A DNA stretch of 64,000 bases, from the NCBI GenBank assembly GCA_023379265.1, contig JAMCUI010000007.1, positions 82,330 to 146,329 on the forward strand, read 5' to 3'. Under the pieces are notes generated by a model that did no database searches, was not told the origin of the DNA, and saw only the letters and a list, made by a program, of their open reading frames with translations. The position numbers and the translations under genes are program-made. Origin of the DNA: Patescibacteria group bacterium. GTDB taxonomy: Bacteria; Patescibacteriota; Microgenomatia; 2-02-FULL-39-11. Positions within the stretch are counted from its first letter, which is position 1; each line of letters starts with the position of its first letter. Shown here piece after piece: positions 1 to 64,000 of the stretch.

Positions 1-345
1 GGGGGAAATCACCAGTTGGCATAGTAGAAAAAACCGCTTTTGTTTTATCTGTTTTTACATGTAAATTGTTACCCTCAAGATTAAACTCAACTTTGTCAGC
101 TATAAGATTTGAAACAAACTCTGTGAGAAGTTTTCCAGGCACTGTAACTTCTCCTTCTTTTTCTATTTTTGCTGGGATAGAGAAGATTAAACCAATTTCT
201 AAATTAGTTACTGCAAATTTTATTTGTCCTTTATCAGTTTTTATTAATACATTTGATAAAATCGGAATTTGAGGTCTTGAGGAAATATTTCTGCTTAATA
301 TAGATAAAATTTTATTGAGGTTTTCTTTTAGAACGAAAAAATGCA
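1..345 (-). CDS. dnaN: DNA polymerase III beta subunit (sliding clamp), N-terminal part; gene runs off the window start
   Basis: Minus-strand translation from ATG at 345 gives MHFFVLKENLNKILSILSRNISSRPQIPILSNVLIKTDKGQIKFAVTNLEIGL..., matching the DnaN N-terminus (LPILSNVLI, TDLEIG motifs). It lies immediately downstream of dnaA on the same strand. The + ORF 66..272 is its antisense. Confidence 0.8.
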
Positions 346-524
346 TATTATATTAAAAGTAATAGTAGTATTAGAGAGTGTTGATAAGTGTAGATAATTT
401 TACAATGGCAGTCAAGGACAAGAAATTTTAATAAAAAACTTATGTTTATAAAGTCCTTGAAATGAAGTGGATAATTATGTGGATAAAAATTATAAAAATG
501 TGGATAAGTTGATAAATGGTTAAA
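346..524. promoter_or_regulatory. DnaA-box cluster between dnaA and dnaN (candidate oriC / DnaA-regulated region)
   Basis: TGTGGATAA (perfect reverse complement of TTATCCACA) occurs twice at about 476-512. Near matches: AGTGGATAA, TGTAGATAA, GTTGATAAG/GTTGATAAA, TTATCCAAA. The surrounding sequence is AT-rich. Confidence 0.65.
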
Positions 525-1898
525 TTATCCAAAAAGTTTATTTTTTATCCCCATAATATCACCACGAATTTGTTCGTTTGTTGATAATAAATCTGTTATT
601 TTTTTTACCCCGTGAATTATAGTTGTGTGATCTCTACCACCAACTAAATTTCCAATATCTGCAAGGGGAACGTTTAATTCTGACCGCATAATATAGTAAA
701 GTATTTGTCGAGGTCTTGCCAAATTTCTATCCCTTCTTATTCCTTTTATCTGGGATGGTTTCAGGTTGAAATATGTAGCAACAGCATTCAGCGCGTCTTC
801 AAGTCTTACTCCATTTTTTTTAGGCATTTCTTTAATACTTTTTCCAAGAATATTTTTTACCAGATCAATATCGATTGGAACATCTCTTGTTTGAGATTCT
901 GTCAGGATACGGATGAGAACTCCTTCTAGTTTCCTCGGGTTTTCAATATTTGCTGCAAGAAGTTTTGCTAAATCTATTTTTAATTCAACTCCACGCTGTT
1001 TTGCTTTAATAAGAAGTATTGCGGTGCGTAATTCAAAGTCTGGTGGGCCAATATCTATAGATAGTCCTCCTTCAAATCGTGAACGCAATCTTGCTTCCAA
1101 CTTATTTATTTCTTCAGGCGGTTTGTCTGAAGTAAGCACTATTTGTCCACCCGCTTGTTGTATCGCGTTAAAAGTGTGGAAAAATTCCTCCTGTACTGCG
1201 TTTTTACCCGCAATAAACTGGATATCGTCAATGAAAAGCGCATTTGTTCTGCGGTATTTTTTCTTAAATGCGACAGTGGTTTTGTTTCCTATCGCTTCGA
1301 TAATATCGTTGGTAAATTCTTCTCCCGTACAGTAAATAATTTTCAGTTTAGGATTATTTTTTATAACAGAGTGACCGATTGCCTGCATTAAGTGTGTTTT
1401 TCCCACTCCGACCCCGCCGTATAAAAACAACGGATTGTAGGAAGCACCTGGAGATTTAGCAACAGCAGTGGCAGCAGCATATGCCATATGATTTGATGAA
1501 GAGACGGCAAAATTCTCGAAGGTATAATAATGATTGAGGTATGGGGGGGGAGTAATAATATTAAGGGATTGTTTTACCTTAAATAAAGGTTCATCAAAAA
1601 CTTTTTTATCAGAAATTACAGGGAGAGCCTTAAAAACAAGTTTGGCAGCAGTTTTTGTATAAGAGGTTAATGTTTTTTGTATTAAATCATAATATCTTTT
1701 TTCAATAAGGTTTATCAAAAGTGGTTGGTTACAGCCAATGATTGCTGTATCTTGGGTCAATTCTAGTAATTTGGTTTGCGACAGAAAGGTTTGAAAAGAA
1801 GCTTTGGTAATTTGTAGCTCTAAGTCGGCCAAAACAATCTGCCACAGTGTTTCCGTGTTCATAAAAAGATATCCACATCCTAAAAAAGTTATCCACAA
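525..1898 (-). CDS. dnaA: Chromosomal replication initiator protein DnaA
   Basis: 457 aa. AAA+ Walker A GGVGVGKTHL, Walker B LFIDDIQF, C-terminal DnaA box-binding domain (NVPLADIGNLVGGRDHTTIIHGVKKI). Confidence 0.95.
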   Translation of the reverse strand: MWITFLGCGYLFMNTETLWQIVLADLELQITKASFQTFLSQTKLLELTQDTAIIGCNQPLLINLIEKRYYDLIQKTLTSYTKTAAKLVFKALPVISDKKVFDEPLFKVKQSLNIITPPPYLNHYYTFENFAVSSSNHMAYAAATAVAKSPGASYNPLFLYGGVGVGKTHLMQAIGHSVIKNNPKLKIIYCTGEEFTNDIIEAIGNKTTVAFKKKYRRTNALFIDDIQFIAGKNAVQEEFFHTFNAIQQAGGQIVLTSDKPPEEINKLEARLRSRFEGGLSIDIGPPDFELRTAILLIKAKQRGVELKIDLAKLLAANIENPRKLEGVLIRILTESQTRDVPIDIDLVKNILGKSIKEMPKKNGVRLEDALNAVATYFNLKPSQIKGIRRDRNLARPRQILYYIMRSELNVPLADIGNLVGGRDHTTIIHGVKKITDLLSTNEQIRGDIMGIKNKLFG

Positions 1899-2027
1899 TT
1901 GTCAAGGTGCTTTAACTATTACTTTCTATAAACAATTATGCAAATTCCGTTTTAATCCTAACAATATGAATAGATTTGGATTAAAGATTTTATATTTAGT
2001 ATAAAATATGATATTATATAGAGCATT
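1860..2027. promoter_or_regulatory. DnaA boxes plus AT-rich unwinding-element-like stretch upstream of dnaA / rpmH
   Basis: TTATCCACA (perfect) and ATATCCACA at about 1868-1896. AT-rich run TTTATATTTAGTATAAAATATGATATTATATAG at about 1985-2020. Confidence 0.55.
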
Positions 2028-2165
2028 ATGACCAAAAGAACATTTCAACCAAAAAAGAAAAGAAGGGTTAGAGTACATGGCTTTCGCGGTAAAATGAAGT
2101 CTAAAAATGGCCGTCACGTCTTGGCTCGAAGAAGAGCCAAAAATAGGAAGAAACTCAGCGTTTAA
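2028..2165 (+). CDS. rpmH: 50S ribosomal protein L34
   Basis: Not in the ORF track (45 aa). Hand translation: [45 protein letters not shown], classic L34. Conserved position dnaA-rpmH-rnpA. Confidence 0.9.
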
Positions 2166-2169
2166 CCTC

Positions 2170-2511
2170 ATGTTGCCCAAAATACACCGTTTAACCATCG
2201 GTGACTTCAATAAAAACAATCAGAAACCCCAAAGATTTCACTCTATCAACTTGACTTTTTTTATAAAAACAAAAAAAAACAGTGAACCTTCCGGGTTTTC
2301 CATTTCCGTACCAAAATATTTGGACAAAAGAAGCGTTTATAGACATCAAACAAAAAGAATGATTTCTCAATTTTTAATTCCAGAACTAAGGGAAATTATT
2401 AACGGTTATGATATTCTTATTAAGCCCAAAAGGATTTTTTCGAAAAAAGAAGGCAAATTAATTAGTGAAGAGATATATAATCTTTTACATTCAGCAAAAC
2501 TGATTACTTAA
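2170..2511 (+). CDS. rnpA: Ribonuclease P protein component
   Basis: Internal Met of ORF 2107..2511: MLPKIHRLTIGDFNKNNQ... with basic RnpA-type segment SISVPKYLDKRSVYRHQTKRMISQFL. Synteny rpmH-rnpA-yidD-yidC. Confidence 0.8.
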   Translation: MLPKIHRLTIGDFNKNNQKPQRFHSINLTFFIKTKKNSEPSGFSISVPKYLDKRSVYRHQTKRMISQFLIPELREIINGYDILIKPKRIFSKKEGKLISEEIYNLLHSAKLIT

Positions 2512-2512
2512 A

Positions 2513-2737
2513 ATGAAAAAAAACACTCTTAAACTATTATCACTGTATAAAAAATATATTTCAAAAGGTATTTTGAGCGTTGTTTATCTAGGAGATTGCC
2601 GATTTCAACCAACTTGTTCTGAGTACACTTATCAAGCTGTAGGGAAGTATGGTACAATCAAAGGATTAATTTTAGGCGTTAAAAGAATTTTACACTGTAA
2701 TCCCTTGTTTAAGGGAGGATATGATCCTTTAGAGTAA
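2513..2737 (+). CDS. yidD: Membrane protein insertion efficiency factor YidD
   Basis: 74 aa; CRFQPTCSEYTYQAVGKYG...RILHCNPLFKGGYDPLE matches the YidD/haemolytic-domain signature. Confidence 0.85.
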   Translation: MKKNTLKLLSLYKKYISKGILSVVYLGDCRFQPTCSEYTYQAVGKYGTIKGLILGVKRILHCNPLFKGGYDPLE

Positions 2738-2740
2738 TTT

Positions 2741-3565
2741 ATGTTTAATCCGGGCAATCCTTTTGATTCATTTCTTGTAATACCAATCCTGAACGCTCTC
2801 GTGGCGGTTTATAAATTGATTTTGTTTTTCAAGCTTCCCGGTGCTTTCGGATTGGCGCTTATTGTGCTTACCGCCCTTATTAGAGTGGCGCTTAATCCTC
2901 TTATGGTGACGCAACTGAAAAGTGCCCATAAGCTGAGTAAGCTTAAGCCTGAACTTGATAGACTTTCTGAAAAACATAAGGATGATAAAAACAGGTTGCA
3001 TCAAGAACAGTTAAAGCTTTATCAGGAGGCGGGTATTAACCCTGCAGCGGGTTGTCTTCCCCTTCTTATACAAATGCCCATACTTCTAGGTTTATATAAC
3101 TTATTTTTTAAACTACTGAGTAATACCAATCTTGTACAAGTGACAAAGGAGATTAATAGCGTTCTTTATACCCCGTTTTTGAAAATAAGTACGATTAATT
3201 TATCGTTTTTCGGTATGGATTTAGCCCACAAACCATCAGACTGGTCAAAATATGGCATATGGTTGCTTTTGGTTCCCGTTGTGACGGCACTTCTTCAGTA
3301 TCTTCAAACAAGAATGATGACCCCCAAGACGCCGCAAACAGCACTTAAAAAAGTCGAGGATGAAAAGAATAAAGAAAAAAAAGAAGATATGGGGACAGCG
3401 ATGCAAAAACAAATGGCAATAATGATGCCTCTTATGATTGGATTTTTTTCCTACTCTTTTCCCCTTGGTTTGTCAATTTATTGGAACACTTTTACTATAT
3501 TTGGTATAATCCAACAGCGTCAGCTTAATAAAATCATGGAGAAAGAAAATGAAGAAAAAAGATAA
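2741..3565 (+). CDS. yidC: Membrane protein insertase YidC (short form)
   Basis: 274 aa, multiple TM segments, YidC/Oxa1 core (LTALIRVALNPL...QEAGINPAAGCLPLLIQMPILLGLY), lysine-rich tail. Synteny. Confidence 0.85.
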   Translation: MFNPGNPFDSFLVIPILNALVAVYKLILFFKLPGAFGLALIVLTALIRVALNPLMVTQLKSAHKLSKLKPELDRLSEKHKDDKNRLHQEQLKLYQEAGINPAAGCLPLLIQMPILLGLYNLFFKLLSNTNLVQVTKEINSVLYTPFLKISTINLSFFGMDLAHKPSDWSKYGIWLLLVPVVTALLQYLQTRMMTPKTPQTALKKVEDEKNKEKKEDMGTAMQKQMAIMMPLMIGFFSYSFPLGLSIYWNTFTIFGIIQQRQLNKIMEKENEEKR

Positions 3566-4046
3566 AGAAGTAAAACTTACAAGCGATATAAAAACAACTG
3601 TTTTAGAACTTATGGACAGGTTACATGTCGAAGGAAGTGTAGACGTGGAAGAAGAGAAGTCCGACCCTTCAGAAGAAGCCAATCATTTCAAAGTGGTAAT
3701 ACAAACAAATGAGACAGGACTTCTTATAGGTCGACATGGTGAGACTCTGAACAGTCTTCAGTTGATCTTGGGAGTGGTGCTTTATAAAAAGATGGGTAAA
3801 TGGATAAGGGTGATTTTAGATGTAGGAGATTATAGAAAAGTAAGGGAAGAGAGTATAAAAGAAATGGTGGGAAGAATTGTTGCTGAGGTTGAATCAATTG
3901 GACAGCCAGTTACACTACCTTATCTTACGCCACTTGAACGAAGGATTGTACATATAATGCTTGCTGATAATCCTAAGATTATGTCTGAGTCAACAGGCGA
4001 GGGAAAAGAAAGAAGGGTAACAATCAAACCTCGTCAGCAAGGTTAA
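3549..4046 (+). CDS. jag: Jag/KhpB-like RNA-binding protein (KH + R3H domains)
   Basis: VIQTNETGLLIGRHGETLNSLQ (KH-like) and TLPYLTPLERRIVHIMLAD (R3H). Downstream of yidC as in many bacteria. Confidence 0.75.
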   Translation: MKKKDKEVKLTSDIKTTVLELMDRLHVEGSVDVEEEKSDPSEEANHFKVVIQTNETGLLIGRHGETLNSLQLILGVVLYKKMGKWIRVILDVGDYRKVREESIKEMVGRIVAEVESIGQPVTLPYLTPLERRIVHIMLADNPKIMSESTGEGKERRVTIKPRQQG

Positions 4047-4084
4047 TTTAGCTAACAGTAGAACTTCATTAGTGTTGGATAGAT

Positions 4085-5362
4085 GTGAACTTGGCGTTGG
4101 TTTCTTTTTATATACTTCTACTTTTTTTACCGTCTCAACTCGGCAGACACTTTTTCCCAAATTTTTCCCTTGTTTCAGGTGTTATAAGCGATTATCTTAT
4201 ACCAGTCTTTTATTTCACAGATTTTTTAATTATTTTAACCATATTTCTATACATTCTTGAAAATTGGCATAATTGGCTAAGACCTAAGTATTCCTCTTGG
4301 GCGATTTTAATCCTAACAGTTCTAATTTATTTATTTTTCAATAGTACGGTCATTGCTTCAAATAAATGGGTTGCGGTTTATAAGATGGTAAAAATCGCAG
4401 AATTTATTCTTTTAGGACATGTTGTTTATAGGTTGAAACCGAAACTTTTATCAGTTTTATCCGTTCTTTCAATTTGCACGGTTTACTCATCGGTTTTATC
4501 GGTTTGGCAGTTTGTGTCCCAGAAATCGGTAGGTGGATTGTTTTACTGGTTGGGTGAAAGGACATTTAGCTCCAACACTCCAGGAATAGCGGTGTTTTCC
4601 CTAAATGGACAACTTATACTTCGGTCATATGCCACTTTTCCTCATCCAAATGTCCTAGGAGGTTTTCTTGCTATTTTGCTGCCGGCGTTTTTATTTCTAC
4701 TTATTAACAGAAAAAAGATGAAAATAGAGATGAGAGGTTATTATTGGTTTTTATTTGCTTTGACTCTTGGTATTGTTTCTTTAGTTTTAACTTTTAGCAG
4801 AGCAGCGTGGATAATTACTCTTTTGGGATTTTTTCTAGTTGTTATGCAGAAAAAAAAGGTTGACCTGTTAAATATCCTAAAAAATAAAAATCTGGTATTA
4901 TTTTTATTTTATACTCTAATGTTCCTGTCTGTTTTTACGCTTCTTGTTTTTCCCCAGGGAGAAAAAATTATTGGTGGCAAGAGTTGGTCTCAAAGGGCAG
5001 TCCTTGATAAAACAGCGTTGGTCTTAACCTTGCAACATCCGCTTCTTGGTATAGGATTGAACAATTTTGTAGTGCAGGCGCACAGTGTTATAAATAACTA
5101 TTCTGATATATATCTTTTACAACCAGTCCACAATTTTTACCTATTAATTTTGGTAGAAACTGGTTTAATAGGATTTGCCATTTTCTTACTATTTATTGAT
5201 TTAGTATTAGATTGGAGTATTAAATCAGGTTTAATTGTATTAATTATCGAGTTACTCCTTTTTTCATTGGGATTTTTTGACCATTATCTTTTTACTTTGC
5301 AGCAAGGTCAACTATTTTTTACCATTTTTACTTCTCTTGCTTTGATTCCTCGTAAAATCTAA
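4085..5362 (+). CDS. O-antigen ligase / Wzy_C family polytopic membrane protein
   Basis: 425 aa, >=10 TM helices. Wzy_C-like block SVINNYSDIYLLQPVHNFYLLILVETGLIGFAIFLLF (H...HN..L....E.G..G). Confidence 0.55.
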   Translation: MNLALVSFYILLLFLPSQLGRHFFPNFSLVSGVISDYLIPVFYFTDFLIILTIFLYILENWHNWLRPKYSSWAILILTVLIYLFFNSTVIASNKWVAVYKMVKIAEFILLGHVVYRLKPKLLSVLSVLSICTVYSSVLSVWQFVSQKSVGGLFYWLGERTFSSNTPGIAVFSLNGQLILRSYATFPHPNVLGGFLAILLPAFLFLLINRKKMKIEMRGYYWFLFALTLGIVSLVLTFSRAAWIITLLGFFLVVMQKKKVDLLNILKNKNLVLFLFYTLMFLSVFTLLVFPQGEKIIGGKSWSQRAVLDKTALVLTLQHPLLGIGLNNFVVQAHSVINNYSDIYLLQPVHNFYLLILVETGLIGFAIFLLFIDLVLDWSIKSGLIVLIIELLLFSLGFFDHYLFTLQQGQLFFTIFTSLALIPRKI

Positions 5363-5440
5363 TCTTTTTCTATCGTAGAAATATTTTATGGGTTGTCTTT
5401 TTAGCCCAAAATGCTAAACTGGCATATATTGGATTAATCA

Positions 5441-5656
5441 ATGAAATTACATAAAGTATTGTTGTTTATTTTTATACTACCAGTGACTCTTTTTCTAGAT
5501 CTTGTTTTTTATGCCTTGACGAACAACTGTCCGTCCTGCGGCAATGGTTTTGCCCAATGGGTGACTAGTGAAGGCGCCCTGTCTTTTCCCATAGTGGTTG
5601 GATTGACTGAATGGTTTAGTCAGATGTTCACGAATCTTAAAACTTCAAAGAAATAA
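5441..5656 (+). CDS. Small hypothetical membrane protein with CPSC motif
   Basis: 71-aa ORF with N-terminal hydrophobic segment and CPSCGNG. No recognisable family. Confidence 0.25.
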   Translation: MKLHKVLLFIFILPVTLFLDLVFYALTNNCPSCGNGFAQWVTSEGALSFPIVVGLTEWFSQMFTNLKTSKK

Positions 5657-5664
5657 TTTCCTTT

Positions 5665-6225
5665 ATGAATATAGCAGTTTTGGGAGGTAGATTTGACCCG
5701 CCTCACATTTGGCATTTTTGGACAGCTCAACAGGTATTGGAAAATACAGGTTTTGTGGATCAAGTTTGGCTCATGCCGGACTATTCAAACGCCTTTAAGC
5801 CCATTATTGCTTCTACCTCGGATCGAATAGAAATGCTTCATTTTCTGGAAACCGGGAGAATAAAGTTATCAACGGTTGCAATAGCCAAGGAAGAGACTAC
5901 GTATACAGTGAACATTGTGAAGGATCTTATTAGAGACCCTTATAATAAATATTTCTGGATTGTCGGTTCAGATATTACCATAGAGTTTACCAGATGGCGG
6001 GATTATCAGAGGTTGTCTCAATTGATAAAGTTTCTGGTTTTCCCCCGAAAGGATTTCCCCATCAAAAACCTACATTCAGGTTTTCAGAAGGTAGAGGGGA
6101 ATATTATGCTTAGTAACGTTTCCTCGACAATCATAAGGGAAAGGGTAAAACAGGGCAGGACAATCTCCGGACTTGTGTTTCCGGAGGTAGAGGACTATAT
6201 AAAAAGGAAGAATCTTTATAAATAA
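5665..6225 (+). CDS. nadD: Nicotinate-nucleotide adenylyltransferase
   Basis: GGRFDPPHIWH (HxGH-type nucleotidyltransferase motif), SSTIIRERV near the C-terminus. 186 aa. Confidence 0.85.
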   Translation: MNIAVLGGRFDPPHIWHFWTAQQVLENTGFVDQVWLMPDYSNAFKPIIASTSDRIEMLHFLETGRIKLSTVAIAKEETTYTVNIVKDLIRDPYNKYFWIVGSDITIEFTRWRDYQRLSQLIKFLVFPRKDFPIKNLHSGFQKVEGNIMLSNVSSTIIRERVKQGRTISGLVFPEVEDYIKRKNLYK

Positions 6226-6235
6226 ACCAAACTTC

Positions 6236-7027
6236 ATGGTTTCAATGCCAAATCAGGTTGATTTATCTATTAATCTAGTAAAAACCTCTGAAGAGATTGT
6301 TTCCTTCATAAAAACCACTTTCAAAAAAGCAGGTTTTTCAAAGGCAGTGATTGGTTTATCTGGAGGTGTGGACTCTACCACATCTCTTTATCTTGGAGTA
6401 GAAGCTCTTGGGTCAGAAAATATTTACGTTGGACTCTTCCCTTATGGAGGGTGGAATAGGGAAGACTTGGGGGACGCAAAACTTATTTTAAGAGAACTTA
6501 AAATTCCAACAGAAAATATAATTTTACTAGATATTAAGCCCTTAGCGGATAAAATAATAGCGGTTGATCCTGTTATGAATAAACTTCGTAGAGGAAATAT
6601 TATGGTAAGAGTAAGAATGATTTTGCTTTATGATTTAGCAAAAAAATATAATTCTCTAGTTTTGGGTACTGAGAATAAGACAGAGTATTTACTGGGCTAT
6701 TTTACCCGTTTTGGTGATGAAGCATCGGATATTGAACCTCTCATGAGGCTATATAAAACACAGGTACGGCAGTTGGCAGGATACCTGAAAGTGCCGGAAA
6801 AAATTATCCAAAAAGCGCCAACTGCTAGTATGTGGCAGGGCCAGACTGATGAGGAGGAATTCGGTTTTACGTATGAGGAAGCAGATAAGATATTACATTT
6901 ATATATTGATAGGAAGAAGTCTATAGAAGAGGTGGTTCAATTAGATATTCAATTAGAGATAATAAATAAAGTAATAGATAGATTAAAAAGAAACGAATTC
7001 AAACATAATCTACCCCATAAATTTTAG
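6236..7027 (+). CDS. nadE: NH3-dependent NAD+ synthetase
   Basis: PP-loop GLSGGVDSTT, NAD synthetase length and layout. Adjacent to nadD. Confidence 0.85.
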   Translation: MVSMPNQVDLSINLVKTSEEIVSFIKTTFKKAGFSKAVIGLSGGVDSTTSLYLGVEALGSENIYVGLFPYGGWNREDLGDAKLILRELKIPTENIILLDIKPLADKIIAVDPVMNKLRRGNIMVRVRMILLYDLAKKYNSLVLGTENKTEYLLGYFTRFGDEASDIEPLMRLYKTQVRQLAGYLKVPEKIIQKAPTASMWQGQTDEEEFGFTYEEADKILHLYIDRKKSIEEVVQLDIQLEIINKVIDRLKRNEFKHNLPHKF

Positions 7028-7121
7028 TTTTTTATTCTTCTTAATCTTTTAGGTTAATACTGTACGGTTGGTGTTAAATGTTGGATAATGGGGAAATTAT
7101 AAATGTTAATAATCTAACAGG

Positions 7122-8108
7122 ATGAATATTTTAGTTACAGGAGGAGCGGGTTATATAGGAAGTGTTACCGTATCGCAATTACTTGAGGCGGGATACAAAG
7201 TTGTGGTTTATGACAGCTTCATTAAAGGGCATAAAAAAGCAGTACATAAAGACGCAGTGTTTGTAAAAGGTGATATCTCTGATTATATGCTTGTCCTGAA
7301 AACGTTACGCAAATACAAAATTGACGCAGTCTTACATTTTGCTGCTTTTATTGAAGCAGGAGAAAGCATGAAAGTGCCGGAAAAATATTTTCATAACAAT
7401 ACTATCAATACACTGCTTTTTCTGGAAGCGATGTTAGCAGTTGGAGTGAGAAAGTTTATTTTTTCTTCGACAGCCGCTGTATATGGAGACCCGAAAAGGA
7501 CTCCTATTGCTGAAGATACTGATTTGCGGCCAACCAATGCATATGGAGCATCAAAACTGTTAGTGGAAAATACTCTTTCTTGGTATCATAAAATTTATGG
7601 TTTAAGCTATGTGTCTCTGCGCTATTTTAATGCTTGCGGCGCGACCAAAGATTTAGGAGAAGATCATTCTCCGGAAACTCATCTTATTCCAAGAGCTTTG
7701 CAATCAGTGATGGGAAAAGGTGCAAAATTGCAACTTTTTGGTTTTGACTATCCCACAAAAGATGGAACATGCATAAGAGATTATATACATGTATCGGATC
7801 TGGCTAGAGCGCATCTACTTGCCCTTAAGTTAATCACTAAAAATGGTCAATGGCAGAAGATTTATAATTTGGGTAGTCAGAATGGTTTTAGTAATAAAGA
7901 AGTTATTGAAGCAGTAGGGCGTGTAGTTGGTAAATCGGTTCCTTATGTTCCTACTAGTAGAAGAATAGGTGACCCGGCGGTGCTTGTTGCCAGTTCAGAA
8001 AAGATTCGAAAGGAACTTGGATGGAAAGCAAAATATACCAATTTGGATGAAATTATTGAAAGCGCTTATAGATGGAAGCTAAGTCATCAACTTGGATACC
8101 AATCCTAG
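7122..8108 (+). CDS. galE: UDP-glucose 4-epimerase
   Basis: VTGGAGYIGS Rossmann motif, YGASK (YxxxK) catalytic motif. 328 aa. Confidence 0.85.
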   Translation: MNILVTGGAGYIGSVTVSQLLEAGYKVVVYDSFIKGHKKAVHKDAVFVKGDISDYMLVLKTLRKYKIDAVLHFAAFIEAGESMKVPEKYFHNNTINTLLFLEAMLAVGVRKFIFSSTAAVYGDPKRTPIAEDTDLRPTNAYGASKLLVENTLSWYHKIYGLSYVSLRYFNACGATKDLGEDHSPETHLIPRALQSVMGKGAKLQLFGFDYPTKDGTCIRDYIHVSDLARAHLLALKLITKNGQWQKIYNLGSQNGFSNKEVIEAVGRVVGKSVPYVPTSRRIGDPAVLVASSEKIRKELGWKAKYTNLDEIIESAYRWKLSHQLGYQS

Positions 8109-8150
8109 ATAAACATTTCTTCGTAGGTGATTTCTAATACACCTTTTATA

Positions 8151-9221
8151 TTAGTGTAACCGTCGGTTGACCAGTTTTTTCAATTTCTTTGTAGCCTCCT
8201 CAGGAGTGATGTCTCTTTGTGCTTCAGAAAGCATCTCATATCCAACCATAAATTTTTTTACGACTGCTGATCGAAGTAAAGGTGGGTAATAATGTGCATG
8301 TAGTTGCCAATGGTTATTATTTTTACCGTAAGATGGTGCAAAGTGCCATCCCATGGAATATGGCATGGATGTATCAAATAATTTATCGTAAGCAACTAGA
8401 ATTTTTTTCATTATTTTGGCTAAATCTGTTGTTTCACTAGAAGAAAGTTGTATGAGGTTTGGGTGATGATTTTGAGGGATAATCATTATCTCATACGGCC
8501 AAGTTGCCCAGAATGGTACCAAGACAATCCAGTTATTATTTTCTATGACAATCCGTTCCTGTTTTAACTGTTCTACTTGTAGATAATCAACGAGTAAAGG
8601 AGACTGTTTCTTTTGAAAGTAATTTTTCTGCTGTGTGTCTTCTTTACTAATTTCAGTCGGTATAAAGTTGCCGGCCCAAATTTGTCCATGCGGATGGAGA
8701 TTGGAACAACCCATCATTTCCCCTTTGTTTTCAAATATCTGTACCCATTTATATATTTTACTAAGCGTTTTTGTCTCTTTTATCCAAGTATTGATAACAT
8801 TTTCTATTTTCTTTTCGGGCATTTCAGCGAGAGTTAGATCGTGTTTTGGTGAGAAGCAGACTACGCGACACGCCCCATTTACATTTTCAGAAAAAAATAT
8901 TCCTGACTCCTGCTGAATTTTTGGTTGATTACTCTTAGAGATGGCCGGAAAATCATTATCAAAAACAAAAGTGTTTTCATATTGAGGGTTTATTTGACCA
9001 GAAGCTCTTTTATTGCCTGGACAAAGGTAGCATTGATTATCATATGCTGACTTTTTATCCTTTATGATTTTTTCCTGTTTGCCTTTCCATGGTCGGGAAG
9101 TTCTCTGTGGTGAAACTAAAACCCACTCATCCTTCAAGGGATTATATCTACGATGTGATTGGAATAGTGTCATATTCTTGGATATTATAGTAGATTTTAG
9201 AATATTCCTGAAGTCGGACAT
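8151..9221 (-). CDS. galT: Galactose-1-phosphate uridylyltransferase
   Basis: CYLCPGN zinc motif and FENKGEMMGCSNLHPHGQIWAGNFIP (HPHGQ active-site histidine motif). Confidence 0.85.
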   Translation of the reverse strand: MSDFRNILKSTIISKNMTLFQSHRRYNPLKDEWVLVSPQRTSRPWKGKQEKIIKDKKSAYDNQCYLCPGNKRASGQINPQYENTFVFDNDFPAISKSNQPKIQQESGIFFSENVNGACRVVCFSPKHDLTLAEMPEKKIENVINTWIKETKTLSKIYKWVQIFENKGEMMGCSNLHPHGQIWAGNFIPTEISKEDTQQKNYFQKKQSPLLVDYLQVEQLKQERIVIENNNWIVLVPFWATWPYEIMIIPQNHHPNLIQLSSSETTDLAKIMKKILVAYDKLFDTSMPYSMGWHFAPSYGKNNNHWQLHAHYYPPLLRSAVVKKFMVGYEMLSEAQRDITPEEATKKLKKLVNRRLH

Positions 9222-9336
9222 TTTATATAAATATAATTAATCATCTTTTTATTTTTAATGACACTTTGACAAGTTTTTTGATGTATGATATTGTGTGAAA
9301 ATTAATAATCATTTTGTCTAAACAAAAGGAGAAAAG

Positions 9337-10557
9337 ATGGTAAAAAAACCCACGGTTCTTTTAGCCACAGGTTTTGTTGATGGTAGGGGAGGATCAAAGA
9401 TGAGTTCATGGTTTTATGATGAGATGATAGATCGAGGATATAAGGTAATTGTTGCAACCAACTCAATGTATAAATATAAACTTAATGAATTAAAGTTGAA
9501 GTGTGATGTCACAATTGATCTTAATCCTGAAGATGGTAGGCAGATTATCTATGAAAAATGTGAGGAGGGTCTCAAAAATGTAAATTTTGATTATATGGTA
9601 TCGATGGGGTGGAGGACGTATTGGCCTTATGCTGCTTATAAGAGAAAAATCCCATACATCATGGTAGATGGCGGGATTCCTATCCATTATGATAAATACC
9701 CATCCCCTTTTATCAAAGAAGTTTATGCTAATACTAAATTGTTTTTAATGACTACTTGGTTTAATTGGAAGATGCCTGATAATGATTATATTATTCCCAA
9801 AATAAAGGTTGTAACCCAACCCTATCCTTATAAAAGAGTTGAAGGGATGCGAAAGATACGTAATAAGCCTAGAGAGTATTTTCGTGATATTATTGCCCAA
9901 AAATTCCCCGAGATAAAAGATTATGAATATGATTTAATGGTGTATCTGAATTTATCAGATGCTTATATTGACCCTTTCAATTTCGGGCCCAACAATAGAA
10001 ATTTTGTTGATCCTTGGGGGCATCAAATGGCTGATTATATGGCACAAAACGAAATCGAACCCTCACTTTTTTTCCTGTTTAAGCTGATTGCTGGTTTTGA
10101 GACTAATTACCCTGGAAAAGTATTATTATACTTGATGCAGCAAAAAACGAAGTTTATTTCAGAGCCTATTGTTCAAATGTGTAAGAAAGTTAAAACAATT
10201 GCTACAAGCGGTTTAGACGTAAGTTTGGATCCGTTTATCAAAAAGGCTGCAGACGTCAATATATGCCGTGCCACAAATTGCGATAATCAGGCGGATTTGT
10301 CGTTAATAGGAGAGCCGTGTATAACATCTGTGGTCCCAAAAAACTATATGGATGAGGATACTGCAGCTATTCAAGCAGAGAAACTTGGTGTTTGTTATCA
10401 GATTCAATATGACGATCCGGAATATATGAGGAAATTAAAAGAGTACGTATCTAATAAAGCATTTTATACCAAAATGAGCAATAACACTGCAAACGTATTT
10501 GAAAAGTTCTGGAAAACTAATAATTTTTGGGATGAGCTTTTTAAAGTGTTGAAGTAA
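9337..10557 (+). CDS. Hypothetical protein, possibly GT-B-fold glycosyltransferase-like
   Basis: 406 aa, soluble. N-terminal LLATGFVDGRGG resembles MurG/GT1 glycine-rich loops. No firm family assignment. Confidence 0.35.
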   Translation: MVKKPTVLLATGFVDGRGGSKMSSWFYDEMIDRGYKVIVATNSMYKYKLNELKLKCDVTIDLNPEDGRQIIYEKCEEGLKNVNFDYMVSMGWRTYWPYAAYKRKIPYIMVDGGIPIHYDKYPSPFIKEVYANTKLFLMTTWFNWKMPDNDYIIPKIKVVTQPYPYKRVEGMRKIRNKPREYFRDIIAQKFPEIKDYEYDLMVYLNLSDAYIDPFNFGPNNRNFVDPWGHQMADYMAQNEIEPSLFFLFKLIAGFETNYPGKVLLYLMQQKTKFISEPIVQMCKKVKTIATSGLDVSLDPFIKKAADVNICRATNCDNQADLSLIGEPCITSVVPKNYMDEDTAAIQAEKLGVCYQIQYDDPEYMRKLKEYVSNKAFYTKMSNNTANVFEKFWKTNNFWDELFKVLK

Positions 10558-10591
10558 TTTAGGTTTAGTGACGACTTAAAACAAAGTGAGT

Positions 10592-12223
10592 CTATTGATT
10601 AGTGACATAGACAGTATCAGCATTCGGAAAAGGAGGTATAGGTATTCCAGCAAGGTGTGCTACCATCGTAAAGAAATTTGTCCCCGGGTTTTTATGATTT
10701 TGTAAAAAATAAGTATCTGCCGCATCGACTAAAGATGCTGCTTCTCCAGGATCAGTTGCAATATCAGTTAATCTACTTGCTAATTTAAGCATATCTACTT
10801 CCGAAGTGTATTGGCGTAAACCTCGTAAATAAGCACCTTGATCCATTTTGGGAGCGTCCATATATCCTTCACCAGGGATAGTAAAAATTAACTGAGGAAC
10901 CCCTGCAATAACGCTTTCAGCTGAGGAATTGGCTTGTACCGTGCGGTGTATGACTACATCAGCCGCTCTGTGGTACATTCCGTATTTTGATTGGGGGAAA
11001 CGAGGAGCTCTTACAAGTAAAACTTTTGCTTTTTTTGCCTCTGAAGCAGTGATTTCAGCCATATCCGGTAGGTTTAATGAATTGGCGATTTCAATAAATT
11101 TAGGAACCCCAGATAGTAAAACTTTTTTTCCTGTAAGTCTTGCGATTTCTCTTGCTGCGTGTACAAGTTTCTTACTGCCGATCATCATATCGTCAAATTG
11201 TGCCCTTGTTAGCCATTTACCGATATTACTCGCGTCAAAATATCCGGAACTTGCAAAAAATGGAATAAATATGTTGTCTTTTTTAACTAATTCTTCAGCA
11301 AATGCAGGATCGCTACTTCTAACATATTCTGCGAGCATTTCTCTGGCTGATTCTTTCTTCACTTCTCTCCACTCAGTCCATCTGTGGATATATTCAGGTG
11401 TAAAAGGAATTGATGAAGAGGCTCCAACTATACCATTGGGCGCTCTGTGCCTTGCCCATTTTATATTAAAGTCGATCCATGAATTATTTAGCATCCAAAC
11501 TTCAACGTCTGCGTTACTAGCATATCCCGGTGGATAAAATCTGTCGTAAGGATATCCATCAACTGTAGTGTCAAAACTAGGATTGTCTTCATCAGGAAAC
11601 GAACTGTCTTGCATTATCAGTTTAGCGCGAATATTTTTTCTTGTCTCTTGTTTCACTGTCTCAATGGCTCTTTTTAATCCAAATGGGACAAATCCGGTAT
11701 ATCCCGTACTGACAATAAATATATTTTCATGGCCCTTATTAGCCAGGTCGTAGATGGTATCAGTTAGCGTCTTTTCAACAGTCTTGTATTTTGCAGGAGT
11801 ATCACCGTTTGATTCGGAAAATGAAGTTATTTGTTCAGGAAGGCTCCCAGTAAATTTTTCTTCTGATATATCTGAAACTCCACCAGAGGCACCAGCGTAA
11901 TAGAATGGTATATTAAGAATATTTGCAATTTTTCTCATGCCCTCAGCTACTTGTAAAGCCTGTGTTGACGGTCCGTCACCGGCAAGTCCCGCTGGGTTTA
12001 CATATAAAAGTACATCAGGAGGGTGTCCGTCAAATCCAGATTCTACTCTGCCTATTCTAAAATCAGATGCTCTGGCTACTGCAGGATGCGACGGGTTAGG
12101 TTGTATTTTGAAAAAATCAGGAGCAGCGATAGGCTTTGGGATAAGCCTGCCATCTCCTGGTTCTGTTCCTATTAACGAGTGGATTGCCGAGCTTCTTTCA
12201 GCTTCACTTAGTGCTCTTGCCAT
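10592..12223 (-). CDS. Hypothetical protein with GT-B C-terminal-domain-like motif (putative glycosyltransferase)
   Basis: 543 aa. VVIHRTVQANSSAESVIAGVPQLIFTIPGEGYMDAPKMDQGAY resembles the GT1/MurG-type C-terminal nucleotide-sugar-binding block (hhGG.nS..E....GvP.v..P...DQ). Confidence 0.35.
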   Translation of the reverse strand: MARALSEAERSSAIHSLIGTEPGDGRLIPKPIAAPDFFKIQPNPSHPAVARASDFRIGRVESGFDGHPPDVLLYVNPAGLAGDGPSTQALQVAEGMRKIANILNIPFYYAGASGGVSDISEEKFTGSLPEQITSFSESNGDTPAKYKTVEKTLTDTIYDLANKGHENIFIVSTGYTGFVPFGLKRAIETVKQETRKNIRAKLIMQDSSFPDEDNPSFDTTVDGYPYDRFYPPGYASNADVEVWMLNNSWIDFNIKWARHRAPNGIVGASSSIPFTPEYIHRWTEWREVKKESAREMLAEYVRSSDPAFAEELVKKDNIFIPFFASSGYFDASNIGKWLTRAQFDDMMIGSKKLVHAAREIARLTGKKVLLSGVPKFIEIANSLNLPDMAEITASEAKKAKVLLVRAPRFPQSKYGMYHRAADVVIHRTVQANSSAESVIAGVPQLIFTIPGEGYMDAPKMDQGAYLRGLRQYTSEVDMLKLASRLTDIATDPGEAASLVDAADTYFLQNHKNPGTNFFTMVAHLAGIPIPPFPNADTVYVTNQ

Positions 12224-12577
12224 ATTTATTTATATATTGGCAGGAAATCCGTATTATAAAGAATAAATTTCGTTAATAATTTTCATACTTTATCATACAT
12301 GAAGTTTTTTTGTCAATGTAACACATATTACATTTCTTAAACGATGTTTATAAGTTAGAACAATTTTATTGTTAGTTTTAGTCAAGTTTTAATATACCCA
12401 TTTTACTCTGGTCTGCAACTTTTAGCATAAGCGAAGGGTGAAAAAAGCTGATGAGATGGGTATATACTGTTCTTCGATAAGCTTAGGATCAGTTCTGAGA
12501 CTAAGTCGAAAGACTGAAATAATCAGTTGCAAACTTGAGTTATTGAAGTATAGTAGAAAAATATTTGATGATTTATT

Positions 12578-13819
12578 ATGGTGATTATGGAAACTGAATC
12601 TGAACTTTGGAAGGGAAATTTGGACAAAATTTATCCGTTGATAGATCAAAATGAGTTAAAAATATATAGTAGACTTTTCTGTAGAGAATTAAGCGCAGTA
12701 TTATCCAATCAGATTTCTTCTTTGCCTGCAATCTTAAATCCAATTTGTAAAGTTTCTCCTAGCCCCGGTTACGGTATTGCGATTTCAGTCGGTGGAACAA
12801 ATGGTTATGTTTCATCCTTTTATATTTCAAGGAAAGGAGTATTGAAATTTCATAATAGGTTTTTATTTCCCTTGCCACAGAATACAACGAGGGATAAACT
12901 CTTTCATTTAGTAACAAAAAACGCCTTAAAAGTCTTAAATCATCCTAAGAATTTTCCTCCGATTGGTATTGGTCTTGCTTACCCGTTAAAACCCGTATTG
13001 ACACATAAATATGTTGATGGAGAACTTATGTATATGACAAAAGGGAGAAATATTGAAGGATTGGTAGGGAAAAGGGTTGGACAGGAATATCATAAGTTTC
13101 TAAAAAAAGAATATGGTGTTGATACTACAGTATCAGTAGCAAATGATGCGATATGTCTGCTTTTAGGAGGTGATGGCGCTGAAGCGGCTGGAGTGGTAGG
13201 AACTGGTCTTAATTTTGCCTATTGGGAGAAGACGTATAATATCGCCCCTTTGAAATTGAAAGAACTTGCTGGTTTTTCACAGGCCGAAGTAGCAGTGAAT
13301 ATTGAGTCCAAAAACTTTAATAAGATTGAAGGTACAAAACTTCGTTCTATAGTGGATAAAGAAAGTGTAGATCCCGGATATTCCCTTGCAGAAAAGGAGG
13401 CGGCCGGAGCATATCTTTTTAAGATTTTTAATGCCGGGAAGAAGGAAATTTTAGGAAATAAGTTTCCTGATCTGAGTTCTACAGACCAAATAGATGAAAT
13501 AGTGACGGGATCTTATACGTATCCTATAGAAACTAATGAAGAGTTGCAGATGAAAGCCCGATTATTTGCTCAAAGAATTTTGGAGAGATCGGCGCAGATT
13601 ACGGCTATAGAGTTGTGTGGCGTGCTTATGAAAATAGGAAGGACGAGTGGAGTGGTGTCGATAGTTATGGAAGGCGGAATTTTTTGGAAAGCAAAAAATT
13701 ATCTTTCGTTAGTCAATTTATATATAAATACTATATTGCCTGAAGTGATTCCTTCATTTGCCAGGTTGTTTGGTAGCAGTAGGAGAGGAATTGCTGTTTT
13801 AGCCAGAAGCGTCTATTAA
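12578..13819 (+). CDS. ASKHA-superfamily sugar kinase, hexokinase-like
   Basis: GIAISVGGTNGYV resembles the hexokinase phosphate-1 motif (LDLGGTNFRV). Further glycine-rich ATPase-like segments. 413 aa. Confidence 0.4.
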   Translation: MVIMETESELWKGNLDKIYPLIDQNELKIYSRLFCRELSAVLSNQISSLPAILNPICKVSPSPGYGIAISVGGTNGYVSSFYISRKGVLKFHNRFLFPLPQNTTRDKLFHLVTKNALKVLNHPKNFPPIGIGLAYPLKPVLTHKYVDGELMYMTKGRNIEGLVGKRVGQEYHKFLKKEYGVDTTVSVANDAICLLLGGDGAEAAGVVGTGLNFAYWEKTYNIAPLKLKELAGFSQAEVAVNIESKNFNKIEGTKLRSIVDKESVDPGYSLAEKEAAGAYLFKIFNAGKKEILGNKFPDLSSTDQIDEIVTGSYTYPIETNEELQMKARLFAQRILERSAQITAIELCGVLMKIGRTSGVVSIVMEGGIFWKAKNYLSLVNLYINTILPEVIPSFARLFGSSRRGIAVLARSVY

Positions 13820-13958
13820 TTGTTCCAACTGTAACATATTTGTAAGTTTCTTAGTATGGCGATGGTTTGATGTTTGAATTAAAATGTGCTAGCGTTTTAT
13901 TACTTCTGTTTTTTATCTTTTCCTTGACTGGATATCATATCCCTCTTATCATGGAAAT

Positions 13959-16900
13959 ATGACATCTCCTGAAGCAGGTGGTTTATTTGGTCAATTGAAA
14001 AATTTACTCACCCAATTATTTATAGATAAAAAGAGAATAGAAGAGGAGAAGCGTTTAAGGGAAGAGGCGCAAAGAAGCAAAATTGAGGCTGAAACTCCAG
14101 AAAATATTAGAAGAGATAGAGAACGGCATAGAGAAGAAGATGAAGAAAGAGCTTATAGAGAAAGAGCCTCAGCTGACGAAATGGCTGAAGAGGAGCAAGG
14201 GGAAATCCAAAACAGAAGAATAGGTTTAAGAAAACAAGCTATTAAAGAGGAGTTGCGCAAGGCTATTGCACAACAGGAGATGATTGCGGGAGAGCGGCAG
14301 GTCTATAAAGAATATGCTTATGTGGATTATTTAGTCAGTGATTTTAGGGCGGATACAAATCTCCGGGATGGTCTATACGCATTAATTGATGCAAATTATA
14401 GTGCAGCGCTTATCATTGAGAAGATTATAAAAGGTGGTAAGGCTCTTCATTCTGATCCGCAACAGCTTCTGGATATTGGTGCAGCTTTGTATTTCCAGGC
14501 CAGTCAATCAGGGATGGTTCCTGCTATCCAGCCAATCTTAAATGAGGTGGAAGAACGTGTCCTTCAGCTTTTCATTGATGTAAGAAAGAAAGGAATAGAA
14601 ACCAGATCTGGAGGTGTACGCGAAATTAATAACCCGGCTCAGTTTTTGGCTGATGCTGACAAAAGATATCCCCCAAATGATTTTAGGGATTTATCATCAA
14701 ATAATCCGGCGGAATGGCGTCGCGGAATACACAATATATTAAACTCTGCTCGTCCCGGGGCAGATGCTGAGTATACAAGGGAAGCTTTAGAGTCAGCAGT
14801 ATCGATAGACAGAAATGCCCCTCCTCCCCAAAAACTGGTAAATGAGGTATCCGATTTATTGCAAAAAGTTCAGGATAGAGAAAATGCCGGTGAACCTTTG
14901 TCCAGCAGCGAATTAAATGATTTAAGCGACGAGATTGACCAGGTTGGATTTAACTCTTTCCCACAGGATGTGGTTGCTGGTACAAACAGATATTTGCAGA
15001 CTGCTGCCAATATAAGAAGTTATACCGAGTCAGTCAAGAACAAATTGGCAGAAAAAGCAGTCGAACGTTTAAGATCAGAAGTGCCTAGTGTGGAACGGAA
15101 TCTGACGTCTGAGCAGTTTTTGGAGCGAATTGGACATCCTGGCGATATGGGCCGATTATTGGTCAGCAGTCCAGATGTGGCAAAGCTTTTGGTGGGCAAT
15201 ACCAAAGAAAGTTCAAGCTTTCGGTTCAAAGTTTTCCTCAGAATACACGCGGCTGTACTTACTCAGCGACGTGAGTCATTTCATGATAATTTTGGATTAT
15301 ACGAAAGGGCTGATTTTACCGCATTTATTAATCATATTAGGAATAATATGAAAGGCGTGCGGCCTGAGACGGGCCAGCCTTTTGGTGAAGCCTGGGTTGA
15401 TTGGTATGTTGGTTTGAGCAATTCCATCCGTTTATCCCGCGATATAGATTTCTGGGCTTCACAGCCTGGAGCCGATCCCGAACAATTCAACCGTTCGCTG
15501 TCTCTTTTTTTGAATGAATACAATGTTCAATTGATGAGCGTTCCGGGAGTGGAGCAGGCCTATAGGGCATATCTTAGTACGATAAAATCCATCAAAAACC
15601 ATAATGATGGCTATGTACCTCCCGCATTAGTAGAGTATTCTCCAGGTAAGATGGTTTCAGGATGGGATAATATGGCCCGAGAATGGGTAAAGAAGATGAT
15701 TTCCATGGGGCAGATACAGGACGTGGACCGTGATCCTTATGGGTTCCATAAGTTGGAAGAGAATGGGTTTACTCTGAAGCTAAAAGAGGGCCCCGAAGGA
15801 AAATTAAAAATGGAAAATATGAGCAATGAGGAGATGGCAATGTATATGACTCTTGCGAAAGGATATGGAATATCAACATGGATGTTACTGGATGAATTTG
15901 CCAACTCCAAAGTTCCAGGTTCAGATCATCCTAGATGGGGAATGACAGGTTTTCATAGTCTTGCGGCGTACGAGGGAGTCGCCCGTGCAGGAAATTATTT
16001 TGCATCAGTGGTAACGAAGTGGAAGTATACATTCAAATATTTTCATATGATGAATATGCTAGTTCCTGAACATAAAAGGAAAGTGTGGGGCGCCAGTGAT
16101 TTTAATGAAGCTAAAAAGGCATATATTGCTTATAGAAACGGTACTTTTGAGAAGGAGTTTGGAAAGGACGCAAAGCGCATGATTGATTTGGATAACTTCA
16201 GTCACTTTTCTGCTAATTTACCATTTTCAGGATGGAGACATGTGGATATGACAATAGGTTGGTCCGATAAACTTCGTGAATCTATGGGATCTGCCCATCA
16301 AATAGGTATGGCTAATGCTTTTGCTGGCGCTAAGGTAAAAGATTATTTTGTGGTTGATAAATATAAAAAGGAATTTAGGGATAAGATGAGAGAAGCAGGA
16401 CAACCTTATGCCGGTCCGCGTTTTGACGCTTTGTGGCAGGAAAGAGGATATCCAATATATAAAGCAAGGATTGAGAATGAGTGGGATAGTATAAAACATA
16501 AGGAGGAGGTTGAGGAGTTGGTTTCTAAATACGCAAAAGCTTATAAGGCTAGAGTTTGGATAGAAACCGCGATGCGTAATCCTTTGGCAATAGCCCAAAA
16601 TGTAAAAGTAAAAGTGCCAATTCCTGGATTTACTGCAGAGGAAGGTAAAAGAGATGTAAGTATCCATTTGCTTTTGGTGCAAAAAATTTTGGGAATTCCT
16701 TATGAAGATATAAAGTACGGAGACGATCCCAAAAGCCGGGAAGCAAAAGTATACGCCTCACCAACGGTTTCACAAGAAAGGTGGATGAAAGAAGCTGCTG
16801 ACTTAGAGTCTGATATAGCAGTAGTGCGTGAGATTGCGATACGTGAGAATAGGGAACTGCGTGAGTCAGATTTCAATGCCATAAGTGACGCGCATCGTAA

Positions 16901-17795
16901 GAGAGATGCTTTGGAGTATTGGAAAGCTGTGCGAAAGATGATGTTGGGAGATTTATCTCCTGATTTACATGAGCGTTTATACGAAAAGCTCGGTCTTAAA
17001 ATGTCAGAGAATGGTTATGACTACGATATTGATTGGGAAAAGATCGAGCATGTAGATCATATTGTAAATGAAATAAGTCACGGTGAAGGGATTGATTTGG
17101 GTAATTTGGAAGGAGTACGTATTCAAATTCCACATCAATTAAATAAGGAGTTGATAGATAAAGAGTGGGATGAAATGTTCAGCCCCGATGACATTTCCAT
17201 AAGAGAATTGGATATGATGAATCTCGGCTCAAGACATCTTATCAGGCGCGGAGGGGATGCACTTGCTCATTATCAGGGAGGACAACGGTTGGAAAAGTAT
17301 CTAATGTATGACCTCAAAGGCAATCCGAATCCTGAAGATTTGGCAAAAGCCTTATCGGAAGTGGCTCAGGCATATACTGGTGATGATACATTAAAAGGTT
17401 GGAGAGCGGCTGGAATGTGGGCATATGCAACGTCGAAATTTTATTCGTTTGATTATGGGCATTTGGGTTCTCCTGCACAATTGCAAGTGTATGGAACGAG
17501 AAGAGGAATTGCCGCCTGGATGGCAAACGGCAGAAGAAAATTCTGGGATACAATTGAGCATCTTGATGTTTTACCGCCTACTCATGAGGGTTTTTTGGAT
17601 TATTATGCACAACCAGAGCTCATGAATATACATGAATTACGAAGATTGTCAAAAGCTGATAATGTTGATGTTTGGATGGAAATAGTGACTTTGGGTGCGG
17701 CATTGGCTATAGCCTTGACTATTTACCGGGCATTTACCGCACCTTCAGAAGAAGAGGAAGGCGGTGGGGGAGGCGGTGGCGGGGGACATCACTGA
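13959..17795 (+). CDS. Giant hypothetical protein (1278 aa): acidic/basic coiled-coil N-terminus, single C-terminal TM helix, poly-Gly-HH tail
   Basis: Uninterrupted 3.8-kb ORF. N-terminus is highly charged (EEEKRLREEAQRSKIEAE...). C-terminus is VTLGAALAIALTIYRAF followed by EEEEGGGGGGGGGHH. No recognisable catalytic motif. Converges on and overlaps the VirB6-like gene by 7 nt. Confidence 0.6.
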   Translation: MTSPEAGGLFGQLKNLLTQLFIDKKRIEEEKRLREEAQRSKIEAETPENIRRDRERHREEDEERAYRERASADEMAEEEQGEIQNRRIGLRKQAIKEELRKAIAQQEMIAGERQVYKEYAYVDYLVSDFRADTNLRDGLYALIDANYSAALIIEKIIKGGKALHSDPQQLLDIGAALYFQASQSGMVPAIQPILNEVEERVLQLFIDVRKKGIETRSGGVREINNPAQFLADADKRYPPNDFRDLSSNNPAEWRRGIHNILNSARPGADAEYTREALESAVSIDRNAPPPQKLVNEVSDLLQKVQDRENAGEPLSSSELNDLSDEIDQVGFNSFPQDVVAGTNRYLQTAANIRSYTESVKNKLAEKAVERLRSEVPSVERNLTSEQFLERIGHPGDMGRLLVSSPDVAKLLVGNTKESSSFRFKVFLRIHAAVLTQRRESFHDNFGLYERADFTAFINHIRNNMKGVRPETGQPFGEAWVDWYVGLSNSIRLSRDIDFWASQPGADPEQFNRSLSLFLNEYNVQLMSVPGVEQAYRAYLSTIKSIKNHNDGYVPPALVEYSPGKMVSGWDNMAREWVKKMISMGQIQDVDRDPYGFHKLEENGFTLKLKEGPEGKLKMENMSNEEMAMYMTLAKGYGISTWMLLDEFANSKVPGSDHPRWGMTGFHSLAAYEGVARAGNYFASVVTKWKYTFKYFHMMNMLVPEHKRKVWGASDFNEAKKAYIAYRNGTFEKEFGKDAKRMIDLDNFSHFSANLPFSGWRHVDMTIGWSDKLRESMGSAHQIGMANAFAGAKVKDYFVVDKYKKEFRDKMREAGQPYAGPRFDALWQERGYPIYKARIENEWDSIKHKEEVEELVSKYAKAYKARVWIETAMRNPLAIAQNVKVKVPIPGFTAEEGKRDVSIHLLLVQKILGIPYEDIKYGDDPKSREAKVYASPTVSQERWMKEAADLESDIAVVREIAIRENRELRESDFNAISDAHRKRDALEYWKAVRKMMLGDLSPDLHERLYEKLGLKMSENGYDYDIDWEKIEHVDHIVNEISHGEGIDLGNLEGVRIQIPHQLNKELIDKEWDEMFSPDDISIRELDMMNLGSRHLIRRGGDALAHYQGGQRLEKYLMYDLKGNPNPEDLAKALSEVAQAYTGDDTLKGWRAAGMWAYATSKFYSFDYGHLGSPAQLQVYGTRRGIAAWMANGRRKFWDTIEHLDVLPPTHEGFLDYYAQPELMNIHELRRLSKADNVDVWMEIVTLGAALAIALTIYRAFTAPSEEEEGGGGGGGGGHH

Positions 17796-19345
17796 TGATG
17801 TCCATCTCCCTTTTTGGAGAACATACTCATTATAGATTGCAAATAGTAGAATTGGCTCATAGCTCCCATACCGGTTCCTACCGCTCCAGTAACTGGTGCA
17901 AAAGCACTACCAGCAGTGACGGGTATAGCAGCTTTCGGATGGAAAAGTTTTTTGACGGAAGCAATCATGTTTGGAGCCATAAATATAATTCCCAGCCCGA
18001 TTACTATAGCCAACGGATTACCTTTTATATGCAGTATGCTTTGATTTGTGCCCGGAATAGTGAGATTGAGCTCTCCACCTCCAGCAGGAATTAATGGTGG
18101 ACTCCAGAGGTTACCGCTCCAGGCAATAGACGTAAATATCCAACTGAAATAAATAACCGCAACAGTAGTCGGAAAAACTATTAAATTAGCAATTATGTTT
18201 TGTATCCATTGGCCGAACGCTGATCTTCCGGGAATAGCTTCCTGAAGAAGGAGAATAGGAGCAATAATGACAGTCAATAATAGTTGGATATACGAGTTTA
18301 AGAGAAGGAAAAATATCCTTATAAACGTAAATAAAAGACCAAGACCGATAATAAAAAGTATTATAGCAAGTGGAGCTCCTGCTAAAAAAAGTCCCCATCC
18401 ACCTGTAAAAGTACCCAATATTGCAAGCATTGCTTCAATAATAATTGTGATTGCGCCATAACCCAATAAGTTTGTTCCGGAACTGAAAAATGCCTGTTGG
18501 AAAAAAGATGGTACCAGTCCTAATGAGAAAACGGCTGAAGCCAGTTTCCCGATACCTGCCCACCCGCCTCCCATAAATTCCTGTTGCTGTTGGGCAACGT
18601 TTTTAAGAAAATCTGCCCCAATAATAAGATTGTTTGGAACAGCGCTCGCCATAAGTTGAATTACAATTGCTATTGCCAGATACATTAAATCGATGAAAAA
18701 ACCGGCAATCGGGTATGAGAAGGTAATTAGAAGCAAGGTAACAATAATTTTAGGTAATGCTGCCTGAATAGAAATTACTGTTTTGGGGTCAATTTTCATA
18801 CGGAATATTATCATGAAACCAATGGCGATCATAATAATAATCAGTATGGTATATGCTATATTCCTTGCAGTTTGCCAAAGTGGCAAAAGAGGGACAAGGC
18901 CTGAGAATCCAATTCCCTGAGCGTTAGCGGGTGTAGCCAAAAAGCCAGAATTTGCCAACAGGTTTTGTGTATATGCTATAGCTGAAGCCGGCGGATGGTC
19001 GTATAATGTTCCTATGGCTTGAGCCATCAGTCCTAGAGCGCTTGTGTTTTCCAGACTGCTTTGCCCATTATTTGCGCTTGATGACTGACATGGCATGAGG
19101 GCACAAGTCAATTTCCCAATCATTGTAAAAGTGTTATAGCCTATTACTCTGTCAGAAAAAATTACAGTTTGACCTGTGTTTTTTTCGACATTTTCTGCAC
19201 TTTGTTCGTTAGTGAGCATTTTTTCAAAAGAGAAATTGAAAGGATTATCAGCCGCTGAAATTTTTTTGGGTAAGATGAGAAGAAATAGAACAAAGGATAT
19301 AGATAAAATAACTAAAAGAAGCATCTTATCAGGCAGTTTAAGCAT
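17789..19345 (-). CDS. Polytopic membrane protein, VirB6/TrbL-like (type IV secretion-type)
   Basis: 518 aa. Signal/TM N-terminus, ~130-aa extracytoplasmic domain, multiple TM helices, Gly-rich C-terminal tail. Directly adjacent to six VirB2-like pilin genes. Confidence 0.45.
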   Translation of the reverse strand: MLKLPDKMLLLVILSISFVLFLLILPKKISAADNPFNFSFEKMLTNEQSAENVEKNTGQTVIFSDRVIGYNTFTMIGKLTCALMPCQSSSANNGQSSLENTSALGLMAQAIGTLYDHPPASAIAYTQNLLANSGFLATPANAQGIGFSGLVPLLPLWQTARNIAYTILIIIMIAIGFMIIFRMKIDPKTVISIQAALPKIIVTLLLITFSYPIAGFFIDLMYLAIAIVIQLMASAVPNNLIIGADFLKNVAQQQQEFMGGGWAGIGKLASAVFSLGLVPSFFQQAFFSSGTNLLGYGAITIIIEAMLAILGTFTGGWGLFLAGAPLAIILFIIGLGLLFTFIRIFFLLLNSYIQLLLTVIIAPILLLQEAIPGRSAFGQWIQNIIANLIVFPTTVAVIYFSWIFTSIAWSGNLWSPPLIPAGGGELNLTIPGTNQSILHIKGNPLAIVIGLGIIFMAPNMIASVKKLFHPKAAIPVTAGSAFAPVTGAVGTGMGAMSQFYYLQSIMSMFSKKGDGHHQ

Positions 19346-19447
19346 AACTTTATTATTCTTCTTTTTGTCAGTTATGTCAAGGAATCATCAGCTTGATTTT
19401 AATAAATTGAAATAGATTTATTTTCTACAAATATAATCTATTAAAAC

Positions 19448-19762
19448 TTATTGGGGGATTGTAAAAGTGGTAATGTTGACTCCGGTAAAACTTTCAATAA
19501 GTTTGAATATTATAAAGGCAACAGCAAAAAGGACAATTCCAATGATGGCATAGGTCATAGTTTGTTGTGCGGAAGCTGCGGCTTTTTGATCACCTCCAGA
19601 GGTAAGAAACTTAAAACCTCCAATGGTTAACATAACAAATAACGCCAAAACAGCCAGACTAATTGAAATTGTTAGAATTCTAGTAAAAACTACTTCTAAG
19701 CATTTGAAAGTTGGGATGTCTACTCCACCTATATTAAGAGTACATGTTGACCAATCAGTCAT
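19448..19762 (-). CDS. VirB2/TrbC-type (T4SS pilin-like) small membrane protein, paralog 1
   Basis: 104 aa; GGFKFLTSGGDQKAAASAQQTMTYAIIGIVLFAVAF, the GG-aromatic-x-TSGGD-x-A motif flanked by two hydrophobic helices. Confidence 0.6.
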   Translation of the reverse strand: MTDWSTCTLNIGGVDIPTFKCLEVVFTRILTISISLAVLALFVMLTIGGFKFLTSGGDQKAAASAQQTMTYAIIGIVLFAVAFIIFKLIESFTGVNITTFTIPQ

Positions 19763-19782
19763 GAAGATAAATTGGTATTAAA

Positions 19783-20172
19783 TTAAAATGGTGTCGGGAT
19801 GCTAAGATTCTGAAGGTTAAACCCAAGGAATTGTCCGGCTACCAACATGATTGCCCATGCAGCAAATACAATAAAAAGCCCCAAGAGAGCTGCTTGGATA
19901 CGGTGTTGAGCAGCTTCAACTCCAGCTTTGTCGCCTCCTGAGGTGATCCAGCCAAACCCACCCCAGATAAGGAAAATAAAGGCAGCCAGAGCGGAAACAA
20001 CCAGTATAAGACCAATAATACCGCCTATCAGTTTACCAGGATCAACTATTTTCAAATTTGGAGGTGTGGAAACACTGATGTTTACCTGGGCAAGCGCGAT
20101 TGATGGGAAAAATATAAGAGTGCTGATACTTCCTATTCCGATTGCTGATGCTAATTTTATTGCCTTTTTCAT
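19783..20172 (-). CDS. VirB2/TrbC-type pilin-like protein, paralog 2
   Basis: Signal peptide, then WGGFGWITSGGDKAGVEAAQHRIQAALLGLFIVFAAWAI. Confidence 0.6.
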   Translation of the reverse strand: MKKAIKLASAIGIGSISTLIFFPSIALAQVNISVSTPPNLKIVDPGKLIGGIIGLILVVSALAAFIFLIWGGFGWITSGGDKAGVEAAQHRIQAALLGLFIVFAAWAIMLVAGQFLGFNLQNLSIPTPF

Positions 20173-20288
20173 GATTTTACCCTTTCTTTCAGTATTATGA
20201 ATAGTTTTTTAATGCTTGTCAAGCTCTTTAGTAACAAATTTATAGCAAACAAAGAAAATTTAGTTTTTCATTATTAACAAAATAAGTG

Positions 20289-20639
20289 TTACAAAAGTTT
20301 AGGTAGACTGAGTTGGAAACCACCTCCAGCGATTGAGCCTATACCTAAGAACCTCAGGATAAGTAAATAAATTGTCCAGGCGGCAAAAACAATAAACAAA
20401 CCTAAGAGAGCGTTAGTAATTCTGTTTCGTGCGTTTTCCACACCAGTTTTATCTCCACCTGAGGAAATCCACTCCAGGCCTCCTTGTAGCAGCTGAAATA
20501 ATGTCCAGATTGAAGCAAATACGAGGATTAGTCCAACCAGACCGGAGATGAAGGTGCCTAAGATACCTCCTGCATTATCAGGGTTTGCGTTTGCAATTCC
20601 AGATACTACTGGGTTGACAATAGGATCGATATAAATCAT
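20289..20639 (-). CDS. VirB2/TrbC-type pilin-like protein, paralog 3
   Basis: Internal Met start (ATGA overlap with the upstream gene). LQGGLEWISSGGDKTGVENARNRITNALLGLFIVFAAWTI. Confidence 0.55.
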   Translation of the reverse strand: MIYIDPIVNPVVSGIANANPDNAGGILGTFISGLVGLILVFASIWTLFQLLQGGLEWISSGGDKTGVENARNRITNALLGLFIVFAAWTIYLLILRFLGIGSIAGGGFQLSLPKLL

Positions 20640-21079
20640 ATGCCAAGGTTTTGTAAAACACTTCCTGGATTTAAGATACTTAGTCCCAGCATTGATCCTA
20701 TCACTCCGATTATTGCCCAAGCAATAACAACAATTACAAGTCCGATAAGAGAATTGGTGATTTTATCTCGTGCGGCCGTCGTATCGTTTTTATCTCCACC
20801 TGCTGAAATCCACTGAAATCCTGCCGTAATAAACTGGAATATAAACCAAAGAGCAGCAATCATGGTTAAAAAACCAATGACACCGCTGATGACTTTATTT
20901 AATGTATTCCCTACATCCTCTTTAGTATTGTTCTGGCAAAGAAAATCGGCTATAACCCCAAATCCTCCTCCACACCCAAGTCCTTGACTACTGTTTGTGG
21001 TTTGTGCTTGAGCTATTTTCCCTGAGTAAACAAAAAGTAACGAAAAAGTAAAAAGTGTGATAAATAATTTGATTTTCAT
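20636..21079 (-). CDS. VirB2/TrbC-type pilin-like protein, paralog 4
   Basis: Signal peptide, Cys pair, ITAGFQWISAGGDKNDTTAARDKITNSLIGLVIVVIAWAI. Confidence 0.6.
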   Translation of the reverse strand: MKIKLFITLFTFSLLFVYSGKIAQAQTTNSSQGLGCGGGFGVIADFLCQNNTKEDVGNTLNKVISGVIGFLTMIAALWFIFQFITAGFQWISAGGDKNDTTAARDKITNSLIGLVIVVIAWAIIGVIGSMLGLSILNPGSVLQNLGI

Positions 21080-21097
21080 AATCTTACTTATATTATC

Positions 21098-21478
21098 TTA
21101 CTGCTGTAGTTGTGGTTGCAATATTGCAGTTGGGTTCTTGAAGAGCAACATGCCAATGATTGCAGCCAGAAGAAATGAAGAAACGATAATGAGTAGACCT
21201 AAAAAGGTTTGCCAGATACGTTCCCATGATTTTCCTATCGCTTTTGAGTCCCCACCCGCTGTCATAAATCCAAATCCACCAATTATCAGATTTATAAAAC
21301 CCCAGAGTCCAGCGATGATAAACACTAACTTTAATAGCGAATTTAGAAATATAAGCATACCTGTTAATTTACCGGTAGAGTCGATTCCAGATTGTATAAA
21401 GCTTGGTGGGGTGATGCAACCTATTGCAGGATCACAAGCAGCCAATATGTAATTTATGATGATCATGTTAAAAACCAA
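21098..21478 (-). CDS. VirB2/TrbC-type pilin-like protein, paralog 5
   Basis: IGGFGFMTAGGDSKAIGKSWERIWQTFLGLLIIVSSF. Confidence 0.55.
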   Translation of the reverse strand: MVFNMIIINYILAACDPAIGCITPPSFIQSGIDSTGKLTGMLIFLNSLLKLVFIIAGLWGFINLIIGGFGFMTAGGDSKAIGKSWERIWQTFLGLLIIVSSFLLAAIIGMLLFKNPTAILQPQLQQ

Positions 21479-21794
21479 GACCGCTTAACGAGCCATGTGT
21501 AACGAAGTTTATTATTTGCAATATCCAGTATGCACCAAACATGGTGACAAGTCCAATTATGGCATAGGTTAGTGCCTGTTTTTTACTTTCAGCCTCATGA
21601 GAATCTCCTCCTCCGGCACCGGAAATCATACCTATGCCAGCTACGATTATAATTACGAAGGAGATGATTCCACCCAATAGTAATATGTTGGGTAAGAGAT
21701 GGGAAACAATATCAGAAAGTGAACTAAACCCTCCATTTCCGTTTTCACCGGACAACTGCCAAACTTTTGATATGTCTACCTGTGCCAATCGCAT
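21468..21794 (-). CDS. VirB2/TrbC-type pilin-like protein, paralog 6
   Basis: IVAGIGMISGAGGGDSHEAESKKQALTYAIIGLVTMFGAYWI. First gene of the minus-strand array, divergent from the sigma factor. Confidence 0.5.
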   Translation of the reverse strand: MRLAQVDISKVWQLSGENGNGGFSSLSDIVSHLLPNILLLGGIISFVIIIVAGIGMISGAGGGDSHEAESKKQALTYAIIGLVTMFGAYWILQIINFVTHGSLSGLGF

Positions 21795-21936
21795 AATTTT
21801 AGTCTAGTATTTTGTATATATGTTTTCAACCTTCTAAGTAGCCTTTATACCTTCCTATATTAGGTTTGACAGAATATTCCTAGTTTGTCAACTTCTTATA
21901 TAAAGATCTATAATATATACCTTATATATTATATCT

Positions 21937-22506
21937 TTGAGTGAAATTATATTATTTTCCGACAAATATATGATGAGCGAAAAGGAAATCATAAATGGTA
22001 TTCTTCATGGTAACGAAAAAACGCTGCGTTTTTTTTACCTCTATTATCAGCCAAGACTCGGAGCTTATCTTAAAAATAAAGTATCAAATGAGGAGGATGC
22101 TGAGGAGATTTTGCAGGATACTCTTTTGGCTACCATTGAAGGACTGCGTGATTTTGCCTTCCGGTCGTCACTTTTTACATTTATTTGCAGCATAGCAAAT
22201 CATAAGGTGATTGATTATTACAGAAAGAAAAAGATCAAAAATGTTGTCTTTTCTCATATCCCAGATATTGAGCCTCTTATAGCTACATTGTCCGGTCCTG
22301 AGGATGACTTTAATGATCAACTCCTGAAACAGAAGATAATAGCTACATTCAGAAAAATTGCCCCGCGGTACAGTCTCATATTAAAACTGAAATATGTCTA
22401 CGGTTATTCAGTTGAAGAAATTGCCAGAAAGCTATCAATTTCCTTCAAAAGCGCCGAAAGCCAGCTTTTTCGCGCACGAAGAGCTTTCGAGTTAGCTTAT
22501 TCATAA
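21937..22506 (+). CDS. ECF-type RNA polymerase sigma-70 family factor
   Basis: Region 2 (ILQDTLLATIEGLRDFAFRSSLFTFICSIANHKVIDYYRKKK) and region 4 HTH (YVYGYSVEEIARKLSISFKSAESQLFRARRAFE). Confidence 0.8.
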   Translation: MSEIILFSDKYMMSEKEIINGILHGNEKTLRFFYLYYQPRLGAYLKNKVSNEEDAEEILQDTLLATIEGLRDFAFRSSLFTFICSIANHKVIDYYRKKKIKNVVFSHIPDIEPLIATLSGPEDDFNDQLLKQKIIATFRKIAPRYSLILKLKYVYGYSVEEIARKLSISFKSAESQLFRARRAFELAYS

Positions 22507-22518
22507 TATAAATAGTTT

Positions 22519-22752
22519 ATGGATAATGATAAAACATACCAGCTTTTAGTTGATAAAATGCATGAAGTTGCAGCTATCCCTACTCAGGAGGTGGGGAATT
22601 TTACTATTGCTTATAAGAAACTTGTGCCTTTCTTAAAGTATTATCCCTGGAAAAGCGCTATTATACTTTCTTTTATATCTGTTTCTTTACTTTACTTGAT
22701 TTTCGGAACATTTCTAGTTAAAGTTGCTTCCATGCTTCAATTCGGGTTTTAA
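22519..22752 (+). CDS. Putative anti-sigma factor (small, C-terminal TM helix)
   Basis: 77 aa with a single C-terminal TM helix, immediately downstream of the ECF sigma gene. Position-based call. Confidence 0.35.
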   Translation: MDNDKTYQLLVDKMHEVAAIPTQEVGNFTIAYKKLVPFLKYYPWKSAIILSFISVSLLYLIFGTFLVKVASMLQFGF

Positions 22753-22760
22753 CTTCTGTT

Positions 22761-23390
22761 ATGGATGTGTTTGTTATTACCTTTGTCCGTCTTCTTTTCT
22801 TTTTCACAAAGAATCTAATTGGATGTTTTAACACTCCATACCTAACCTACAGAAAGCTTTTGGGAGAAAAATCTGGAATATACCAGACCGGTTTTATTTT
22901 TATTCTTGTGATTTCCTATTTTATTTTCGCTTCAGCTTTAAGGGTTGGCGTACATAGTCCTCTTCTTTTAACTTTAAGGTTGAATCTTCTTTTGTTCTCA
23001 GCCGCGATTGGATTTATAGCTATGTTATTTGTCATATTTATGTTAGGGAAAACGATCGGAAGTAGCGGTAGATTCATTGATGTATATAAACTTTGGTCCT
23101 TCACTCTTATCCCGACAATAGTTTGGTTTTTTACAACTTCACTACTTTATATAATTATTCCACCTCCAAGAACATTAAGTTTTTTGGGTAAGCTATTTAG
23201 CGTTGTCTTTATCGCTTTTTCAGTCTCCGTCTTTCTTTGGAAGGCAATATTATATTATTTAACTTTGAGGTTTGCCCTCAGACTTGATCTTGCAAAGATC
23301 GGTTTTATGACTGTAGTCATATTGCCTTTACTTGTAGTTTATTCTGTGTTGATGTATAAGCTGGGGATTTTTAGAGTCCCATTTATTTAG
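22761..23390 (+). CDS. Hypothetical polytopic membrane protein
   Basis: 209 aa, ~5 TM helices, third gene of the sigma/anti-sigma operon. Confidence 0.4.
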   Translation: MDVFVITFVRLLFFFTKNLIGCFNTPYLTYRKLLGEKSGIYQTGFIFILVISYFIFASALRVGVHSPLLLTLRLNLLLFSAAIGFIAMLFVIFMLGKTIGSSGRFIDVYKLWSFTLIPTIVWFFTTSLLYIIIPPPRTLSFLGKLFSVVFIAFSVSVFLWKAILYYLTLRFALRLDLAKIGFMTVVILPLLVVYSVLMYKLGIFRVPFI

Positions 23391-24578
23391 TTGGTGATAA
23401 AGGAGTGGTTTATGAGATTGCGAGACTTAAAAACGATTCAGGAAAGAAGAAAATTTTTAGAAAAGAAAACAGGAATTTCCTTTTTCCCAAACGAAAACTT
23501 TCCTGATGGTTTTGAGATTGCTCAGGAAAAAAACTGTGAAAACATGATTGGGGTAGTTCATGTACCGGTAGGTGTAGCTGGACCGATTCTATTGAATAGT
23601 AAATCAGCTTCAGAAGAAATCTATATTCCGCTTGCGACTACTGAAGGAGCTTTGGTTGCATCAGTTAACCGTGGTTGTAAAGCGATAAACCAAGACGGAG
23701 GTGTTTCAGTCTATTCTGAAAATATTGGTATAACGCGAGGTCCAGTCTTCAAAACAAGTGGTTTGGCACAGGGTCTACATCTGAAGCAATGGGTCAAAGA
23801 CGAGTTTTCTCAGTTACAGAGGATGGTTGTTTCAACATCGTCTCATATTACCCTTATCAAGGTTGATTTCCAGATATCAGGCAAGAATATATATATGAGA
23901 TTTTATTACGATACACAGGATGCCATGGGGATGAATATGGTAACAATAGCCACACAAGAGTTAGTTTCATTTATAGAAGATAGAATGAAGGTTAAATGTA
24001 CATCACTAGCGGGAAATTATGATATAGATAAAAAACCGGCTTGGTTAAATTTTATCTCCGGCCGTGGTAGACAGGTTTGGTCAGAGGCTGTTTTGGAAGA
24101 AAGTACTATTAAGGAAGTGTTAAAGACTACTCCGTCTGCCATACATGATGTATCAGTAAGTAAGAATTTGGTAGGTTCTGCCCTTTCAGGAGCTTTAGGG
24201 TTTAATGCCCATTTTGCCAATGTTATTGCTGCAATTTTTATTGCCACAGGTCAGGATGCGGCACATGTGGTTGAAGGAAGTCTGGGAATTTGTACGACAG
24301 AAATAGTTGATAATAACAGTCTTTATATATCGGCATTTCTGCCGGATTTGCCTGTTGGAACAATAGGCGGTGGTACTAATTTACCATCGCAGAAGAAAAT
24401 GTTAGAACTTATGGGAATAACAGGTGGAGATAAAGGTAGTAACGGAGAGAAAATCGCAGAAATAATTGGAGCAACTGTTCTAGCTGGGGAATTATCCCTT
24501 TTGGCATCTTTGGCTGAGGGAAGCTTGGCAAAAACACATGAAAGGTTAGCCAGAGGAAAAGTTAAAAAAAAGATATAA
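23391..24578 (+). CDS. hmgA: Hydroxymethylglutaryl-CoA reductase (class I-like catalytic domain)
   Basis: ENMIGVVHVPVGVAGP, DAMGMNMV, GTIGGGT motifs of HMGR. Possible true start at MRLRDL (23412). Confidence 0.85.
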   Translation: MVIKEWFMRLRDLKTIQERRKFLEKKTGISFFPNENFPDGFEIAQEKNCENMIGVVHVPVGVAGPILLNSKSASEEIYIPLATTEGALVASVNRGCKAINQDGGVSVYSENIGITRGPVFKTSGLAQGLHLKQWVKDEFSQLQRMVVSTSSHITLIKVDFQISGKNIYMRFYYDTQDAMGMNMVTIATQELVSFIEDRMKVKCTSLAGNYDIDKKPAWLNFISGRGRQVWSEAVLEESTIKEVLKTTPSAIHDVSVSKNLVGSALSGALGFNAHFANVIAAIFIATGQDAAHVVEGSLGICTTEIVDNNSLYISAFLPDLPVGTIGGGTNLPSQKKMLELMGITGGDKGSNGEKIAEIIGATVLAGELSLLASLAEGSLAKTHERLARGKVKKKI

Positions 24579-24595
24579 TTTACCTCTTAATAATT

Positions 24596-25636
24596 ATGGA
24601 TGTTGGCATATTAGGATACGGTATATACGTTCCTCAATACAGGATAAAAGTATCTGAAATCGCTTCAGTCTGGGGGAAAAACTCAGATGATGTTGAGAAA
24701 TCTTTAGGCAATAGTGAAAAATCTGTTGCTGGTTTTGATGAAGATGCAGTGACCCTTGCTTACGAGTCTGCCGTTGCAGCACTAAAGCATGCCGGTGTTA
24801 AGCCAGAAAAAATTGATATATGTTTTGTCGGTTCAGAAAGCCATCCTTATGCGGTTAATCCCACTTCTACAATAGTTGGTGAATTTCTTGGTTTTAAAAA
24901 AAACTATCTGGCGGCAGATCTAGAGTTTGCCTGTAAAGCGGCGACGGCAGGCATGATATCGATTGCGGGGTTGATAGAGTCAGGTGCTGTATCTTACGGT
25001 TTGACAATTGGAAGTGATACGGCTCAATCAAAACCGCATGATGTACTGGAGTATACTGCTGCTGCCGCATCAGCCGCTTTTGTACTAGGCAGAAACAATA
25101 ATCAATCTATAGCCAAACTGGTAGCTTTTACCTCTTTTTCTTCCGATACGCCAGATTTCTGGCGGCGAGATGGAGTGCGTTTTCCCAGTCACGGTGGCAG
25201 ATTTACTGGTGAACCTGCTTATTTTTATCATGTTGAGGGAGCGGCAAGAGAGCTTTTGTCAAAACTAAAAATGAGCCCAGAAGATTTTGATTACTGTATT
25301 TTCCATATGCCAAACGGTAAATTTCCCAGACAGGTAGCCAAGAGGTTAGGATTTACTCCAGAGAAAATAGCTCCTTCTCTTATTGTGGATAAAATAGGTA
25401 ATCCTTACACTGCCTCCTCTCTTTTGGGTTTGAGCGCAGTTCTTGATATTGCCAAGCCAAATGAGAGGATTTTTATGGTTTCTTATGGATCAGGTGCAGG
25501 ATCTGACGCTTTTGTTTTTGAGGTGACTGAAAACATTATTAAAAAGGAAGCTGTAAAGAACGCGGTTATGCAGTCCCTGTCGAATAAGAAATATATTTCT
25601 TATCCCGAATATCTCCGGTTTACAAAGAAAATATAA
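24596..25636 (+). CDS. Hydroxymethylglutaryl-CoA synthase (archaeal-type)
   Basis: MDVGILGYGIYVPQYRIKVSEIA... thiolase-fold condensing enzyme. 346 aa, matches archaeal HMGCS layout. Confidence 0.8.
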   Translation: MDVGILGYGIYVPQYRIKVSEIASVWGKNSDDVEKSLGNSEKSVAGFDEDAVTLAYESAVAALKHAGVKPEKIDICFVGSESHPYAVNPTSTIVGEFLGFKKNYLAADLEFACKAATAGMISIAGLIESGAVSYGLTIGSDTAQSKPHDVLEYTAAAASAAFVLGRNNNQSIAKLVAFTSFSSDTPDFWRRDGVRFPSHGGRFTGEPAYFYHVEGAARELLSKLKMSPEDFDYCIFHMPNGKFPRQVAKRLGFTPEKIAPSLIVDKIGNPYTASSLLGLSAVLDIAKPNERIFMVSYGSGAGSDAFVFEVTENIIKKEAVKNAVMQSLSNKKYISYPEYLRFTKKI

Positions 25637-25640
25637 ACTT

Positions 25641-26783
25641 ATGAAAATATCTGTTTTGGGAGCCGCCACTACTAAGTTTGGAGAATTATGGAGTCGTTCT
25701 CCTAGGGATTTAGTAATGGAGGCTGTTAATGAGGCGCTTGACGACTCTAAGGAAATTTCTCTGCAGGATATAGAAGCAGTATATGTAGGCAATATGCTTT
25801 CAGGGACGTTGGGCGGACAGGATCACCTTGGGGCATTTTTTGCGGAAGAATTAGGATTGCATGTACCAGCTATGAAAGTTGAAGGAGCATGTGCTTCAGG
25901 AGGTTTGGCGATACATGCAGGAGTGACAGCTGTATCTTCCGGTATTTATGAAAATGTCTTAGTTGTGGGAATAGAGAAAATGACTGACTTCAAACCTGAG
26001 GAGGTGGCTGAAGCTCTTATGGGTGCTGGTTCTGATCCTGAAAGAGATGCTGGAGCCAGTTTTCCTTCATTATATGCGCTTATGGCCAGAGTGCACATGG
26101 AAAAGTATGGCACAACAGAGGAAGATATGGCTGCAGTCGCTGTAAAGAATCATTATCACGCGTCCTTAAATTCTCACGCACAGTTCACTTTTCCAGTTAC
26201 AATGGAAAAAGTGATGGAAAGCCCAGTAGTTTCCTCTCCATTGAAATTGCTTGATTGTTCTCCTATCTCAGATGGTGCAGCCGCAGTCATACTTTCCTCA
26301 AAAATTAAAAAGACAGGTAGAAACATATTTATTGTCGGGTCTGCTGTGGCGACTGACTCACTGGGTTTGGCCGAAAGAGATGATTTGACTACAATTTATG
26401 CCGCAAAGGAAGCGGCTAGAAAAGCTTATAAAATGTCCGGTGTTGGACCTAATGAAATAGACGTGGCAGAAGTTCATGACTGTTTTACTATTGCAGAAAT
26501 TATAGCGATGGAGGATCTTGGGTTTTTTGGAAAAGGAGAAGCAGCAAGAGCCGTTAGATTAGGACAAACTCGATTAGGCGGACGGCCAGTTATAAATACT
26601 TCGGGAGGGTTAAAGGCTTGTGGACATCCTGTTGGTGCAACAGGAGTAAAGCAGGTGGTAGAAATCTATAGACAACTTAAAGGAATTGCTGGTAAGAAAC
26701 AGGTAAAAGGGGCCAAATTGGGTTTGACCCATAACGTTGGTGGTAGTGGAGCCACAGCGGTAGTGAATATATTGAAGGGTTAG
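25641..26783 (+). CDS. Acetyl-CoA C-acetyltransferase (thiolase, archaeal/SCP-x-like)
   Basis: 380 aa; MKISVLGAATTKFGE..., catalytic Cys region EGACASGG, C-terminal GHPVGATG. Confidence 0.8.
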   Translation: MKISVLGAATTKFGELWSRSPRDLVMEAVNEALDDSKEISLQDIEAVYVGNMLSGTLGGQDHLGAFFAEELGLHVPAMKVEGACASGGLAIHAGVTAVSSGIYENVLVVGIEKMTDFKPEEVAEALMGAGSDPERDAGASFPSLYALMARVHMEKYGTTEEDMAAVAVKNHYHASLNSHAQFTFPVTMEKVMESPVVSSPLKLLDCSPISDGAAAVILSSKIKKTGRNIFIVGSAVATDSLGLAERDDLTTIYAAKEAARKAYKMSGVGPNEIDVAEVHDCFTIAEIIAMEDLGFFGKGEAARAVRLGQTRLGGRPVINTSGGLKACGHPVGATGVKQVVEIYRQLKGIAGKKQVKGAKLGLTHNVGGSGATAVVNILKG

Positions 26784-26888
26784 AGTAGAACTGGTACCAA
26801 AACCTATATTTTCGGCTTAGTATAATTGCATTTTTACACTCAAATAAACAGTTTTAATAGAGGTTTTAGTAACCTAAAGGAATAAATT

Positions 26889-27188
26889 ATGATCAGTCCG
26901 GTCAAAGTTTGGCGCAATCAAAAAAAAATTCAAAAAATATTAGGGCTTTATGGAATAATAGTTTCCTGGACTAAAGTACATGTTCCTCCAGTGGGATTTT
27001 CCTCTCAAGCCCCATATGTGATTGTTGTGGTTAAGCTGGAATCAGGTAAAAGTTATATAGCACAACTTGTTGATTGGAGTGAAAATAGCTTGAAAACAGG
27101 ACAGAAGGTGAAAGCTGTTTTAAGAAGAACAAAGAATCCAGGTGAAGAAGGAGTGATACCATACGGTGTTAAGTTCAAACCCGTGTGA
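26889..27188 (+). CDS. DUF35-type OB-fold protein (thiolase/HMGCS complex partner)
   Basis: 99 aa; OB-fold segment YVIVVVKLESGKSYIAQLVDW...GQKVKAVLRR. Position after thiolase + HMGCS as in archaea. Confidence 0.6.
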   Translation: MISPVKVWRNQKKIQKILGLYGIIVSWTKVHVPPVGFSSQAPYVIVVVKLESGKSYIAQLVDWSENSLKTGQKVKAVLRRTKNPGEEGVIPYGVKFKPV

Positions 27189-27201
27189 AACTTCATAAAC
27201 A

Positions 27202-28164
27202 ATGTCTGTAATCGTATCGTCACCCGGGAAAATTCATCTTCTTGGAGAGCACGCTGTTGTCTATGGTAAACCGGCTCTTCTAGCTGCAATAGATAAAAGG
27301 TTGTATGTTAAAGTCAGAAGATTAGATTCATATCAGGGGATAGCAGATACTGGTGTGAGAATAAAAACCTCCGAAGGTGAGAAATTAATTTTTGAATGTG
27401 TTTCTGTTTTTAAAAAAGCTTTTGTTATAAAGAAGTTTCCACCGCTAGAGATCAATGTTTCCTCCAATATTTCCACCGGTTCAGGCCTTGGGTCATCAGC
27501 CGCTCTTTCCGCATCAGTTATTGGTGCTCTTATGAAGAGTGTCAAAAATATTTGGAATCCAGTCAGGATAAATGAATTGGCGTTTGAGGTGGAGAAGACG
27601 GCTCACGGAAACCCATCGGGAGCGGATAATACTACAGTCGTTTTTGGCGGGTTGGTTTGGTATAGAAGGGAGTTTGACTTTCTCAAATCGATTTGGAGCT
27701 TACCTTTGTCTCCATATAAAATTCCGCCATTTTTTCTTATTGATTCGGGCCGGCCAAAAGAGTCCACAAAAGAGATGGTCGAGTCCGTAGGTTTACTATA
27801 TAAAAGAAGAGAAGGGGTGATGGAGTCGGTTTTTTCCGATCAGGAGTTACAGACAAAAAAACTTCTCCTTTCTTTCCGAAAAGATAATAGGAGCGAGATG
27901 ATTGAGGCATTAAAACGGGGAGAGAGAAATCTGGAAAAAATGGGCGTGGTTGGGGTGAAAGCGTATAAGATAATTAGAGAAATAGAGGGTTATGGTGGTG
28001 CAGCCAAAATATGCGGTGCCGGTGGGAAAAAAGAAGGAAGCGGCATGATTCTTTGTTGTCTACATAACAAGTCAATGTTACAAAAAATTGCACAAAAATA
28101 CTCAGCGTCTCTTTTACCCATAAGATTAGGAGAAGAAGGTATAAGGGTAGAACAAAATAATTAG
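27202..28164 (+). CDS. mvk: Mevalonate kinase (GHMP kinase)
   Basis: PGKIHLLGEHAVVYGKPALLAAID N-terminus and GHMP motif GSGLGSSAALSAS. Confidence 0.8.
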   Translation: MSVIVSSPGKIHLLGEHAVVYGKPALLAAIDKRLYVKVRRLDSYQGIADTGVRIKTSEGEKLIFECVSVFKKAFVIKKFPPLEINVSSNISTGSGLGSSAALSASVIGALMKSVKNIWNPVRINELAFEVEKTAHGNPSGADNTTVVFGGLVWYRREFDFLKSIWSLPLSPYKIPPFFLIDSGRPKESTKEMVESVGLLYKRREGVMESVFSDQELQTKKLLLSFRKDNRSEMIEALKRGERNLEKMGVVGVKAYKIIREIEGYGGAAKICGAGGKKEGSGMILCCLHNKSMLQKIAQKYSASLLPIRLGEEGIRVEQNN

Positions 28165-28168
28165 CTTT

Positions 28169-29092
28169 ATGAACTCTAAAGTATTGACTGTTGTTGCCCC
28201 TGGTAAACTAATGCTTTTTGGCGAGCATGCTGTAATTTATGGTTATCCCTGCATTGTCTCAGCCTTGGATAAATATATAGAGATTAAAGGGAAAATTATT
28301 GATGAAAAAGATGATAAATTTGATATAGCTGATTACAGTGATGGTTTTATAAGACGTATGGTAAGTGTTTTTAGGATAAAATATGGAAAGAAGGAAAAAA
28401 TTTTTATTTCCTCAAAAAGCACATTAGGCCGGTATGGACTTGGTTCATCAGCAGCTATTTCTGTGGCGACTGTAAAAATGTTAGGCAAACTTTTCAATAT
28501 ACCATTAAGTGCTGAGGAACTTTTTAATATCTCATACGAGGGTGTATTAAAAGTACAAAAGGGAAAAGCCTCTGGATTTGATTTGGCCAGCAGCATTTAT
28601 GGGGGTACCATACTTTTTGACGGGAAAACCAAAAAGACGTCTTATTTAAATAAGGGAAAGCTGCCCTTTTTAACAGTTTTTACCGGTAGAAAAGCAAAAA
28701 CAGTAGATATTGTAAAAAAAGTTGCCCAAGAAAAGTTAAGGAATCCTAAAGAAACAGAAAAAATACTTTCAGAAATCGGAAAAATAGTATTAAGAGCGGA
28801 AAGAGCATTGAAAGAAAAAAATTGGAAAGTTGTGGGAAAATTGATGAACGATAATCAAAAATTATTGGTCGAGCTTGGCGTAAGTAATGGAATGATTGAT
28901 AAACTAGTAAAAATATCTCTTGAGTCCGGAGCACTAGGAGCAAAAATATCAGGAGCAGGAGGAGGAGATTGTATACTGGTATTGGTTGAGAGGTGTTTAA
29001 CTGGTAAAGTTGTAGAAAATATAGAAAAATCGGGCGGAACAGTATTGGATATAAATGTAGGTATTGGAGGTGGAGTAAAAGTTTCATTATAG
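28169..29092 (+). CDS. Second GHMP kinase, probable phosphomevalonate kinase
   Basis: APGKLMLFGEHAVIYGYPCIVSALD and GLGSSAAISVATV; GHMP fold, 307 aa. Assignment by operon position between MVK and the decarboxylase. Confidence 0.55.
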   Translation: MNSKVLTVVAPGKLMLFGEHAVIYGYPCIVSALDKYIEIKGKIIDEKDDKFDIADYSDGFIRRMVSVFRIKYGKKEKIFISSKSTLGRYGLGSSAAISVATVKMLGKLFNIPLSAEELFNISYEGVLKVQKGKASGFDLASSIYGGTILFDGKTKKTSYLNKGKLPFLTVFTGRKAKTVDIVKKVAQEKLRNPKETEKILSEIGKIVLRAERALKEKNWKVVGKLMNDNQKLLVELGVSNGMIDKLVKISLESGALGAKISGAGGGDCILVLVERCLTGKVVENIEKSGGTVLDINVGIGGGVKVSL

Positions 29093-29113
29093 TAAAGTCT
29101 TTATAAGTAAAAT

Positions 29114-30091
29114 ATGAAAGCAACTGCGCTTGCACCATCAAATATCGCTTTTATCAAATATTGGGGGAGAATTGATGAGATTTTACGGTTGCCTACAAAC
29201 AGTAGTATTTCCATGAATTTAAGCGGGATGCATACTGTGACTACTGTGGAATTTTCAGTAAAATATGAAAGGGATGATGTTGAGATTGATTGGCAAAAGA
29301 ATGATAGAGAAACGGAACGCATTGTTGATCATTTGGATAGGATAAGAAATTTAGCCAAAATTAACGACAGGGCAAGAGTCGTCAGTAGGAATAATTTTCC
29401 GTCTTCTACTGGTCTTTCCTCGTCAGCTTCAGGATTTGCCGCTTTGACTGTATCTGCTTCTAAAGCTGCAGGTTTGGAATTGCCGGAAAAAAAGTTGTCG
29501 GTATTAGCTCGGTTGGCATCAGGGTCTGCCTGCCGATCAATACCTGACGGTTTTGTAGAGTGGGAGAAAGGAATAGACGGTGAAAGTTCGTATGCTTTTT
29601 CTTTGTACGCCTCAAAATGGTGGCAGATTGCAGATATTGTTGTCATTGTTTCCCAAAATAAAAAAGATATGCCTACTACACAGGGTCAAAAACTTGCAGG
29701 TACTAGTCCTTTTTTCAAGACCAGGCTGAATCTGATAAATGAGAAAATTAAAGAATGTAAAAGCGCTATCGCCGAAAGAAGTTTTTTGGCTTTTGGTAAT
29801 CTTATCGAAAAGGAAGCGTTGGAAATGCACGCTATTATGCTGACTTCAGATCCTCCTTTAATATACTGGCAGCCGGCAACTTTACAAATGATGAAATTAG
29901 TGGAAAAATGGCGCAAAGAGGGATTACAGGTCTATTTTACGGTAAATACCGGGCAGGATATTCATCTAATTTGCAAGAAGGATGATGTAGAAAGAGTTAT
30001 GGTTAAACTGAGAAGTTTAGATATCGTAAGAAATATAATTATTAATTATCCGGCAAAAGGAACACGGTTGGTAAAAAAACATCTTTTTTAA
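29114..30091 (+). CDS. Mevalonate (di)phosphate decarboxylase family protein
   Basis: APSNIAFIKYWGR and SSTGLSSSASGFAALT (MVD/GHMP signature). Diphospho- versus phospho-mevalonate specificity not decidable by eye. Confidence 0.75.
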   Translation: MKATALAPSNIAFIKYWGRIDEILRLPTNSSISMNLSGMHTVTTVEFSVKYERDDVEIDWQKNDRETERIVDHLDRIRNLAKINDRARVVSRNNFPSSTGLSSSASGFAALTVSASKAAGLELPEKKLSVLARLASGSACRSIPDGFVEWEKGIDGESSYAFSLYASKWWQIADIVVIVSQNKKDMPTTQGQKLAGTSPFFKTRLNLINEKIKECKSAIAERSFLAFGNLIEKEALEMHAIMLTSDPPLIYWQPATLQMMKLVEKWRKEGLQVYFTVNTGQDIHLICKKDDVERVMVKLRSLDIVRNIIINYPAKGTRLVKKHLF

Positions 30092-30092
30092 T

Positions 30093-30797
30093 ATGGAAGA
30101 TTCTGCGAAATTACACATACCAAAGCATGTAGCTATCATTATGGATGGCAACCGCCGTTGGGCAAAGGAAAAAGGCTTACCTTCATTTGAAGGTCATCGA
30201 ATCGGTGAAGAAAAAATTGAGCCTATTGTAGATAAGGCAATAGAACTCGGCATAAAGAATCTTACTTTTTGGGCGTTTTCTACTGAAAATTGGAATCGTA
30301 CAAAAAAAGAAGTTTCATTCCTGATGAATTTATATAGACGTCAGTTAAATAAAAAGGTGGATAATTTCCATAAGAAAAATGTCAAGGTCAACGTCATAGG
30401 TAATATAACAATGTTCCCAGAGGATATACAAAGGAAGACTGCAAAATGGATGGAAAAAACAAAAGATAATACTAGGATTACTGTAAATATTGCGCTCAGT
30501 TATGGCGGAAGAGACGAGATAATCCGCGCTATTGAAAAATGGCAGATTAAATTTGGGAAATCAAAGTCAAAACTGACAAAGGAAGAGTTTGAGAAATATT
30601 TAGATACTGCCGGTCAGCCGGATCCTGATTTGCTAATAAGAACCGGTGGAGAAAAAAGATTATCAGGTTTTCTTTTATGGCAAATGGAATATGCTGAGTT
30701 TTATTTTACAGATGCTTATTGGCCAGTTTTTACACCTGAAGAGTTTATGAAAGCAATCATTGATTATTCGGGAAGAATGAGGCGTTTTGGGAAGTAG
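30093..30797 (+). CDS. uppS: Undecaprenyl diphosphate synthase (cis-prenyltransferase)
   Basis: HVAIIMDGNRRWAKEKGLP, LTFWAFSTENWNR, ELLIRTGGEKRLSGFLLWQ. Confidence 0.9.
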   Translation: MEDSAKLHIPKHVAIIMDGNRRWAKEKGLPSFEGHRIGEEKIEPIVDKAIELGIKNLTFWAFSTENWNRTKKEVSFLMNLYRRQLNKKVDNFHKKNVKVNVIGNITMFPEDIQRKTAKWMEKTKDNTRITVNIALSYGGRDEIIRAIEKWQIKFGKSKSKLTKEEFEKYLDTAGQPDPDLLIRTGGEKRLSGFLLWQMEYAEFYFTDAYWPVFTPEEFMKAIIDYSGRMRRFGK

Positions 30798-30909
30798 TTT
30801 TATCATCAAGAGCGTAAGAACTGGGAATTCTGCGCGAGAGTTATGATGTTTTTACCTTTGTAATGTATAATGAATAGAAATAGAAGGTTTTACGATAAAA
30901 GGATGATTT

Positions 30910-31749
30910 ATGGATAGAGAACGTCTGACAATTACATTGAAAAAAACCGTTTTGTCACAAGTAGATAAATTTATTGACGGGACCAGAATACGTAATCGTT
31001 CCCACGCAATAGAATATCTTATCACCCAAAGCCTGACGCCAAAAATCAACCAAGCAGTGATATTGGCTGGAGGTAATGGACTTAATATGCGGCCATTTAC
31101 TTTCGAGATGCCTAAAGGCCTTTTTCCTGTGGGGGGAAAGCCTATTTTGGAATATGTCGTTGAGCTTTTGCGTCAGTACGAGATAAGAAACCTGATTTTT
31201 TCCATTGGACATCTTGGAGGTAAAATAAAAGAACATTTCGGAGACGGTAAAAAATATGGTGTTAATATAAAGTACGTGGAGGAAGAAAAGGAAGCGGGTA
31301 CGGGTGGAGCTCTTAATTTAGCTAAAAAATATATTACTGGCGATACATTTCTAGTGGTACACGGAGACATACTTATTGATATACAGTTATCCGATTTCAT
31401 ACTCTTTCATAAAGAGCAGGATACAATAGCCACAATTGCACTTACATCGGTAGCTGACCCTTCCAGTTTCGGCGAAGTTGTGATGCAAGGAACAAAAATC
31501 ACTAAATTTGTGGAGAAACCGCAAAAAGGTATGCATACTTCCCAACTGATAAGCTGCGGCGTCTATCTTTTTAATAAAGATATTTTTAAGTATATACCCC
31601 AAAAAGAATTTTCACTTTTGGAAAATATTTTTCCTGAGTTGGCAACAAAGGAACAGTTGTCGGGTTTTCTTTTTGGAGGAAAATGGGTAGACATAAGCAG
31701 TCCATCATCATACGAAAAAGCAATTAAAGAGTGGGGCCAGAGAAAATAA
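30910..31749 (+). CDS. Sugar-phosphate nucleotidyltransferase with N-terminal ~40-aa ribbon-helix-helix-like extension
   Basis: Core AVILAGGNGLNMRPFTFEMPKGLFPVGGKPILEY. Preceding MDRERLTITLKKTVLSQVDKFIDGTRIRNRSHAIEYLI resembles a CopG/RHH domain. Confidence 0.65.
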   Translation: MDRERLTITLKKTVLSQVDKFIDGTRIRNRSHAIEYLITQSLTPKINQAVILAGGNGLNMRPFTFEMPKGLFPVGGKPILEYVVELLRQYEIRNLIFSIGHLGGKIKEHFGDGKKYGVNIKYVEEEKEAGTGGALNLAKKYITGDTFLVVHGDILIDIQLSDFILFHKEQDTIATIALTSVADPSSFGEVVMQGTKITKFVEKPQKGMHTSQLISCGVYLFNKDIFKYIPQKEFSLLENIFPELATKEQLSGFLFGGKWVDISSPSSYEKAIKEWGQRK

Positions 31750-31787
31750 GCGCGTATACTTCTTAAAAGAGATGATATAATTGATGT

Positions 31788-33110
31788 TTGATGGATCCAA
31801 ATACTGCATTTCCACCCGGCTCTCCGCCAATTGCACCATCCAGTCCTCCATTGGTACCTCCCGGTTATTCACAACAGATGCCTGATAATTCACCCTTCAA
31901 GAAACTTCTTCCGCTTGTTCTGGTAGTTGTAGTCTTAATGATTTTATTCTCAGGTATATTGGTATTATCTGTGGGAAAATCAGGTAAACAGCAAACAGTG
32001 CCAACGCCTACTTTGCGTCCGACAGCTACTCCGTTTGTCGCTCCTACAATGCCTATGGTCTCACCGTCCACCTCATCCTTGTCAGCAAATTTAGTGACGC
32101 CGATAAAAATCGGTAGGTTGTCTTTTATACGAGACGGTGATATTTACAATAGCGATCTTGCCACTTATTCACTTTTAGTCAAAAATGATATTCACGCAGC
32201 AGATATGCTTTCCTGGTCACCAGACGGAAATTTCCTGGCTTGGAGGGAAAAAACAACGTCTGCCACTCCTTCTGCGATTATGATATATAAGAGAAATAAT
32301 AAACGTACATTTGAAATAAAACCATTTGAAGAAGGAAAAATTAATGAAGTGATTGATTATGCCTGGTCTCCTGATGAGTCACAGATGTCTGTATTATCCC
32401 ATGGTACTTTTTATAATCTGAATTTGTACAGTTTGATATCTTCTTCCTCAGGAGAAAATATTGTCGGGCGTAGTGAAAAGATAAAACAAATAGTATGGCC
32501 TAATCCTAAAACCATACTTTTTTCTGGTAGTGACGGGATAACAGCTTATGATTTGGCTTCAAATTCTGCAAGTCTGATTGTTGATAATCCGAAAGTTATG
32601 CATATGAATTTAAGTCCGGATCATAAAAAACTCCTTTATAGTATTGGGGATAATAGTAAAAGCGATTTATATACAATTAATATTGATGGAACTGATAATA
32701 AGCAGCTTCCCTTGCAACCGGTAAAAATAGATATGGGAACAACCAATTTGCCTCAGTCAATTCTGGAAAAAGGTTTTATCCCTTATGCGGTCTGGATGCC
32801 GGATAGCAATAATTTACTTGTCGGTTATCACTATATTACAAATCTACCCTTAGTAGGCAAGTATAATTTGCAGAATAATTCATTTACTGCTATAGCGCCT
32901 TTTATGCTCTACCAAACGGATATTATGGTGGATAGCCTGCGTTTGTTGGGAAACAGAGTAAATACTTTTTCTAGCGCCATTCCTACCTGGCAAATTTCTC
33001 TTTTTACTCTTGAGGATAATGCAAATCTTGGTTTGGTTAGAGTGATACCAGACGCTTCTTCCCCTGCATTTTTCGGAAACGATATATTACCTGGAGGAAA
33101 TACTTTCTAG
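31788..33110 (+). CDS. Membrane-anchored beta-propeller (TolB-like) protein with Pro-rich N-terminus
   Basis: Pro-rich start, TM helix, Pro/Thr linker, then repeated DG/SPD blocks (WSPDGNFLAW, WSPDESQMS, LSPDHKKLLY) typical of TolB-type propellers. Confidence 0.5.
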   Translation: MMDPNTAFPPGSPPIAPSSPPLVPPGYSQQMPDNSPFKKLLPLVLVVVVLMILFSGILVLSVGKSGKQQTVPTPTLRPTATPFVAPTMPMVSPSTSSLSANLVTPIKIGRLSFIRDGDIYNSDLATYSLLVKNDIHAADMLSWSPDGNFLAWREKTTSATPSAIMIYKRNNKRTFEIKPFEEGKINEVIDYAWSPDESQMSVLSHGTFYNLNLYSLISSSSGENIVGRSEKIKQIVWPNPKTILFSGSDGITAYDLASNSASLIVDNPKVMHMNLSPDHKKLLYSIGDNSKSDLYTINIDGTDNKQLPLQPVKIDMGTTNLPQSILEKGFIPYAVWMPDSNNLLVGYHYITNLPLVGKYNLQNNSFTAIAPFMLYQTDIMVDSLRLLGNRVNTFSSAIPTWQISLFTLEDNANLGLVRVIPDASSPAFFGNDILPGGNTF

Positions 33111-33132
33111 TTCTTGTCTTTCCTATATTTTC

Positions 33133-33441
33133 CTACTGTATTTTTAAGATAAACTGCACTATTTGGACTATCCAGTACGCCACGAATATGAGAATAAAAC
33201 CCAGTAATGCATTTGTAATTTTATTTTTTCCCGACTCTGCCTTTTTAGGATCGCCCATTGAAGTGAGAAAATCAAAACCGCCCCAAACTAAGTATAACAA
33301 AAGAAAGACTCCCGCAACCGGAAAAACAATCCTATTTGTGGCCTGTGTGACAATAGATGCTAAATTTGGAAATCTATCAGCTGGTAAAGGCCCTACTATT
33401 TGTTGTCCACCAGGGAGATTTAATATTTGAGCAATTTTCAT
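33133..33441 (-). CDS. VirB2/TrbC-type pilin-like small protein
   Basis: 102 aa; VWGGFDFLTSMGDPKKAESGKNKITNALLGFILIFVAYWIV. Confidence 0.55.
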   Translation of the reverse strand: MKIAQILNLPGGQQIVGPLPADRFPNLASIVTQATNRIVFPVAGVFLLLYLVWGGFDFLTSMGDPKKAESGKNKITNALLGFILIFVAYWIVQIVQFILKIQ

Positions 33442-33476
33442 AATTCAATATTATATTAAAATTAGTACTATCTCAA

Positions 33477-34808
33477 TTATCCAAATCCCGGAATTTTGAA
33501 AATATCGACACCGATAAACTTTAATAAAAATACTGAGAATATGATGAGAAATAATCCTGATAATGATGAAATAATTATCTGACGGGCCTCCTCAATCTGT
33601 TCTGTATTTCCGGCAGACGTCAATATCATAAAGGCACCATATATAAAATATAGGAAAGATATACCACCAGCCATTCCTACGCCAGTAGTGAATATATAAT
33701 CTTTTATCAGGGCAGTGAAATCCAACGGTATACACCCGATAGCTGTCCACATTTTTCTACCACTGGCCAAACAAGCAGAACACTTACTTTGATATTGTGG
33801 GTCCAATTGATCGCAAAGAGGCTTAATATCAGGAACAAAAGCAACCGTAGGATGTACTGCTCCCGGGCAACCTGGACATGTATTACAACCATTGGAGCAT
33901 GTTCCTGTGTTGCAAGGAGAAAGTGAACAGAATGACGGAATAGTGGGAGTGAGTATAGGGGTAGAGGTGGGATTTGGAGTTGCGCCTTTTGGTGCTATTT
34001 CAAAAGTAGTGGAGCACATCTGCTGAGCGTTTTTATAAATAAGTAAATCGTGATCAATTAAAAATCGTAAAGTGGCATTCATAACACCAAAAGATGCAAT
34101 TGATACTGCTGTTGCGGTAGGATCAATTTCCAGTTGATAGACTGATGTATTATGTTGTCCGGCAGTTCTCAGATTTATGGGAATTGGCTCCTCAATTGTT
34201 GAGGTGGGACTTTCTACAGCTACTTGATTACCATCAATGGTAATTCTAAGGGGATTTGGTATTGATATGGAAAATCCAGGTATGCTGACTGGTACAAAGA
34301 AAGTAGCATTTTTTATATCAGACGCAACCACTTTCCATGAAGCATCGTCGACATCCCCCAAACCTGTGTAATTTGCCTCGATTTTACATGTAGGATTTAA
34401 AGCATTTATTGTAATTGTGCTGATATTGCATACTTGTATATTCTGATTGGCTAATTTATATATTAATTCAACAGAGTGGGTGCCTGGACTTGTGAGAAAT
34501 GGTCCACAAATTCCATTGTTGTTTGTTGAAAATACGGGATTATTCGGATCAGACACTACAGGGTTTCCACATGCTTCATTTTCTGGAAAAGAAAAAACCA
34601 ATTGTCCTCCTGAGGGGTATTTTGACAGCTCCTGTTGGACAATAGCTCCATCAAATTTTAGTGAAATACTGTTTACGGGAGCAGTCAATGGTGGTCTAGG
34701 ATTTACTATCAAATTGCAGTCTGCAGCAGCACTTGTTTTTGTGACTGAAGAAAAGAAAAAAAATGTTAAGAAAATGAGGCAGACGGCTGCTTTAACTGTA
34801 TTTCGCAT
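33477..34808 (-). CDS. Secreted cysteine-rich protein fused to a C-terminal VirB2/TrbC-type pilin-like module
   Basis: 443 aa. Signal peptide, ~350-aa Cys-rich extracellular region (CNTGTCSNGCNTCPGCPG...), then C-terminus LTSAGNTEQIEEARQIIISSLSGLFLIIFSVFLLKFIGVDIFKIPGFG. Confidence 0.55.
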   Translation of the reverse strand: MRNTVKAAVCLIFLTFFFFSSVTKTSAAADCNLIVNPRPPLTAPVNSISLKFDGAIVQQELSKYPSGGQLVFSFPENEACGNPVVSDPNNPVFSTNNNGICGPFLTSPGTHSVELIYKLANQNIQVCNISTITINALNPTCKIEANYTGLGDVDDASWKVVASDIKNATFFVPVSIPGFSISIPNPLRITIDGNQVAVESPTSTIEEPIPINLRTAGQHNTSVYQLEIDPTATAVSIASFGVMNATLRFLIDHDLLIYKNAQQMCSTTFEIAPKGATPNPTSTPILTPTIPSFCSLSPCNTGTCSNGCNTCPGCPGAVHPTVAFVPDIKPLCDQLDPQYQSKCSACLASGRKMWTAIGCIPLDFTALIKDYIFTTGVGMAGGISFLYFIYGAFMILTSAGNTEQIEEARQIIISSLSGLFLIIFSVFLLKFIGVDIFKIPGFG

Positions 34809-34847
34809 GTTATTGCTAAATCAAAAGGCGCAATTCAATTTGTAAGT

Positions 34848-35333
34848 CTAACTGAACCCTGGAATTCTAAAGATGTCAAAACCAACAAAATGCAAGAGAA
34901 ATACGGAGAATAATATGAGGAGGATTCCTACAATTGAAGAAAAAATCATATCCTTCCCGTTTCTAAGACGTTCAGGGTCACCTGAGGATGTAAGAACAGT
35001 TGCGCTGCCTGCAAGAACTGCCAGAAAAGCAATCCCTCCTGAGACTCCAAAAACAATAGAGAGTATTGATTTGACAAAAAATTCAGGTTTAGTGGAAAGA
35101 CATCCTAAGACTGTATAGTAAGTACCCTTTTGCTCATTTCCGTTCAGGTCATAAAGACATGTATGACACTGGTCCCAGTTGGGAGGTTTTGGATTGAATG
35201 CCGGGTTACACCAACCGCAAAGATCACACGTAGGCTGATCAGTTGGCGTTGCGTCTTGAGCTTTTACCAGGTTTACACTAAATAAAAGAGCGATGAAAAA
35301 AATAAATAAAAATATAAGTGTTTTGTTGGGCAT
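34848..35333 (-). CDS. Smaller Cys-rich protein with the same C-terminal pilin-like module
   Basis: 161 aa. Signal peptide, Cys-rich 60 aa (CDLCGWCNP...CHTC), C-terminus LTSSGDPERLRNGKDMIFSSIVGILLILFSVFLLHFVGFDIFRIPGFS, near-identical to the tail of 33477..34808. Confidence 0.55.
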   Translation of the reverse strand: MPNKTLIFLFIFFIALLFSVNLVKAQDATPTDQPTCDLCGWCNPAFNPKPPNWDQCHTCLYDLNGNEQKGTYYTVLGCLSTKPEFFVKSILSIVFGVSGGIAFLAVLAGSATVLTSSGDPERLRNGKDMIFSSIVGILLILFSVFLLHFVGFDIFRIPGFS

Positions 35334-35414
35334 TGAGTTTAGTGTAGCAAATGGAGAGTGGAATTCAAGAGATGGTCAAATATTACATCCATATGCACCA
35401 TTTTGGTTGTATAA

Positions 35415-37274
35415 TTGTCTTATACCTCTTTAACTATTCATGATATGTTTCTTAGACCTTCAAATAATAAACAAAAGAAGTTATTCTTACTGTTCAAATC
35501 AGACAAGAGGATCAGAAAGTTAGTCTTAATTGCAGGGAGCCTCTTTTTGATGATTGTGTTTCTTTTTCCTTCTTTATTTACCGCATTACATCCTGTAATT
35601 GCCGATGATTGCAATCAGACATGTTTTGATCAATTAACAAAGCAGATTGGCGATTTGAACCGTGCTTTACAGTTGTCTATTGCTGCAACAACCCCTTTGG
35701 AAAAAAATCTTGACCAATTGCAGAACAATCTGGCTGATATTAAACAAAAAATAGCTGCAATTGAGGCTGATGTTGAACAGAAACAAAAAGAGGTGGATGA
35801 GGGAGACAAGTTGTTAGTTTTAGCTCAAGACCTTCTAGGCAAAAAGGTGCGTGCACTTTATAAAACATCCTCATATTTTGGAGGAAGCGGACTTTTTATT
35901 CTCTTAAATAACAATCTGTCACAATCCGTCAGAGAATTTGGTTATCAGAGGAAATTGATGGAGGACGACAGGGATGCAATTATACAGGTAGTACTTTATG
36001 TACAGGATCTTGAAGTAAAGAAAAAGAATCTCGAGGAAGAGAAGACGCGTTTGGCACAAGTTAAGGATGAAACTGACAAGCAAGCAGTAACACTTCAGAC
36101 AGTTATTGAAGGTGCAAAAAAATACCAGGCAGATTTGACTTCGCAAATAGCCCAGTTGACAGCCCGTCAACAGCAAATATTGGCACAAAGGCTAGCAAGC
36201 TTAAATATTCCACTTTCAGCAGCTTCGATGGGTCGGTGTGACAGTGATCTCACTAATGGGCGTGACCCTGGATTTTCCCCAAAATTTGCTGTCTTTACCT
36301 ATGGTGTGCCAAATAGGGTTGGACTCAATCAGTGGGGAGCCTATGGGAGGGCAAGAGCGGGTCAGGGATACGATCAGATACTTCATTCTTACTATAATTT
36401 TGACGGCTATAAAGATTGGGATACTAATACAAAGATTAATGTTGATGGTTACGGCAGCTATAACCTTGAAGATTATGTGAAAAGGGTTTACGAAGTACCA
36501 AATTCGTGGGGAGACGGTGGCGGTATGGAAGCGTTGAAAGCCCAGGCGATTGCCGCAAGATCCTATGCTCTGGCTTATACCAATAACGGATCGGGTTCCA
36601 TTTGCACATCGGAAAGTTGTCAAGTATTTCAGTCTCAAGACAAAGGAGGAAACTGGGATGCGGCAGTCGATGCCACTCGTGGAAAAGTGATGGTTCAGGG
36701 AGGCAACCCTATTAAAGCCTGGTTTTCGTCAACGCATGGCGGATATGTCTTTAGCTCTGGGGATGTCGGATGGAGTAATACTTCATGGACAAAGAATGCA
36801 CGCGATACCACAGGAAATGTAGGTAGTTTTTCAGATTTGCAAAATACTTCTTATGATAAAGATTCTCCTTGGTTTTATTGTGATTGGGGATCGCGTTCGG
36901 AGTATAATAAGACTGCTTGGTTAAAACCCGATGAGTTAGCTGATATTGTAAATGTTTTAATGTTGGTAAAAAGGGACTCAGGGATAGCAGAGCATCTTTA
37001 CCAAACTGATCAACCCAATCCCGCTGGTACCGACACTTGGGATAAAAGTCGCGTAAAACAGGAATTGCAAAGTCGTGGAGGATCACCTTATAACACTATT
37101 TCAGATGTATCAGTTAGCGCAGATTTTGGATCGGGTAGGGTAACAGGAGTGACTGTTTCCGGAGATGCAGGATCCAATACTTTTGACGGAAGTGATTTCA
37201 AGAACTATTTTAATCTTCGTGCCCCTGCCAATATTCAGATTGTCGGTCCGTTATATAATATTGAAAAGAGGTAG
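35415..37274 (+). CDS. SpoIID/LytB-domain peptidoglycan hydrolase-like protein with N-terminal coiled coil
   Basis: NRVGLNQWGAYGRARAGQGYDQILHSYY and AIAARSYAL are SpoIID/LytB hallmarks. N-terminal 250 aa is coiled-coil (EnvC-like). Confidence 0.7.
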   Translation: MSYTSLTIHDMFLRPSNNKQKKLFLLFKSDKRIRKLVLIAGSLFLMIVFLFPSLFTALHPVIADDCNQTCFDQLTKQIGDLNRALQLSIAATTPLEKNLDQLQNNLADIKQKIAAIEADVEQKQKEVDEGDKLLVLAQDLLGKKVRALYKTSSYFGGSGLFILLNNNLSQSVREFGYQRKLMEDDRDAIIQVVLYVQDLEVKKKNLEEEKTRLAQVKDETDKQAVTLQTVIEGAKKYQADLTSQIAQLTARQQQILAQRLASLNIPLSAASMGRCDSDLTNGRDPGFSPKFAVFTYGVPNRVGLNQWGAYGRARAGQGYDQILHSYYNFDGYKDWDTNTKINVDGYGSYNLEDYVKRVYEVPNSWGDGGGMEALKAQAIAARSYALAYTNNGSGSICTSESCQVFQSQDKGGNWDAAVDATRGKVMVQGGNPIKAWFSSTHGGYVFSSGDVGWSNTSWTKNARDTTGNVGSFSDLQNTSYDKDSPWFYCDWGSRSEYNKTAWLKPDELADIVNVLMLVKRDSGIAEHLYQTDQPNPAGTDTWDKSRVKQELQSRGGSPYNTISDVSVSADFGSGRVTGVTVSGDAGSNTFDGSDFKNYFNLRAPANIQIVGPLYNIEKR

Positions 37275-37302
37275 GAATAGATTTAATCATAATTTTTAAA
37301 TT

Positions 37303-37974
37303 GTGCCAGACATTTTTGTTTCTCAACCTCCTCCCACAAGCCCCGTTTCATCACCGGCTGATATTCCGATTAATACTGTAGAAAACCCTAAGAGCAAATT
37401 TTCGTATTTGGGGAAACTTTTTTCCTCATATATGTTTATGCCTGATGGGGTGAGATTTGAGACCCAAGAGCCTGGAGAAACGATCATGCTTTTGTTGCGT
37501 AAGCATTGGCTTACCAATATTGGCTGGGTATTAATAAGCGTTGTTTTACTTTTTTTGCCGTTTATATTACTTCCAATGTTAAAATTGAGCGGTACTTTAC
37601 CCGAGACGACTCCCGCTTCTTGGATAAGTCTTTTTATTCTAGCATGGTATCTATTGACGTTTAGTTATTTTCTTGTGAATTTTCTTCTTTGGTATTTTAC
37701 CGTATCAATAGTCACTAATGAAAGAATCGTGGATATAGATTTTATAAATCTACTCAATAAAAAATTTGCAGAGACAAGAGTTGCAAGAGTGGAAGATGTC
37801 ACAATGCGCACCGGTGGTTTTATCAGGTCTTTTTTTGACTACGGGGACGTTTTTGTGCAAACCGCTGCTAAAGAAGCTGTTTTTCAGTTTTTGGCTGTAC
37901 CTCATCCTGAAAAAGTGGTAATGGTAATAAATAAGATTATGGGGGTTGAAGAAGAGGAGGGAGAAGTACACTAA
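37303..37974 (+). CDS. Membrane protein with bacterial PH (YdbS/YdbT-like) domain
   Basis: Two TM helices followed by VTNERIVDIDFINLLNKKFAETRVARVEDV (bPH_2-like). Confidence 0.5.
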   Translation: MPDIFVSQPPPTSPVSSPADIPINTVENPKSKFSYLGKLFSSYMFMPDGVRFETQEPGETIMLLLRKHWLTNIGWVLISVVLLFLPFILLPMLKLSGTLPETTPASWISLFILAWYLLTFSYFLVNFLLWYFTVSIVTNERIVDIDFINLLNKKFAETRVARVEDVTMRTGGFIRSFFDYGDVFVQTAAKEAVFQFLAVPHPEKVVMVINKIMGVEEEEGEVH

Positions 37975-38210
37975 TGACTATAGAACAGATACTGGTAACA
38001 TTTATCACTTCAGCTCCGGCAGTCTTTATCAAAGCTGTAGCTGTCATTATCCTTTTTCTACACTTGGCGTTTTCAGTTGTTGTTGTAAGGCAGACAAAAT
38101 TGATGACTGGTGTTGTTGAAGCAAATATTTCACCTGCAATTTATGGAATAGCTATAATCCATTTCCTTTTTTCTCTTTTTGTATTCATGTGGGCTATTCT
38201 TTTTACTTAA
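37974..38210 (+). CDS. Small two-TM membrane protein
   Basis: 78-aa hydrophobic ORF, start overlapping the previous stop. Confidence 0.35.
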   Translation: MTIEQILVTFITSAPAVFIKAVAVIILFLHLAFSVVVVRQTKLMTGVVEANISPAIYGIAIIHFLFSLFVFMWAILFT

Positions 38211-38236
38211 AAATTGATTAAATAAAAGTAGACTGT

Positions 38237-40078
38237 ATGACCTTTGTTGCTAAGTCTGCCAAGTTTACTTCTCCTTCCGACGCAACTCATTGGGGCGGGT
38301 GTTTTCATGAAAACGGCTTGTTTATTATTCTTCATGTTACGGGAAACGAACCTGATCAGGCCGAAAATATTGACCTTTCCGCTACGTCATCAGAGTTAGC
38401 TGCCAACAGAGGAAAAGCAATATTAGATGATATTCTGAGCCGTTCAGTTGACATAAAAAGCTGGGATTTGAAATCTGTAGAAAGCATGCTTGAACCATAT
38501 AAGGAAAATAGTAAAGTGACTGCTGCGGCATTGGGCGTGTTGACGCCTGAGGGAATATTGTACCTATGTAGTACAGGACATGGCATTGTTTGGATGGAGA
38601 GAGAGTCTAAGGCGGGTAAAATTTTGGATAGCGGAATAAGTTCGTCAGGAATCATAAAAGATGGAGACAGATTGCTATTTATTTCAGACACGTTCAGTCA
38701 TATTTTTGATCACGATCTAAGAGAACAGATTTTTGACTCAACTGATCCGGATGAAGCAATAGAAATTGTGGCGGAAGCAATTCTTGATAAGCCTGAGATA
38801 TCGGGAATGTCGGCACTTTTTATAACAATTTCAGAGAATGCTGAGAAAAAGAGCGTACTAGATACGTTTTCAGTGATAAAAAGCAGCGGAAAAGAGAAAT
38901 TTGTCCATTATCTGAGTAATGTAAAAAATATATTCAGAGGAACGGAGGTTTCCGAGACTCATGAAGAGATAAAGTCAAAGAGAACCCTTTTAACTATAGC
39001 TGCAGTTTTAGTGATACTTCTTTTATCGAGTATTTTTTTGAATATTAACCACGCAGTCAATACTAAAAGGGAGGAAAATTATACACAGGTCATGGGTTTG
39101 GTTTCCCATCAGTATGATGAGGCTGTGAGCCTAATCGACTTGAACCCGACAAGATCAAGAGAACTTTTATCAAGCAGCAAATTAAGTCTCTCAGGCTTGC
39201 TTTCTCAATTTCCCAAAAACAGTAAGGAGTATAAAGACATAAACTCCTGGTTGGGGAAAGTATCAGAAGAGGAGATGGCAGCTTATAAAATATACAAACT
39301 TACTGATGTGTCTCCTTTTTATGACTTGACTCTTCTGAAGACCGGAGGGGATGGAAGTTACATTGCGGAATATAAGGATACGAAGGCAATTTTGGATATA
39401 TCAAATAAAGTGGTTTATACTCTTGTTACCTCAACAAAAAAAGGACAGATTGTTGCTGGGCCGGATACGGTAAAAGATGCAAAAACAATTGATGTACACG
39501 GAAATGACATATATATCTTAAACAGCGATGGGATTATTCAGGTGGACAGTCAAAGTGGTAACGCCCGTGTGATAATAAAACATGACGACAAATGGGGTAA
39601 TATCGTGTCGTTGGCTGCTTTCGGCGGAAATATTTATCTTCTTGATGTTACTCACAACACTATATGGAAATATATTGCCACAGACACAGGTTTTTCCCAG
39701 ATAGTTTCGTATTTGAATTCTGATACTAAAATAGATTTGTCAGGATCGACTAAAATGGTAATAGACGGTTCAGTCTGGGTTTTGGCTCCAGATAATTTAT
39801 TAAAATTTACAGGCGGACAGATAGCCCCATTTGCTTTTTCAGGCATTTCTGACAAGATTGAGAGTATAGCATCTGTATCGACTGGAGACGACCAGCAAAA
39901 TATTTATCTTCTGGATAAATCCCTTTCCCGGATAATGGTTTTTGACAAAACCGGTGTTTATCAGTCACAGTATCAGTGGGATGGTTTTAAGAATGCTTCA
40001 GATCTGGTTGTTTCCGAACAAGAAAAAAAGATTTTTGCCCTCGTCAGCAGCAAAATATACGCAATTGATATAAAATAA
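38237..40078 (+). CDS. Hypothetical membrane protein: cytoplasmic N-domain, TM, C-terminal beta-propeller-like repeats
   Basis: 613 aa; TM at about residue 245-265. C-terminal repeats (GNDIYILNSDGIIQVD, GNIYLLDVTHNTIWKY, QNIYLLDKSLSRIMVFD) look like NHL/propeller blades. Confidence 0.45.
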   Translation: MTFVAKSAKFTSPSDATHWGGCFHENGLFIILHVTGNEPDQAENIDLSATSSELAANRGKAILDDILSRSVDIKSWDLKSVESMLEPYKENSKVTAAALGVLTPEGILYLCSTGHGIVWMERESKAGKILDSGISSSGIIKDGDRLLFISDTFSHIFDHDLREQIFDSTDPDEAIEIVAEAILDKPEISGMSALFITISENAEKKSVLDTFSVIKSSGKEKFVHYLSNVKNIFRGTEVSETHEEIKSKRTLLTIAAVLVILLLSSIFLNINHAVNTKREENYTQVMGLVSHQYDEAVSLIDLNPTRSRELLSSSKLSLSGLLSQFPKNSKEYKDINSWLGKVSEEEMAAYKIYKLTDVSPFYDLTLLKTGGDGSYIAEYKDTKAILDISNKVVYTLVTSTKKGQIVAGPDTVKDAKTIDVHGNDIYILNSDGIIQVDSQSGNARVIIKHDDKWGNIVSLAAFGGNIYLLDVTHNTIWKYIATDTGFSQIVSYLNSDTKIDLSGSTKMVIDGSVWVLAPDNLLKFTGGQIAPFAFSGISDKIESIASVSTGDDQQNIYLLDKSLSRIMVFDKTGVYQSQYQWDGFKNASDLVVSEQEKKIFALVSSKIYAIDIK

Positions 40079-40115
40079 TCTCTGCAGTAATTCCCTTTAC
40101 GTTTCAATTTGAATT

Positions 40116-40559
40116 ATGAAAATTATAAACAGGCGTGCTTATCATGATTATCAGATTTTGGAGACCTTTGAAGCAGGTATACATCTTTTGGGAGCTGAAG
40201 TGAAATCAGTTAAAGGAGGCAAGATGTCTCTTGAAGGATCATTTGTCAGAGTGGTGGGAAGCGAAATATACCTGGTAAATGCTGAGATATACCCTTATCC
40301 TTATGCACGTCCTGAGGGTTATGAGTCTAGAAGGACAAGAAAACTTCTTTTACATAAAAAAGAAATCATTTCTCTCAAGACAAAACTAGCTGGGGCTAAA
40401 TTGACCCTTGTGCCTTTGGAGTGCTATAATACACATGGTTTAGTGAAGCTGAAAATTGGTCTTGCCAGGGGTAGAAGGGAGTATGAGAAGAGGGAAAAGA
40501 TAAAGAAAAGGGATACGGAAAGAGATATTTCAAGAATGATGAGGGGAAAGATAAGATAA
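40116..40559 (+). CDS. smpB: SsrA-binding protein
   Basis: MKIINRRAYHDYQILETFEAGIHLLGAEVKS...KLTLVPLECYNTHGLVKLKIGLARGRREYEKRE, canonical SmpB. Confidence 0.9.
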   Translation: MKIINRRAYHDYQILETFEAGIHLLGAEVKSVKGGKMSLEGSFVRVVGSEIYLVNAEIYPYPYARPEGYESRRTRKLLLHKKEIISLKTKLAGAKLTLVPLECYNTHGLVKLKIGLARGRREYEKREKIKKRDTERDISRMMRGKIR

Positions 40560-40560
40560 T

Positions 40561-40994
40561 GGGGATGATTGGTTCGACGGGAAAGCACCTTAAAAACTGC
40601 AAGCCTGAGAGATTGTCTCAGTTAAAACAATCAAAAAACAACTGTCAATAAAAGCGACAGAATTGAAGCACTTAAGAGAGAGCGGGATGCAATTCTTGCT
40701 CAGCTCGGCGAGCTGTTTCAACCGAAGTTCGCGCGATTATACGCGTAATTTCGGCATCTGCAGAGCTCTTTTTCCGGTGGGAGTCTGCAGGTGTAAATAC
40801 AGCCGGGATGCATTTTCTATCCTGACAACGTAGGAAATAAAGACTTTGTCTTACTTTTTCTGATTATTGTCTGCTGAGATATCGGGGAAAGGAAATTTTT
40901 CCGGGGCGAAAGCCACGGAAAAAAACAACAGACTAAGCTTGTAGAAGTTTTTATGATGTTTTTTCGGACTCCGCGTCACCCGCGGACATCTCCA
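40561..40994 (+). ncRNA. ssrA: Transfer-messenger RNA (tmRNA / SsrA)
   Basis: Begins GGGGATGATTGGTTCGACGGG (canonical tmRNA 5' end) one base after the smpB stop. 3' end ...GGACTCCGCGTCACCCGCGGACATCTCC-A can pair with the 5' GGGGATG as an acceptor stem (one G-U) behind a T-arm-like hairpin; CCA not encoded. Followed by an intrinsic terminator. Tag reading frame not confidently identified. Confidence 0.7.
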
Positions 40995-41001
40995 CATATA
41001 A

Positions 41002-41040
41002 AATCTCCACTTTTTTATGGTGGAGATTTTTGTGTTTTTG
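41002..41040 (+). terminator. Rho-independent terminator after tmRNA
   Basis: AATCTCCAC-TTTTTTATG-GTGGAGATT hairpin followed by TTTGTGTTTTT. Confidence 0.7.
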
Positions 41041-41075
41041 CGTACATACTTTACCGAGAGAAAAAATTAGAATAA

Positions 41076-41750
41076 TTGGCAGTGAATATTTTTGATCTAA
41101 TATTTCCCAAAAGGTGTGTTTCTTGCGGAATATTGGGAAAATATTTCTGCACGAGATGTATTTCTAAGATTGAGTTTATTGACAGACAGATTTGTCCGGT
41201 GTGTACTAAACCTGCAATTGACGGAGCTACGCATCCCGTTTGTAAAACCAAATACGGGATTGACGGCATGTATGCAGCAGCTCATTTCCGCGGACCTGTA
41301 AAACGCGCCATTCACCTTTTGAAATATCAACTAGTTAGTGATATGGCACAACCATTGGTCCATTTATTATTTGGTAAGTATCCCTCTTTTTTGACAAATT
41401 TTGATTATCTTATTCCCGTTCCGTTGCATAATAAAAGAGAGAAAGAACGGGGATTTAATCAAAGTTATATCATCTCACGGTTGCTTTCCACTAAATTAAA
41501 CTTAAAGATATTGAATAATGCATTGAGAAGGGTGATTTATACGCTGCCTCAAGCGGAATTAAAAGAAAAGGAAAGATTTCAGAATATCAAAGGGGCATTT
41601 TATTGCGATGAATATAAAAAATTAAAAGGGAAAGCTGTTATAGTAGTCGATGACGTGTCGACTACCAGATCTACTCTTTTAGAATGTGCAAAAGTACTAA
41701 AACATGCTGGAGTAAAAATTGTTTGGGGAATAGTTCTGGCACATGGATAA
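41076..41750 (+). CDS. comFC: ComF family phosphoribosyltransferase-domain protein
   Basis: N-terminal CxxC...CxxC zinc-finger pattern (CVSCG...CTRC...CPVC) and C-terminal PRTase motif VIVVDDVSTTRSTL. Confidence 0.75.
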   Translation: MAVNIFDLIFPKRCVSCGILGKYFCTRCISKIEFIDRQICPVCTKPAIDGATHPVCKTKYGIDGMYAAAHFRGPVKRAIHLLKYQLVSDMAQPLVHLLFGKYPSFLTNFDYLIPVPLHNKREKERGFNQSYIISRLLSTKLNLKILNNALRRVIYTLPQAELKEKERFQNIKGAFYCDEYKKLKGKAVIVVDDVSTTRSTLLECAKVLKHAGVKIVWGIVLAHG

Positions 41751-41793
41751 GTGAATAAAACGATCATATTTGTTATAATCTGGTGAACCAACA

Positions 41794-41883
41794 GGAGGGA
41801 TCGCATAGTTGGTCCATTGCGAGGGTTTGCTAAACCCTTGAGTCGAAAGACTCGCGTGGGTTCGAATCCCACTCCCTCCGCCA
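41794..41883 (+). tRNA. tRNA-Ser (anticodon GCT), class II long variable arm, CCA encoded
   Basis: GGAGGGA acceptor paired with TCCCTCC, anticodon loop TTGCTAA, variable arm GAGTCGAAAGACTCGCG, T-arm GTGGGTTCGAATCCCAC, discriminator G + CCA. Confidence 0.8.
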
Positions 41884-41901
41884 CGTAAAAATTGCTTCGC
41901 A

Positions 41902-41932
41902 ATTTCAACGTTCCTGGGACGTTGAAATTTTC
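41902..41932 (+). terminator. Hairpin terminator after tRNA-Ser
   Basis: ATTTCAACGT-tcctggg-ACGTTGAAAT followed by TTT. A smaller hairpin AAATTGC-ttc-GCAATTT lies just upstream. Confidence 0.55.
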
Positions 41933-41936
41933 CTAA

Positions 41937-42011
41937 GAAAACTTTTTACGTTCCGGTTCAGGAAGAGCATTTTTGAAAAGACACATTTTTACTCATTCCT
42001 TCAGAATTTAG
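41937..42011 (+). pseudogene. C-terminal remnant of a GIY-YIG (UPF0213-like) gene
   Basis: Frame reads ENFLRSGSGRAFLKRHIFTHSFRI*. Both protein (KSGSGRAFVKQHKFV*) and DNA (TCCGGTTCAGGAAGAGC) match the C-terminus of the intact GIY-YIG gene at 62467..62709. No start codon and no N-terminal part. Confidence 0.4.
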
Positions 42012-42168
42012 CCAGAAATTTCAGAGTTTTTTAGTGGGTTTATTCAAAACGTCATAGGTGAGATTGAATTAAGAATTGTAATGCTCTTTATATCAATAAT
42101 TTTGGTTAGTGAGAAGAGCTGTATTAAATCAGAAAATAATAATAGGAATTAAAGAATTAATGGTGGAT

Positions 42169-42678
42169 TTACGAGATTTTTCCCGGAGTTGTTGGAATAC
42201 TTTGAGGCGGAGTCATCGCTAATTGTTTAACAATTAAATCCATTGATCTTTGCGCGCCAATCAAAGATGGGAATAAATCTTTTCTTTTCACCATTCTCTC
42301 CATTGATCTTGTGGTTGCTGCATCTCTCGAGTTAGGAGTTTGATCAACAAAATGTATTGCTGTATCTTGTATATCATCAAGAATAACATTATGATCCTGC
42401 GACATGGTGATAGTTGCTACTTGTTTGGCTAAAGAACCATCTTTACGTGCGCTTAATACTCTGGATGCAATTACATAAATTGCACGATCTCGTATTATTT
42501 CCTGACTTGAAGTTAAATCAACTTTAAATTCATTATTTAATGCTAAATCAGATATGAGATGAGCGATCTGTTCCGATTCAGTAAGTTGACTAATATCCTG
42601 AACTTGGTCTTTCCTTTTTAAGTGAATAAAAGTTTCTAAAACTTTTAGTTGTTCAGCAGACAGTTCGTTATTTGCCAT
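42169..42678 (-). CDS. Hypothetical protein
   Basis: 169-aa ORF, no recognisable motifs. Confidence 0.4.
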   Translation of the reverse strand: MANNELSAEQLKVLETFIHLKRKDQVQDISQLTESEQIAHLISDLALNNEFKVDLTSSQEIIRDRAIYVIASRVLSARKDGSLAKQVATITMSQDHNVILDDIQDTAIHFVDQTPNSRDAATTRSMERMVKRKDLFPSLIGAQRSMDLIVKQLAMTPPQSIPTTPGKIS

Positions 42679-42889
42679 ATATAGCTATCTAATTATACAT
42701 TGGTTTTAATTTAAAAGATAATTAATGATATTAAGTCAATACTATATTTTTTACACTAGGAACTTAAAACTTGTGTAATCGATAAATTCTGTTATAGAGG
42801 TTGTTCGAAATCTGTTCCATTCTACCCGCCCAAGTTATTGGATTCATGTAAAATCTCCCTTTTAACTCCTGGTATAATTTAAGAGCTAT

Positions 42890-43387
42890 ATGGTAATAAA
42901 GAAATTCAGTATTAGACGAGCGACGATAGATGATTTAGATGATGTTTTAGTTGTGGAAAAGAGTGCTTTTCCTCCACATAGGCAGGGAACTAGAGAAACA
43001 TTTGAAACTAGATTGTCATTATATCCAAAAGGGTTTTTTGTTGTTGAGGTCGACGGAATAATTAGAGGATTTTCAACGGCATTGATTATCAATAATATTA
43101 TCTCTGTAGATAAATTAGATATTCCTGATAATAAATTACATAATTTACAAGGTGACGTTTATGAATTAAGAAGTTTAGCTATAGTTAAAGAATTTCAACT
43201 TAGGGGATTAGGAAAACAATTAGTCAACAAACAGCTTCAAAATGCAATCTATTTTAAAAAGAAATATTGTAGATTTACCGCTTCACAGGACGTTTCACGA
43301 TTTTATGAGAAATTAGGATTTAAACAAATAACTCCATATATTAACTTCCATCACGCTAAACAGGCTTTATGGGAGAGAATACTTTAA
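42890..43387 (+). CDS. GNAT family N-acetyltransferase
   Basis: VIKKFSIRRATIDDLDDVLVVEKSAF... and acetyl-CoA-binding-like LRGLGKQLVNKQLQNA. Confidence 0.7.
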   Translation: MVIKKFSIRRATIDDLDDVLVVEKSAFPPHRQGTRETFETRLSLYPKGFFVVEVDGIIRGFSTALIINNIISVDKLDIPDNKLHNLQGDVYELRSLAIVKEFQLRGLGKQLVNKQLQNAIYFKKKYCRFTASQDVSRFYEKLGFKQITPYINFHHAKQALWERIL

Positions 43388-43538
43388 TAATGTTTTGCGC
43401 TAAGAGTCTCTTGTGGTAAGTTCCGACATGGTCAACCAGCCGCCAGATTTAATATAGAACTCTACGAGTTTATAAATACCTACTTGTAATATATCTCACA
43501 AACAGATAATCTACATACTTGTAAGGAGCAATAAAAGT

Positions 43539-44507
43539 ATGCCCAAAAAGCGAGGTAAAAAAATTATTGACGTTACCGTCCGGCCGACAAACGCCGCCGA
43601 TTTGGACACTGCTGACAAAGTTATCCGTCTGGCTTTTGGGACTCTCTTTGGGATGCCAGACCCCATGCAGTTTTTAGGCGATGGAGATCTCGCTCACACC
43701 CGTTTTAAGACTGACCCAGCGGGCATACTCTCTGCAGAAATTGACGGTCAACTAGTCGGAACCAGTTTTGCGACCCGTTGGGGCAGCGTCGCTTTCATTG
43801 GTCCCCTCACAATCCATCCGGACTACTGGAACAGGGGTATCGGTCAGAAGCTGATGGATCAAACAATGGAGATTTTAAGGAAATGGAATGTTTCTCTGGC
43901 GGGATTGTTTACTCTTCCTGACAGCCCCATGCACATACATCTTTATGAGAAGTACGGTTTCCGAAAACAAGAGTTGTCACCCCTTGTTTCAAAAGCAGTC
44001 ACTTCCCACGAAAATAAATCGGAATATAAGTCCTACTCCCGACTATCTCCTGGTGAACAAAAAAAGATACTCACTCAATGTAAAGAATTGACTGACAGAA
44101 TATATCCCGGACTGGATCTGACAAAAGAGATCATTTCTGTAAACTCACAAAAAATTGGAGACATGGTACTTGTTTCAGAAAATGAGAAGCTTATGGGTAT
44201 GGCTGTTTGCCATTTCGGGGCTGGTAGTGAGGGCGGAAGCGGTGTGAATTATATTAAGTTCGCAGCTATAAGACCGGATCCTAAAGCTGCTGAGTATTTT
44301 GAGAAGCTGCTTGATGCGATTGAATCTTTTGCGTCAGGGAAAAATCTCGTGAGCATCATGTTTGGAATTAACACGATTAATAAAGATGCCTTTGAAAGAG
44401 TGCAGAAACGCGGCTATACCCACGACTTTGCCGGAGTCATTATGCAATTGCATAATGTTCGTGGTTACAGGAGTTCGGATCTTTTTGTTTTGGATGACTG
44501 GAGGTAA
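43539..44507 (+). CDS. GNAT family acetyltransferase (two-domain / extended)
   Basis: VRPTNAADLDTADKVIRLAFG..., WNRGIGQKLMDQTMEILRKW (Q/R-x-x-G-x-G/A motif). 322 aa. Confidence 0.65.
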   Translation: MPKKRGKKIIDVTVRPTNAADLDTADKVIRLAFGTLFGMPDPMQFLGDGDLAHTRFKTDPAGILSAEIDGQLVGTSFATRWGSVAFIGPLTIHPDYWNRGIGQKLMDQTMEILRKWNVSLAGLFTLPDSPMHIHLYEKYGFRKQELSPLVSKAVTSHENKSEYKSYSRLSPGEQKKILTQCKELTDRIYPGLDLTKEIISVNSQKIGDMVLVSENEKLMGMAVCHFGAGSEGGSGVNYIKFAAIRPDPKAAEYFEKLLDAIESFASGKNLVSIMFGINTINKDAFERVQKRGYTHDFAGVIMQLHNVRGYRSSDLFVLDDWR

Positions 44508-44548
44508 GGGAAGATGTTTCTAAAGGTAAGAGTGATGTTAGTTTAAGG

Positions 44549-44586
44549 AAGCAAAACAGGTTTTAACACTGTAAACGGTGCCCCGC
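44549..44586 (+). repeat. Dispersed ~40-bp repeat, copy 1 (AGCAAAACAGGTTTTAACACTGTAAACGGTGCCCCGC)
   Basis: Shares the consensus AGCAAArrAGGTTnTAACACTGTAnAyGGTkCyCCGC with five other copies; 42 bp after the GNAT stop. Confidence 0.7.
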
Positions 44587-44629
44587 AATCGAAAATTATC
44601 CTCGGAATTAAATAGAGAAGATACCATCT

Positions 44630-45000
44630 TTGGATTTTAGTATAATAAGCCTAATGAATGTCCGGTTTGCCATGCCAAAAGACAAAGCTAAAATCCTTAA
44701 TCTATTTGATGAGTTTAGTATTTTTATGGACGCTACAGATATACCCTCAAAAGTTGGCGGGGAAATATTTGATGAAATTATTAATAGAGGGGACATATTG
44801 AGGACCTTTTCATCACAAGTAACTCACGTGGTCGTGGTGTAGGAACATTTCTCTTAAATTCGATTAAGGACTGCTGTCGAAAAAATGATATAAAGGTTAT
44901 AAAATTAGATAGCGGAAATAACCTTGTAAGTGCCCATCATTTTTATGAGAAGAATGGTGGAAAGACTACGGAAAGGTTTTTCAGATTTGATATTGATTAA
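44630..45000 (+). pseudogene. GNAT acetyltransferase interrupted by a -1/+1 frameshift at a GGGG run
   Basis: Frame A 44630..44842 gives the GNAT N-terminus ...EIINRGDILRTFSSQVTHVVVV*. Frame +2 from about 44785 continues ...HIEDLFITSNSRGRGVGTFLLNSIKDCCRKNDIKVIKLD...AHHFYEKNGGKTTERFFRFDID* (GNAT motif A and C-terminus). Junction at AGAGGGGACA. Confidence 0.6.
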
Positions 45001-45070
45001 AGGTTAATATACTTTTTGCAGATATAGACTAATCGGCATGATTTACATATAATGATGGCAGTAGATATAA

Positions 45071-45625
45071 TTGATATTAATATTACTTATGACTACTCCT
45101 GCCGACCAGAAAAAAATTTCTCTTGACCAGCCTGACCTGAATGAAATCCTCCTTTCCTGGAAAAGTCCCTCACACCCGTTTAAGAAGCGAAACAGGATAT
45201 TTTACCAAACTGTTGCGGCAATTACTTTCCTTTTAGTGGTAATAGTATTTTTCCTTCACGAATTTATGCTCATGGGAGTTATACTTTCCATTGCTTTTCT
45301 GGTTTATGTACTGTCGACAGTGCCACCAATAGAAGTAGAACACAAAGTGACACCGATAGGTTTTGAAAATGCCGGCAGGCTCTTCCGCTGGATTGAGCTT
45401 GCGGCCTTTTGGTTTGAGGAAAAATGGGGATACAGGACTCTAGTAGTACAAACTAGAATTCCATTTCCTGTTCAGGTGCGCGCAGTAATGGGAAAAGATT
45501 TGTCAAAAGATAAAATTAAGGAAGTTATAGGGAAATACCTTTTGTATATGGAAAAACCGCAAAAGACCTGGACTGATAATTTTTCCGACTGGCTCAACCA
45601 AAAAATCCCTCTGGAAAACTCTTGA
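45071..45625 (+). CDS. Hypothetical membrane protein
   Basis: 184 aa, two central TM helices. No family recognised. Confidence 0.4.
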   Translation: MILILLMTTPADQKKISLDQPDLNEILLSWKSPSHPFKKRNRIFYQTVAAITFLLVVIVFFLHEFMLMGVILSIAFLVYVLSTVPPIEVEHKVTPIGFENAGRLFRWIELAAFWFEEKWGYRTLVVQTRIPFPVQVRAVMGKDLSKDKIKEVIGKYLLYMEKPQKTWTDNFSDWLNQKIPLENS

Positions 45626-45758
45626 TCTGCCTTAAAATTTCTCAATTCACAATTTTTATATAAAGAGTAATTAATGATATAATTTATCGCTCGGAGAAAA
45701 GATATATTGATGATTTTGGGATATTTCTAAAGAGAGAATATAATAGTTTTAGACCTTT

Positions 45759-45830
45759 GTCCCCGTAGCTTAACGGATAGAGCGCGGCCCTGCGGAGGCT
45801 GATATATGAGTTCAATTCTCATCGGGGACG
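45759..45830 (+). tRNA. tRNA-Arg with apparent anticodon GCG (unusual); CCA not encoded
   Basis: GTCCCCG/CGGGGAC acceptor, D-arm GCTTAACGGATAGAGC, anticodon stem CGGCC/GGCTG, loop CTGCGGA, T-arm ATGAGTTCAATTCTCAT. 72 nt. Confidence 0.65.
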
Positions 45831-45962
45831 CAGAACAAAATTTGATGATTTTTTCTGCATAATCGTACTATTATTTTGATTTATCCGGAAAATTTCATGA
45901 GAAATTATTAGGGAGTTATGGAGGAAGCGGTTAACTAGTGGGTCTCGAACCAAGTAATTGGC

Positions 45963-46052
45963 GGTGGGGTGTCAGAGAGGTCTATTGGCCAGGTCTCGAA
46001 AACCTTGGGGGTCGTAAGGCCCACGCGAGTTCGAATCTCGCCCCCACCGCCA
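45963..46052 (+). tRNA. tRNA-Ser (anticodon CGA), class II, CCA encoded
   Basis: GGTGGGG/CCCCACC acceptor, D-loop AGAGAGGTCTAT (Ser-like), anticodon loop CTCGAAA, long variable arm, T-arm GCGAGTTCGAATCTCGC, discriminator G + CCA. ORFs 45935..46162(-), 45938..46165(+) and the 5' part of 45969..46550 are translations of this RNA gene. Confidence 0.6.
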
Positions 46053-46061
46053 ATTATTGGA

Positions 46062-46081
46062 CGAATCTCGCCCCCACCGCC
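46062..46081 (+). repeat. Direct repeat of the last 20 nt of tRNA-Ser(CGA) (GAATCTCGCCCCCACCGCCA), 9 bp downstream of the tRNA
   Basis: Exact 20-nt match between 46033..46052 and 46062..46081. Confidence 0.85.
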
Positions 46082-46103
46082 AAAAATAATTTTCAAAACA
46101 ATT

Positions 46104-46550
46104 ATGACCAGAGAATTTTCAGCCGGGGGAATAGTCTTCAAAAAACAAAGAATAATAAACAATAAACAAAAGCTTGTTTGGCTGGTTGCACAGCATAGTC
46201 AGCATAAGGGTTGGGTTTTTCCAAAAGGACTAATTGGTGATCATATAAAAGGTGAGTCCAGCAGCGATACTGCTTTGAGGGAAGTAGAGGAGGAAACAGG
46301 AGTAAAGGGTAGGATTTTGGAAAAGCTGAAAAAACCCGCTACTTATTTTTATATCTGGCAGGGGGATAAAAGATTCAAGACTGTATATTATTTCCTGATG
46401 GAATATGAGAGTGGAGATATAGAGAAACACGATTTTGAGATGTCGGCTGTCGAGTGGTTGCTGACTGAGGAAGTGGAAAAACGCCTGAGTTACAAATCTG
46501 ATAAACTGGCTTTTCAGGAAGCATTGAAGATAATGAAGAATTATGAATAA
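46104..46550 (+). CDS. Nudix hydrolase
   Basis: Nudix box GESSSDTALREVEEETGVKG. Start taken at MTREFSAGGIVFKK (46104); the upstream in-frame extension is the tRNA. Confidence 0.8.
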   Translation: MTREFSAGGIVFKKQRIINNKQKLVWLVAQHSQHKGWVFPKGLIGDHIKGESSSDTALREVEEETGVKGRILEKLKKPATYFYIWQGDKRFKTVYYFLMEYESGDIEKHDFEMSAVEWLLTEEVEKRLSYKSDKLAFQEALKIMKNYE

Positions 46551-46585
46551 TGAATTAATGAGGAAGACTTCCTGATTCAAGTTTT

Positions 46586-46657
46586 GCTCTTGTAGCTTAA
46601 CGGATAGAGCGCGGCCCTCCGGAGGCTGATATGCGAGTTCAATTCTCGCCAAGAGCG
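46586..46657 (+). tRNA. tRNA-Arg (anticodon CCG); CCA not encoded
   Basis: GCTCTTG/CAAGAGC acceptor. Body identical to the 45759 tRNA apart from the anticodon loop (CTCCGGA) and T-stem/acceptor positions. Confidence 0.75.
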
Positions 46658-46701
46658 CAGTAAAATTGCTCACGATTTTACTGCGTAAACACCGACAATG
46701 T

Positions 46702-47268
46702 ATGAAAAATAAAATTTCTGATTTTATTTTTGAAGCTTCTACCTTAAAAAGTCTTAAGAGAACCGGCTGGCAGATATTGGGAGGAAATAAGGAATCTATT
46801 GCTGAGCATTCATTTATGGCTGCTGTGATAGCTTATACTCTTGCAGCACAAATCGGAGCAAATAAAGAGAAAACGGTTCTAATGGCTCTTTTCCATGATT
46901 TAGGTGAAGCGCGGACAGGAGATGTGTACAAGCTGGCCGATTTATATGTCTCAGCAGACAATGTAAAAGCCACGAAAGACGCTTTGGCAAAATTGCCTGA
47001 TTCTGGTACAATTGAAAAACTTTTTTCCGAATACGAAGAAGAGAAAACCCTGGAATCAAAAATCGTCCATGATGCGGATACTCTGGCCCTTGTTGTCGAG
47101 CTGAAAAAGATGATGGAGAATGGTAACGAAAATGCAAAGGAGTGGTTTGAGGCAAACTATAAATGTTTACGCTTGGATATTTCAAAAGAAGTGTTTAAGG
47201 AAATAAAAGAAGGCAATAGCCAGGATTGGTGGAAAAAGGAAAGAAAAAAGATTCACGACAGTTTTTGA
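46702..47268 (+). CDS. HD-domain phosphohydrolase (YfbR-like 5'-deoxynucleotidase family)
   Basis: HSFMAAVIAYTLA...LFHDLGEARTGDV (H...HD...D metal-binding motif). Start chosen at MKNKISDF, after the tRNA and hairpin. Confidence 0.7.
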   Translation: MKNKISDFIFEASTLKSLKRTGWQILGGNKESIAEHSFMAAVIAYTLAAQIGANKEKTVLMALFHDLGEARTGDVYKLADLYVSADNVKATKDALAKLPDSGTIEKLFSEYEEEKTLESKIVHDADTLALVVELKKMMENGNENAKEWFEANYKCLRLDISKEVFKEIKEGNSQDWWKKERKKIHDSF

Positions 47269-47283
47269 TTCTTGATGTTTTTA

Positions 47284-47371
47284 GGAAGGGTCGCATAGTT
47301 GGTCTAGTGCGAACGCTTGGAGAGCGTTTATATCCGCAAGGATATCGTGGGTTCGAATCCCACCCCTTCCG
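47284..47371 (+). tRNA. tRNA-Ser (anticodon GGA), class II; CCA not encoded
   Basis: GGAAGGG/CCCTTCC acceptor, anticodon arm AACGC-TTGGAGA-GCGTT, variable arm TATATCCGCAAGGATATCG, T-arm GTGGGTTCGAATCCCAC. ORF 47226..47561 overlapping it is spurious. Confidence 0.8.
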
Positions 47372-47535
47372 CAAGTATCCTATAGTTCTAAGAGACTCGC
47401 ATAATATCTCGGATAGTTTTCATTGTGTTTCTATATGTCTTCAAAATCAGTATTTCCCTTTCTTTAAAAACCTGAAGATTTATTTTTCACCAAATGTTCA
47501 TCTTTTATTAATAATATGCTATTGTTGGGAAAACT

Positions 47536-48198
47536 ATGAGAATACTTATTGCCGAAGATAATCGGAAATTAGCCGGATATATTAAACAGGCTTTGGGACA
47601 ACAAGGTTATACCGTAGATTCTGTCTACGATGGAGAAACTGCCGAAAATCGTATGTCTGATGAATATGATTTGGTAATTTTGGACATTATGTTACCTCAG
47701 AAAGATGGAATAACAGTCTGTAATAATGTTAGAGGCTACGGTTCTACAACACCGATTCTTATGCTTACTGCTAAGGGAGAACTGGATGATAAAGTTGATG
47801 GTTTGGATGCAGGAGCAGATGATTATCTTATAAAACCCTTTGAGATGAAGGAGTTACTGGCAAGAATACGTGCTTTACTCAGAAGACCAAAAGAGAAAAA
47901 GCCGGAAAAACTTATTGCCCAGAATATTACTCTTGATGGCGCCCGCCATATAGTATTAAAAGGAGAAGACGAACTTTCACTTACACTGAAGGAATACTCC
48001 GTTTTAGATTATATAATCAGGAATAAAAATAAAACGGTAACTCGGGAGCAGATACTTGATCACTGTTGGGATTTTTCCTACGATTCATTTTCCAATATTG
48101 TTGATGTATACATTAAACGTCTGCGTAAAAAGTTACAAGACAAAAATGAGCAATATATCAAAACAATTCGCGGCATTGGTTACCAATTTAAAGAATAA
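47536..48198 (+). CDS. OmpR-family two-component response regulator
   Basis: Receiver domain (ILIAEDN...LVILDIMLP, phospho-Asp context) and winged-helix C-terminus (IRGIGYQFKE). Confidence 0.85.
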   Translation: MRILIAEDNRKLAGYIKQALGQQGYTVDSVYDGETAENRMSDEYDLVILDIMLPQKDGITVCNNVRGYGSTTPILMLTAKGELDDKVDGLDAGADDYLIKPFEMKELLARIRALLRRPKEKKPEKLIAQNITLDGARHIVLKGEDELSLTLKEYSVLDYIIRNKNKTVTREQILDHCWDFSYDSFSNIVDVYIKRLRKKLQDKNEQYIKTIRGIGYQFKE

Positions 48199-49138
48199 GC
48201 CTTTTTTTCAGGCAAAACTAAAACTTACCGCCTATTATACTTTAGGGATTATTCTTATCCTCATTGTTGTAAATATACTTATCTATAGTCTTTTTGTCAG
48301 TGATCTGCAGGGGTCATATGAAGGAGAACAGTCTGACTTAGCTGCAGTGCATATTCAAGGGGCATTGAAGACAATAATTTTTACCGTAAATGGTCTGGGA
48401 CTAATATTGATATTTGGAGTTAGTTTTTATGTTGCTGGTAGAACACTTCTACCAATTGAAGAATCGTATAGACGTCAGAAAAAGTTTATTGCCGATGCCG
48501 CACACGAATTACGGACGCCCATAGCGGTGATGAAAGCCGGAGCAGAAACAATTCTGAGTAGTAACAGCAGCAAAAGTGACTATAAACAATTAACTCGGGA
48601 TTCACTGGAAGAACTAAATCTTTTGTCTTCTGAAGTAAACGATCTACTTTTTTTGGCACGCAATGATGACATCAGAAATTATCAATTCACAAAAATTGAT
48701 TTGGGTAAACTTGTTTTTCAGCAGATTAAACTTATGAAATCTTATGCCCAACGCCGAAAAGTCAATCTCAATTATCACTTCCAAGATAATATTTATATTC
48801 AGGGTAACCAAGGATATGTCAGCCGAATGGTTGTTAACTTACTTAAAAATGGTGTTGTATATAACAAGCCAAATGGAAAAGTCACAGTTTCTTTATATAA
48901 AAAAGAAAAACAAATTATTCTGTCTGTAAAAGATACGGGAATTGGTATTTCTTCAAAAGACTTGCCGTATATATTTGATAGATTTTATAAAGCCGACAGT
49001 GCCCGTCATAGCGAGGGAGCAGGTCTTGGTCTTTCTATTGTTTACGACATTGTTAAAATCCATAATGGAAATATCCATATTCAGAGCCAATTGAATAAAG
49101 GGACATTTGTTGAAGTAATTTTTCCTCAAAGCGCCTGA
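48146..49138 (+). CDS. Sensor histidine kinase
   Basis: Two TM helices, H-box AAHELRTPIAV, ATPase boxes (NLLKNGVVYNKP; DTGIGISSKDLPYIFDRFYKAD; GAGLGLSIV). Start at MSNISKQF, overlapping the regulator end. Confidence 0.8.
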   Translation: MSNISKQFAALVTNLKNKPFFQAKLKLTAYYTLGIILILIVVNILIYSLFVSDLQGSYEGEQSDLAAVHIQGALKTIIFTVNGLGLILIFGVSFYVAGRTLLPIEESYRRQKKFIADAAHELRTPIAVMKAGAETILSSNSSKSDYKQLTRDSLEELNLLSSEVNDLLFLARNDDIRNYQFTKIDLGKLVFQQIKLMKSYAQRRKVNLNYHFQDNIYIQGNQGYVSRMVVNLLKNGVVYNKPNGKVTVSLYKKEKQIILSVKDTGIGISSKDLPYIFDRFYKADSARHSEGAGLGLSIVYDIVKIHNGNIHIQSQLNKGTFVEVIFPQSA

Positions 49139-49201
49139 TACTGTTCACGGAATGTTCATCCTCATTTGATAGTATACTTCCAAGAAAGGAGGTGACGATA
49201 A

Positions 49202-49705
49202 ATGAAAAGCAATACAAATAGATTTCTAGTTCCACTTGCGGTTTTAGCAATTGTCGGACTGGGCGGAAGTCTATATACCCTGCAAAAAGCTGGACCAACT
49301 GCTGTTGAAGCCCAAACGGTTTCATCGGCAGTTAATGTGACTTCCTCAAATCAGGCAGAAAATACTTCTGAGAAGCCGGATGTAACCGAAATGGACAACA
49401 AGACACCGAGTTATACCTCAAATGTAACAGTGTCGGAAAGTCTGGAGACAAATACTTCTGAGGAAGTAAAAAAACTGTCCTCACTTGCCAAAATAAGCGC
49501 TGATCAGGCAAAAGTTGCAGCCGAAAAGGCAACAGGTGGAACAGCTTCAAGTGTGAAGTTAGAGGATGAGAACGGAAATGTCGTTTATGCGGTAACTGTT
49601 GGTTCAAAAGAAGTCAAAGTAGATGCGGGTAATGGAAAAATACTCCATACCGAGTTGGCAGATTCCGGTAATGAAGCAAAAGTATCAGAGACGGAGGCAA
49701 AGTAG
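49202..49705 (+). CDS. Secreted PepSY-domain protein
   Basis: Signal peptide, then KISADQAKVAAEKATGGTASSVKLEDENGNVVYAVTVGSKEVKVDAGNGKILHTE (PepSY-like fold signature). Confidence 0.55.
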   Translation: MKSNTNRFLVPLAVLAIVGLGGSLYTLQKAGPTAVEAQTVSSAVNVTSSNQAENTSEKPDVTEMDNKTPSYTSNVTVSESLETNTSEEVKKLSSLAKISADQAKVAAEKATGGTASSVKLEDENGNVVYAVTVGSKEVKVDAGNGKILHTELADSGNEAKVSETEAK

Positions 49706-49817
49706 ATCTGTCTGATCCAACATAAGCAGAAACGGGGATAATAAGTCCCTGTTTCTGCACAGATTCAAAATATATGAGGTTAATTTATAGTTAACAGTTA
49801 AAAGTAAGAGAGGAAAT

Positions 49818-50561
49818 ATGTTTAAAGATGAACCAATTATTGAAACAATAGATTTAAGTCATAGATATAACACACATAATGCGCTTGATAATCTGAATTT
49901 AACAATATATTCGGGTGAGATTTTCGGTTTTCTGGGACATAATGGTGCGGGTAAAACTACTACAGTTAATATACTGACTACACTTCTTAAACAAACATCA
50001 GGTACAGCAAAAATCGCCGGTCTTGATACGGTAAAGGAAAGTATTGAAGTTCGTCGTCATATCGGTTATTTACCTGAGAATGTGACATTTTATAACAATC
50101 TTACGGCTTTTGAGAATTTGGCCTATTTTGCAAAATTATCAGGAGTCAAAAACGTCGAGGCAAAAGTAATTGAAGTCTTAACTTATCTAAATTTTAGCGA
50201 AGTTAAGGATAAGAAACTGGGGGGATTTTCAAAGGGGATGCGCCAGCGCATCGGTATTGCTCAGGCAATTATTCATGAACCGGAGATACTTTTTCTTGAT
50301 GAACCGACATCAGGATTGGATCCACTTGGAATTAAAAACCTGAGGGAAATTATTATTCGTCTGAATCATGAAAAACAAATTACTATTTTTATGAATACAC
50401 ACCTTCTGTCGGAAGTTGCAAAAACATGTACAACAATTGGAGTGTTAAACCATGGAAGACTTATTTACAAAGATAGTCTTAAAAATACTCTTAAAAGATT
50501 TCCGACTGAGGTTTCGCTTGAAGAAATTTATGTCCAGATGGAAACAAATGGAAATAACTAA
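49818..50561 (+). CDS. ABC transporter ATP-binding protein
   Basis: Walker A GHNGAGKTTT, signature FSKGMRQRIGIAQA, Walker B ILFLDEPTSGLD. Confidence 0.9.
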   Translation: MFKDEPIIETIDLSHRYNTHNALDNLNLTIYSGEIFGFLGHNGAGKTTTVNILTTLLKQTSGTAKIAGLDTVKESIEVRRHIGYLPENVTFYNNLTAFENLAYFAKLSGVKNVEAKVIEVLTYLNFSEVKDKKLGGFSKGMRQRIGIAQAIIHEPEILFLDEPTSGLDPLGIKNLREIIIRLNHEKQITIFMNTHLLSEVAKTCTTIGVLNHGRLIYKDSLKNTLKRFPTEVSLEEIYVQMETNGNN

Positions 50562-50564
50562 CAA

Positions 50565-51533
50565 TTGAGACTAAGTATGTTTGAGCAATTATCAACAGTA
50601 GCAATAAATGAAATAAGAGTTTTGGTCAGAGAAAAAACTTTTTTGCTTTTACTCCTTATTTTTTTTCTTCTGACTCTTTTCTCTGCCTATATTGGTTGGT
50701 CGACTAAAACAACAATTCTTGCAGTATATCGCCAATCAGTTATCACGTTAAAACAGGCGGGAACAGCCAACATACCGTCCAATCCATTTACCGGAATAGC
50801 CCACCTCTCAATTTTTAGGAATATGATTATTTATATTTTTTTGGTTGGTTCACTTATGGCTATAGTTGTAGGGCATAGGGCATTTATTAGGGAGAGAAAG
50901 TCAGGTGTAACGCAACTGATATTTTCCAAGCCTTTAAGCAGAAGTAGTTTTATATTGGGTAAGATATTGGGGATTACAATTGTACTTTTAATGTTAATAA
51001 TAGCTACTTTTCTTGTAAGCATCATTTCAAGTGCATTAATCCCGAACCAGCAATTGACAATGCTTGAGGCAGCCAAACTTTTTTCTTTTTATATCGTTTC
51101 TTTTCTTTATATGTTTATCTTTTCAATGTTAGGCCTTATTTTTTCCATTATTCTTCCTACAGAGTCTCTTACACTTTTAGTACCGATGATTTTTTGGGTT
51201 GCAGTTACTTTTATTATTCCGGAACTTACTACCGGTCAAAATCCTGTAGCACTGCTTAATCCTACAAATATCATTCAAACCACTTCACAAGGTCCATTTT
51301 TTAATTTTATGCATACTGTTCTTTCTCCTTTCTCAGTAGAACAACATTATACTACCATATCCCAACCACTTCTTGAGACACAGAAACAATTTCGTTCACT
51401 TGGAATTTTGGAGATTATTAAACAAAACGGTGGTTCATTCTTATCTCTCATGCTATATTTTTTCATATCCGTGTTTCTGACTTTTTATTCATTTGGCAGA
51501 TACAAAGTTACAAACGACAAAATTTATGAATAA
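50565..51533 (+). CDS. ABC-2 type transporter permease
   Basis: 322 aa, six TM helices, follows the ATPase. Confidence 0.65.
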   Translation: MRLSMFEQLSTVAINEIRVLVREKTFLLLLLIFFLLTLFSAYIGWSTKTTILAVYRQSVITLKQAGTANIPSNPFTGIAHLSIFRNMIIYIFLVGSLMAIVVGHRAFIRERKSGVTQLIFSKPLSRSSFILGKILGITIVLLMLIIATFLVSIISSALIPNQQLTMLEAAKLFSFYIVSFLYMFIFSMLGLIFSIILPTESLTLLVPMIFWVAVTFIIPELTTGQNPVALLNPTNIIQTTSQGPFFNFMHTVLSPFSVEQHYTTISQPLLETQKQFRSLGILEIIKQNGGSFLSLMLYFFISVFLTFYSFGRYKVTNDKIYE

Positions 51534-52506
51534 TAATCCGATCTTCATAATTGCCAAGAAAGAATATACTGATGCAATAAAAAATGTTTTATTTCTGACA
51601 TTGCTCCTGTTTTTATTTATTCTTGTTAGTATTTCACTTTTGGTTACTGCATTTAACTTCCAGTCTCAAGTAGCGCAATATAATACTGCCATAGCACAAC
51701 TGAAGAGTATGGGACAGATAGGTGCAATTCTTGAGAAACCGCAATATTTCCCGCTCCAGATGCTAAGAGGAACGATTGAGTATCTTGAGATTATTGGTGC
51801 AATTATAGGGATTATATTGGGCTACATATGTATTGCCAAAGAAAAAGGGAATAATACAATGCTGCTGCTTCTTAGCAGACCTGTCACGAAAACATCATTT
51901 ATTGGAGGAAAGATATTAGGGAATAGCTTACTTATTTTATCTCTGCTTGGACTTATTTTGATATTTATTATTAGTTCCATATCAGGGATAGGTCATGTTT
52001 TTTTTTCTTCGATAGAACTTTTAAAGCTCTTTCTTGCCTTTCTGTTTTCTTATATTTATCTGATGTTTTTCTTCTGCTTATCTGCTCTTTTGTCGATTTT
52101 TTTCAAAAATATACCAAACGCACTTATTGTAAGTTTTGCCATTTGGTTACTGATTGTTCTTATTATTCCCCAAATTGGTGACACAATGGATCCGGACAAT
52201 CAGATTCCCGGAGGTTTTTTTAACAGCATGCACATGACAAAGATACAACAGAATGAAGTGATATCAAAGTTTAGGACTTATGAAACTTTTAGAAATGCTC
52301 TTGAAGAAAGTTCTGTTGAGAAACACTATGAAAGGTTGGTCTTTGCAACACTGGGAATTAAAGATATTTATAACGGTAAAAGTTTAAATGTGATATTTAA
52401 GGATAAATGGGGGGATTTCATTTGGATTAGTAGCTATTATGTCGGCAGTATACTTCTTGCATTTGCGCTTTTTAAAAATAAAAGGGTTTTGGAGAAAATG
52501 TCTTAA
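51526..52506 (+). CDS. Second ABC-2 type permease
   Basis: About 327 aa, six TM helices. Start at MNNNPIF overlapping the previous stop. Confidence 0.6.
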   Translation: MNNNPIFIIAKKEYTDAIKNVLFLTLLLFLFILVSISLLVTAFNFQSQVAQYNTAIAQLKSMGQIGAILEKPQYFPLQMLRGTIEYLEIIGAIIGIILGYICIAKEKGNNTMLLLLSRPVTKTSFIGGKILGNSLLILSLLGLILIFIISSISGIGHVFFSSIELLKLFLAFLFSYIYLMFFFCLSALLSIFFKNIPNALIVSFAIWLLIVLIIPQIGDTMDPDNQIPGGFFNSMHMTKIQQNEVISKFRTYETFRNALEESSVEKHYERLVFATLGIKDIYNGKSLNVIFKDKWGDFIWISSYYVGSILLAFALFKNKRVLEKMS

Positions 52507-52539
52507 TTTTTAATAATATTTTAGAAAGGTAGGCTAAAT

Positions 52540-53148
52540 ATGAGTAAAAGCATAATCCTATCAGTTATCGTTATAATTTTGGTTACAGTAGGAATCTTTT
52601 TTTTCCTGACTAATGGGCAAAATAATCAGACCACTGTTAATTCCAATAATATTGTACAAATATCTCAAACCAGTGTTAATACAAATAATAATACTCAGGA
52701 TCCCCAGGATGTGGTACCGGGTCTCTATCCGGATCCGATAAAAAATAACTCAGCCGTTCAAGGATTTAAAATAGCTTCTCTTATGGTTGAAAACAACACT
52801 GATGCTGCTGGAAATCCCGTTAGTGACCATTTACAGCTGACTTTAAAGAATTTGACAAACAAAGACCTATCAAATTTTGAGGTCTATTACACCATTATGG
52901 ATACTGTTTCCAACAAAAAAGAGGGATATTATAAAAAACTTGGCAGTTATGTACTAAAAGCCGGAGCAACACAGATAATTAATTTTGATAATAAGCAAGG
53001 TATAGGACATTTTACGGTTAACACACGCAGTCTGTACTTCACATCAAGCAATAAACTTTCATTTAATGTTTTTGTGAGTACTCTAGGCTATAAAGTGGAA
53101 ACCGCAAGTGTAGAAAAAGCTGCCGGAGGAGCGGAAACAAAAGACTAA
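52540..53148 (+). CDS. Hypothetical membrane-anchored, Asn/Thr-rich extracytoplasmic protein
   Basis: N-terminal TM/signal, low-complexity N/T/Q-rich region, beta-rich C-terminus. Confidence 0.4.
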   Translation: MSKSIILSVIVIILVTVGIFFFLTNGQNNQTTVNSNNIVQISQTSVNTNNNTQDPQDVVPGLYPDPIKNNSAVQGFKIASLMVENNTDAAGNPVSDHLQLTLKNLTNKDLSNFEVYYTIMDTVSNKKEGYYKKLGSYVLKAGATQIINFDNKQGIGHFTVNTRSLYFTSSNKLSFNVFVSTLGYKVETASVEKAAGGAETKD

Positions 53149-53398
53149 TTATGTCTTTGTTAATTAAGTATCAAAAAAGGTATATTATTGCAATATAAAT
53201 CTGTTTGAAATTTCTATTCTTGACTCAATTGAAGATTTTTTTGTTTCTCTTTTAGGAAAACAAATTTATCTTGCACCAATACTGACTCTTATATTTGAAG
53301 AAGCCGGCATTCCAATTCCGGTACCTGGTGATATTGTTATTGCCTATATTGGTTATGAAATCTCAAGAGGAATCATTTCATATTGGATTGCTTTCTTT

Positions 53399-53839
53399 AT
53401 GATATTATTTTCCGTTCTGATCGGTGCAACAATCTTATATTTTCTATCGCTAAGATTCGGTCAAAGTATTCTTCTCAGATTTGGAATGTTTATTCATCTT
53501 AATAAAGAGAGACTTATTACTGTTGAAAAGCAGTTTAAGAAATACGGCCCGCTTGTTATTATTTTTGGTAGGCATATTCCGGGATTTAGAGTTCCAATAA
53601 CCATATTTTCTGGTATATCAAAAGTTCCTTATAGAACATTTATTATTAGTACTTTTATTTCTGTTGTATTTTGGATTGCATTTTATCTTGAGATTGGAAG
53701 ACAGCTTGGTTCTCAAACCATAAAATTACTCAAGGCTCACAATATTTATTATTTGTTTTTAGTTATTATAATAGTATCCTTTATCGTATACATTCTGTTG
53801 AAAAGAATGAAAAATAAACACGGTAAGAAAAGTCATTAA
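53399..53839 (+). CDS. DedA/VTT-family membrane protein; conserved N-terminal part lies upstream in frame without a canonical start codon
   Basis: GRHIPGFRVPITIFSGISKVPYRTF is the DedA motif. The same frame is open back to 53168 and encodes ...LTLIFEEAGIPIPVPGD (DedA N-terminal motif), but contains no ATG/GTG/TTG. Confidence 0.55.
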   Translation: MILFSVLIGATILYFLSLRFGQSILLRFGMFIHLNKERLITVEKQFKKYGPLVIIFGRHIPGFRVPITIFSGISKVPYRTFIISTFISVVFWIAFYLEIGRQLGSQTIKLLKAHNIYYLFLVIIIVSFIVYILLKRMKNKHGKKSH

Positions 53840-53982
53840 TGTATGTTTTATTAGCCTATCTTTCAATAAAATTCTATTACTGCAATTTTATATCCCGTTA
53901 ATAAGTCTTTTCCATATTTTGCTATCAGATGTTACCCCTTAAACAATGAATGGTATGGTGGATAAATGGTACAATTTGAGAG

Positions 53983-54660
53983 ATGAAATTGCTTTTTCTT
54001 CTTTTTGTTGCGGCTGGTATAGCATTTATAGTATATATCTCTACGTATTTATTATCCTTAAAAACAACGGGTAAAAAGAAAAAATTCTACAAGAACCTAT
54101 TAATAATTTCATTTTCAGTTTTTGTTGTCCTTTTAGGAATCATCGTTTTTGGAGTTTATAGTTCTTCCGTTCAATCGGATCTACAATGTTCATCAACTCA
54201 TAAAACCACCACTAGGCCTCCACTAAGTCTTAAGACAGCACAAGATTATTTTCTTTTGGGAAACTATGATTATGATAGAGGAAATTGCAGACAGGCAGTC
54301 TTAGATTATTCAAAATCAATCGAGATAGATTCAAGTTTTACCCAGTCATACAATAACAGAGCTTATACCAGTATGAGACTCAGAAATTTTAAAGATGCCT
54401 TACCCGATCTTGATAAAGCAATTCAATTAAATCCCAATTATATTAATGCCCTTATGAACAGAGGGGATATCCATAATTACTATTACCAAATAGACAGACA
54501 ATCGGCAATTGCAGATTATAGAAGAGTGATTGCATTAACTGATTCAGACACTAGACAACAAACAAGCGTTTGTGGACATCTCTTTTTGGCAGAACATAAC
54601 GGTTGGAATCTAGGCGCATTCATTGGTTTTTTCCAAGGTGAATTTATTACCTGTAAATAA
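53983..54660 (+). CDS. TPR-repeat protein with N-terminal TM anchor
   Basis: TPR-like repeats (AVLDYSKSIEIDSSFTQSYNNRAYTSMRLRNFKDALPDLDKAIQLNPNYINALMNRGDIH). Confidence 0.6.
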   Translation: MKLLFLLFVAAGIAFIVYISTYLLSLKTTGKKKKFYKNLLIISFSVFVVLLGIIVFGVYSSSVQSDLQCSSTHKTTTRPPLSLKTAQDYFLLGNYDYDRGNCRQAVLDYSKSIEIDSSFTQSYNNRAYTSMRLRNFKDALPDLDKAIQLNPNYINALMNRGDIHNYYYQIDRQSAIADYRRVIALTDSDTRQQTSVCGHLFLAEHNGWNLGAFIGFFQGEFITCK

Positions 54661-54757
54661 ATTGAGTAAAAAGTGAATCAAGGACGGTTTAAAGATAAAA
54701 TTAGGCAACGTATTCAAAGAATCTCCTTTAGAAAGTGAATAAAGGAATTTGAGATGA

Positions 54758-55576
54758 TTAAGAATGCTGTCTTTGGTTTTTTATATCTTTATGGGTTTTT
54801 GCCAGGTAACCGACAAAAATAATTATCAGAGTTGTTAAAACTATACTCGTCTTTCCGGTGCCAAATCCGATTCCTCCCAGATCAGGAGTTTTCCCGAACC
54901 AGTCAGCAAATGAGGCTCCAAGAGGTCTCGTGACGATGTATGCAGCCCAAAAGGTCAGAACTTCATCAGCACCAAACAGTTTGTAAACCACAAGCGGAAT
55001 GGCAAAAAGGGCAGCAAACAGGATACCTGAAGCAAGATAGCCCCAGCCTAGAGTTATGGCAGTCATATCGCCTGCTGCAGTGCCCAGAGCAAACGTGGTA
55101 ACAACGGTAGCCCAATAAAATAATTCCCTTCGAGAAGTAATAATGCTATGTATTGAAAGCGTATTCTCAATTTTATACCAAAGTATAAAAATGATTGTTA
55201 AAGCAACGGCAAAAAAGATTGTTGATGTAAGATAGGGCACACCCAGAACAATATGTACAACATCAGCAGCCATTGTTCCAAATATAGCTACCATGACAAC
55301 TGCTAGCCAATAAATCCAGGTTTTGTATTTTCTGGTAAACAGCTGAAGCAGAATCGTTACTGTAAATGCAATTGCCCCGCCAATCACCGCAATCACCGGA
55401 TCATAGTGGTGAACCAGATAATCTGAAACAGACTCTCCTAAAGCAGTAGAGAGTAATTTAATAATCCAGAAAATAACCGTTACTTCAGGGACTTTTCTGG
55501 CGATCTGTTTGATGAGCGTACTGGTAAAAAAATTATTTACAGCCGAAGGGAGAGAAAAACGTGCTTTTCGTGTCAT
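54758..55576 (-). CDS. Hypothetical polytopic membrane protein
   Basis: 272 aa, ~8 TM helices. Confidence 0.4.
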   Translation of the reverse strand: MTRKARFSLPSAVNNFFTSTLIKQIARKVPEVTVIFWIIKLLSTALGESVSDYLVHHYDPVIAVIGGAIAFTVTILLQLFTRKYKTWIYWLAVVMVAIFGTMAADVVHIVLGVPYLTSTIFFAVALTIIFILWYKIENTLSIHSIITSRRELFYWATVVTTFALGTAAGDMTAITLGWGYLASGILFAALFAIPLVVYKLFGADEVLTFWAAYIVTRPLGASFADWFGKTPDLGGIGFGTGKTSIVLTTLIIIFVGYLAKTHKDIKNQRQHS

Positions 55577-55675
55577 TTTTATAATAATACTCTTTCAAGA
55601 TGAGTTTCTCTAGAGAAATATATGCCAAAATGATACTTATTGCAGATTTCTCTAGATCTCAGGTGGTAAATGGGT

Positions 55676-56137
55676 TTATTTTAATAGTTTAAATTTATTG
55701 AGGAAATACCAAATAATAAATGTTGATGTGATAGAGATTACAATGCTACCAATAATATCTATTGGATGGTGAACATTTGAAAGAACCCGGGCAATTCCTA
55801 TACAAACAGAAAGTACTCCTAATAATATTCCTATCTTCTTGTGATAAATGAAAATAACTGAAGCTATTGCCATAGTCAGTAGTGTATGGTCTGATGGGAA
55901 ACCGTTATCTGTTGAGGCATGAATTAACGGTTGAATGTGCTGGACAATATATGGCCGAGGGTCAATTATCATGACCGCTAGTATTTTACTTATCAGATAT
56001 GCGAGGGGGAAAGTACCTAAAATAAGTTTGACGTAATTTCTCTGTATGCGTTTTGTCGAAGTAAATACTGTTATAGTTCCAAGTGTAATAACAACCAGAT
56101 ATAGATACTGAGCGCTAAAAATAATTAGAGGAATCAT
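55676..56137 (-). CDS. PAP2-family phosphatase (undecaprenyl-diphosphatase-like)
   Basis: PAP2 motifs GFPSDHT and ARVLSNVHHPIDI. Confidence 0.7.
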   Translation of the reverse strand: MIPLIIFSAQYLYLVVITLGTITVFTSTKRIQRNYVKLILGTFPLAYLISKILAVMIIDPRPYIVQHIQPLIHASTDNGFPSDHTLLTMAIASVIFIYHKKIGILLGVLSVCIGIARVLSNVHHPIDIIGSIVISITSTFIIWYFLNKFKLLK

Positions 56138-56398
56138 AATCTATTTTATCATGTGATGAGAGAGATGTTCGTTTTAAGAGTAATATAAAGTAATGATTTT
56201 ATAAATTATTCATTAACTGATCTTGAATTATCTGTCTACAAGATGATGAATATATCAAACTACATCATTAACACCTTGAAACACCCTTTTTATACTGTCT
56301 CATTTGTCTAATTTAGTCTCAGACTGGTACTAGTAGGAGTTATAAGGATGTCTGGCTTCCAGACGCAGTTGCTCCGCATCGAAAATTTCATTCCGCGT

Positions 56399-57844
56399 TT
56401 ATTTATATTGGGTATACCACCCCGGATCCACTTTTTCCTTCTTTGAAAAATAAACTTGTGTATCGGTAATTTCCGTTTCGGTATAATTTGGATCCATCTT
56501 CAATCTCTCAAAAAGAGTCTTGTATTCTCCCTCCGGTAGCGGCCAGAAGTTGTTGGGATTTTGTCCCGGGCGAAGATCAAGCGCGATAGTCTGGGGCAGA
56601 TACTGCCAGTATTTATCCCGTAAAAGCATTACGTTATGAGTATGTGTCAGTTGCGGTGCCAGATTATTTAGTGTCATGACCAGTCCTTTGTCCGGTATTT
56701 TTGTCAAGAAAGTCCTCAGGAAGTTCAAATCTTTGGTATGCGCATAAAATGCAGGGTTATATGCTAGCCCCAAGGGCCCATGCAGTTTCAAATGGAGAAA
56801 AATCGCCAAAAATATAATTCCTATAGCATGAAAAGTAGCAATTTTTCTGTAGACTTTCATTTCCATCAGTTTTTTTATACCCAAAATGCTTCCGTAAACC
56901 AGAAGAAAGGCAGCGATAGCGTTGTAATGGAGGCCCAGGTCAAGCCGGGCACTGGTGCCGGAGATGACAAACCTGATAAAGTAATCCTGGAGAATAACCG
57001 GCAGGAACAATGGGCTAAATAAGGGTAGGAAGGAGAAGGAAAGAAATGAAAGAGCAAGAGTGCCTGTTTTCACTAAAGGATAGAAAAACTGGGTTACCAT
57101 AGTGGAAATCGAATACTGGTTGGGAATATAGGCAAAAGGCCTACTGGCCAGATACGGCATTATTATTTTTACCGATATGAAGTAATAGGCAAGAGAATAG
57201 GTAAAAGTAAGAATTCCCTGTTTATAGTTTTTCCTCAAAATAAGATATATACCAAGGACAGTTCCAAAAATGACAAATGTTTCCTTTGTACCCAAAGTCA
57301 ATATAAAAAATAGCCAATACCAATGCCATTTTTTTCTCTCGAGTGCAAGAAAAGTTAATCCCAGAGTCAGAAGTGCGATAAATTCACTATGGAAATTGGA
57401 GATGACTGCATTTTGCAGTCCGACAAAAAGAGTGTACGTAATAATGGTGGAGAATAACAGCAGTTTGTTTTTTATCTCTCGGCCGAGAAAAATTAACATA
57501 CCTGCGCTTGCCGTTATGATTGCATTTTGTACGACAAGAATTGCGGTATAGGAAGAGGTAAGCCAATAAAGGGGTATAAGAAGTAGAATGGTTGGATCAA
57601 AGTGGTCACCGAATTGGTTGAGAAGATGATTTTCCACGTGATCAATAAGAGGGGCCCTGAAATGCGCCAGGTTCCATAGTGCCTGGTCATATATTCCGTG
57701 ATCAAAATAATAAGCTTCAAACTGCCAGAAGCGGTTCAGGACTACAAGGTTTAAGACTATGAAATAAACAGTGAGATAAATGATGATAAACCACCAGTCT
57801 TTGAAAAAAACGGATAACGTCCTGGAAAATGATTTTGCAGACAT
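56399..57844 (-). CDS. Large polytopic membrane protein, possible GT-C-type glycosyltransferase / DUF2079-like
   Basis: 481 aa, >=10 TM helices with a soluble C-terminal domain. Confidence 0.35.
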   Translation of the reverse strand: MSAKSFSRTLSVFFKDWWFIIIYLTVYFIVLNLVVLNRFWQFEAYYFDHGIYDQALWNLAHFRAPLIDHVENHLLNQFGDHFDPTILLLIPLYWLTSSYTAILVVQNAIITASAGMLIFLGREIKNKLLLFSTIITYTLFVGLQNAVISNFHSEFIALLTLGLTFLALERKKWHWYWLFFILTLGTKETFVIFGTVLGIYLILRKNYKQGILTFTYSLAYYFISVKIIMPYLASRPFAYIPNQYSISTMVTQFFYPLVKTGTLALSFLSFSFLPLFSPLFLPVILQDYFIRFVISGTSARLDLGLHYNAIAAFLLVYGSILGIKKLMEMKVYRKIATFHAIGIIFLAIFLHLKLHGPLGLAYNPAFYAHTKDLNFLRTFLTKIPDKGLVMTLNNLAPQLTHTHNVMLLRDKYWQYLPQTIALDLRPGQNPNNFWPLPEGEYKTLFERLKMDPNYTETEITDTQVYFSKKEKVDPGWYTQYK

Positions 57845-58023
57845 AATTATTGGAAATATAGATTAATTGTAGCCTAAGATGCAGTCTGTTGCATGTGTAG
57901 ATATTATTTGTGTTACCGGGTAAAATTGGTATAATTCCCTTTACCAACTGGAGATGTGTTGAAGTTTATGAATAATAGGAGTCAGTCTTGAAGCGCTAAT
58001 TGGAATAAGCAGTAATAACTGCA

Positions 58024-58110
58024 GGAGAGGTGCTGGAGTGGTTGAACAGGCTAGTCTTGAAAACTAGTATATCCGCAAGGATATCGTGGGTTCGAATCCC
58101 ACCCTCTCCG
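58024..58110 (+). tRNA. tRNA-Ser (anticodon TGA), class II; CCA not encoded
   Basis: GGAGAGG/CCTCTCC acceptor, anticodon arm CTAGT-CTTGAAA-ACTAG. Variable arm + T-arm identical over 37 nt to tRNA-Ser(GGA) at 47284. Confidence 0.8.
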
Positions 58111-58238
58111 CAGGATCAAAACATCAATTGAAGCAGGATTGACAGGGGCTGAGATTATAACCTAAGTGTTGTCTTTTTTAAATTCCATGATGATGAACTA
58201 GAAGAGAAATATTTTAAGTAGACAATTGATACTTTTCT

Positions 58239-58880
58239 TCATTTGTTTACAATCTTTCTTAATCCTTCCTGTAGAGTTTTACTGATCAGATCTTCCAGTA
58301 ATGACAAGTTTCCTTTATCTGCCTGTTGCATCGCAGTGATATATTGTTTTCTGTCAGATTTTTCATCTGTTTTTATCTCAATTCCAGGTAAATCTAACTT
58401 TAGTAATATTAAAATTGTCAGCATTCTTGCAATTCTACCGTTATAATCCTGAAAAGGATGAATAAATACAAATCTATGCTGGAACCAGGTTAATAATTTG
58501 ACTGCCTCAATAATAAACTCGCTAGATTTTGGGTTGGGTAAATATTTTAATCTTTCTTCCAAATCATTGCAAAGGTTTATCATTAGTTCCGGTATTAGGA
58601 AAAATTGCGGTGTTTCTTTTCCTGAAATAGTTACTTGTATCTTTCTGTACTTCCCAGCCCAATCAGGAAATATCCACTGGAAAGAAATTTCATGCAGTTT
58701 GCAGATTAACAGAGGTGTAATTTTTACGTCCTTATCACTACTTATCAGATCATAAATATAATCAAGCCCTCTTTTTGTTCCTTCAATTTCAAGTTTAAGA
58801 AGTTTTGATCGGGGAATAATACCAAAAGCTGTTTCTTTATATGAAGTTGCACCTTTTGGTTTTGTTGAAGCTTTTTTCAT
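58239..58880 (-). CDS. Fic-family protein (toxin-like) with variant active-site motif HPFQDYNGR
   Basis: FIHPFQDYNGRIARML matches the Fic core HPFx[DE]GNGRxxR except G to Y at position 6. 213 aa. Confidence 0.75.
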   Translation of the reverse strand: MKKASTKPKGATSYKETAFGIIPRSKLLKLEIEGTKRGLDYIYDLISSDKDVKITPLLICKLHEISFQWIFPDWAGKYRKIQVTISGKETPQFFLIPELMINLCNDLEERLKYLPNPKSSEFIIEAVKLLTWFQHRFVFIHPFQDYNGRIARMLTILILLKLDLPGIEIKTDEKSDRKQYITAMQQADKGNLSLLEDLISKTLQEGLRKIVNK

Positions 58881-58883
58881 TTA

Positions 58884-59060
58884 TCATTTGAGTACTGATG
58901 AAACCATCTTACGTGTAACAGGTTCTCCTTCAAGCTTGGTTGTCCGAAATATAATTTCAGGAATCAAAGCACGGAAAAATCCCAACACTGGTTTACCCTT
59001 TTTTGCAGTACGGTATTTAGAATATGCTTGTAATAGTTTGTTTTCATTCTTTTTGCTCAT
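58884..59060 (-). CDS. Small protein carrying the Fic inhibitory-helix motif (class I Fic antitoxin-like, VbhA-type)
   Basis: ...IIFRTTKLEGEPVTRKMV contains TTKLEG = [ST]xxxE[GN]. Ends TGA-TAA immediately before the Fic ATG. Start at MSKKN (59060) or further upstream (59138). Confidence 0.55.
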   Translation of the reverse strand: MSKKNENKLLQAYSKYRTAKKGKPVLGFFRALIPEIIFRTTKLEGEPVTRKMVSSVLK

Positions 59061-59184
59061 ATTTAAAGTATATAACTTTCCAGAAGCTAAATAAAGGTCT
59101 ATATACAGCCGTAAGACTATTACATCAATAAAAAACACTAGAATATAGGTTGTTCAATTAATAATTTGTTGGTATAGTTGAGTT

Positions 59185-59535
59185 ATGGATAAATTCAGAA
59201 AGAACAATTTATCGGATATTCCAATTGAAGAAGCTCATGGAGGTTCTGGTTCTCGTCAGGTATTAGTAAAGCCCGAACAAGTTACAAGTAAATACTTTGA
59301 AGCCATGACAAAGGGATTTCTTAAATCTGGAGGGGTATTTGACTGGCATACGCATAATGATACAGATGAAGTGTTTATTGTATTAAAAGGACATGGCAAA
59401 TTTTATTGTGAAGAAAAAATAACAGAATATGATGAGGGAGACATTGTAATTATTCCTGCAAATCTTAAGCATAAAATTGAAGCTAGTGGAGATATAACCA
59501 ATGAATACTATTTTGTCAGAGTAAGAGCAAAGTAG
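59185..59535 (+). CDS. Cupin-domain protein
   Basis: DWHTHNDTDEVFIVLKGHG...GDIVIIPANLKHKIEA (cupin_2 two-motif pattern). Confidence 0.65.
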   Translation: MDKFRKNNLSDIPIEEAHGGSGSRQVLVKPEQVTSKYFEAMTKGFLKSGGVFDWHTHNDTDEVFIVLKGHGKFYCEEKITEYDEGDIVIIPANLKHKIEASGDITNEYYFVRVRAK

Positions 59536-59562
59536 GTTCTAACACTGTATATGGTGCCCCGC
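59526..59562 (+). repeat. Dispersed repeat, copy 2 (AGCAAAGTAGGTTCTAACACTGTATATGGTGCCCCGC)
   Basis: Overlaps the last codons and stop of the cupin gene. Followed by GC-rich hairpins (CTTCGGTCGCCGAAG; GGTCGCC...GGCGACC). Confidence 0.7.
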
Positions 59563-59711
59563 CTTCGGTCGCCGAAGCTTCACGCGGAGGCGACCTTTAT
59601 CCTGGTAAAGACACTAATTCTAAGGGAGAAACTGCTACTCTTGGGCGACCTACATAGACAAAGTCCCCTTGAGAGAATAAATTGATGTGTTTTTCTTGAG
59701 TACATCTTGTA

Positions 59712-60044
59712 ATGGTTTGTTATAATAATCACCCTATGACTGTTTCAGACGGTGTGGTGCATAAAGTTCCAGTGGATTTACGGGAAGCTTTAACTTCTGA
59801 TCTAAAAGCGCTCGCCTTATGGGAAAACCTTACGCCGCTTGCACGCAATGAATGGATATGCTGGGCAACCTTCCCTAAAAAGTTGGAAACCAGAAAACAA
59901 CATGTTGAAAGAGTCATCACGGAACTTAAAGAAGGAATGCGCAGACCTTGTTGTTGGATTGGTTGTATACACCGTAAGGATAAATCAATAAGCCCTTCGG
60001 TGCAGTATATACTTAATAAACGATTTAAAAGTAGATCTAAGTAG
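59712..60044 (+). CDS. YdeI/OmpD-associated (bacteriocin-protection-like) family small protein
   Basis: LALWENLTPLARNEWICWATFPKKLETRKQHVERVITEL resembles the YdeI/DUF1905-type family signature. Confidence 0.45.
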   Translation: MVCYNNHPMTVSDGVVHKVPVDLREALTSDLKALALWENLTPLARNEWICWATFPKKLETRKQHVERVITELKEGMRRPCCWIGCIHRKDKSISPSVQYILNKRFKSRSK

Positions 60045-60098
60045 TCACGATCAAGAAAAGGTGAGTTGTTGATAGGTAAATTGATTTATCGAAGAAGA

Positions 60099-60134
60099 AG
60101 CAAAGTAGGTTATAACACTGAAATGGTTCTCCGC
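60099..60134 (+). repeat. Dispersed repeat, copy 3 (AGCAAAGTAGGTTATAACACTGAAATGGTTCTCCGC)
   Basis: In the intergenic region after the YdeI-like gene. A partial copy ATAGGTTGTTCTACGGCC follows at about 60158. Confidence 0.7.
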
Positions 60135-60188
60135 AATTTCTGGCAAGGACAAATAATATAGGTTGTTCTACGGCCTTAAAACTCATTT

Positions 60189-60210
60189 TAGGTTCTAACA
60201 CTGTAACGGG
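60189..60210 (+). repeat. Dispersed repeat, copy 4, truncated (TAGGTTCTAACACTGTAACGGG)
   Basis: Shares the TAGGTTCTAACACTGTA core. Confidence 0.6.
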
Positions 60211-60402
60211 TTGTGTCTTCGAAACCTTTTTAATTACTTTTTAAATAAAATGTATGGAAATGAGTAATCATTGTGAAGACAAGATTATTTATATAAAATA
60301 TCAATATATGGAAGAAAAATCTGACGAAAGTCAACCGTCGCACTTACCTTCCCCGTAATCCTTCGGGCTCTTTTACCCGTAAGGAACGGGTAGAAAGAAG
60401 CC

Positions 60403-61683
60403 ATGATTAAAATTCTAAGCATCATCATATTTCTTGTTGGTTATATCGTTATCTCGCAGGAACATTTACTGAAGGTAAGTAAAACTTCTATCAGTCTGAT
60501 TATCGATGTAGTCTTATGGTTCTTAGTGATTGCCAGCGGTAACAATAATATCGGATTAGCATTATCAGAAGCTGGTAGTGAGATTTTCGGATTGGTTATA
60601 TTTCTTCTCTCAGCAATGACACTGGTTGAAATTCTGACCCATTATGGACTGTTTGATTATATCTATAACTGTTTGATTATATCTATATAAGATTAGTGAA
60701 ACTGCATCTTGGAGATAAAACCCAGTTTTTTATCATTGCTCTCCTTACTTTTCTTTTCTCAGCTTTCCTTGACAACTTAACCACTACTATAGTTTTTTTA
60801 CAGATATAAAGTAGATTCTTCAGTGGTAAAAACCTGATGAAATCAGCGGCAGTAATAGTGATTGCCGCCAATGCGGGTGGCGCCTTTTCTCCCATCGGGG
60901 ATGTTACAACAACCATGTTGTGGCTTGCCAATAAGTTTACAACACAAACACTTTTTACTCAGGCTTTTCTTCCATCTCTAACTGTATTTTTGGTGAGTAC
61001 TCTTTTAATAGGTAGATCAATCACAACCGACACGAAGGATAAAATCGAAAAAGCAGTAAGATTGGGGAAAACAGAGTGGTTGATTATTAGCCTTTGTCTT
61101 CTTTCTTTCCTTTTGCCGTTATTTATGACTGTTCTTCACTTACCGCCGTATATAGGTTTACTGTTTGGATTGGGGATCATCTGGTTGGTGGTTGATTTGG
61201 CAAAACACCGTACACCTCATAGTTCCATTCTTTCCATGTCAATTGAAAAGTTTTTCCAAAAGACTGATATAGCCAGTCTCTACTTTTTTATTGGTATTCT
61301 GATGGCGATTGCTGCACTTAGATACATAGGAATATTAGACGAGATATCACAAAAAGTTTTTACCGAAACACCATCAACAGTCAGGATTATTACTGGAAAT
61401 ATCGCTATCGGGGGGTTATCCGCAATCTTTGACAATATACCTCTTACAGCAGCTGCAATTGATATAGTCAAGACCACTGATGCAAACCTGGGCTCTTTTG
61501 GCTTTAACGGTTGGAATAGGCGGCTCACTGCTTCTTATCGGTTCTGCACCCGATATTGTAGCGATGGCAATAATTAAGGAACTTAGCTTTACCGCATATT
61601 TAAGGATCGCTACGATTCCTGCATTGATAGCCTATTGTCTTGGTATTACCGTGTGGATTTTACAGTATAATCTATTTAAATAA
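60403..61683 (+). pseudogene. NhaD/ArsB-type ion transporter gene broken into >=4 frame pieces
   Basis: Pieces 60403..60690, about 60690..60800 (...LGDKTQFFIIALLTFLFSAFLDNLTTTIVFL), 60837..61577 and 61480..61683 are consecutive segments of one ArsB/NhaD-like permease in different frames. A 20-bp tandem duplication at 60648..60687 causes the first shift. Confidence 0.65.
60648..60687 (+). repeat. Perfect 20-bp tandem duplication (ACTGTTTGATTATATCTATA x2) inside the transporter pseudogene
   Basis: Read directly from the sequence. Length not a multiple of 3, so it is frameshifting. Confidence 0.85.
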
Positions 61684-61684
61684 T

Positions 61685-62320
61685 ATGAGTTATTGGAAGC
61701 ATTGGAAATATAAACATCTTACCTTCTTTATCATAAGCATCATTTTTGTTGCTCTGCTTACCAAACTAGAAATATTCCATCAAACCCTTATTCACCTTGG
61801 AAATTTCGGATATATTGGAGCATTTTTTGCCGGTATATTGTTTGTTTCTACCTATACTGTCAGTATCGGAGCATTACTTCTACTGATTCTGGCGGAATAC
61901 TTAAATCCTATCGAAATTGCCTTAATAGCCGGATTGGGTGCGGTATTTGGCGATTATGTAATATTCAGACTGGTTAAGGACAATTTAGTTTATGAACTGG
62001 CAGATATCTATAATCACTTTGGCGGTAAACATCTGTCACATCTTCTGCATACCCGTTATTTCAGCTGGTCTCTGCCTGTAATCGGAGCTTTAATAATTGC
62101 TTCACCTCTACCTGATGAGATGGGGGTAGGACTGTTGGGTATAAGCAAGATGAGTACCTATTCCTTATTCTGTCTTTTATACTTAACTCAATTGGAATAT
62201 TTATTGTCGTATCAGCTTCCGTATTGGTTAAGCCTTAACAAAAGCGGGATTCTGAATATACGAAGGAAACCCGAAATAGGTTATAATACTGTAAATGGTT
62301 CTCCGCCTTCGCCTCGCTGA
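61685..62320 (+). CDS. Hypothetical polytopic membrane protein; 3' end runs into a copy of the dispersed repeat
   Basis: About 211 aa, ~6 TM helices. The last ~14 codons (IGYNTVNGSPPSPR) are encoded by the repeat element. Confidence 0.45.
   Translation: MSYWKHWKYKHLTFFIISIIFVALLTKLEIFHQTLIHLGNFGYIGAFFAGILFVSTYTVSIGALLLLILAEYLNPIEIALIAGLGAVFGDYVIFRLVKDNLVYELADIYNHFGGKHLSHLLHTRYFSWSLPVIGALIIASPLPDEMGVGLLGISKMSTYSLFCLLYLTQLEYLLSYQLPYWLSLNKSGILNIRRKPEIGYNTVNGSPPSPR
62273..62306 (+). repeat. Dispersed repeat, copy 5 (GAAATAGGTTATAATACTGTAAATGGTTCTCCGC)
   Basis: Forms the 3' end of ORF 61685..62320. Followed by a 150-bp GC-rich multi-hairpin stretch. Confidence 0.65.
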
Positions 62321-62466
62321 AGTCCCGATTACATCGGGACGAAAGCGGGCTTCGCCCGTTCAGCTCGGCTTCGGCGAGATAAAATCCGCTTTCAGATCGA
62401 CGTAGCTTCATGCGAAGTCGTCTTTTACCTCGACGTAACTTTAGTGAAGTTGGGTATAATTAACTC

Positions 62467-62709
62467 ATGTTTTGGTATGTTTATATCCTTAGGTGTAAGG
62501 ATGAAAGATTTTACATCGGTTGTGCAGATAATCTGAAAGATCGAATAGAAAGACACCAAAAATGCCAAGTCCCAGCCACAAAAGATCGCCTTCCCATAAA
62601 ACTTATTTCTTACTTCGCATTCTCCAATAAATACACCACATTCAATTTCGAGAAATATCTCAAATCCGGTTCAGGAAGAGCGTTTGTAAAGCAACACAAA
62701 TTCGTATAA
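62467..62709 (+). CDS. GIY-YIG nuclease-domain small protein (UPF0213-like)
   Basis: MFWYVYILRCKDERFYIGCADNLKDRIERHQ is the GIY-YIG motif with conserved Arg and His. 80 aa. Confidence 0.7.
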   Translation: MFWYVYILRCKDERFYIGCADNLKDRIERHQKCQVPATKDRLPIKLISYFAFSNKYTTFNFEKYLKSGSGRAFVKQHKFV

Positions 62710-62733
62710 TATAGTAAGTAATAGTATCAATTT

Positions 62734-63237
62734 ATGAACATCCGGAATTGCAATGTAAATGATATTGATGGAATTAGACAATTTTTGTCCAGAAATAAGC
62801 CCTTAGGTGCACATTCACCTGCCACTTATTGGGTTTTATTTACATACTTTAATAATTCATATTTCGTAGCTGAAGAAAATAATAAAATAATTGGTTTTAC
62901 TGGAGGATTGGAAAGCACCTCTCAACCTGGAGTATTTCATCTTTGGCAAATTGGAGTAGATAAAGAGTATAGGAGAAAAGGATATGCAGAAAAACTTCTT
63001 TATACTGTTCTTAAGGAAATAATAACAATGAAATGTACAAAATTACAGATTTCTATGGTCCCTGAAAATATAGCCAGTTTCAGATTGTTTACCAAATTTG
63101 CAAAAAAGTATAGAAAAGAAATGGTACGATTATCGTTGATTGATTATTATGACAGTCTAAGTAATTTCAAGGAAAATGAAATTCTTTATGAGATAGATAT
63201 TTCGGATATTAAGATTGAAACACTGGCACAAAATTAA
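62734..63237 (+). CDS. GNAT family acetyltransferase
   Basis: WQIGVDKEYRRKGYAEKLLYTVLKEI (acetyl-CoA-binding motif A). Confidence 0.7.
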   Translation: MNIRNCNVNDIDGIRQFLSRNKPLGAHSPATYWVLFTYFNNSYFVAEENNKIIGFTGGLESTSQPGVFHLWQIGVDKEYRRKGYAEKLLYTVLKEIITMKCTKLQISMVPENIASFRLFTKFAKKYRKEMVRLSLIDYYDSLSNFKENEILYEIDISDIKIETLAQN

Positions 63238-63275
63238 AAGCAAAATAGGTTATAACACTGTACACGGTGCCCCGC
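63236..63275 (+). repeat. Dispersed repeat, copy 6 (AAAAGCAAAATAGGTTATAACACTGTACACGGTGCCCCGC)
   Basis: Starts at the stop codon of the GNAT gene 62734..63237. Confidence 0.7.
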
Positions 63276-63497
63276 AGGATCCAAACATCATGTTTTCGCC
63301 TAGTAACAAGTTTCGTAACAATCCAGAGTAAGATAGGTATATCACTATCAATTGAGCTTCGTTATTTACCTCTATGGACTTTTTTTGATCCGTATTTTCG
63401 AAAAGTACCTCAATTTCCTCCTTGACTAACCAATTGTAAAAATATATCTTTGTTTATATAATTAAAATGTAGTGGGTTATTAAAGAAGGAGACAGCT

Positions 63498-64000
63498 ATG
63501 GATAATGAAGAAGAAAAAAAAGAAGAGAAGAAACACGAAGGCGACAGCCAGAGTCAGGGCCAAAATAAATACTTTTGGATAGTCGGAGCTGTAATACTTC
63601 TTCTAGTTGGTTGGTTTGCCTGGAAAGTCATTTTCGGAGCTGCAGATTATAAAGTCACATTGGTAAACGTGCCAAAAGAAGTAACTGAGGGGGGGAATAT
63701 TACATTCACATGGCGCGTGGATGGTCCACCTACCACCATAAACCATACATCAGTCTATTTTGGCCAGACATCAAATCCCGGAGTGTTGGGGGCAGATGTA
63801 AAGCCGGCCGATACCAAATATACAGACTGGGTCAAAGATTTTGATAATGGCAACTATGGTATACCTCTGCAGTTTGTCGGGAACAGTCCGATAGGTGCTC
63901 CGGGTACATATTTTTTCAGAGTGAATGCACTTATAAACGGGAAAAATTATTGGAGTGATGAGAATACTTTTACAGTCAAGCCCGCTGGTGATTATAAAGT
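63498..64000 (+). CDS. Secreted/membrane-anchored hypothetical protein, 5' part (continues past window end)
   Basis: Lys/Glu-rich N-terminus, TM helix WIVGAVILLLVGWFAW, then beta-rich extracellular domain. Confidence 0.5.
   Translation, partial: MDNEEEKKEEKKHEGDSQSQGQNKYFWIVGAVILLLVGWFAWKVIFGAADYKVTLVNVPKEVTEGGNITFTWRVDGPPTTINHTSVYFGQTSNPGVLGADVKPADTKYTDWVKDFDNGNYGIPLQFVGNSPIGAPGTYFFRVNALINGKNYWSDENTFTVKPAGDYK

Follow-up and report, generated by a model that had tools for sequence, protein, structure and literature searches.

Two features serve to classify Fic enzymes and to predict their activity: the active-site loop HxFx(D/E)GNGRxxR and the source of the inhibitory glutamate. The locus described here raises a question on both counts: does the small ORF upstream of its Fic gene supply an inhibitor of the class I type, and what does a Tyr at the first Gly of the loop mean for the enzyme? 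The window, a 64,000-nucleotide stretch of Patescibacteria DNA, was read at this locus and compared with homologous loci. The results suggested that the pair is probably a bicistronic, translationally coupled class-I-type Fic/inhibitor module, toxin-antitoxin or defence-like in character and conserved in Patescibacteria.

Locus layout and the small partner protein

Both genes lie on the minus strand. The Fic gene (58239..58880) encodes a protein of 213 aa with a FICD-like Fic core. The small partner gene (58884..59060) encodes 58 aa, MSKKNENK...TTKLEGEPVTRKMVSSVLK, and its stop TGA lies at 58884..58886. The junction TGA-TAA-ATG (58878..58886, minus strand) consists of the small-gene stop TGA, the 3-nt spacer TAA, which is a second stop, and the ATG of Fic; the codons across it are CTC AAA TGA TAA ATG. 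The tRNA-Ser(TGA) was placed at 58024..58111 on the plus strand, where it is convergent with the Fic gene and lies 127 nt from its stop. The earlier note had described a small ORF separated by TGA-TAA from a Fic gene beside this tRNA, and all of these elements were found, with the two genes on the same strand. Because no Shine-Dalgarno-like sequence is evident before the Fic start, termination-reinitiation coupling of Fic fits the junction. Rfam and promoter/terminator scans around the module returned nothing apart from the tRNA.

The outline of the small ORF was corrected at both ends. It contains the stretch ...RTTKLEGEPVTRKMVSSVLK within 58884..59060 (minus strand) and had been said to end in ...EGEPV; the reading continues for 10 more residues, to the C-terminus given above. 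The edge at 59138 was a mere mechanical GTG start (84 aa). The ATG at 59060, which gives 58 aa, was taken as the start, since most homologues and the NCBI record of the same contig have 55–59 aa. The partner is identical to that NCBI record, a 'hypothetical protein'.

The partner carries TTKLEG (58926..58943, minus strand), a match to the (S/T)xxxE(G/N) signature that defines the inhibitory helix (PMC3667792), with Glu44 as the putative inhibitory residue. TTKLEG alone is weak evidence, because [ST]xxxE[GN] turned up in 3 of the 41 mechanical ORFs of 50–70 aa in the window (about 7%). Its significance rests on comparison. The homologue search gave 108 partner homologues, most of the length stated above, and TTKLEG was present in 103 of them. 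The block EII.RTTKLEGE..T was invariant in a 30-sequence partner alignment, and a separate small ORF with the conserved Glu stood directly upstream of the Fic gene at all 31 family loci examined. TTRLEG, TTKLED, TMRLEN, TTKIEN and NTKIEH were the motif variants across the loci, and all of them retained the Glu.

The PDB sequence search with the partner or its profile (E ≤ 10) returned no chain except one chance match. The library included the VbhA and EcFicA complexes (3shg, 5jff), and sequence homology to VbhA/EcFicA-type antitoxins was not detected by this search. Comparison of the partner family with class II N-termini by hhalign gave nothing significant. No domain was found in the partner with Pfam or NCBIfam, including the DNA-binding domain of generic type II antitoxins; FicA antitoxins are likewise not known to have one. 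For the partner alone, AF2 on the family alignment predicted three helices (3–20, 25–40 and 47–57) with low confidence, and E44 was in a low-confidence loop (41–46, pLDDT 56–65) after helix 25–40. When the pair was modelled as a concatenated sequence, residues 26–70, including TTKLEG, had pLDDT below 50, and the alignment had no depth over the partner. Fic residues 21–34, IIPRSKLLKLEIEG, look like the partner's LIPEIIFRTTKLEG.

The Fic core and its aromatic residue

The 213-aa protein matched PF02661 (Fic) at 6.9e-13 and 49.7 bits (cut-off 24), and the profile and the predicted fold both place it in the Fic/Fido superfamily. Its best PDB match by sequence was human FICD (6.6e-10). The Fic part of the AF2 model had a pLDDT of about 90, and its best Foldseek match was also FICD (E=1e-8, rmsd about 2 Å, about 186 columns). 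The core was thus nearest to a class II enzyme by sequence and by predicted fold. In the hhalign comparison with class II relatives (probability 100%), the alignment started directly past their SNAIEGNT motif, which is followed immediately by Fic residue 13 onward. Residues 14–23 form a beta-hairpin in the AF2 model (pLDDT 80–87). The conserved N-terminal element STKPKGATSYKET (residues 5–17; 58830..58868, minus strand) corresponds to (S/A)TR(Y/F)xET in the Phe branch described below.

The Fic signature HPFQDYNGRIAR, from His141 to Arg152, was read at 58425..58460 (minus strand). Its sole departure from the strict signature is Tyr146 (58443..58445, minus strand), which replaces the first Gly. 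The earlier note had reported this change and had named a lack of conservation of the motif region in homologues as a refuting result. The change is genuine and clearly conserved: HPFxDYNGRxxR was found in 120/120 of the closest Fic homologues (205–222 aa; 1105 homologues in the database search), and Tyr was found at 29 of the 29 genome loci with a readable motif. In the Fic alignment, H, P, F, D, Y, N, G, R and R of the signature were invariant, and the full catalytic set (His141, Asp145, Asn147, Gly148, Arg149 and Arg152) is kept. Inactivation of AMPylation by Tyr, which had been offered as one outcome, is unlikely, since every other catalytic residue is invariant.

ATP and AMPylation are not to be assumed either, because the signature is non-canonical. 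Doc has Ala at the first Gly of the active-site loop, and its second Gly is Lys; it performs other chemistry. AnkX has Ala at the same position, its final Arg is Val, and its chemistry is likewise different (PMC3667792). The window's enzyme differs from both in that it departs from the canonical motif at a single position, where a bulky aromatic residue stands in for the first Gly. The paper that defines the strict HxFx(D/E)GNGRxxR motif also gives a caveat on deviating motifs (PMC3667792). The literature search on DYNGR or DFNGR in Fic returned nothing relevant.

Tyr or Phe at the first glycine is the mark of a whole clade. Stand-alone HPFxDFNGR Fic genes of the Phe sister branch have an overlapping upstream ORF, ...QSM(T/A)FE(G/N)xPV(T/S)..RL, and hhalign (E=3e-4) aligns this partner colinearly with the partner family of the window. 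Phe-branch Fic domains are also fused to Eco57I/MmeI-type (type IIG) restriction enzymes, to Cas3 and to Cas GSU0054. In the restriction-enzyme fusions, the partner ORF is nested out of frame within the fusion gene, in the linker-coding region, for example at 3795..4019 inside the fusion gene 764..4597 of locus L103; a footprint in the sequence, HG[VIL]R, suggests the same nested inhibitor ORF in the Cas3 fusions.

The N-terminal extensions of Phe-branch proteins of 240–340 aa were considered as fused inhibitor domains and rejected; they come from reading through the partner ORF in another frame, and the 'HG[VIL]R' motif is what SM[AT]FE of that ORF becomes when the frame is shifted.

The aromatic residue may mean changed chemistry, with a non-ATP donor, another transferred group or a non-protein target. 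'AMPylation toxin' would then be a mislabel, and the inhibitor logic may still hold. This reading is possible but doubtful. It is favoured by the clade-defining, invariant nature of the aromatic residue and by Phe-branch fusion partners that act on DNA; against it, the phosphate- and metal-binding residues D, N, the second G and both R are retained, and Tyr could still contribute its backbone amide to the anion nest. It is proposed, equally tentatively, that the aromatic Tyr/Phe defines a separate defence-linked Fic lineage with a chemistry or target unlike classical protein AMPylation. The target of this lineage might be a nucleic-acid-associated substrate, in view of the Phe-branch fusions with restriction enzymes and with Cas3. 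If the lineage reading holds, the window's pair would be the free-standing Patescibacteria form of the Tyr/Phe module. On the same reading, the inhibitor gene appears to be indispensable, as it persists nested out of frame in the type IIG fusions.

Proposed inhibition and genomic context

The class I FicTA pairs VbhA/VbhT of Bartonella schoenbuchensis, EcFicA(YhfG)/EcFicT of E. coli and Fic-1/AntF of Pseudomonas likewise have a small protein encoded just upstream of a Fic protein of about 200 aa. As in these pairs, the partner in the window has (S/T)xxxE(G/N) and the Fic motif keeps its second Arg, and the Fic cores of EcFicT and VbhT superpose with the predicted fold of the window's enzyme (Foldseek). 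The window's pair differs from them in a Fic core nearer to class II FICD than to the FicT toxins, a partner for which no similar solved chain was detected by sequence, Tyr for the first Gly, and a Patescibacteria host. The best sequence and fold matches were in class II (FICD/HYPE, C. elegans Fic-1, BT_2513 and SoFic). With these proteins the window's Fic aligns from just past the inhibitory motif to the C-terminus, and the partner's ...EGEPVT resembles their ...EGNTLT. Unlike class II, every family member has the inhibitory element on a separate polypeptide; the window's pair also has no TPR or other accessory domains, and has DYNGR rather than DGNGR.

For a class-I-type module, the following mechanism is proposed. 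The 58-aa partner would supply the (S/T)xxxE(G/N) element in trans, binding the Fic core and setting Glu44 against Arg152, by analogy with VbhA/VbhT, EcFicA/EcFicT and the cis helices of FICD and SoFic. Class I inhibition has a mechanistic precedent (PMC3667792). With this contact in place, the nucleotide donor would be unable to bind productively. Loss of the partner through stress, proteolysis or possibly phage infection would free the enzyme, which would modify a cellular target and cause growth arrest, as a toxin or an abortive-infection system would. The reverse, de-modifying enzyme may be the complex itself, and a class I complex has been reported as a deAMPylase (PMC13327609). Physical binding, the Glu44–Arg152 contact and toxicity are inferred for this pair, as are its donor nucleotide, target and trigger.

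The Fic protein matched two PADLOC defence profiles. The match to the PDC-S04 profile PDLC04839, which has no curated cut-off, was 1.5e-25 over profile positions 23–203 of 205, and the match to the SoFic profile was 1.7e-13. PDC-S04 is unvalidated, and one deletion test gave no defence phenotype (bioRxiv 10.1101/2024.12.20.629700). The idea of abortive infection through a Fic protein that is neutralised by a small protein is established (PMC12249575). In the SoFic defence system the small antitoxic AS1 is encoded downstream, whereas the window's partner is upstream. In contrast to PDC-S04 and SoFic, the window's module lies among housekeeping genes, outside any recognisable defence island.

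The annotated neighbours in the window were cupin, OmdA, a decayed CitMHS gene and DUF2079. The adjacent tRNA had been read as a sign of a mobile module. No repeat of the tRNA 3' end was found in 57800..62500, no att repeat was found, and no integrase was annotated near the module within the window. Neither hallmark of a tRNA-linked genomic island, the tRNA-end repeat or an integrase, was thus seen, and the step from tRNA to mobility is not supported. Across the family, a tRNA lay within about 1 kb at about 10 of the 31 loci, with differing identities. No evidence was found that tRNA-Ser(TGA) is part of the module.

The family is conserved in Patescibacteria, mostly Microgenomates. Synteny was absent across the family loci, and neighbourhoods were not conserved. 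At the 3 loci annotated, the neighbours were largely housekeeping genes, and other small toxin-antitoxin-type genes such as HicA were near 2 of them. At least four homologous copies were visibly degraded (L009, L023, L025 and L030). A small coupled bicistronic operon, variable location and occasional decay are generic type II toxin-antitoxin traits, and all of them were observed here. The phage collection gave no match, and the plasmid collection gave only distant canonical-Gly Fic genes and no close relatives. A Pontibacter plasmid carried a Fic gene (HPFVNGNGR) between genes annotated as ATP-dependent endonuclease and helicase and a TaqI-like restriction gene.

The pair could also be a stable two-subunit regulatory enzyme that reversibly modifies a housekeeping target, as in FICD-BiP and EfFic; the Glu would then de-modify, and the partner would never be released. 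The nearest solved relatives, FICD and Fic-1, are bifunctional AMPylase/deAMPylases, and the deAMPylase activity reported for a class I complex also speaks for this role (PMC13327609). The mostly housekeeping neighbours and the very wide, highly conserved occurrence within one phylum also agree with such a role. On the other side, the lack of neighbourhood conservation and the four or more degraded copies are unusual for a core regulator, and the closest kin are fused to restriction and CRISPR enzymes. A regulatory enzyme was considered unlikely, and the toxin-antitoxin or defence-like module was retained as the preferred reading.

Conservation of the gene pair and its significance

The junction between the two genes varied among the homologues. 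A 3-nt spacer was found at 7 loci (the window is one of them), an ATGA overlap at 9, TAATG at 2 and a spacer of 6–18 nt at 6. Because of the ATGA and TAATG overlaps, the two genes are in different frames at some loci. A separate small protein encoded immediately upstream of Fic is the class I form; an inhibitory helix in the same polypeptide, the class II form, was not observed, as every locus had two ORFs. The class I arrangement proposed earlier, in which a small gene with (S/T)xxxE(G/N) stands on its own ahead of the Fic gene, was thus confirmed.

A catalytically dead Fic scaffold beside an unrelated co-transcribed gene is very improbable: the Fic motif is non-canonical and a short partner motif could occur by chance in one sequence, but none of His, Asp, Asn, Gly and the two Arg varies, and the partner motif is invariant in the family and recurs in the partner of the sister branch.

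The earlier note had allowed that the small ORF might be the N-terminal helix of a longer Fic split by a nonsense mutation. The colinearity that this implies was observed: by eye, the partner tail TTKLEGEPVTRKMVSSVLK is colinear with FICD TVAIEGNTLTLSEIRHILE, in the class II N-terminal region, and the alignment with FICD goes on into the N-terminus of Fic. The nonsense mutation itself did not hold, since the split is ancient and is maintained in different reading frames. A recently broken class II Fic gene, with the small ORF as the detached helix of a pseudogene, is the least credible reading and is already refuted by the sequence comparison: the two window ORFs are in the same frame with only TGA-TAA between them, but two ORFs occur at 31/31 loci, 9 ATGA and 2 TAATG overlaps set the genes in different frames, none of the 120 closest Fic homologues exceeds 222 aa, both proteins are under strong purifying selection, and the Phe branch has the same split.

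A large unnamed family is marked by three features together: a trans inhibitor in the class I style, a core like that of FICD and, in the phosphate-binding loop, an aromatic residue that does not vary. More than 1100 of its proteins are annotated in databases just as 'Fic family protein' or 'hypothetical protein'. The sister branch connects this module with enzymes of restriction-modification and of CRISPR-Cas3, and it gives a clean case in which an inhibitor gene is nested out of frame. If Tyr alters the donor or the target, the family would have a new Fic activity; if it alters nothing, this would be one more FicTA family. Patescibacteria have tiny genomes and a presumed dependence on host cells, and every module that they retain is informative.

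The Fic gene and its upstream partner

The Fic gene (58239..58880, minus strand) was a 213-aa ORF with a Pfam Fic domain (6.9e-13). Its active-site loop, HPFQDYNGRIAR (58425..58460, minus), carried tyrosine (Tyr146) at the first glycine position of the motif. A small partner ORF lay directly upstream on the same strand. On the plus strand, tRNA-Ser(tga) (58024..58111) faced the Fic gene convergently, with 127 nt between it and the Fic stop. The Fic gene with its tyrosine, the small ORF, and the adjacent tRNA, all reported in an earlier note, were present at the locus. The G+C content over the module was 0.32–0.33, slightly lower than that of the whole window (0.37). The mechanical start of the partner ORF was a GTG at 59138 (84 aa). 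Since a length of 55–59 aa prevails among the homologues and is also that of the NCBI entry for the same contig, the start was assigned to the ATG at 59060, giving the protein MSKKNENKLLQAYSKYRTAKKGKPVLGFFRALIPEIIFRTTKLEGEPVTRKMVSSVLK. The partner/Fic junction read ...CTC AAA TGA TAA ATG. The upstream position and TGA-TAA separation in the earlier description were retained; the start was moved to 59060, and the protein ran 10 residues beyond EGEPV, the end first proposed.

The [ST]xxxE[GN] motif was present in 3 of the 41 ATG-started ORFs of 50–70 aa in this window. By itself the short motif is no more than chance, and the weight rests on comparison. A word-indexed search gave 1105 Fic homologues; the closest 120 were all 205–222 aa and all carried HPFxDYNGRxxR. 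The partner homologues (n = 108) were mostly 55–59 aa, with TTKLEG in 103 and TTALEG or TTRLEG in 4 more. In a 30-sequence alignment, the partner block E35-I-I-x-R-T-T-K-L-E-G-E-x-x-T49 was invariant. H141, P, F, D145, Y146, N147, G148, R149, and R152 were invariant in the Fic alignment. In divergent family members, the partner motif became TTKLED, TMRLEN, TTKIEN, or NTKIEH, and the Glu was retained every time. The inhibitory signature noted earlier in the small ORF was thus borne out, and the motif region proved conserved in both proteins.

Relation to known Fic proteins

The best solved relative by sequence was human FICD, a class II protein (6.6e-10). The Fic part was modelled confidently by AlphaFold (pLDDT about 90), and Foldseek ranked FICD first (rmsd about 2 Å over about 186 columns), followed by EfFic, EcFicT, and VbhT. 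Profile comparison with class II relatives (250–470 aa, SNAIEGNT upstream of the core) gave a probability of 100%, and the alignment began at Fic residue 13 (SYKET...), immediately past SNAIEGNT. Read by eye, the partner tail TTKLEGEPVTRKMVSSVLK was colinear with FICD TVAIEGNTLTLSEIRHILE. The pair resembles a FICD-like class II protein in which the N-terminal inhibitory segment has a gene of its own. This arrangement matches the operational definition of class I (PMC3667792).

The partner family did not match class II N-termini by hhalign. Neither the partner nor its profile matched solved chains, although the VbhA (3shg) and EcFicA (5jff) complexes were in the library. Statistically, homology between the partner and known inhibitory helices could not be demonstrated. 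The likeness to VbhA-type antitoxins suggested earlier was not recovered as sequence homology, and by that test the partner stands outside the known FicA antitoxins. Because of one motif position, the Fic protein falls outside the canonical AMPylating group, strictly defined.

The model of the concatenated pair had pLDDT below 50 for residues 26–70, with an alignment without depth over the partner. Modelled alone, the partner had helices at 3–20, 25–40, and 47–57, and TKLEG fell in the loop that follows helix 2 (pLDDT 56–65). In the proposed mechanism, by analogy with known Fic/inhibitor pairs, the partner Glu would reach the Fic active site.

Two further N-terminal elements of the Fic protein were observed. 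The element STKPKGATSYKET (58830-58868, minus) was conserved, with invariant Pro8, and coincided with the class II SNAIEG position if the hhalign register was extended. Residues 14–23 were modelled as a β-hairpin. The counterpart in the Phe branch, the sister group with HPFxDFNGR, was (S/A)TR(Y/F)xET. Fic residues 21–34 (IIPRSKLLKLEIEG; 58779-58820, minus; E31 and G34 invariant) were similar to the partner segment LIPEIIFRTTKLEG (58926-58967, minus), sufficiently to derail the MAFFT alignment. The inhibitory element may be echoed here within the Fic protein, or the likeness may be coincidence.

The aromatic clade

Searched exhaustively, a set of 1.84 billion representatives yielded 3435 hits (E<=1e-3). 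The signature loop was visible in 113 of the best 150, with Gly (49), Phe (42), Tyr (20), Thr (1), or Leu (1) at the first glycine position. Tyr and Phe sequences grouped together in a rough neighbour-joining tree, separately from those with Gly; there was one exception. These sequences indicate that the aromatic residue is old and clade-defining, and kept under selection along with the full catalytic set. Its retention with that set argues against an inactivated enzyme, one of the effects proposed earlier for the tyrosine. Fic proteins with deviating motifs are expected to have other activities; AnkX, with HxFxDANGRxxV, catalyzes phosphocholination (PMC3667792). A full-text literature search found nothing relevant linking DYNGR or DFNGR to Fic. 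An altered chemistry due to the tyrosine is a tentative possibility, and it is compatible with an inhibited class-I-type pair.

Phe-branch Fic domains were found C-terminal on Eco57I/MmeI/TaqI_C-type restriction-modification enzymes (P0253, P0269, P0244), Cas3 helicase-nucleases (P0332, P0335, P0345, P0294, P0319), and one Cas GSU0054 protein (P0339), all with HPFxDFNGR. A metagenome scan with the Phe-branch alignment gave 80 loci. Stand-alone 200-aa Phe-type Fic genes had an overlapping upstream ORF of 65–90 aa, ...HRxVLLERVxQSM(T/A)FE(G/N)xPV(T/S)xxRLKxLL. This family was colinear with the partner family over 52 columns (hhalign E=3e-4, probability 40%). The partner is therefore a feature of the entire aromatic clade, and a functional tie between it and the enzyme gains support.

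Type IIG restriction-enzyme-Fic fusion genes kept an inhibitor-like ORF of 70–75 aa (SMAFENQPVS), nested in the +1 frame inside the long ORF over the low-complexity linker-coding region. In metagenome locus L103, the long ORF was 764..4597 (1277 aa) and the small ORF 3795..4019; a small ORF was likewise nested in L100, L104-L118, L125, L131, L134-L136, and others. After synonymous resampling of the small ORF, the long frame was open in only 0.2–9% of trials per locus, whereas it was actually open in 13 of 13 non-redundant fusion loci, which share ancestry and so do not count as independent. Where the two frames overlap, mean identity was 62% in the small-ORF frame versus 46% in the linker frame. 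The recurrent linker motif HG[VIL]R was the frame-shifted shadow of SM[AT]FE. It was found in the linkers of most listed fusion proteins, including Cas3-Fic (not P0339), which suggests that Cas3-Fic fusion genes also carry the nested inhibitor ORF.

Genomic context and gene junctions

No conserved neighbourhood was found among the family loci. Three long contigs were annotated: housekeeping neighbours occurred in all three, small toxin-antitoxin-type genes (HicA; DUF4258/DUF2283) nearby in two, and in one an rve integrase at a distance of about 4 kb. Roughly 10 of 31 loci had a tRNA no more than about 1 kb away, with differing identities (His, Ser, Leu, Trp). The window had no repeat of the tRNA-Ser end flanking the module and no integrase among its annotated neighbours. 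Taken earlier as a sign of mobility, tRNA adjacency is thus a weak argument. In at least four family copies (L009, L023, L025, L030), the Fic gene had an in-frame stop, truncation, or frameshift, with the small ORF intact.

A stable regulatory AMPylase/deAMPylase is an unlikely reading of the pair. With neighbourhoods unconserved and at least four copies degraded, the pair resembles an accessory toxin-antitoxin-like cassette more than a core regulator, a pattern that falls short of proving mobility.

The window's Fic matched the unvalidated PADLOC candidate PDC-S04 (1.5e-25) and SoFic (1.7e-13). PDC-S04 had no phenotype in one deletion test (bioRxiv 10.1101/2024.12.20.629700); SoFic, which has a small antitoxic protein, is accepted as a Fic-based defence system (PMC12249575). 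On Pontibacter kalidii plasmid NZ_CP111080.1 (62053-62631), a distant Fic of canonical type (HPFVNGNGR; L082) was flanked by annotated ATP-dependent endonuclease and helicase genes and a TaqI-like restriction gene, a further case of a Fic gene with defence-type neighbours.

Other features were observed around the family loci and elsewhere in the window. A 900–970-aa gene preceded the pair directly in family loci L010, L015, and L027 and lay nearby in L021. In L010 and L015, its product ended in a Cys-rich ...PC.CGS...KKC-type tail, which we take to be a SecA C-terminus. In the window, a 17-nt motif, TAGGTTCTAACACTGTA, occurred near gene ends in four copies, 88–100% identical (59533-59549, 60106-60122, 60189-60205, 62277-62293), with no match in Rfam; a G+C-rich stretch (about 59551-59600) followed the first copy in an otherwise A+T-rich region. 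A CitMHS-type transporter gene (60403-61577) was fragmented into several ORFs, with a perfect 20-nt tandem duplication (60648-60687) shifting the frame. Removing one copy rejoined two pieces, and a further stop persisted, so the gene is decaying or misassembled. A tmRNA gene (40561-40997, 110 bits) was followed by five tRNA genes (Ser-gct, Arg-gcg, Ser-cga, Arg-ccg, Ser-gga; 41794-47372); counting Ser-tga at 58024, four serine tRNAs lay within 17 kb.

Thirty loci from species-representative genomes and the window were compared, and the small ORF was directly upstream of the Fic gene in 31/31. The junction was a 3-nt spacer in 7 loci, the window included, an ATGA overlap in 9, TAATG in 2, an 11-nt overlap with uncertain start in 1, and 6–18 nt in 6. 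With junctions so variable, the partner and Fic frames differ in many loci, which excludes a recent nonsense mutation splitting one Fic gene, with the small ORF as its N-terminal helix. The variable junctions point to translational coupling of partner and Fic.

Sequence comparison shows a genuine, conserved module whose Fic core is FICD-like and whose signature loop carries an invariant Tyr. In architecture and in inhibition, the pair is probably a class-I-type Fic/inhibitor module.
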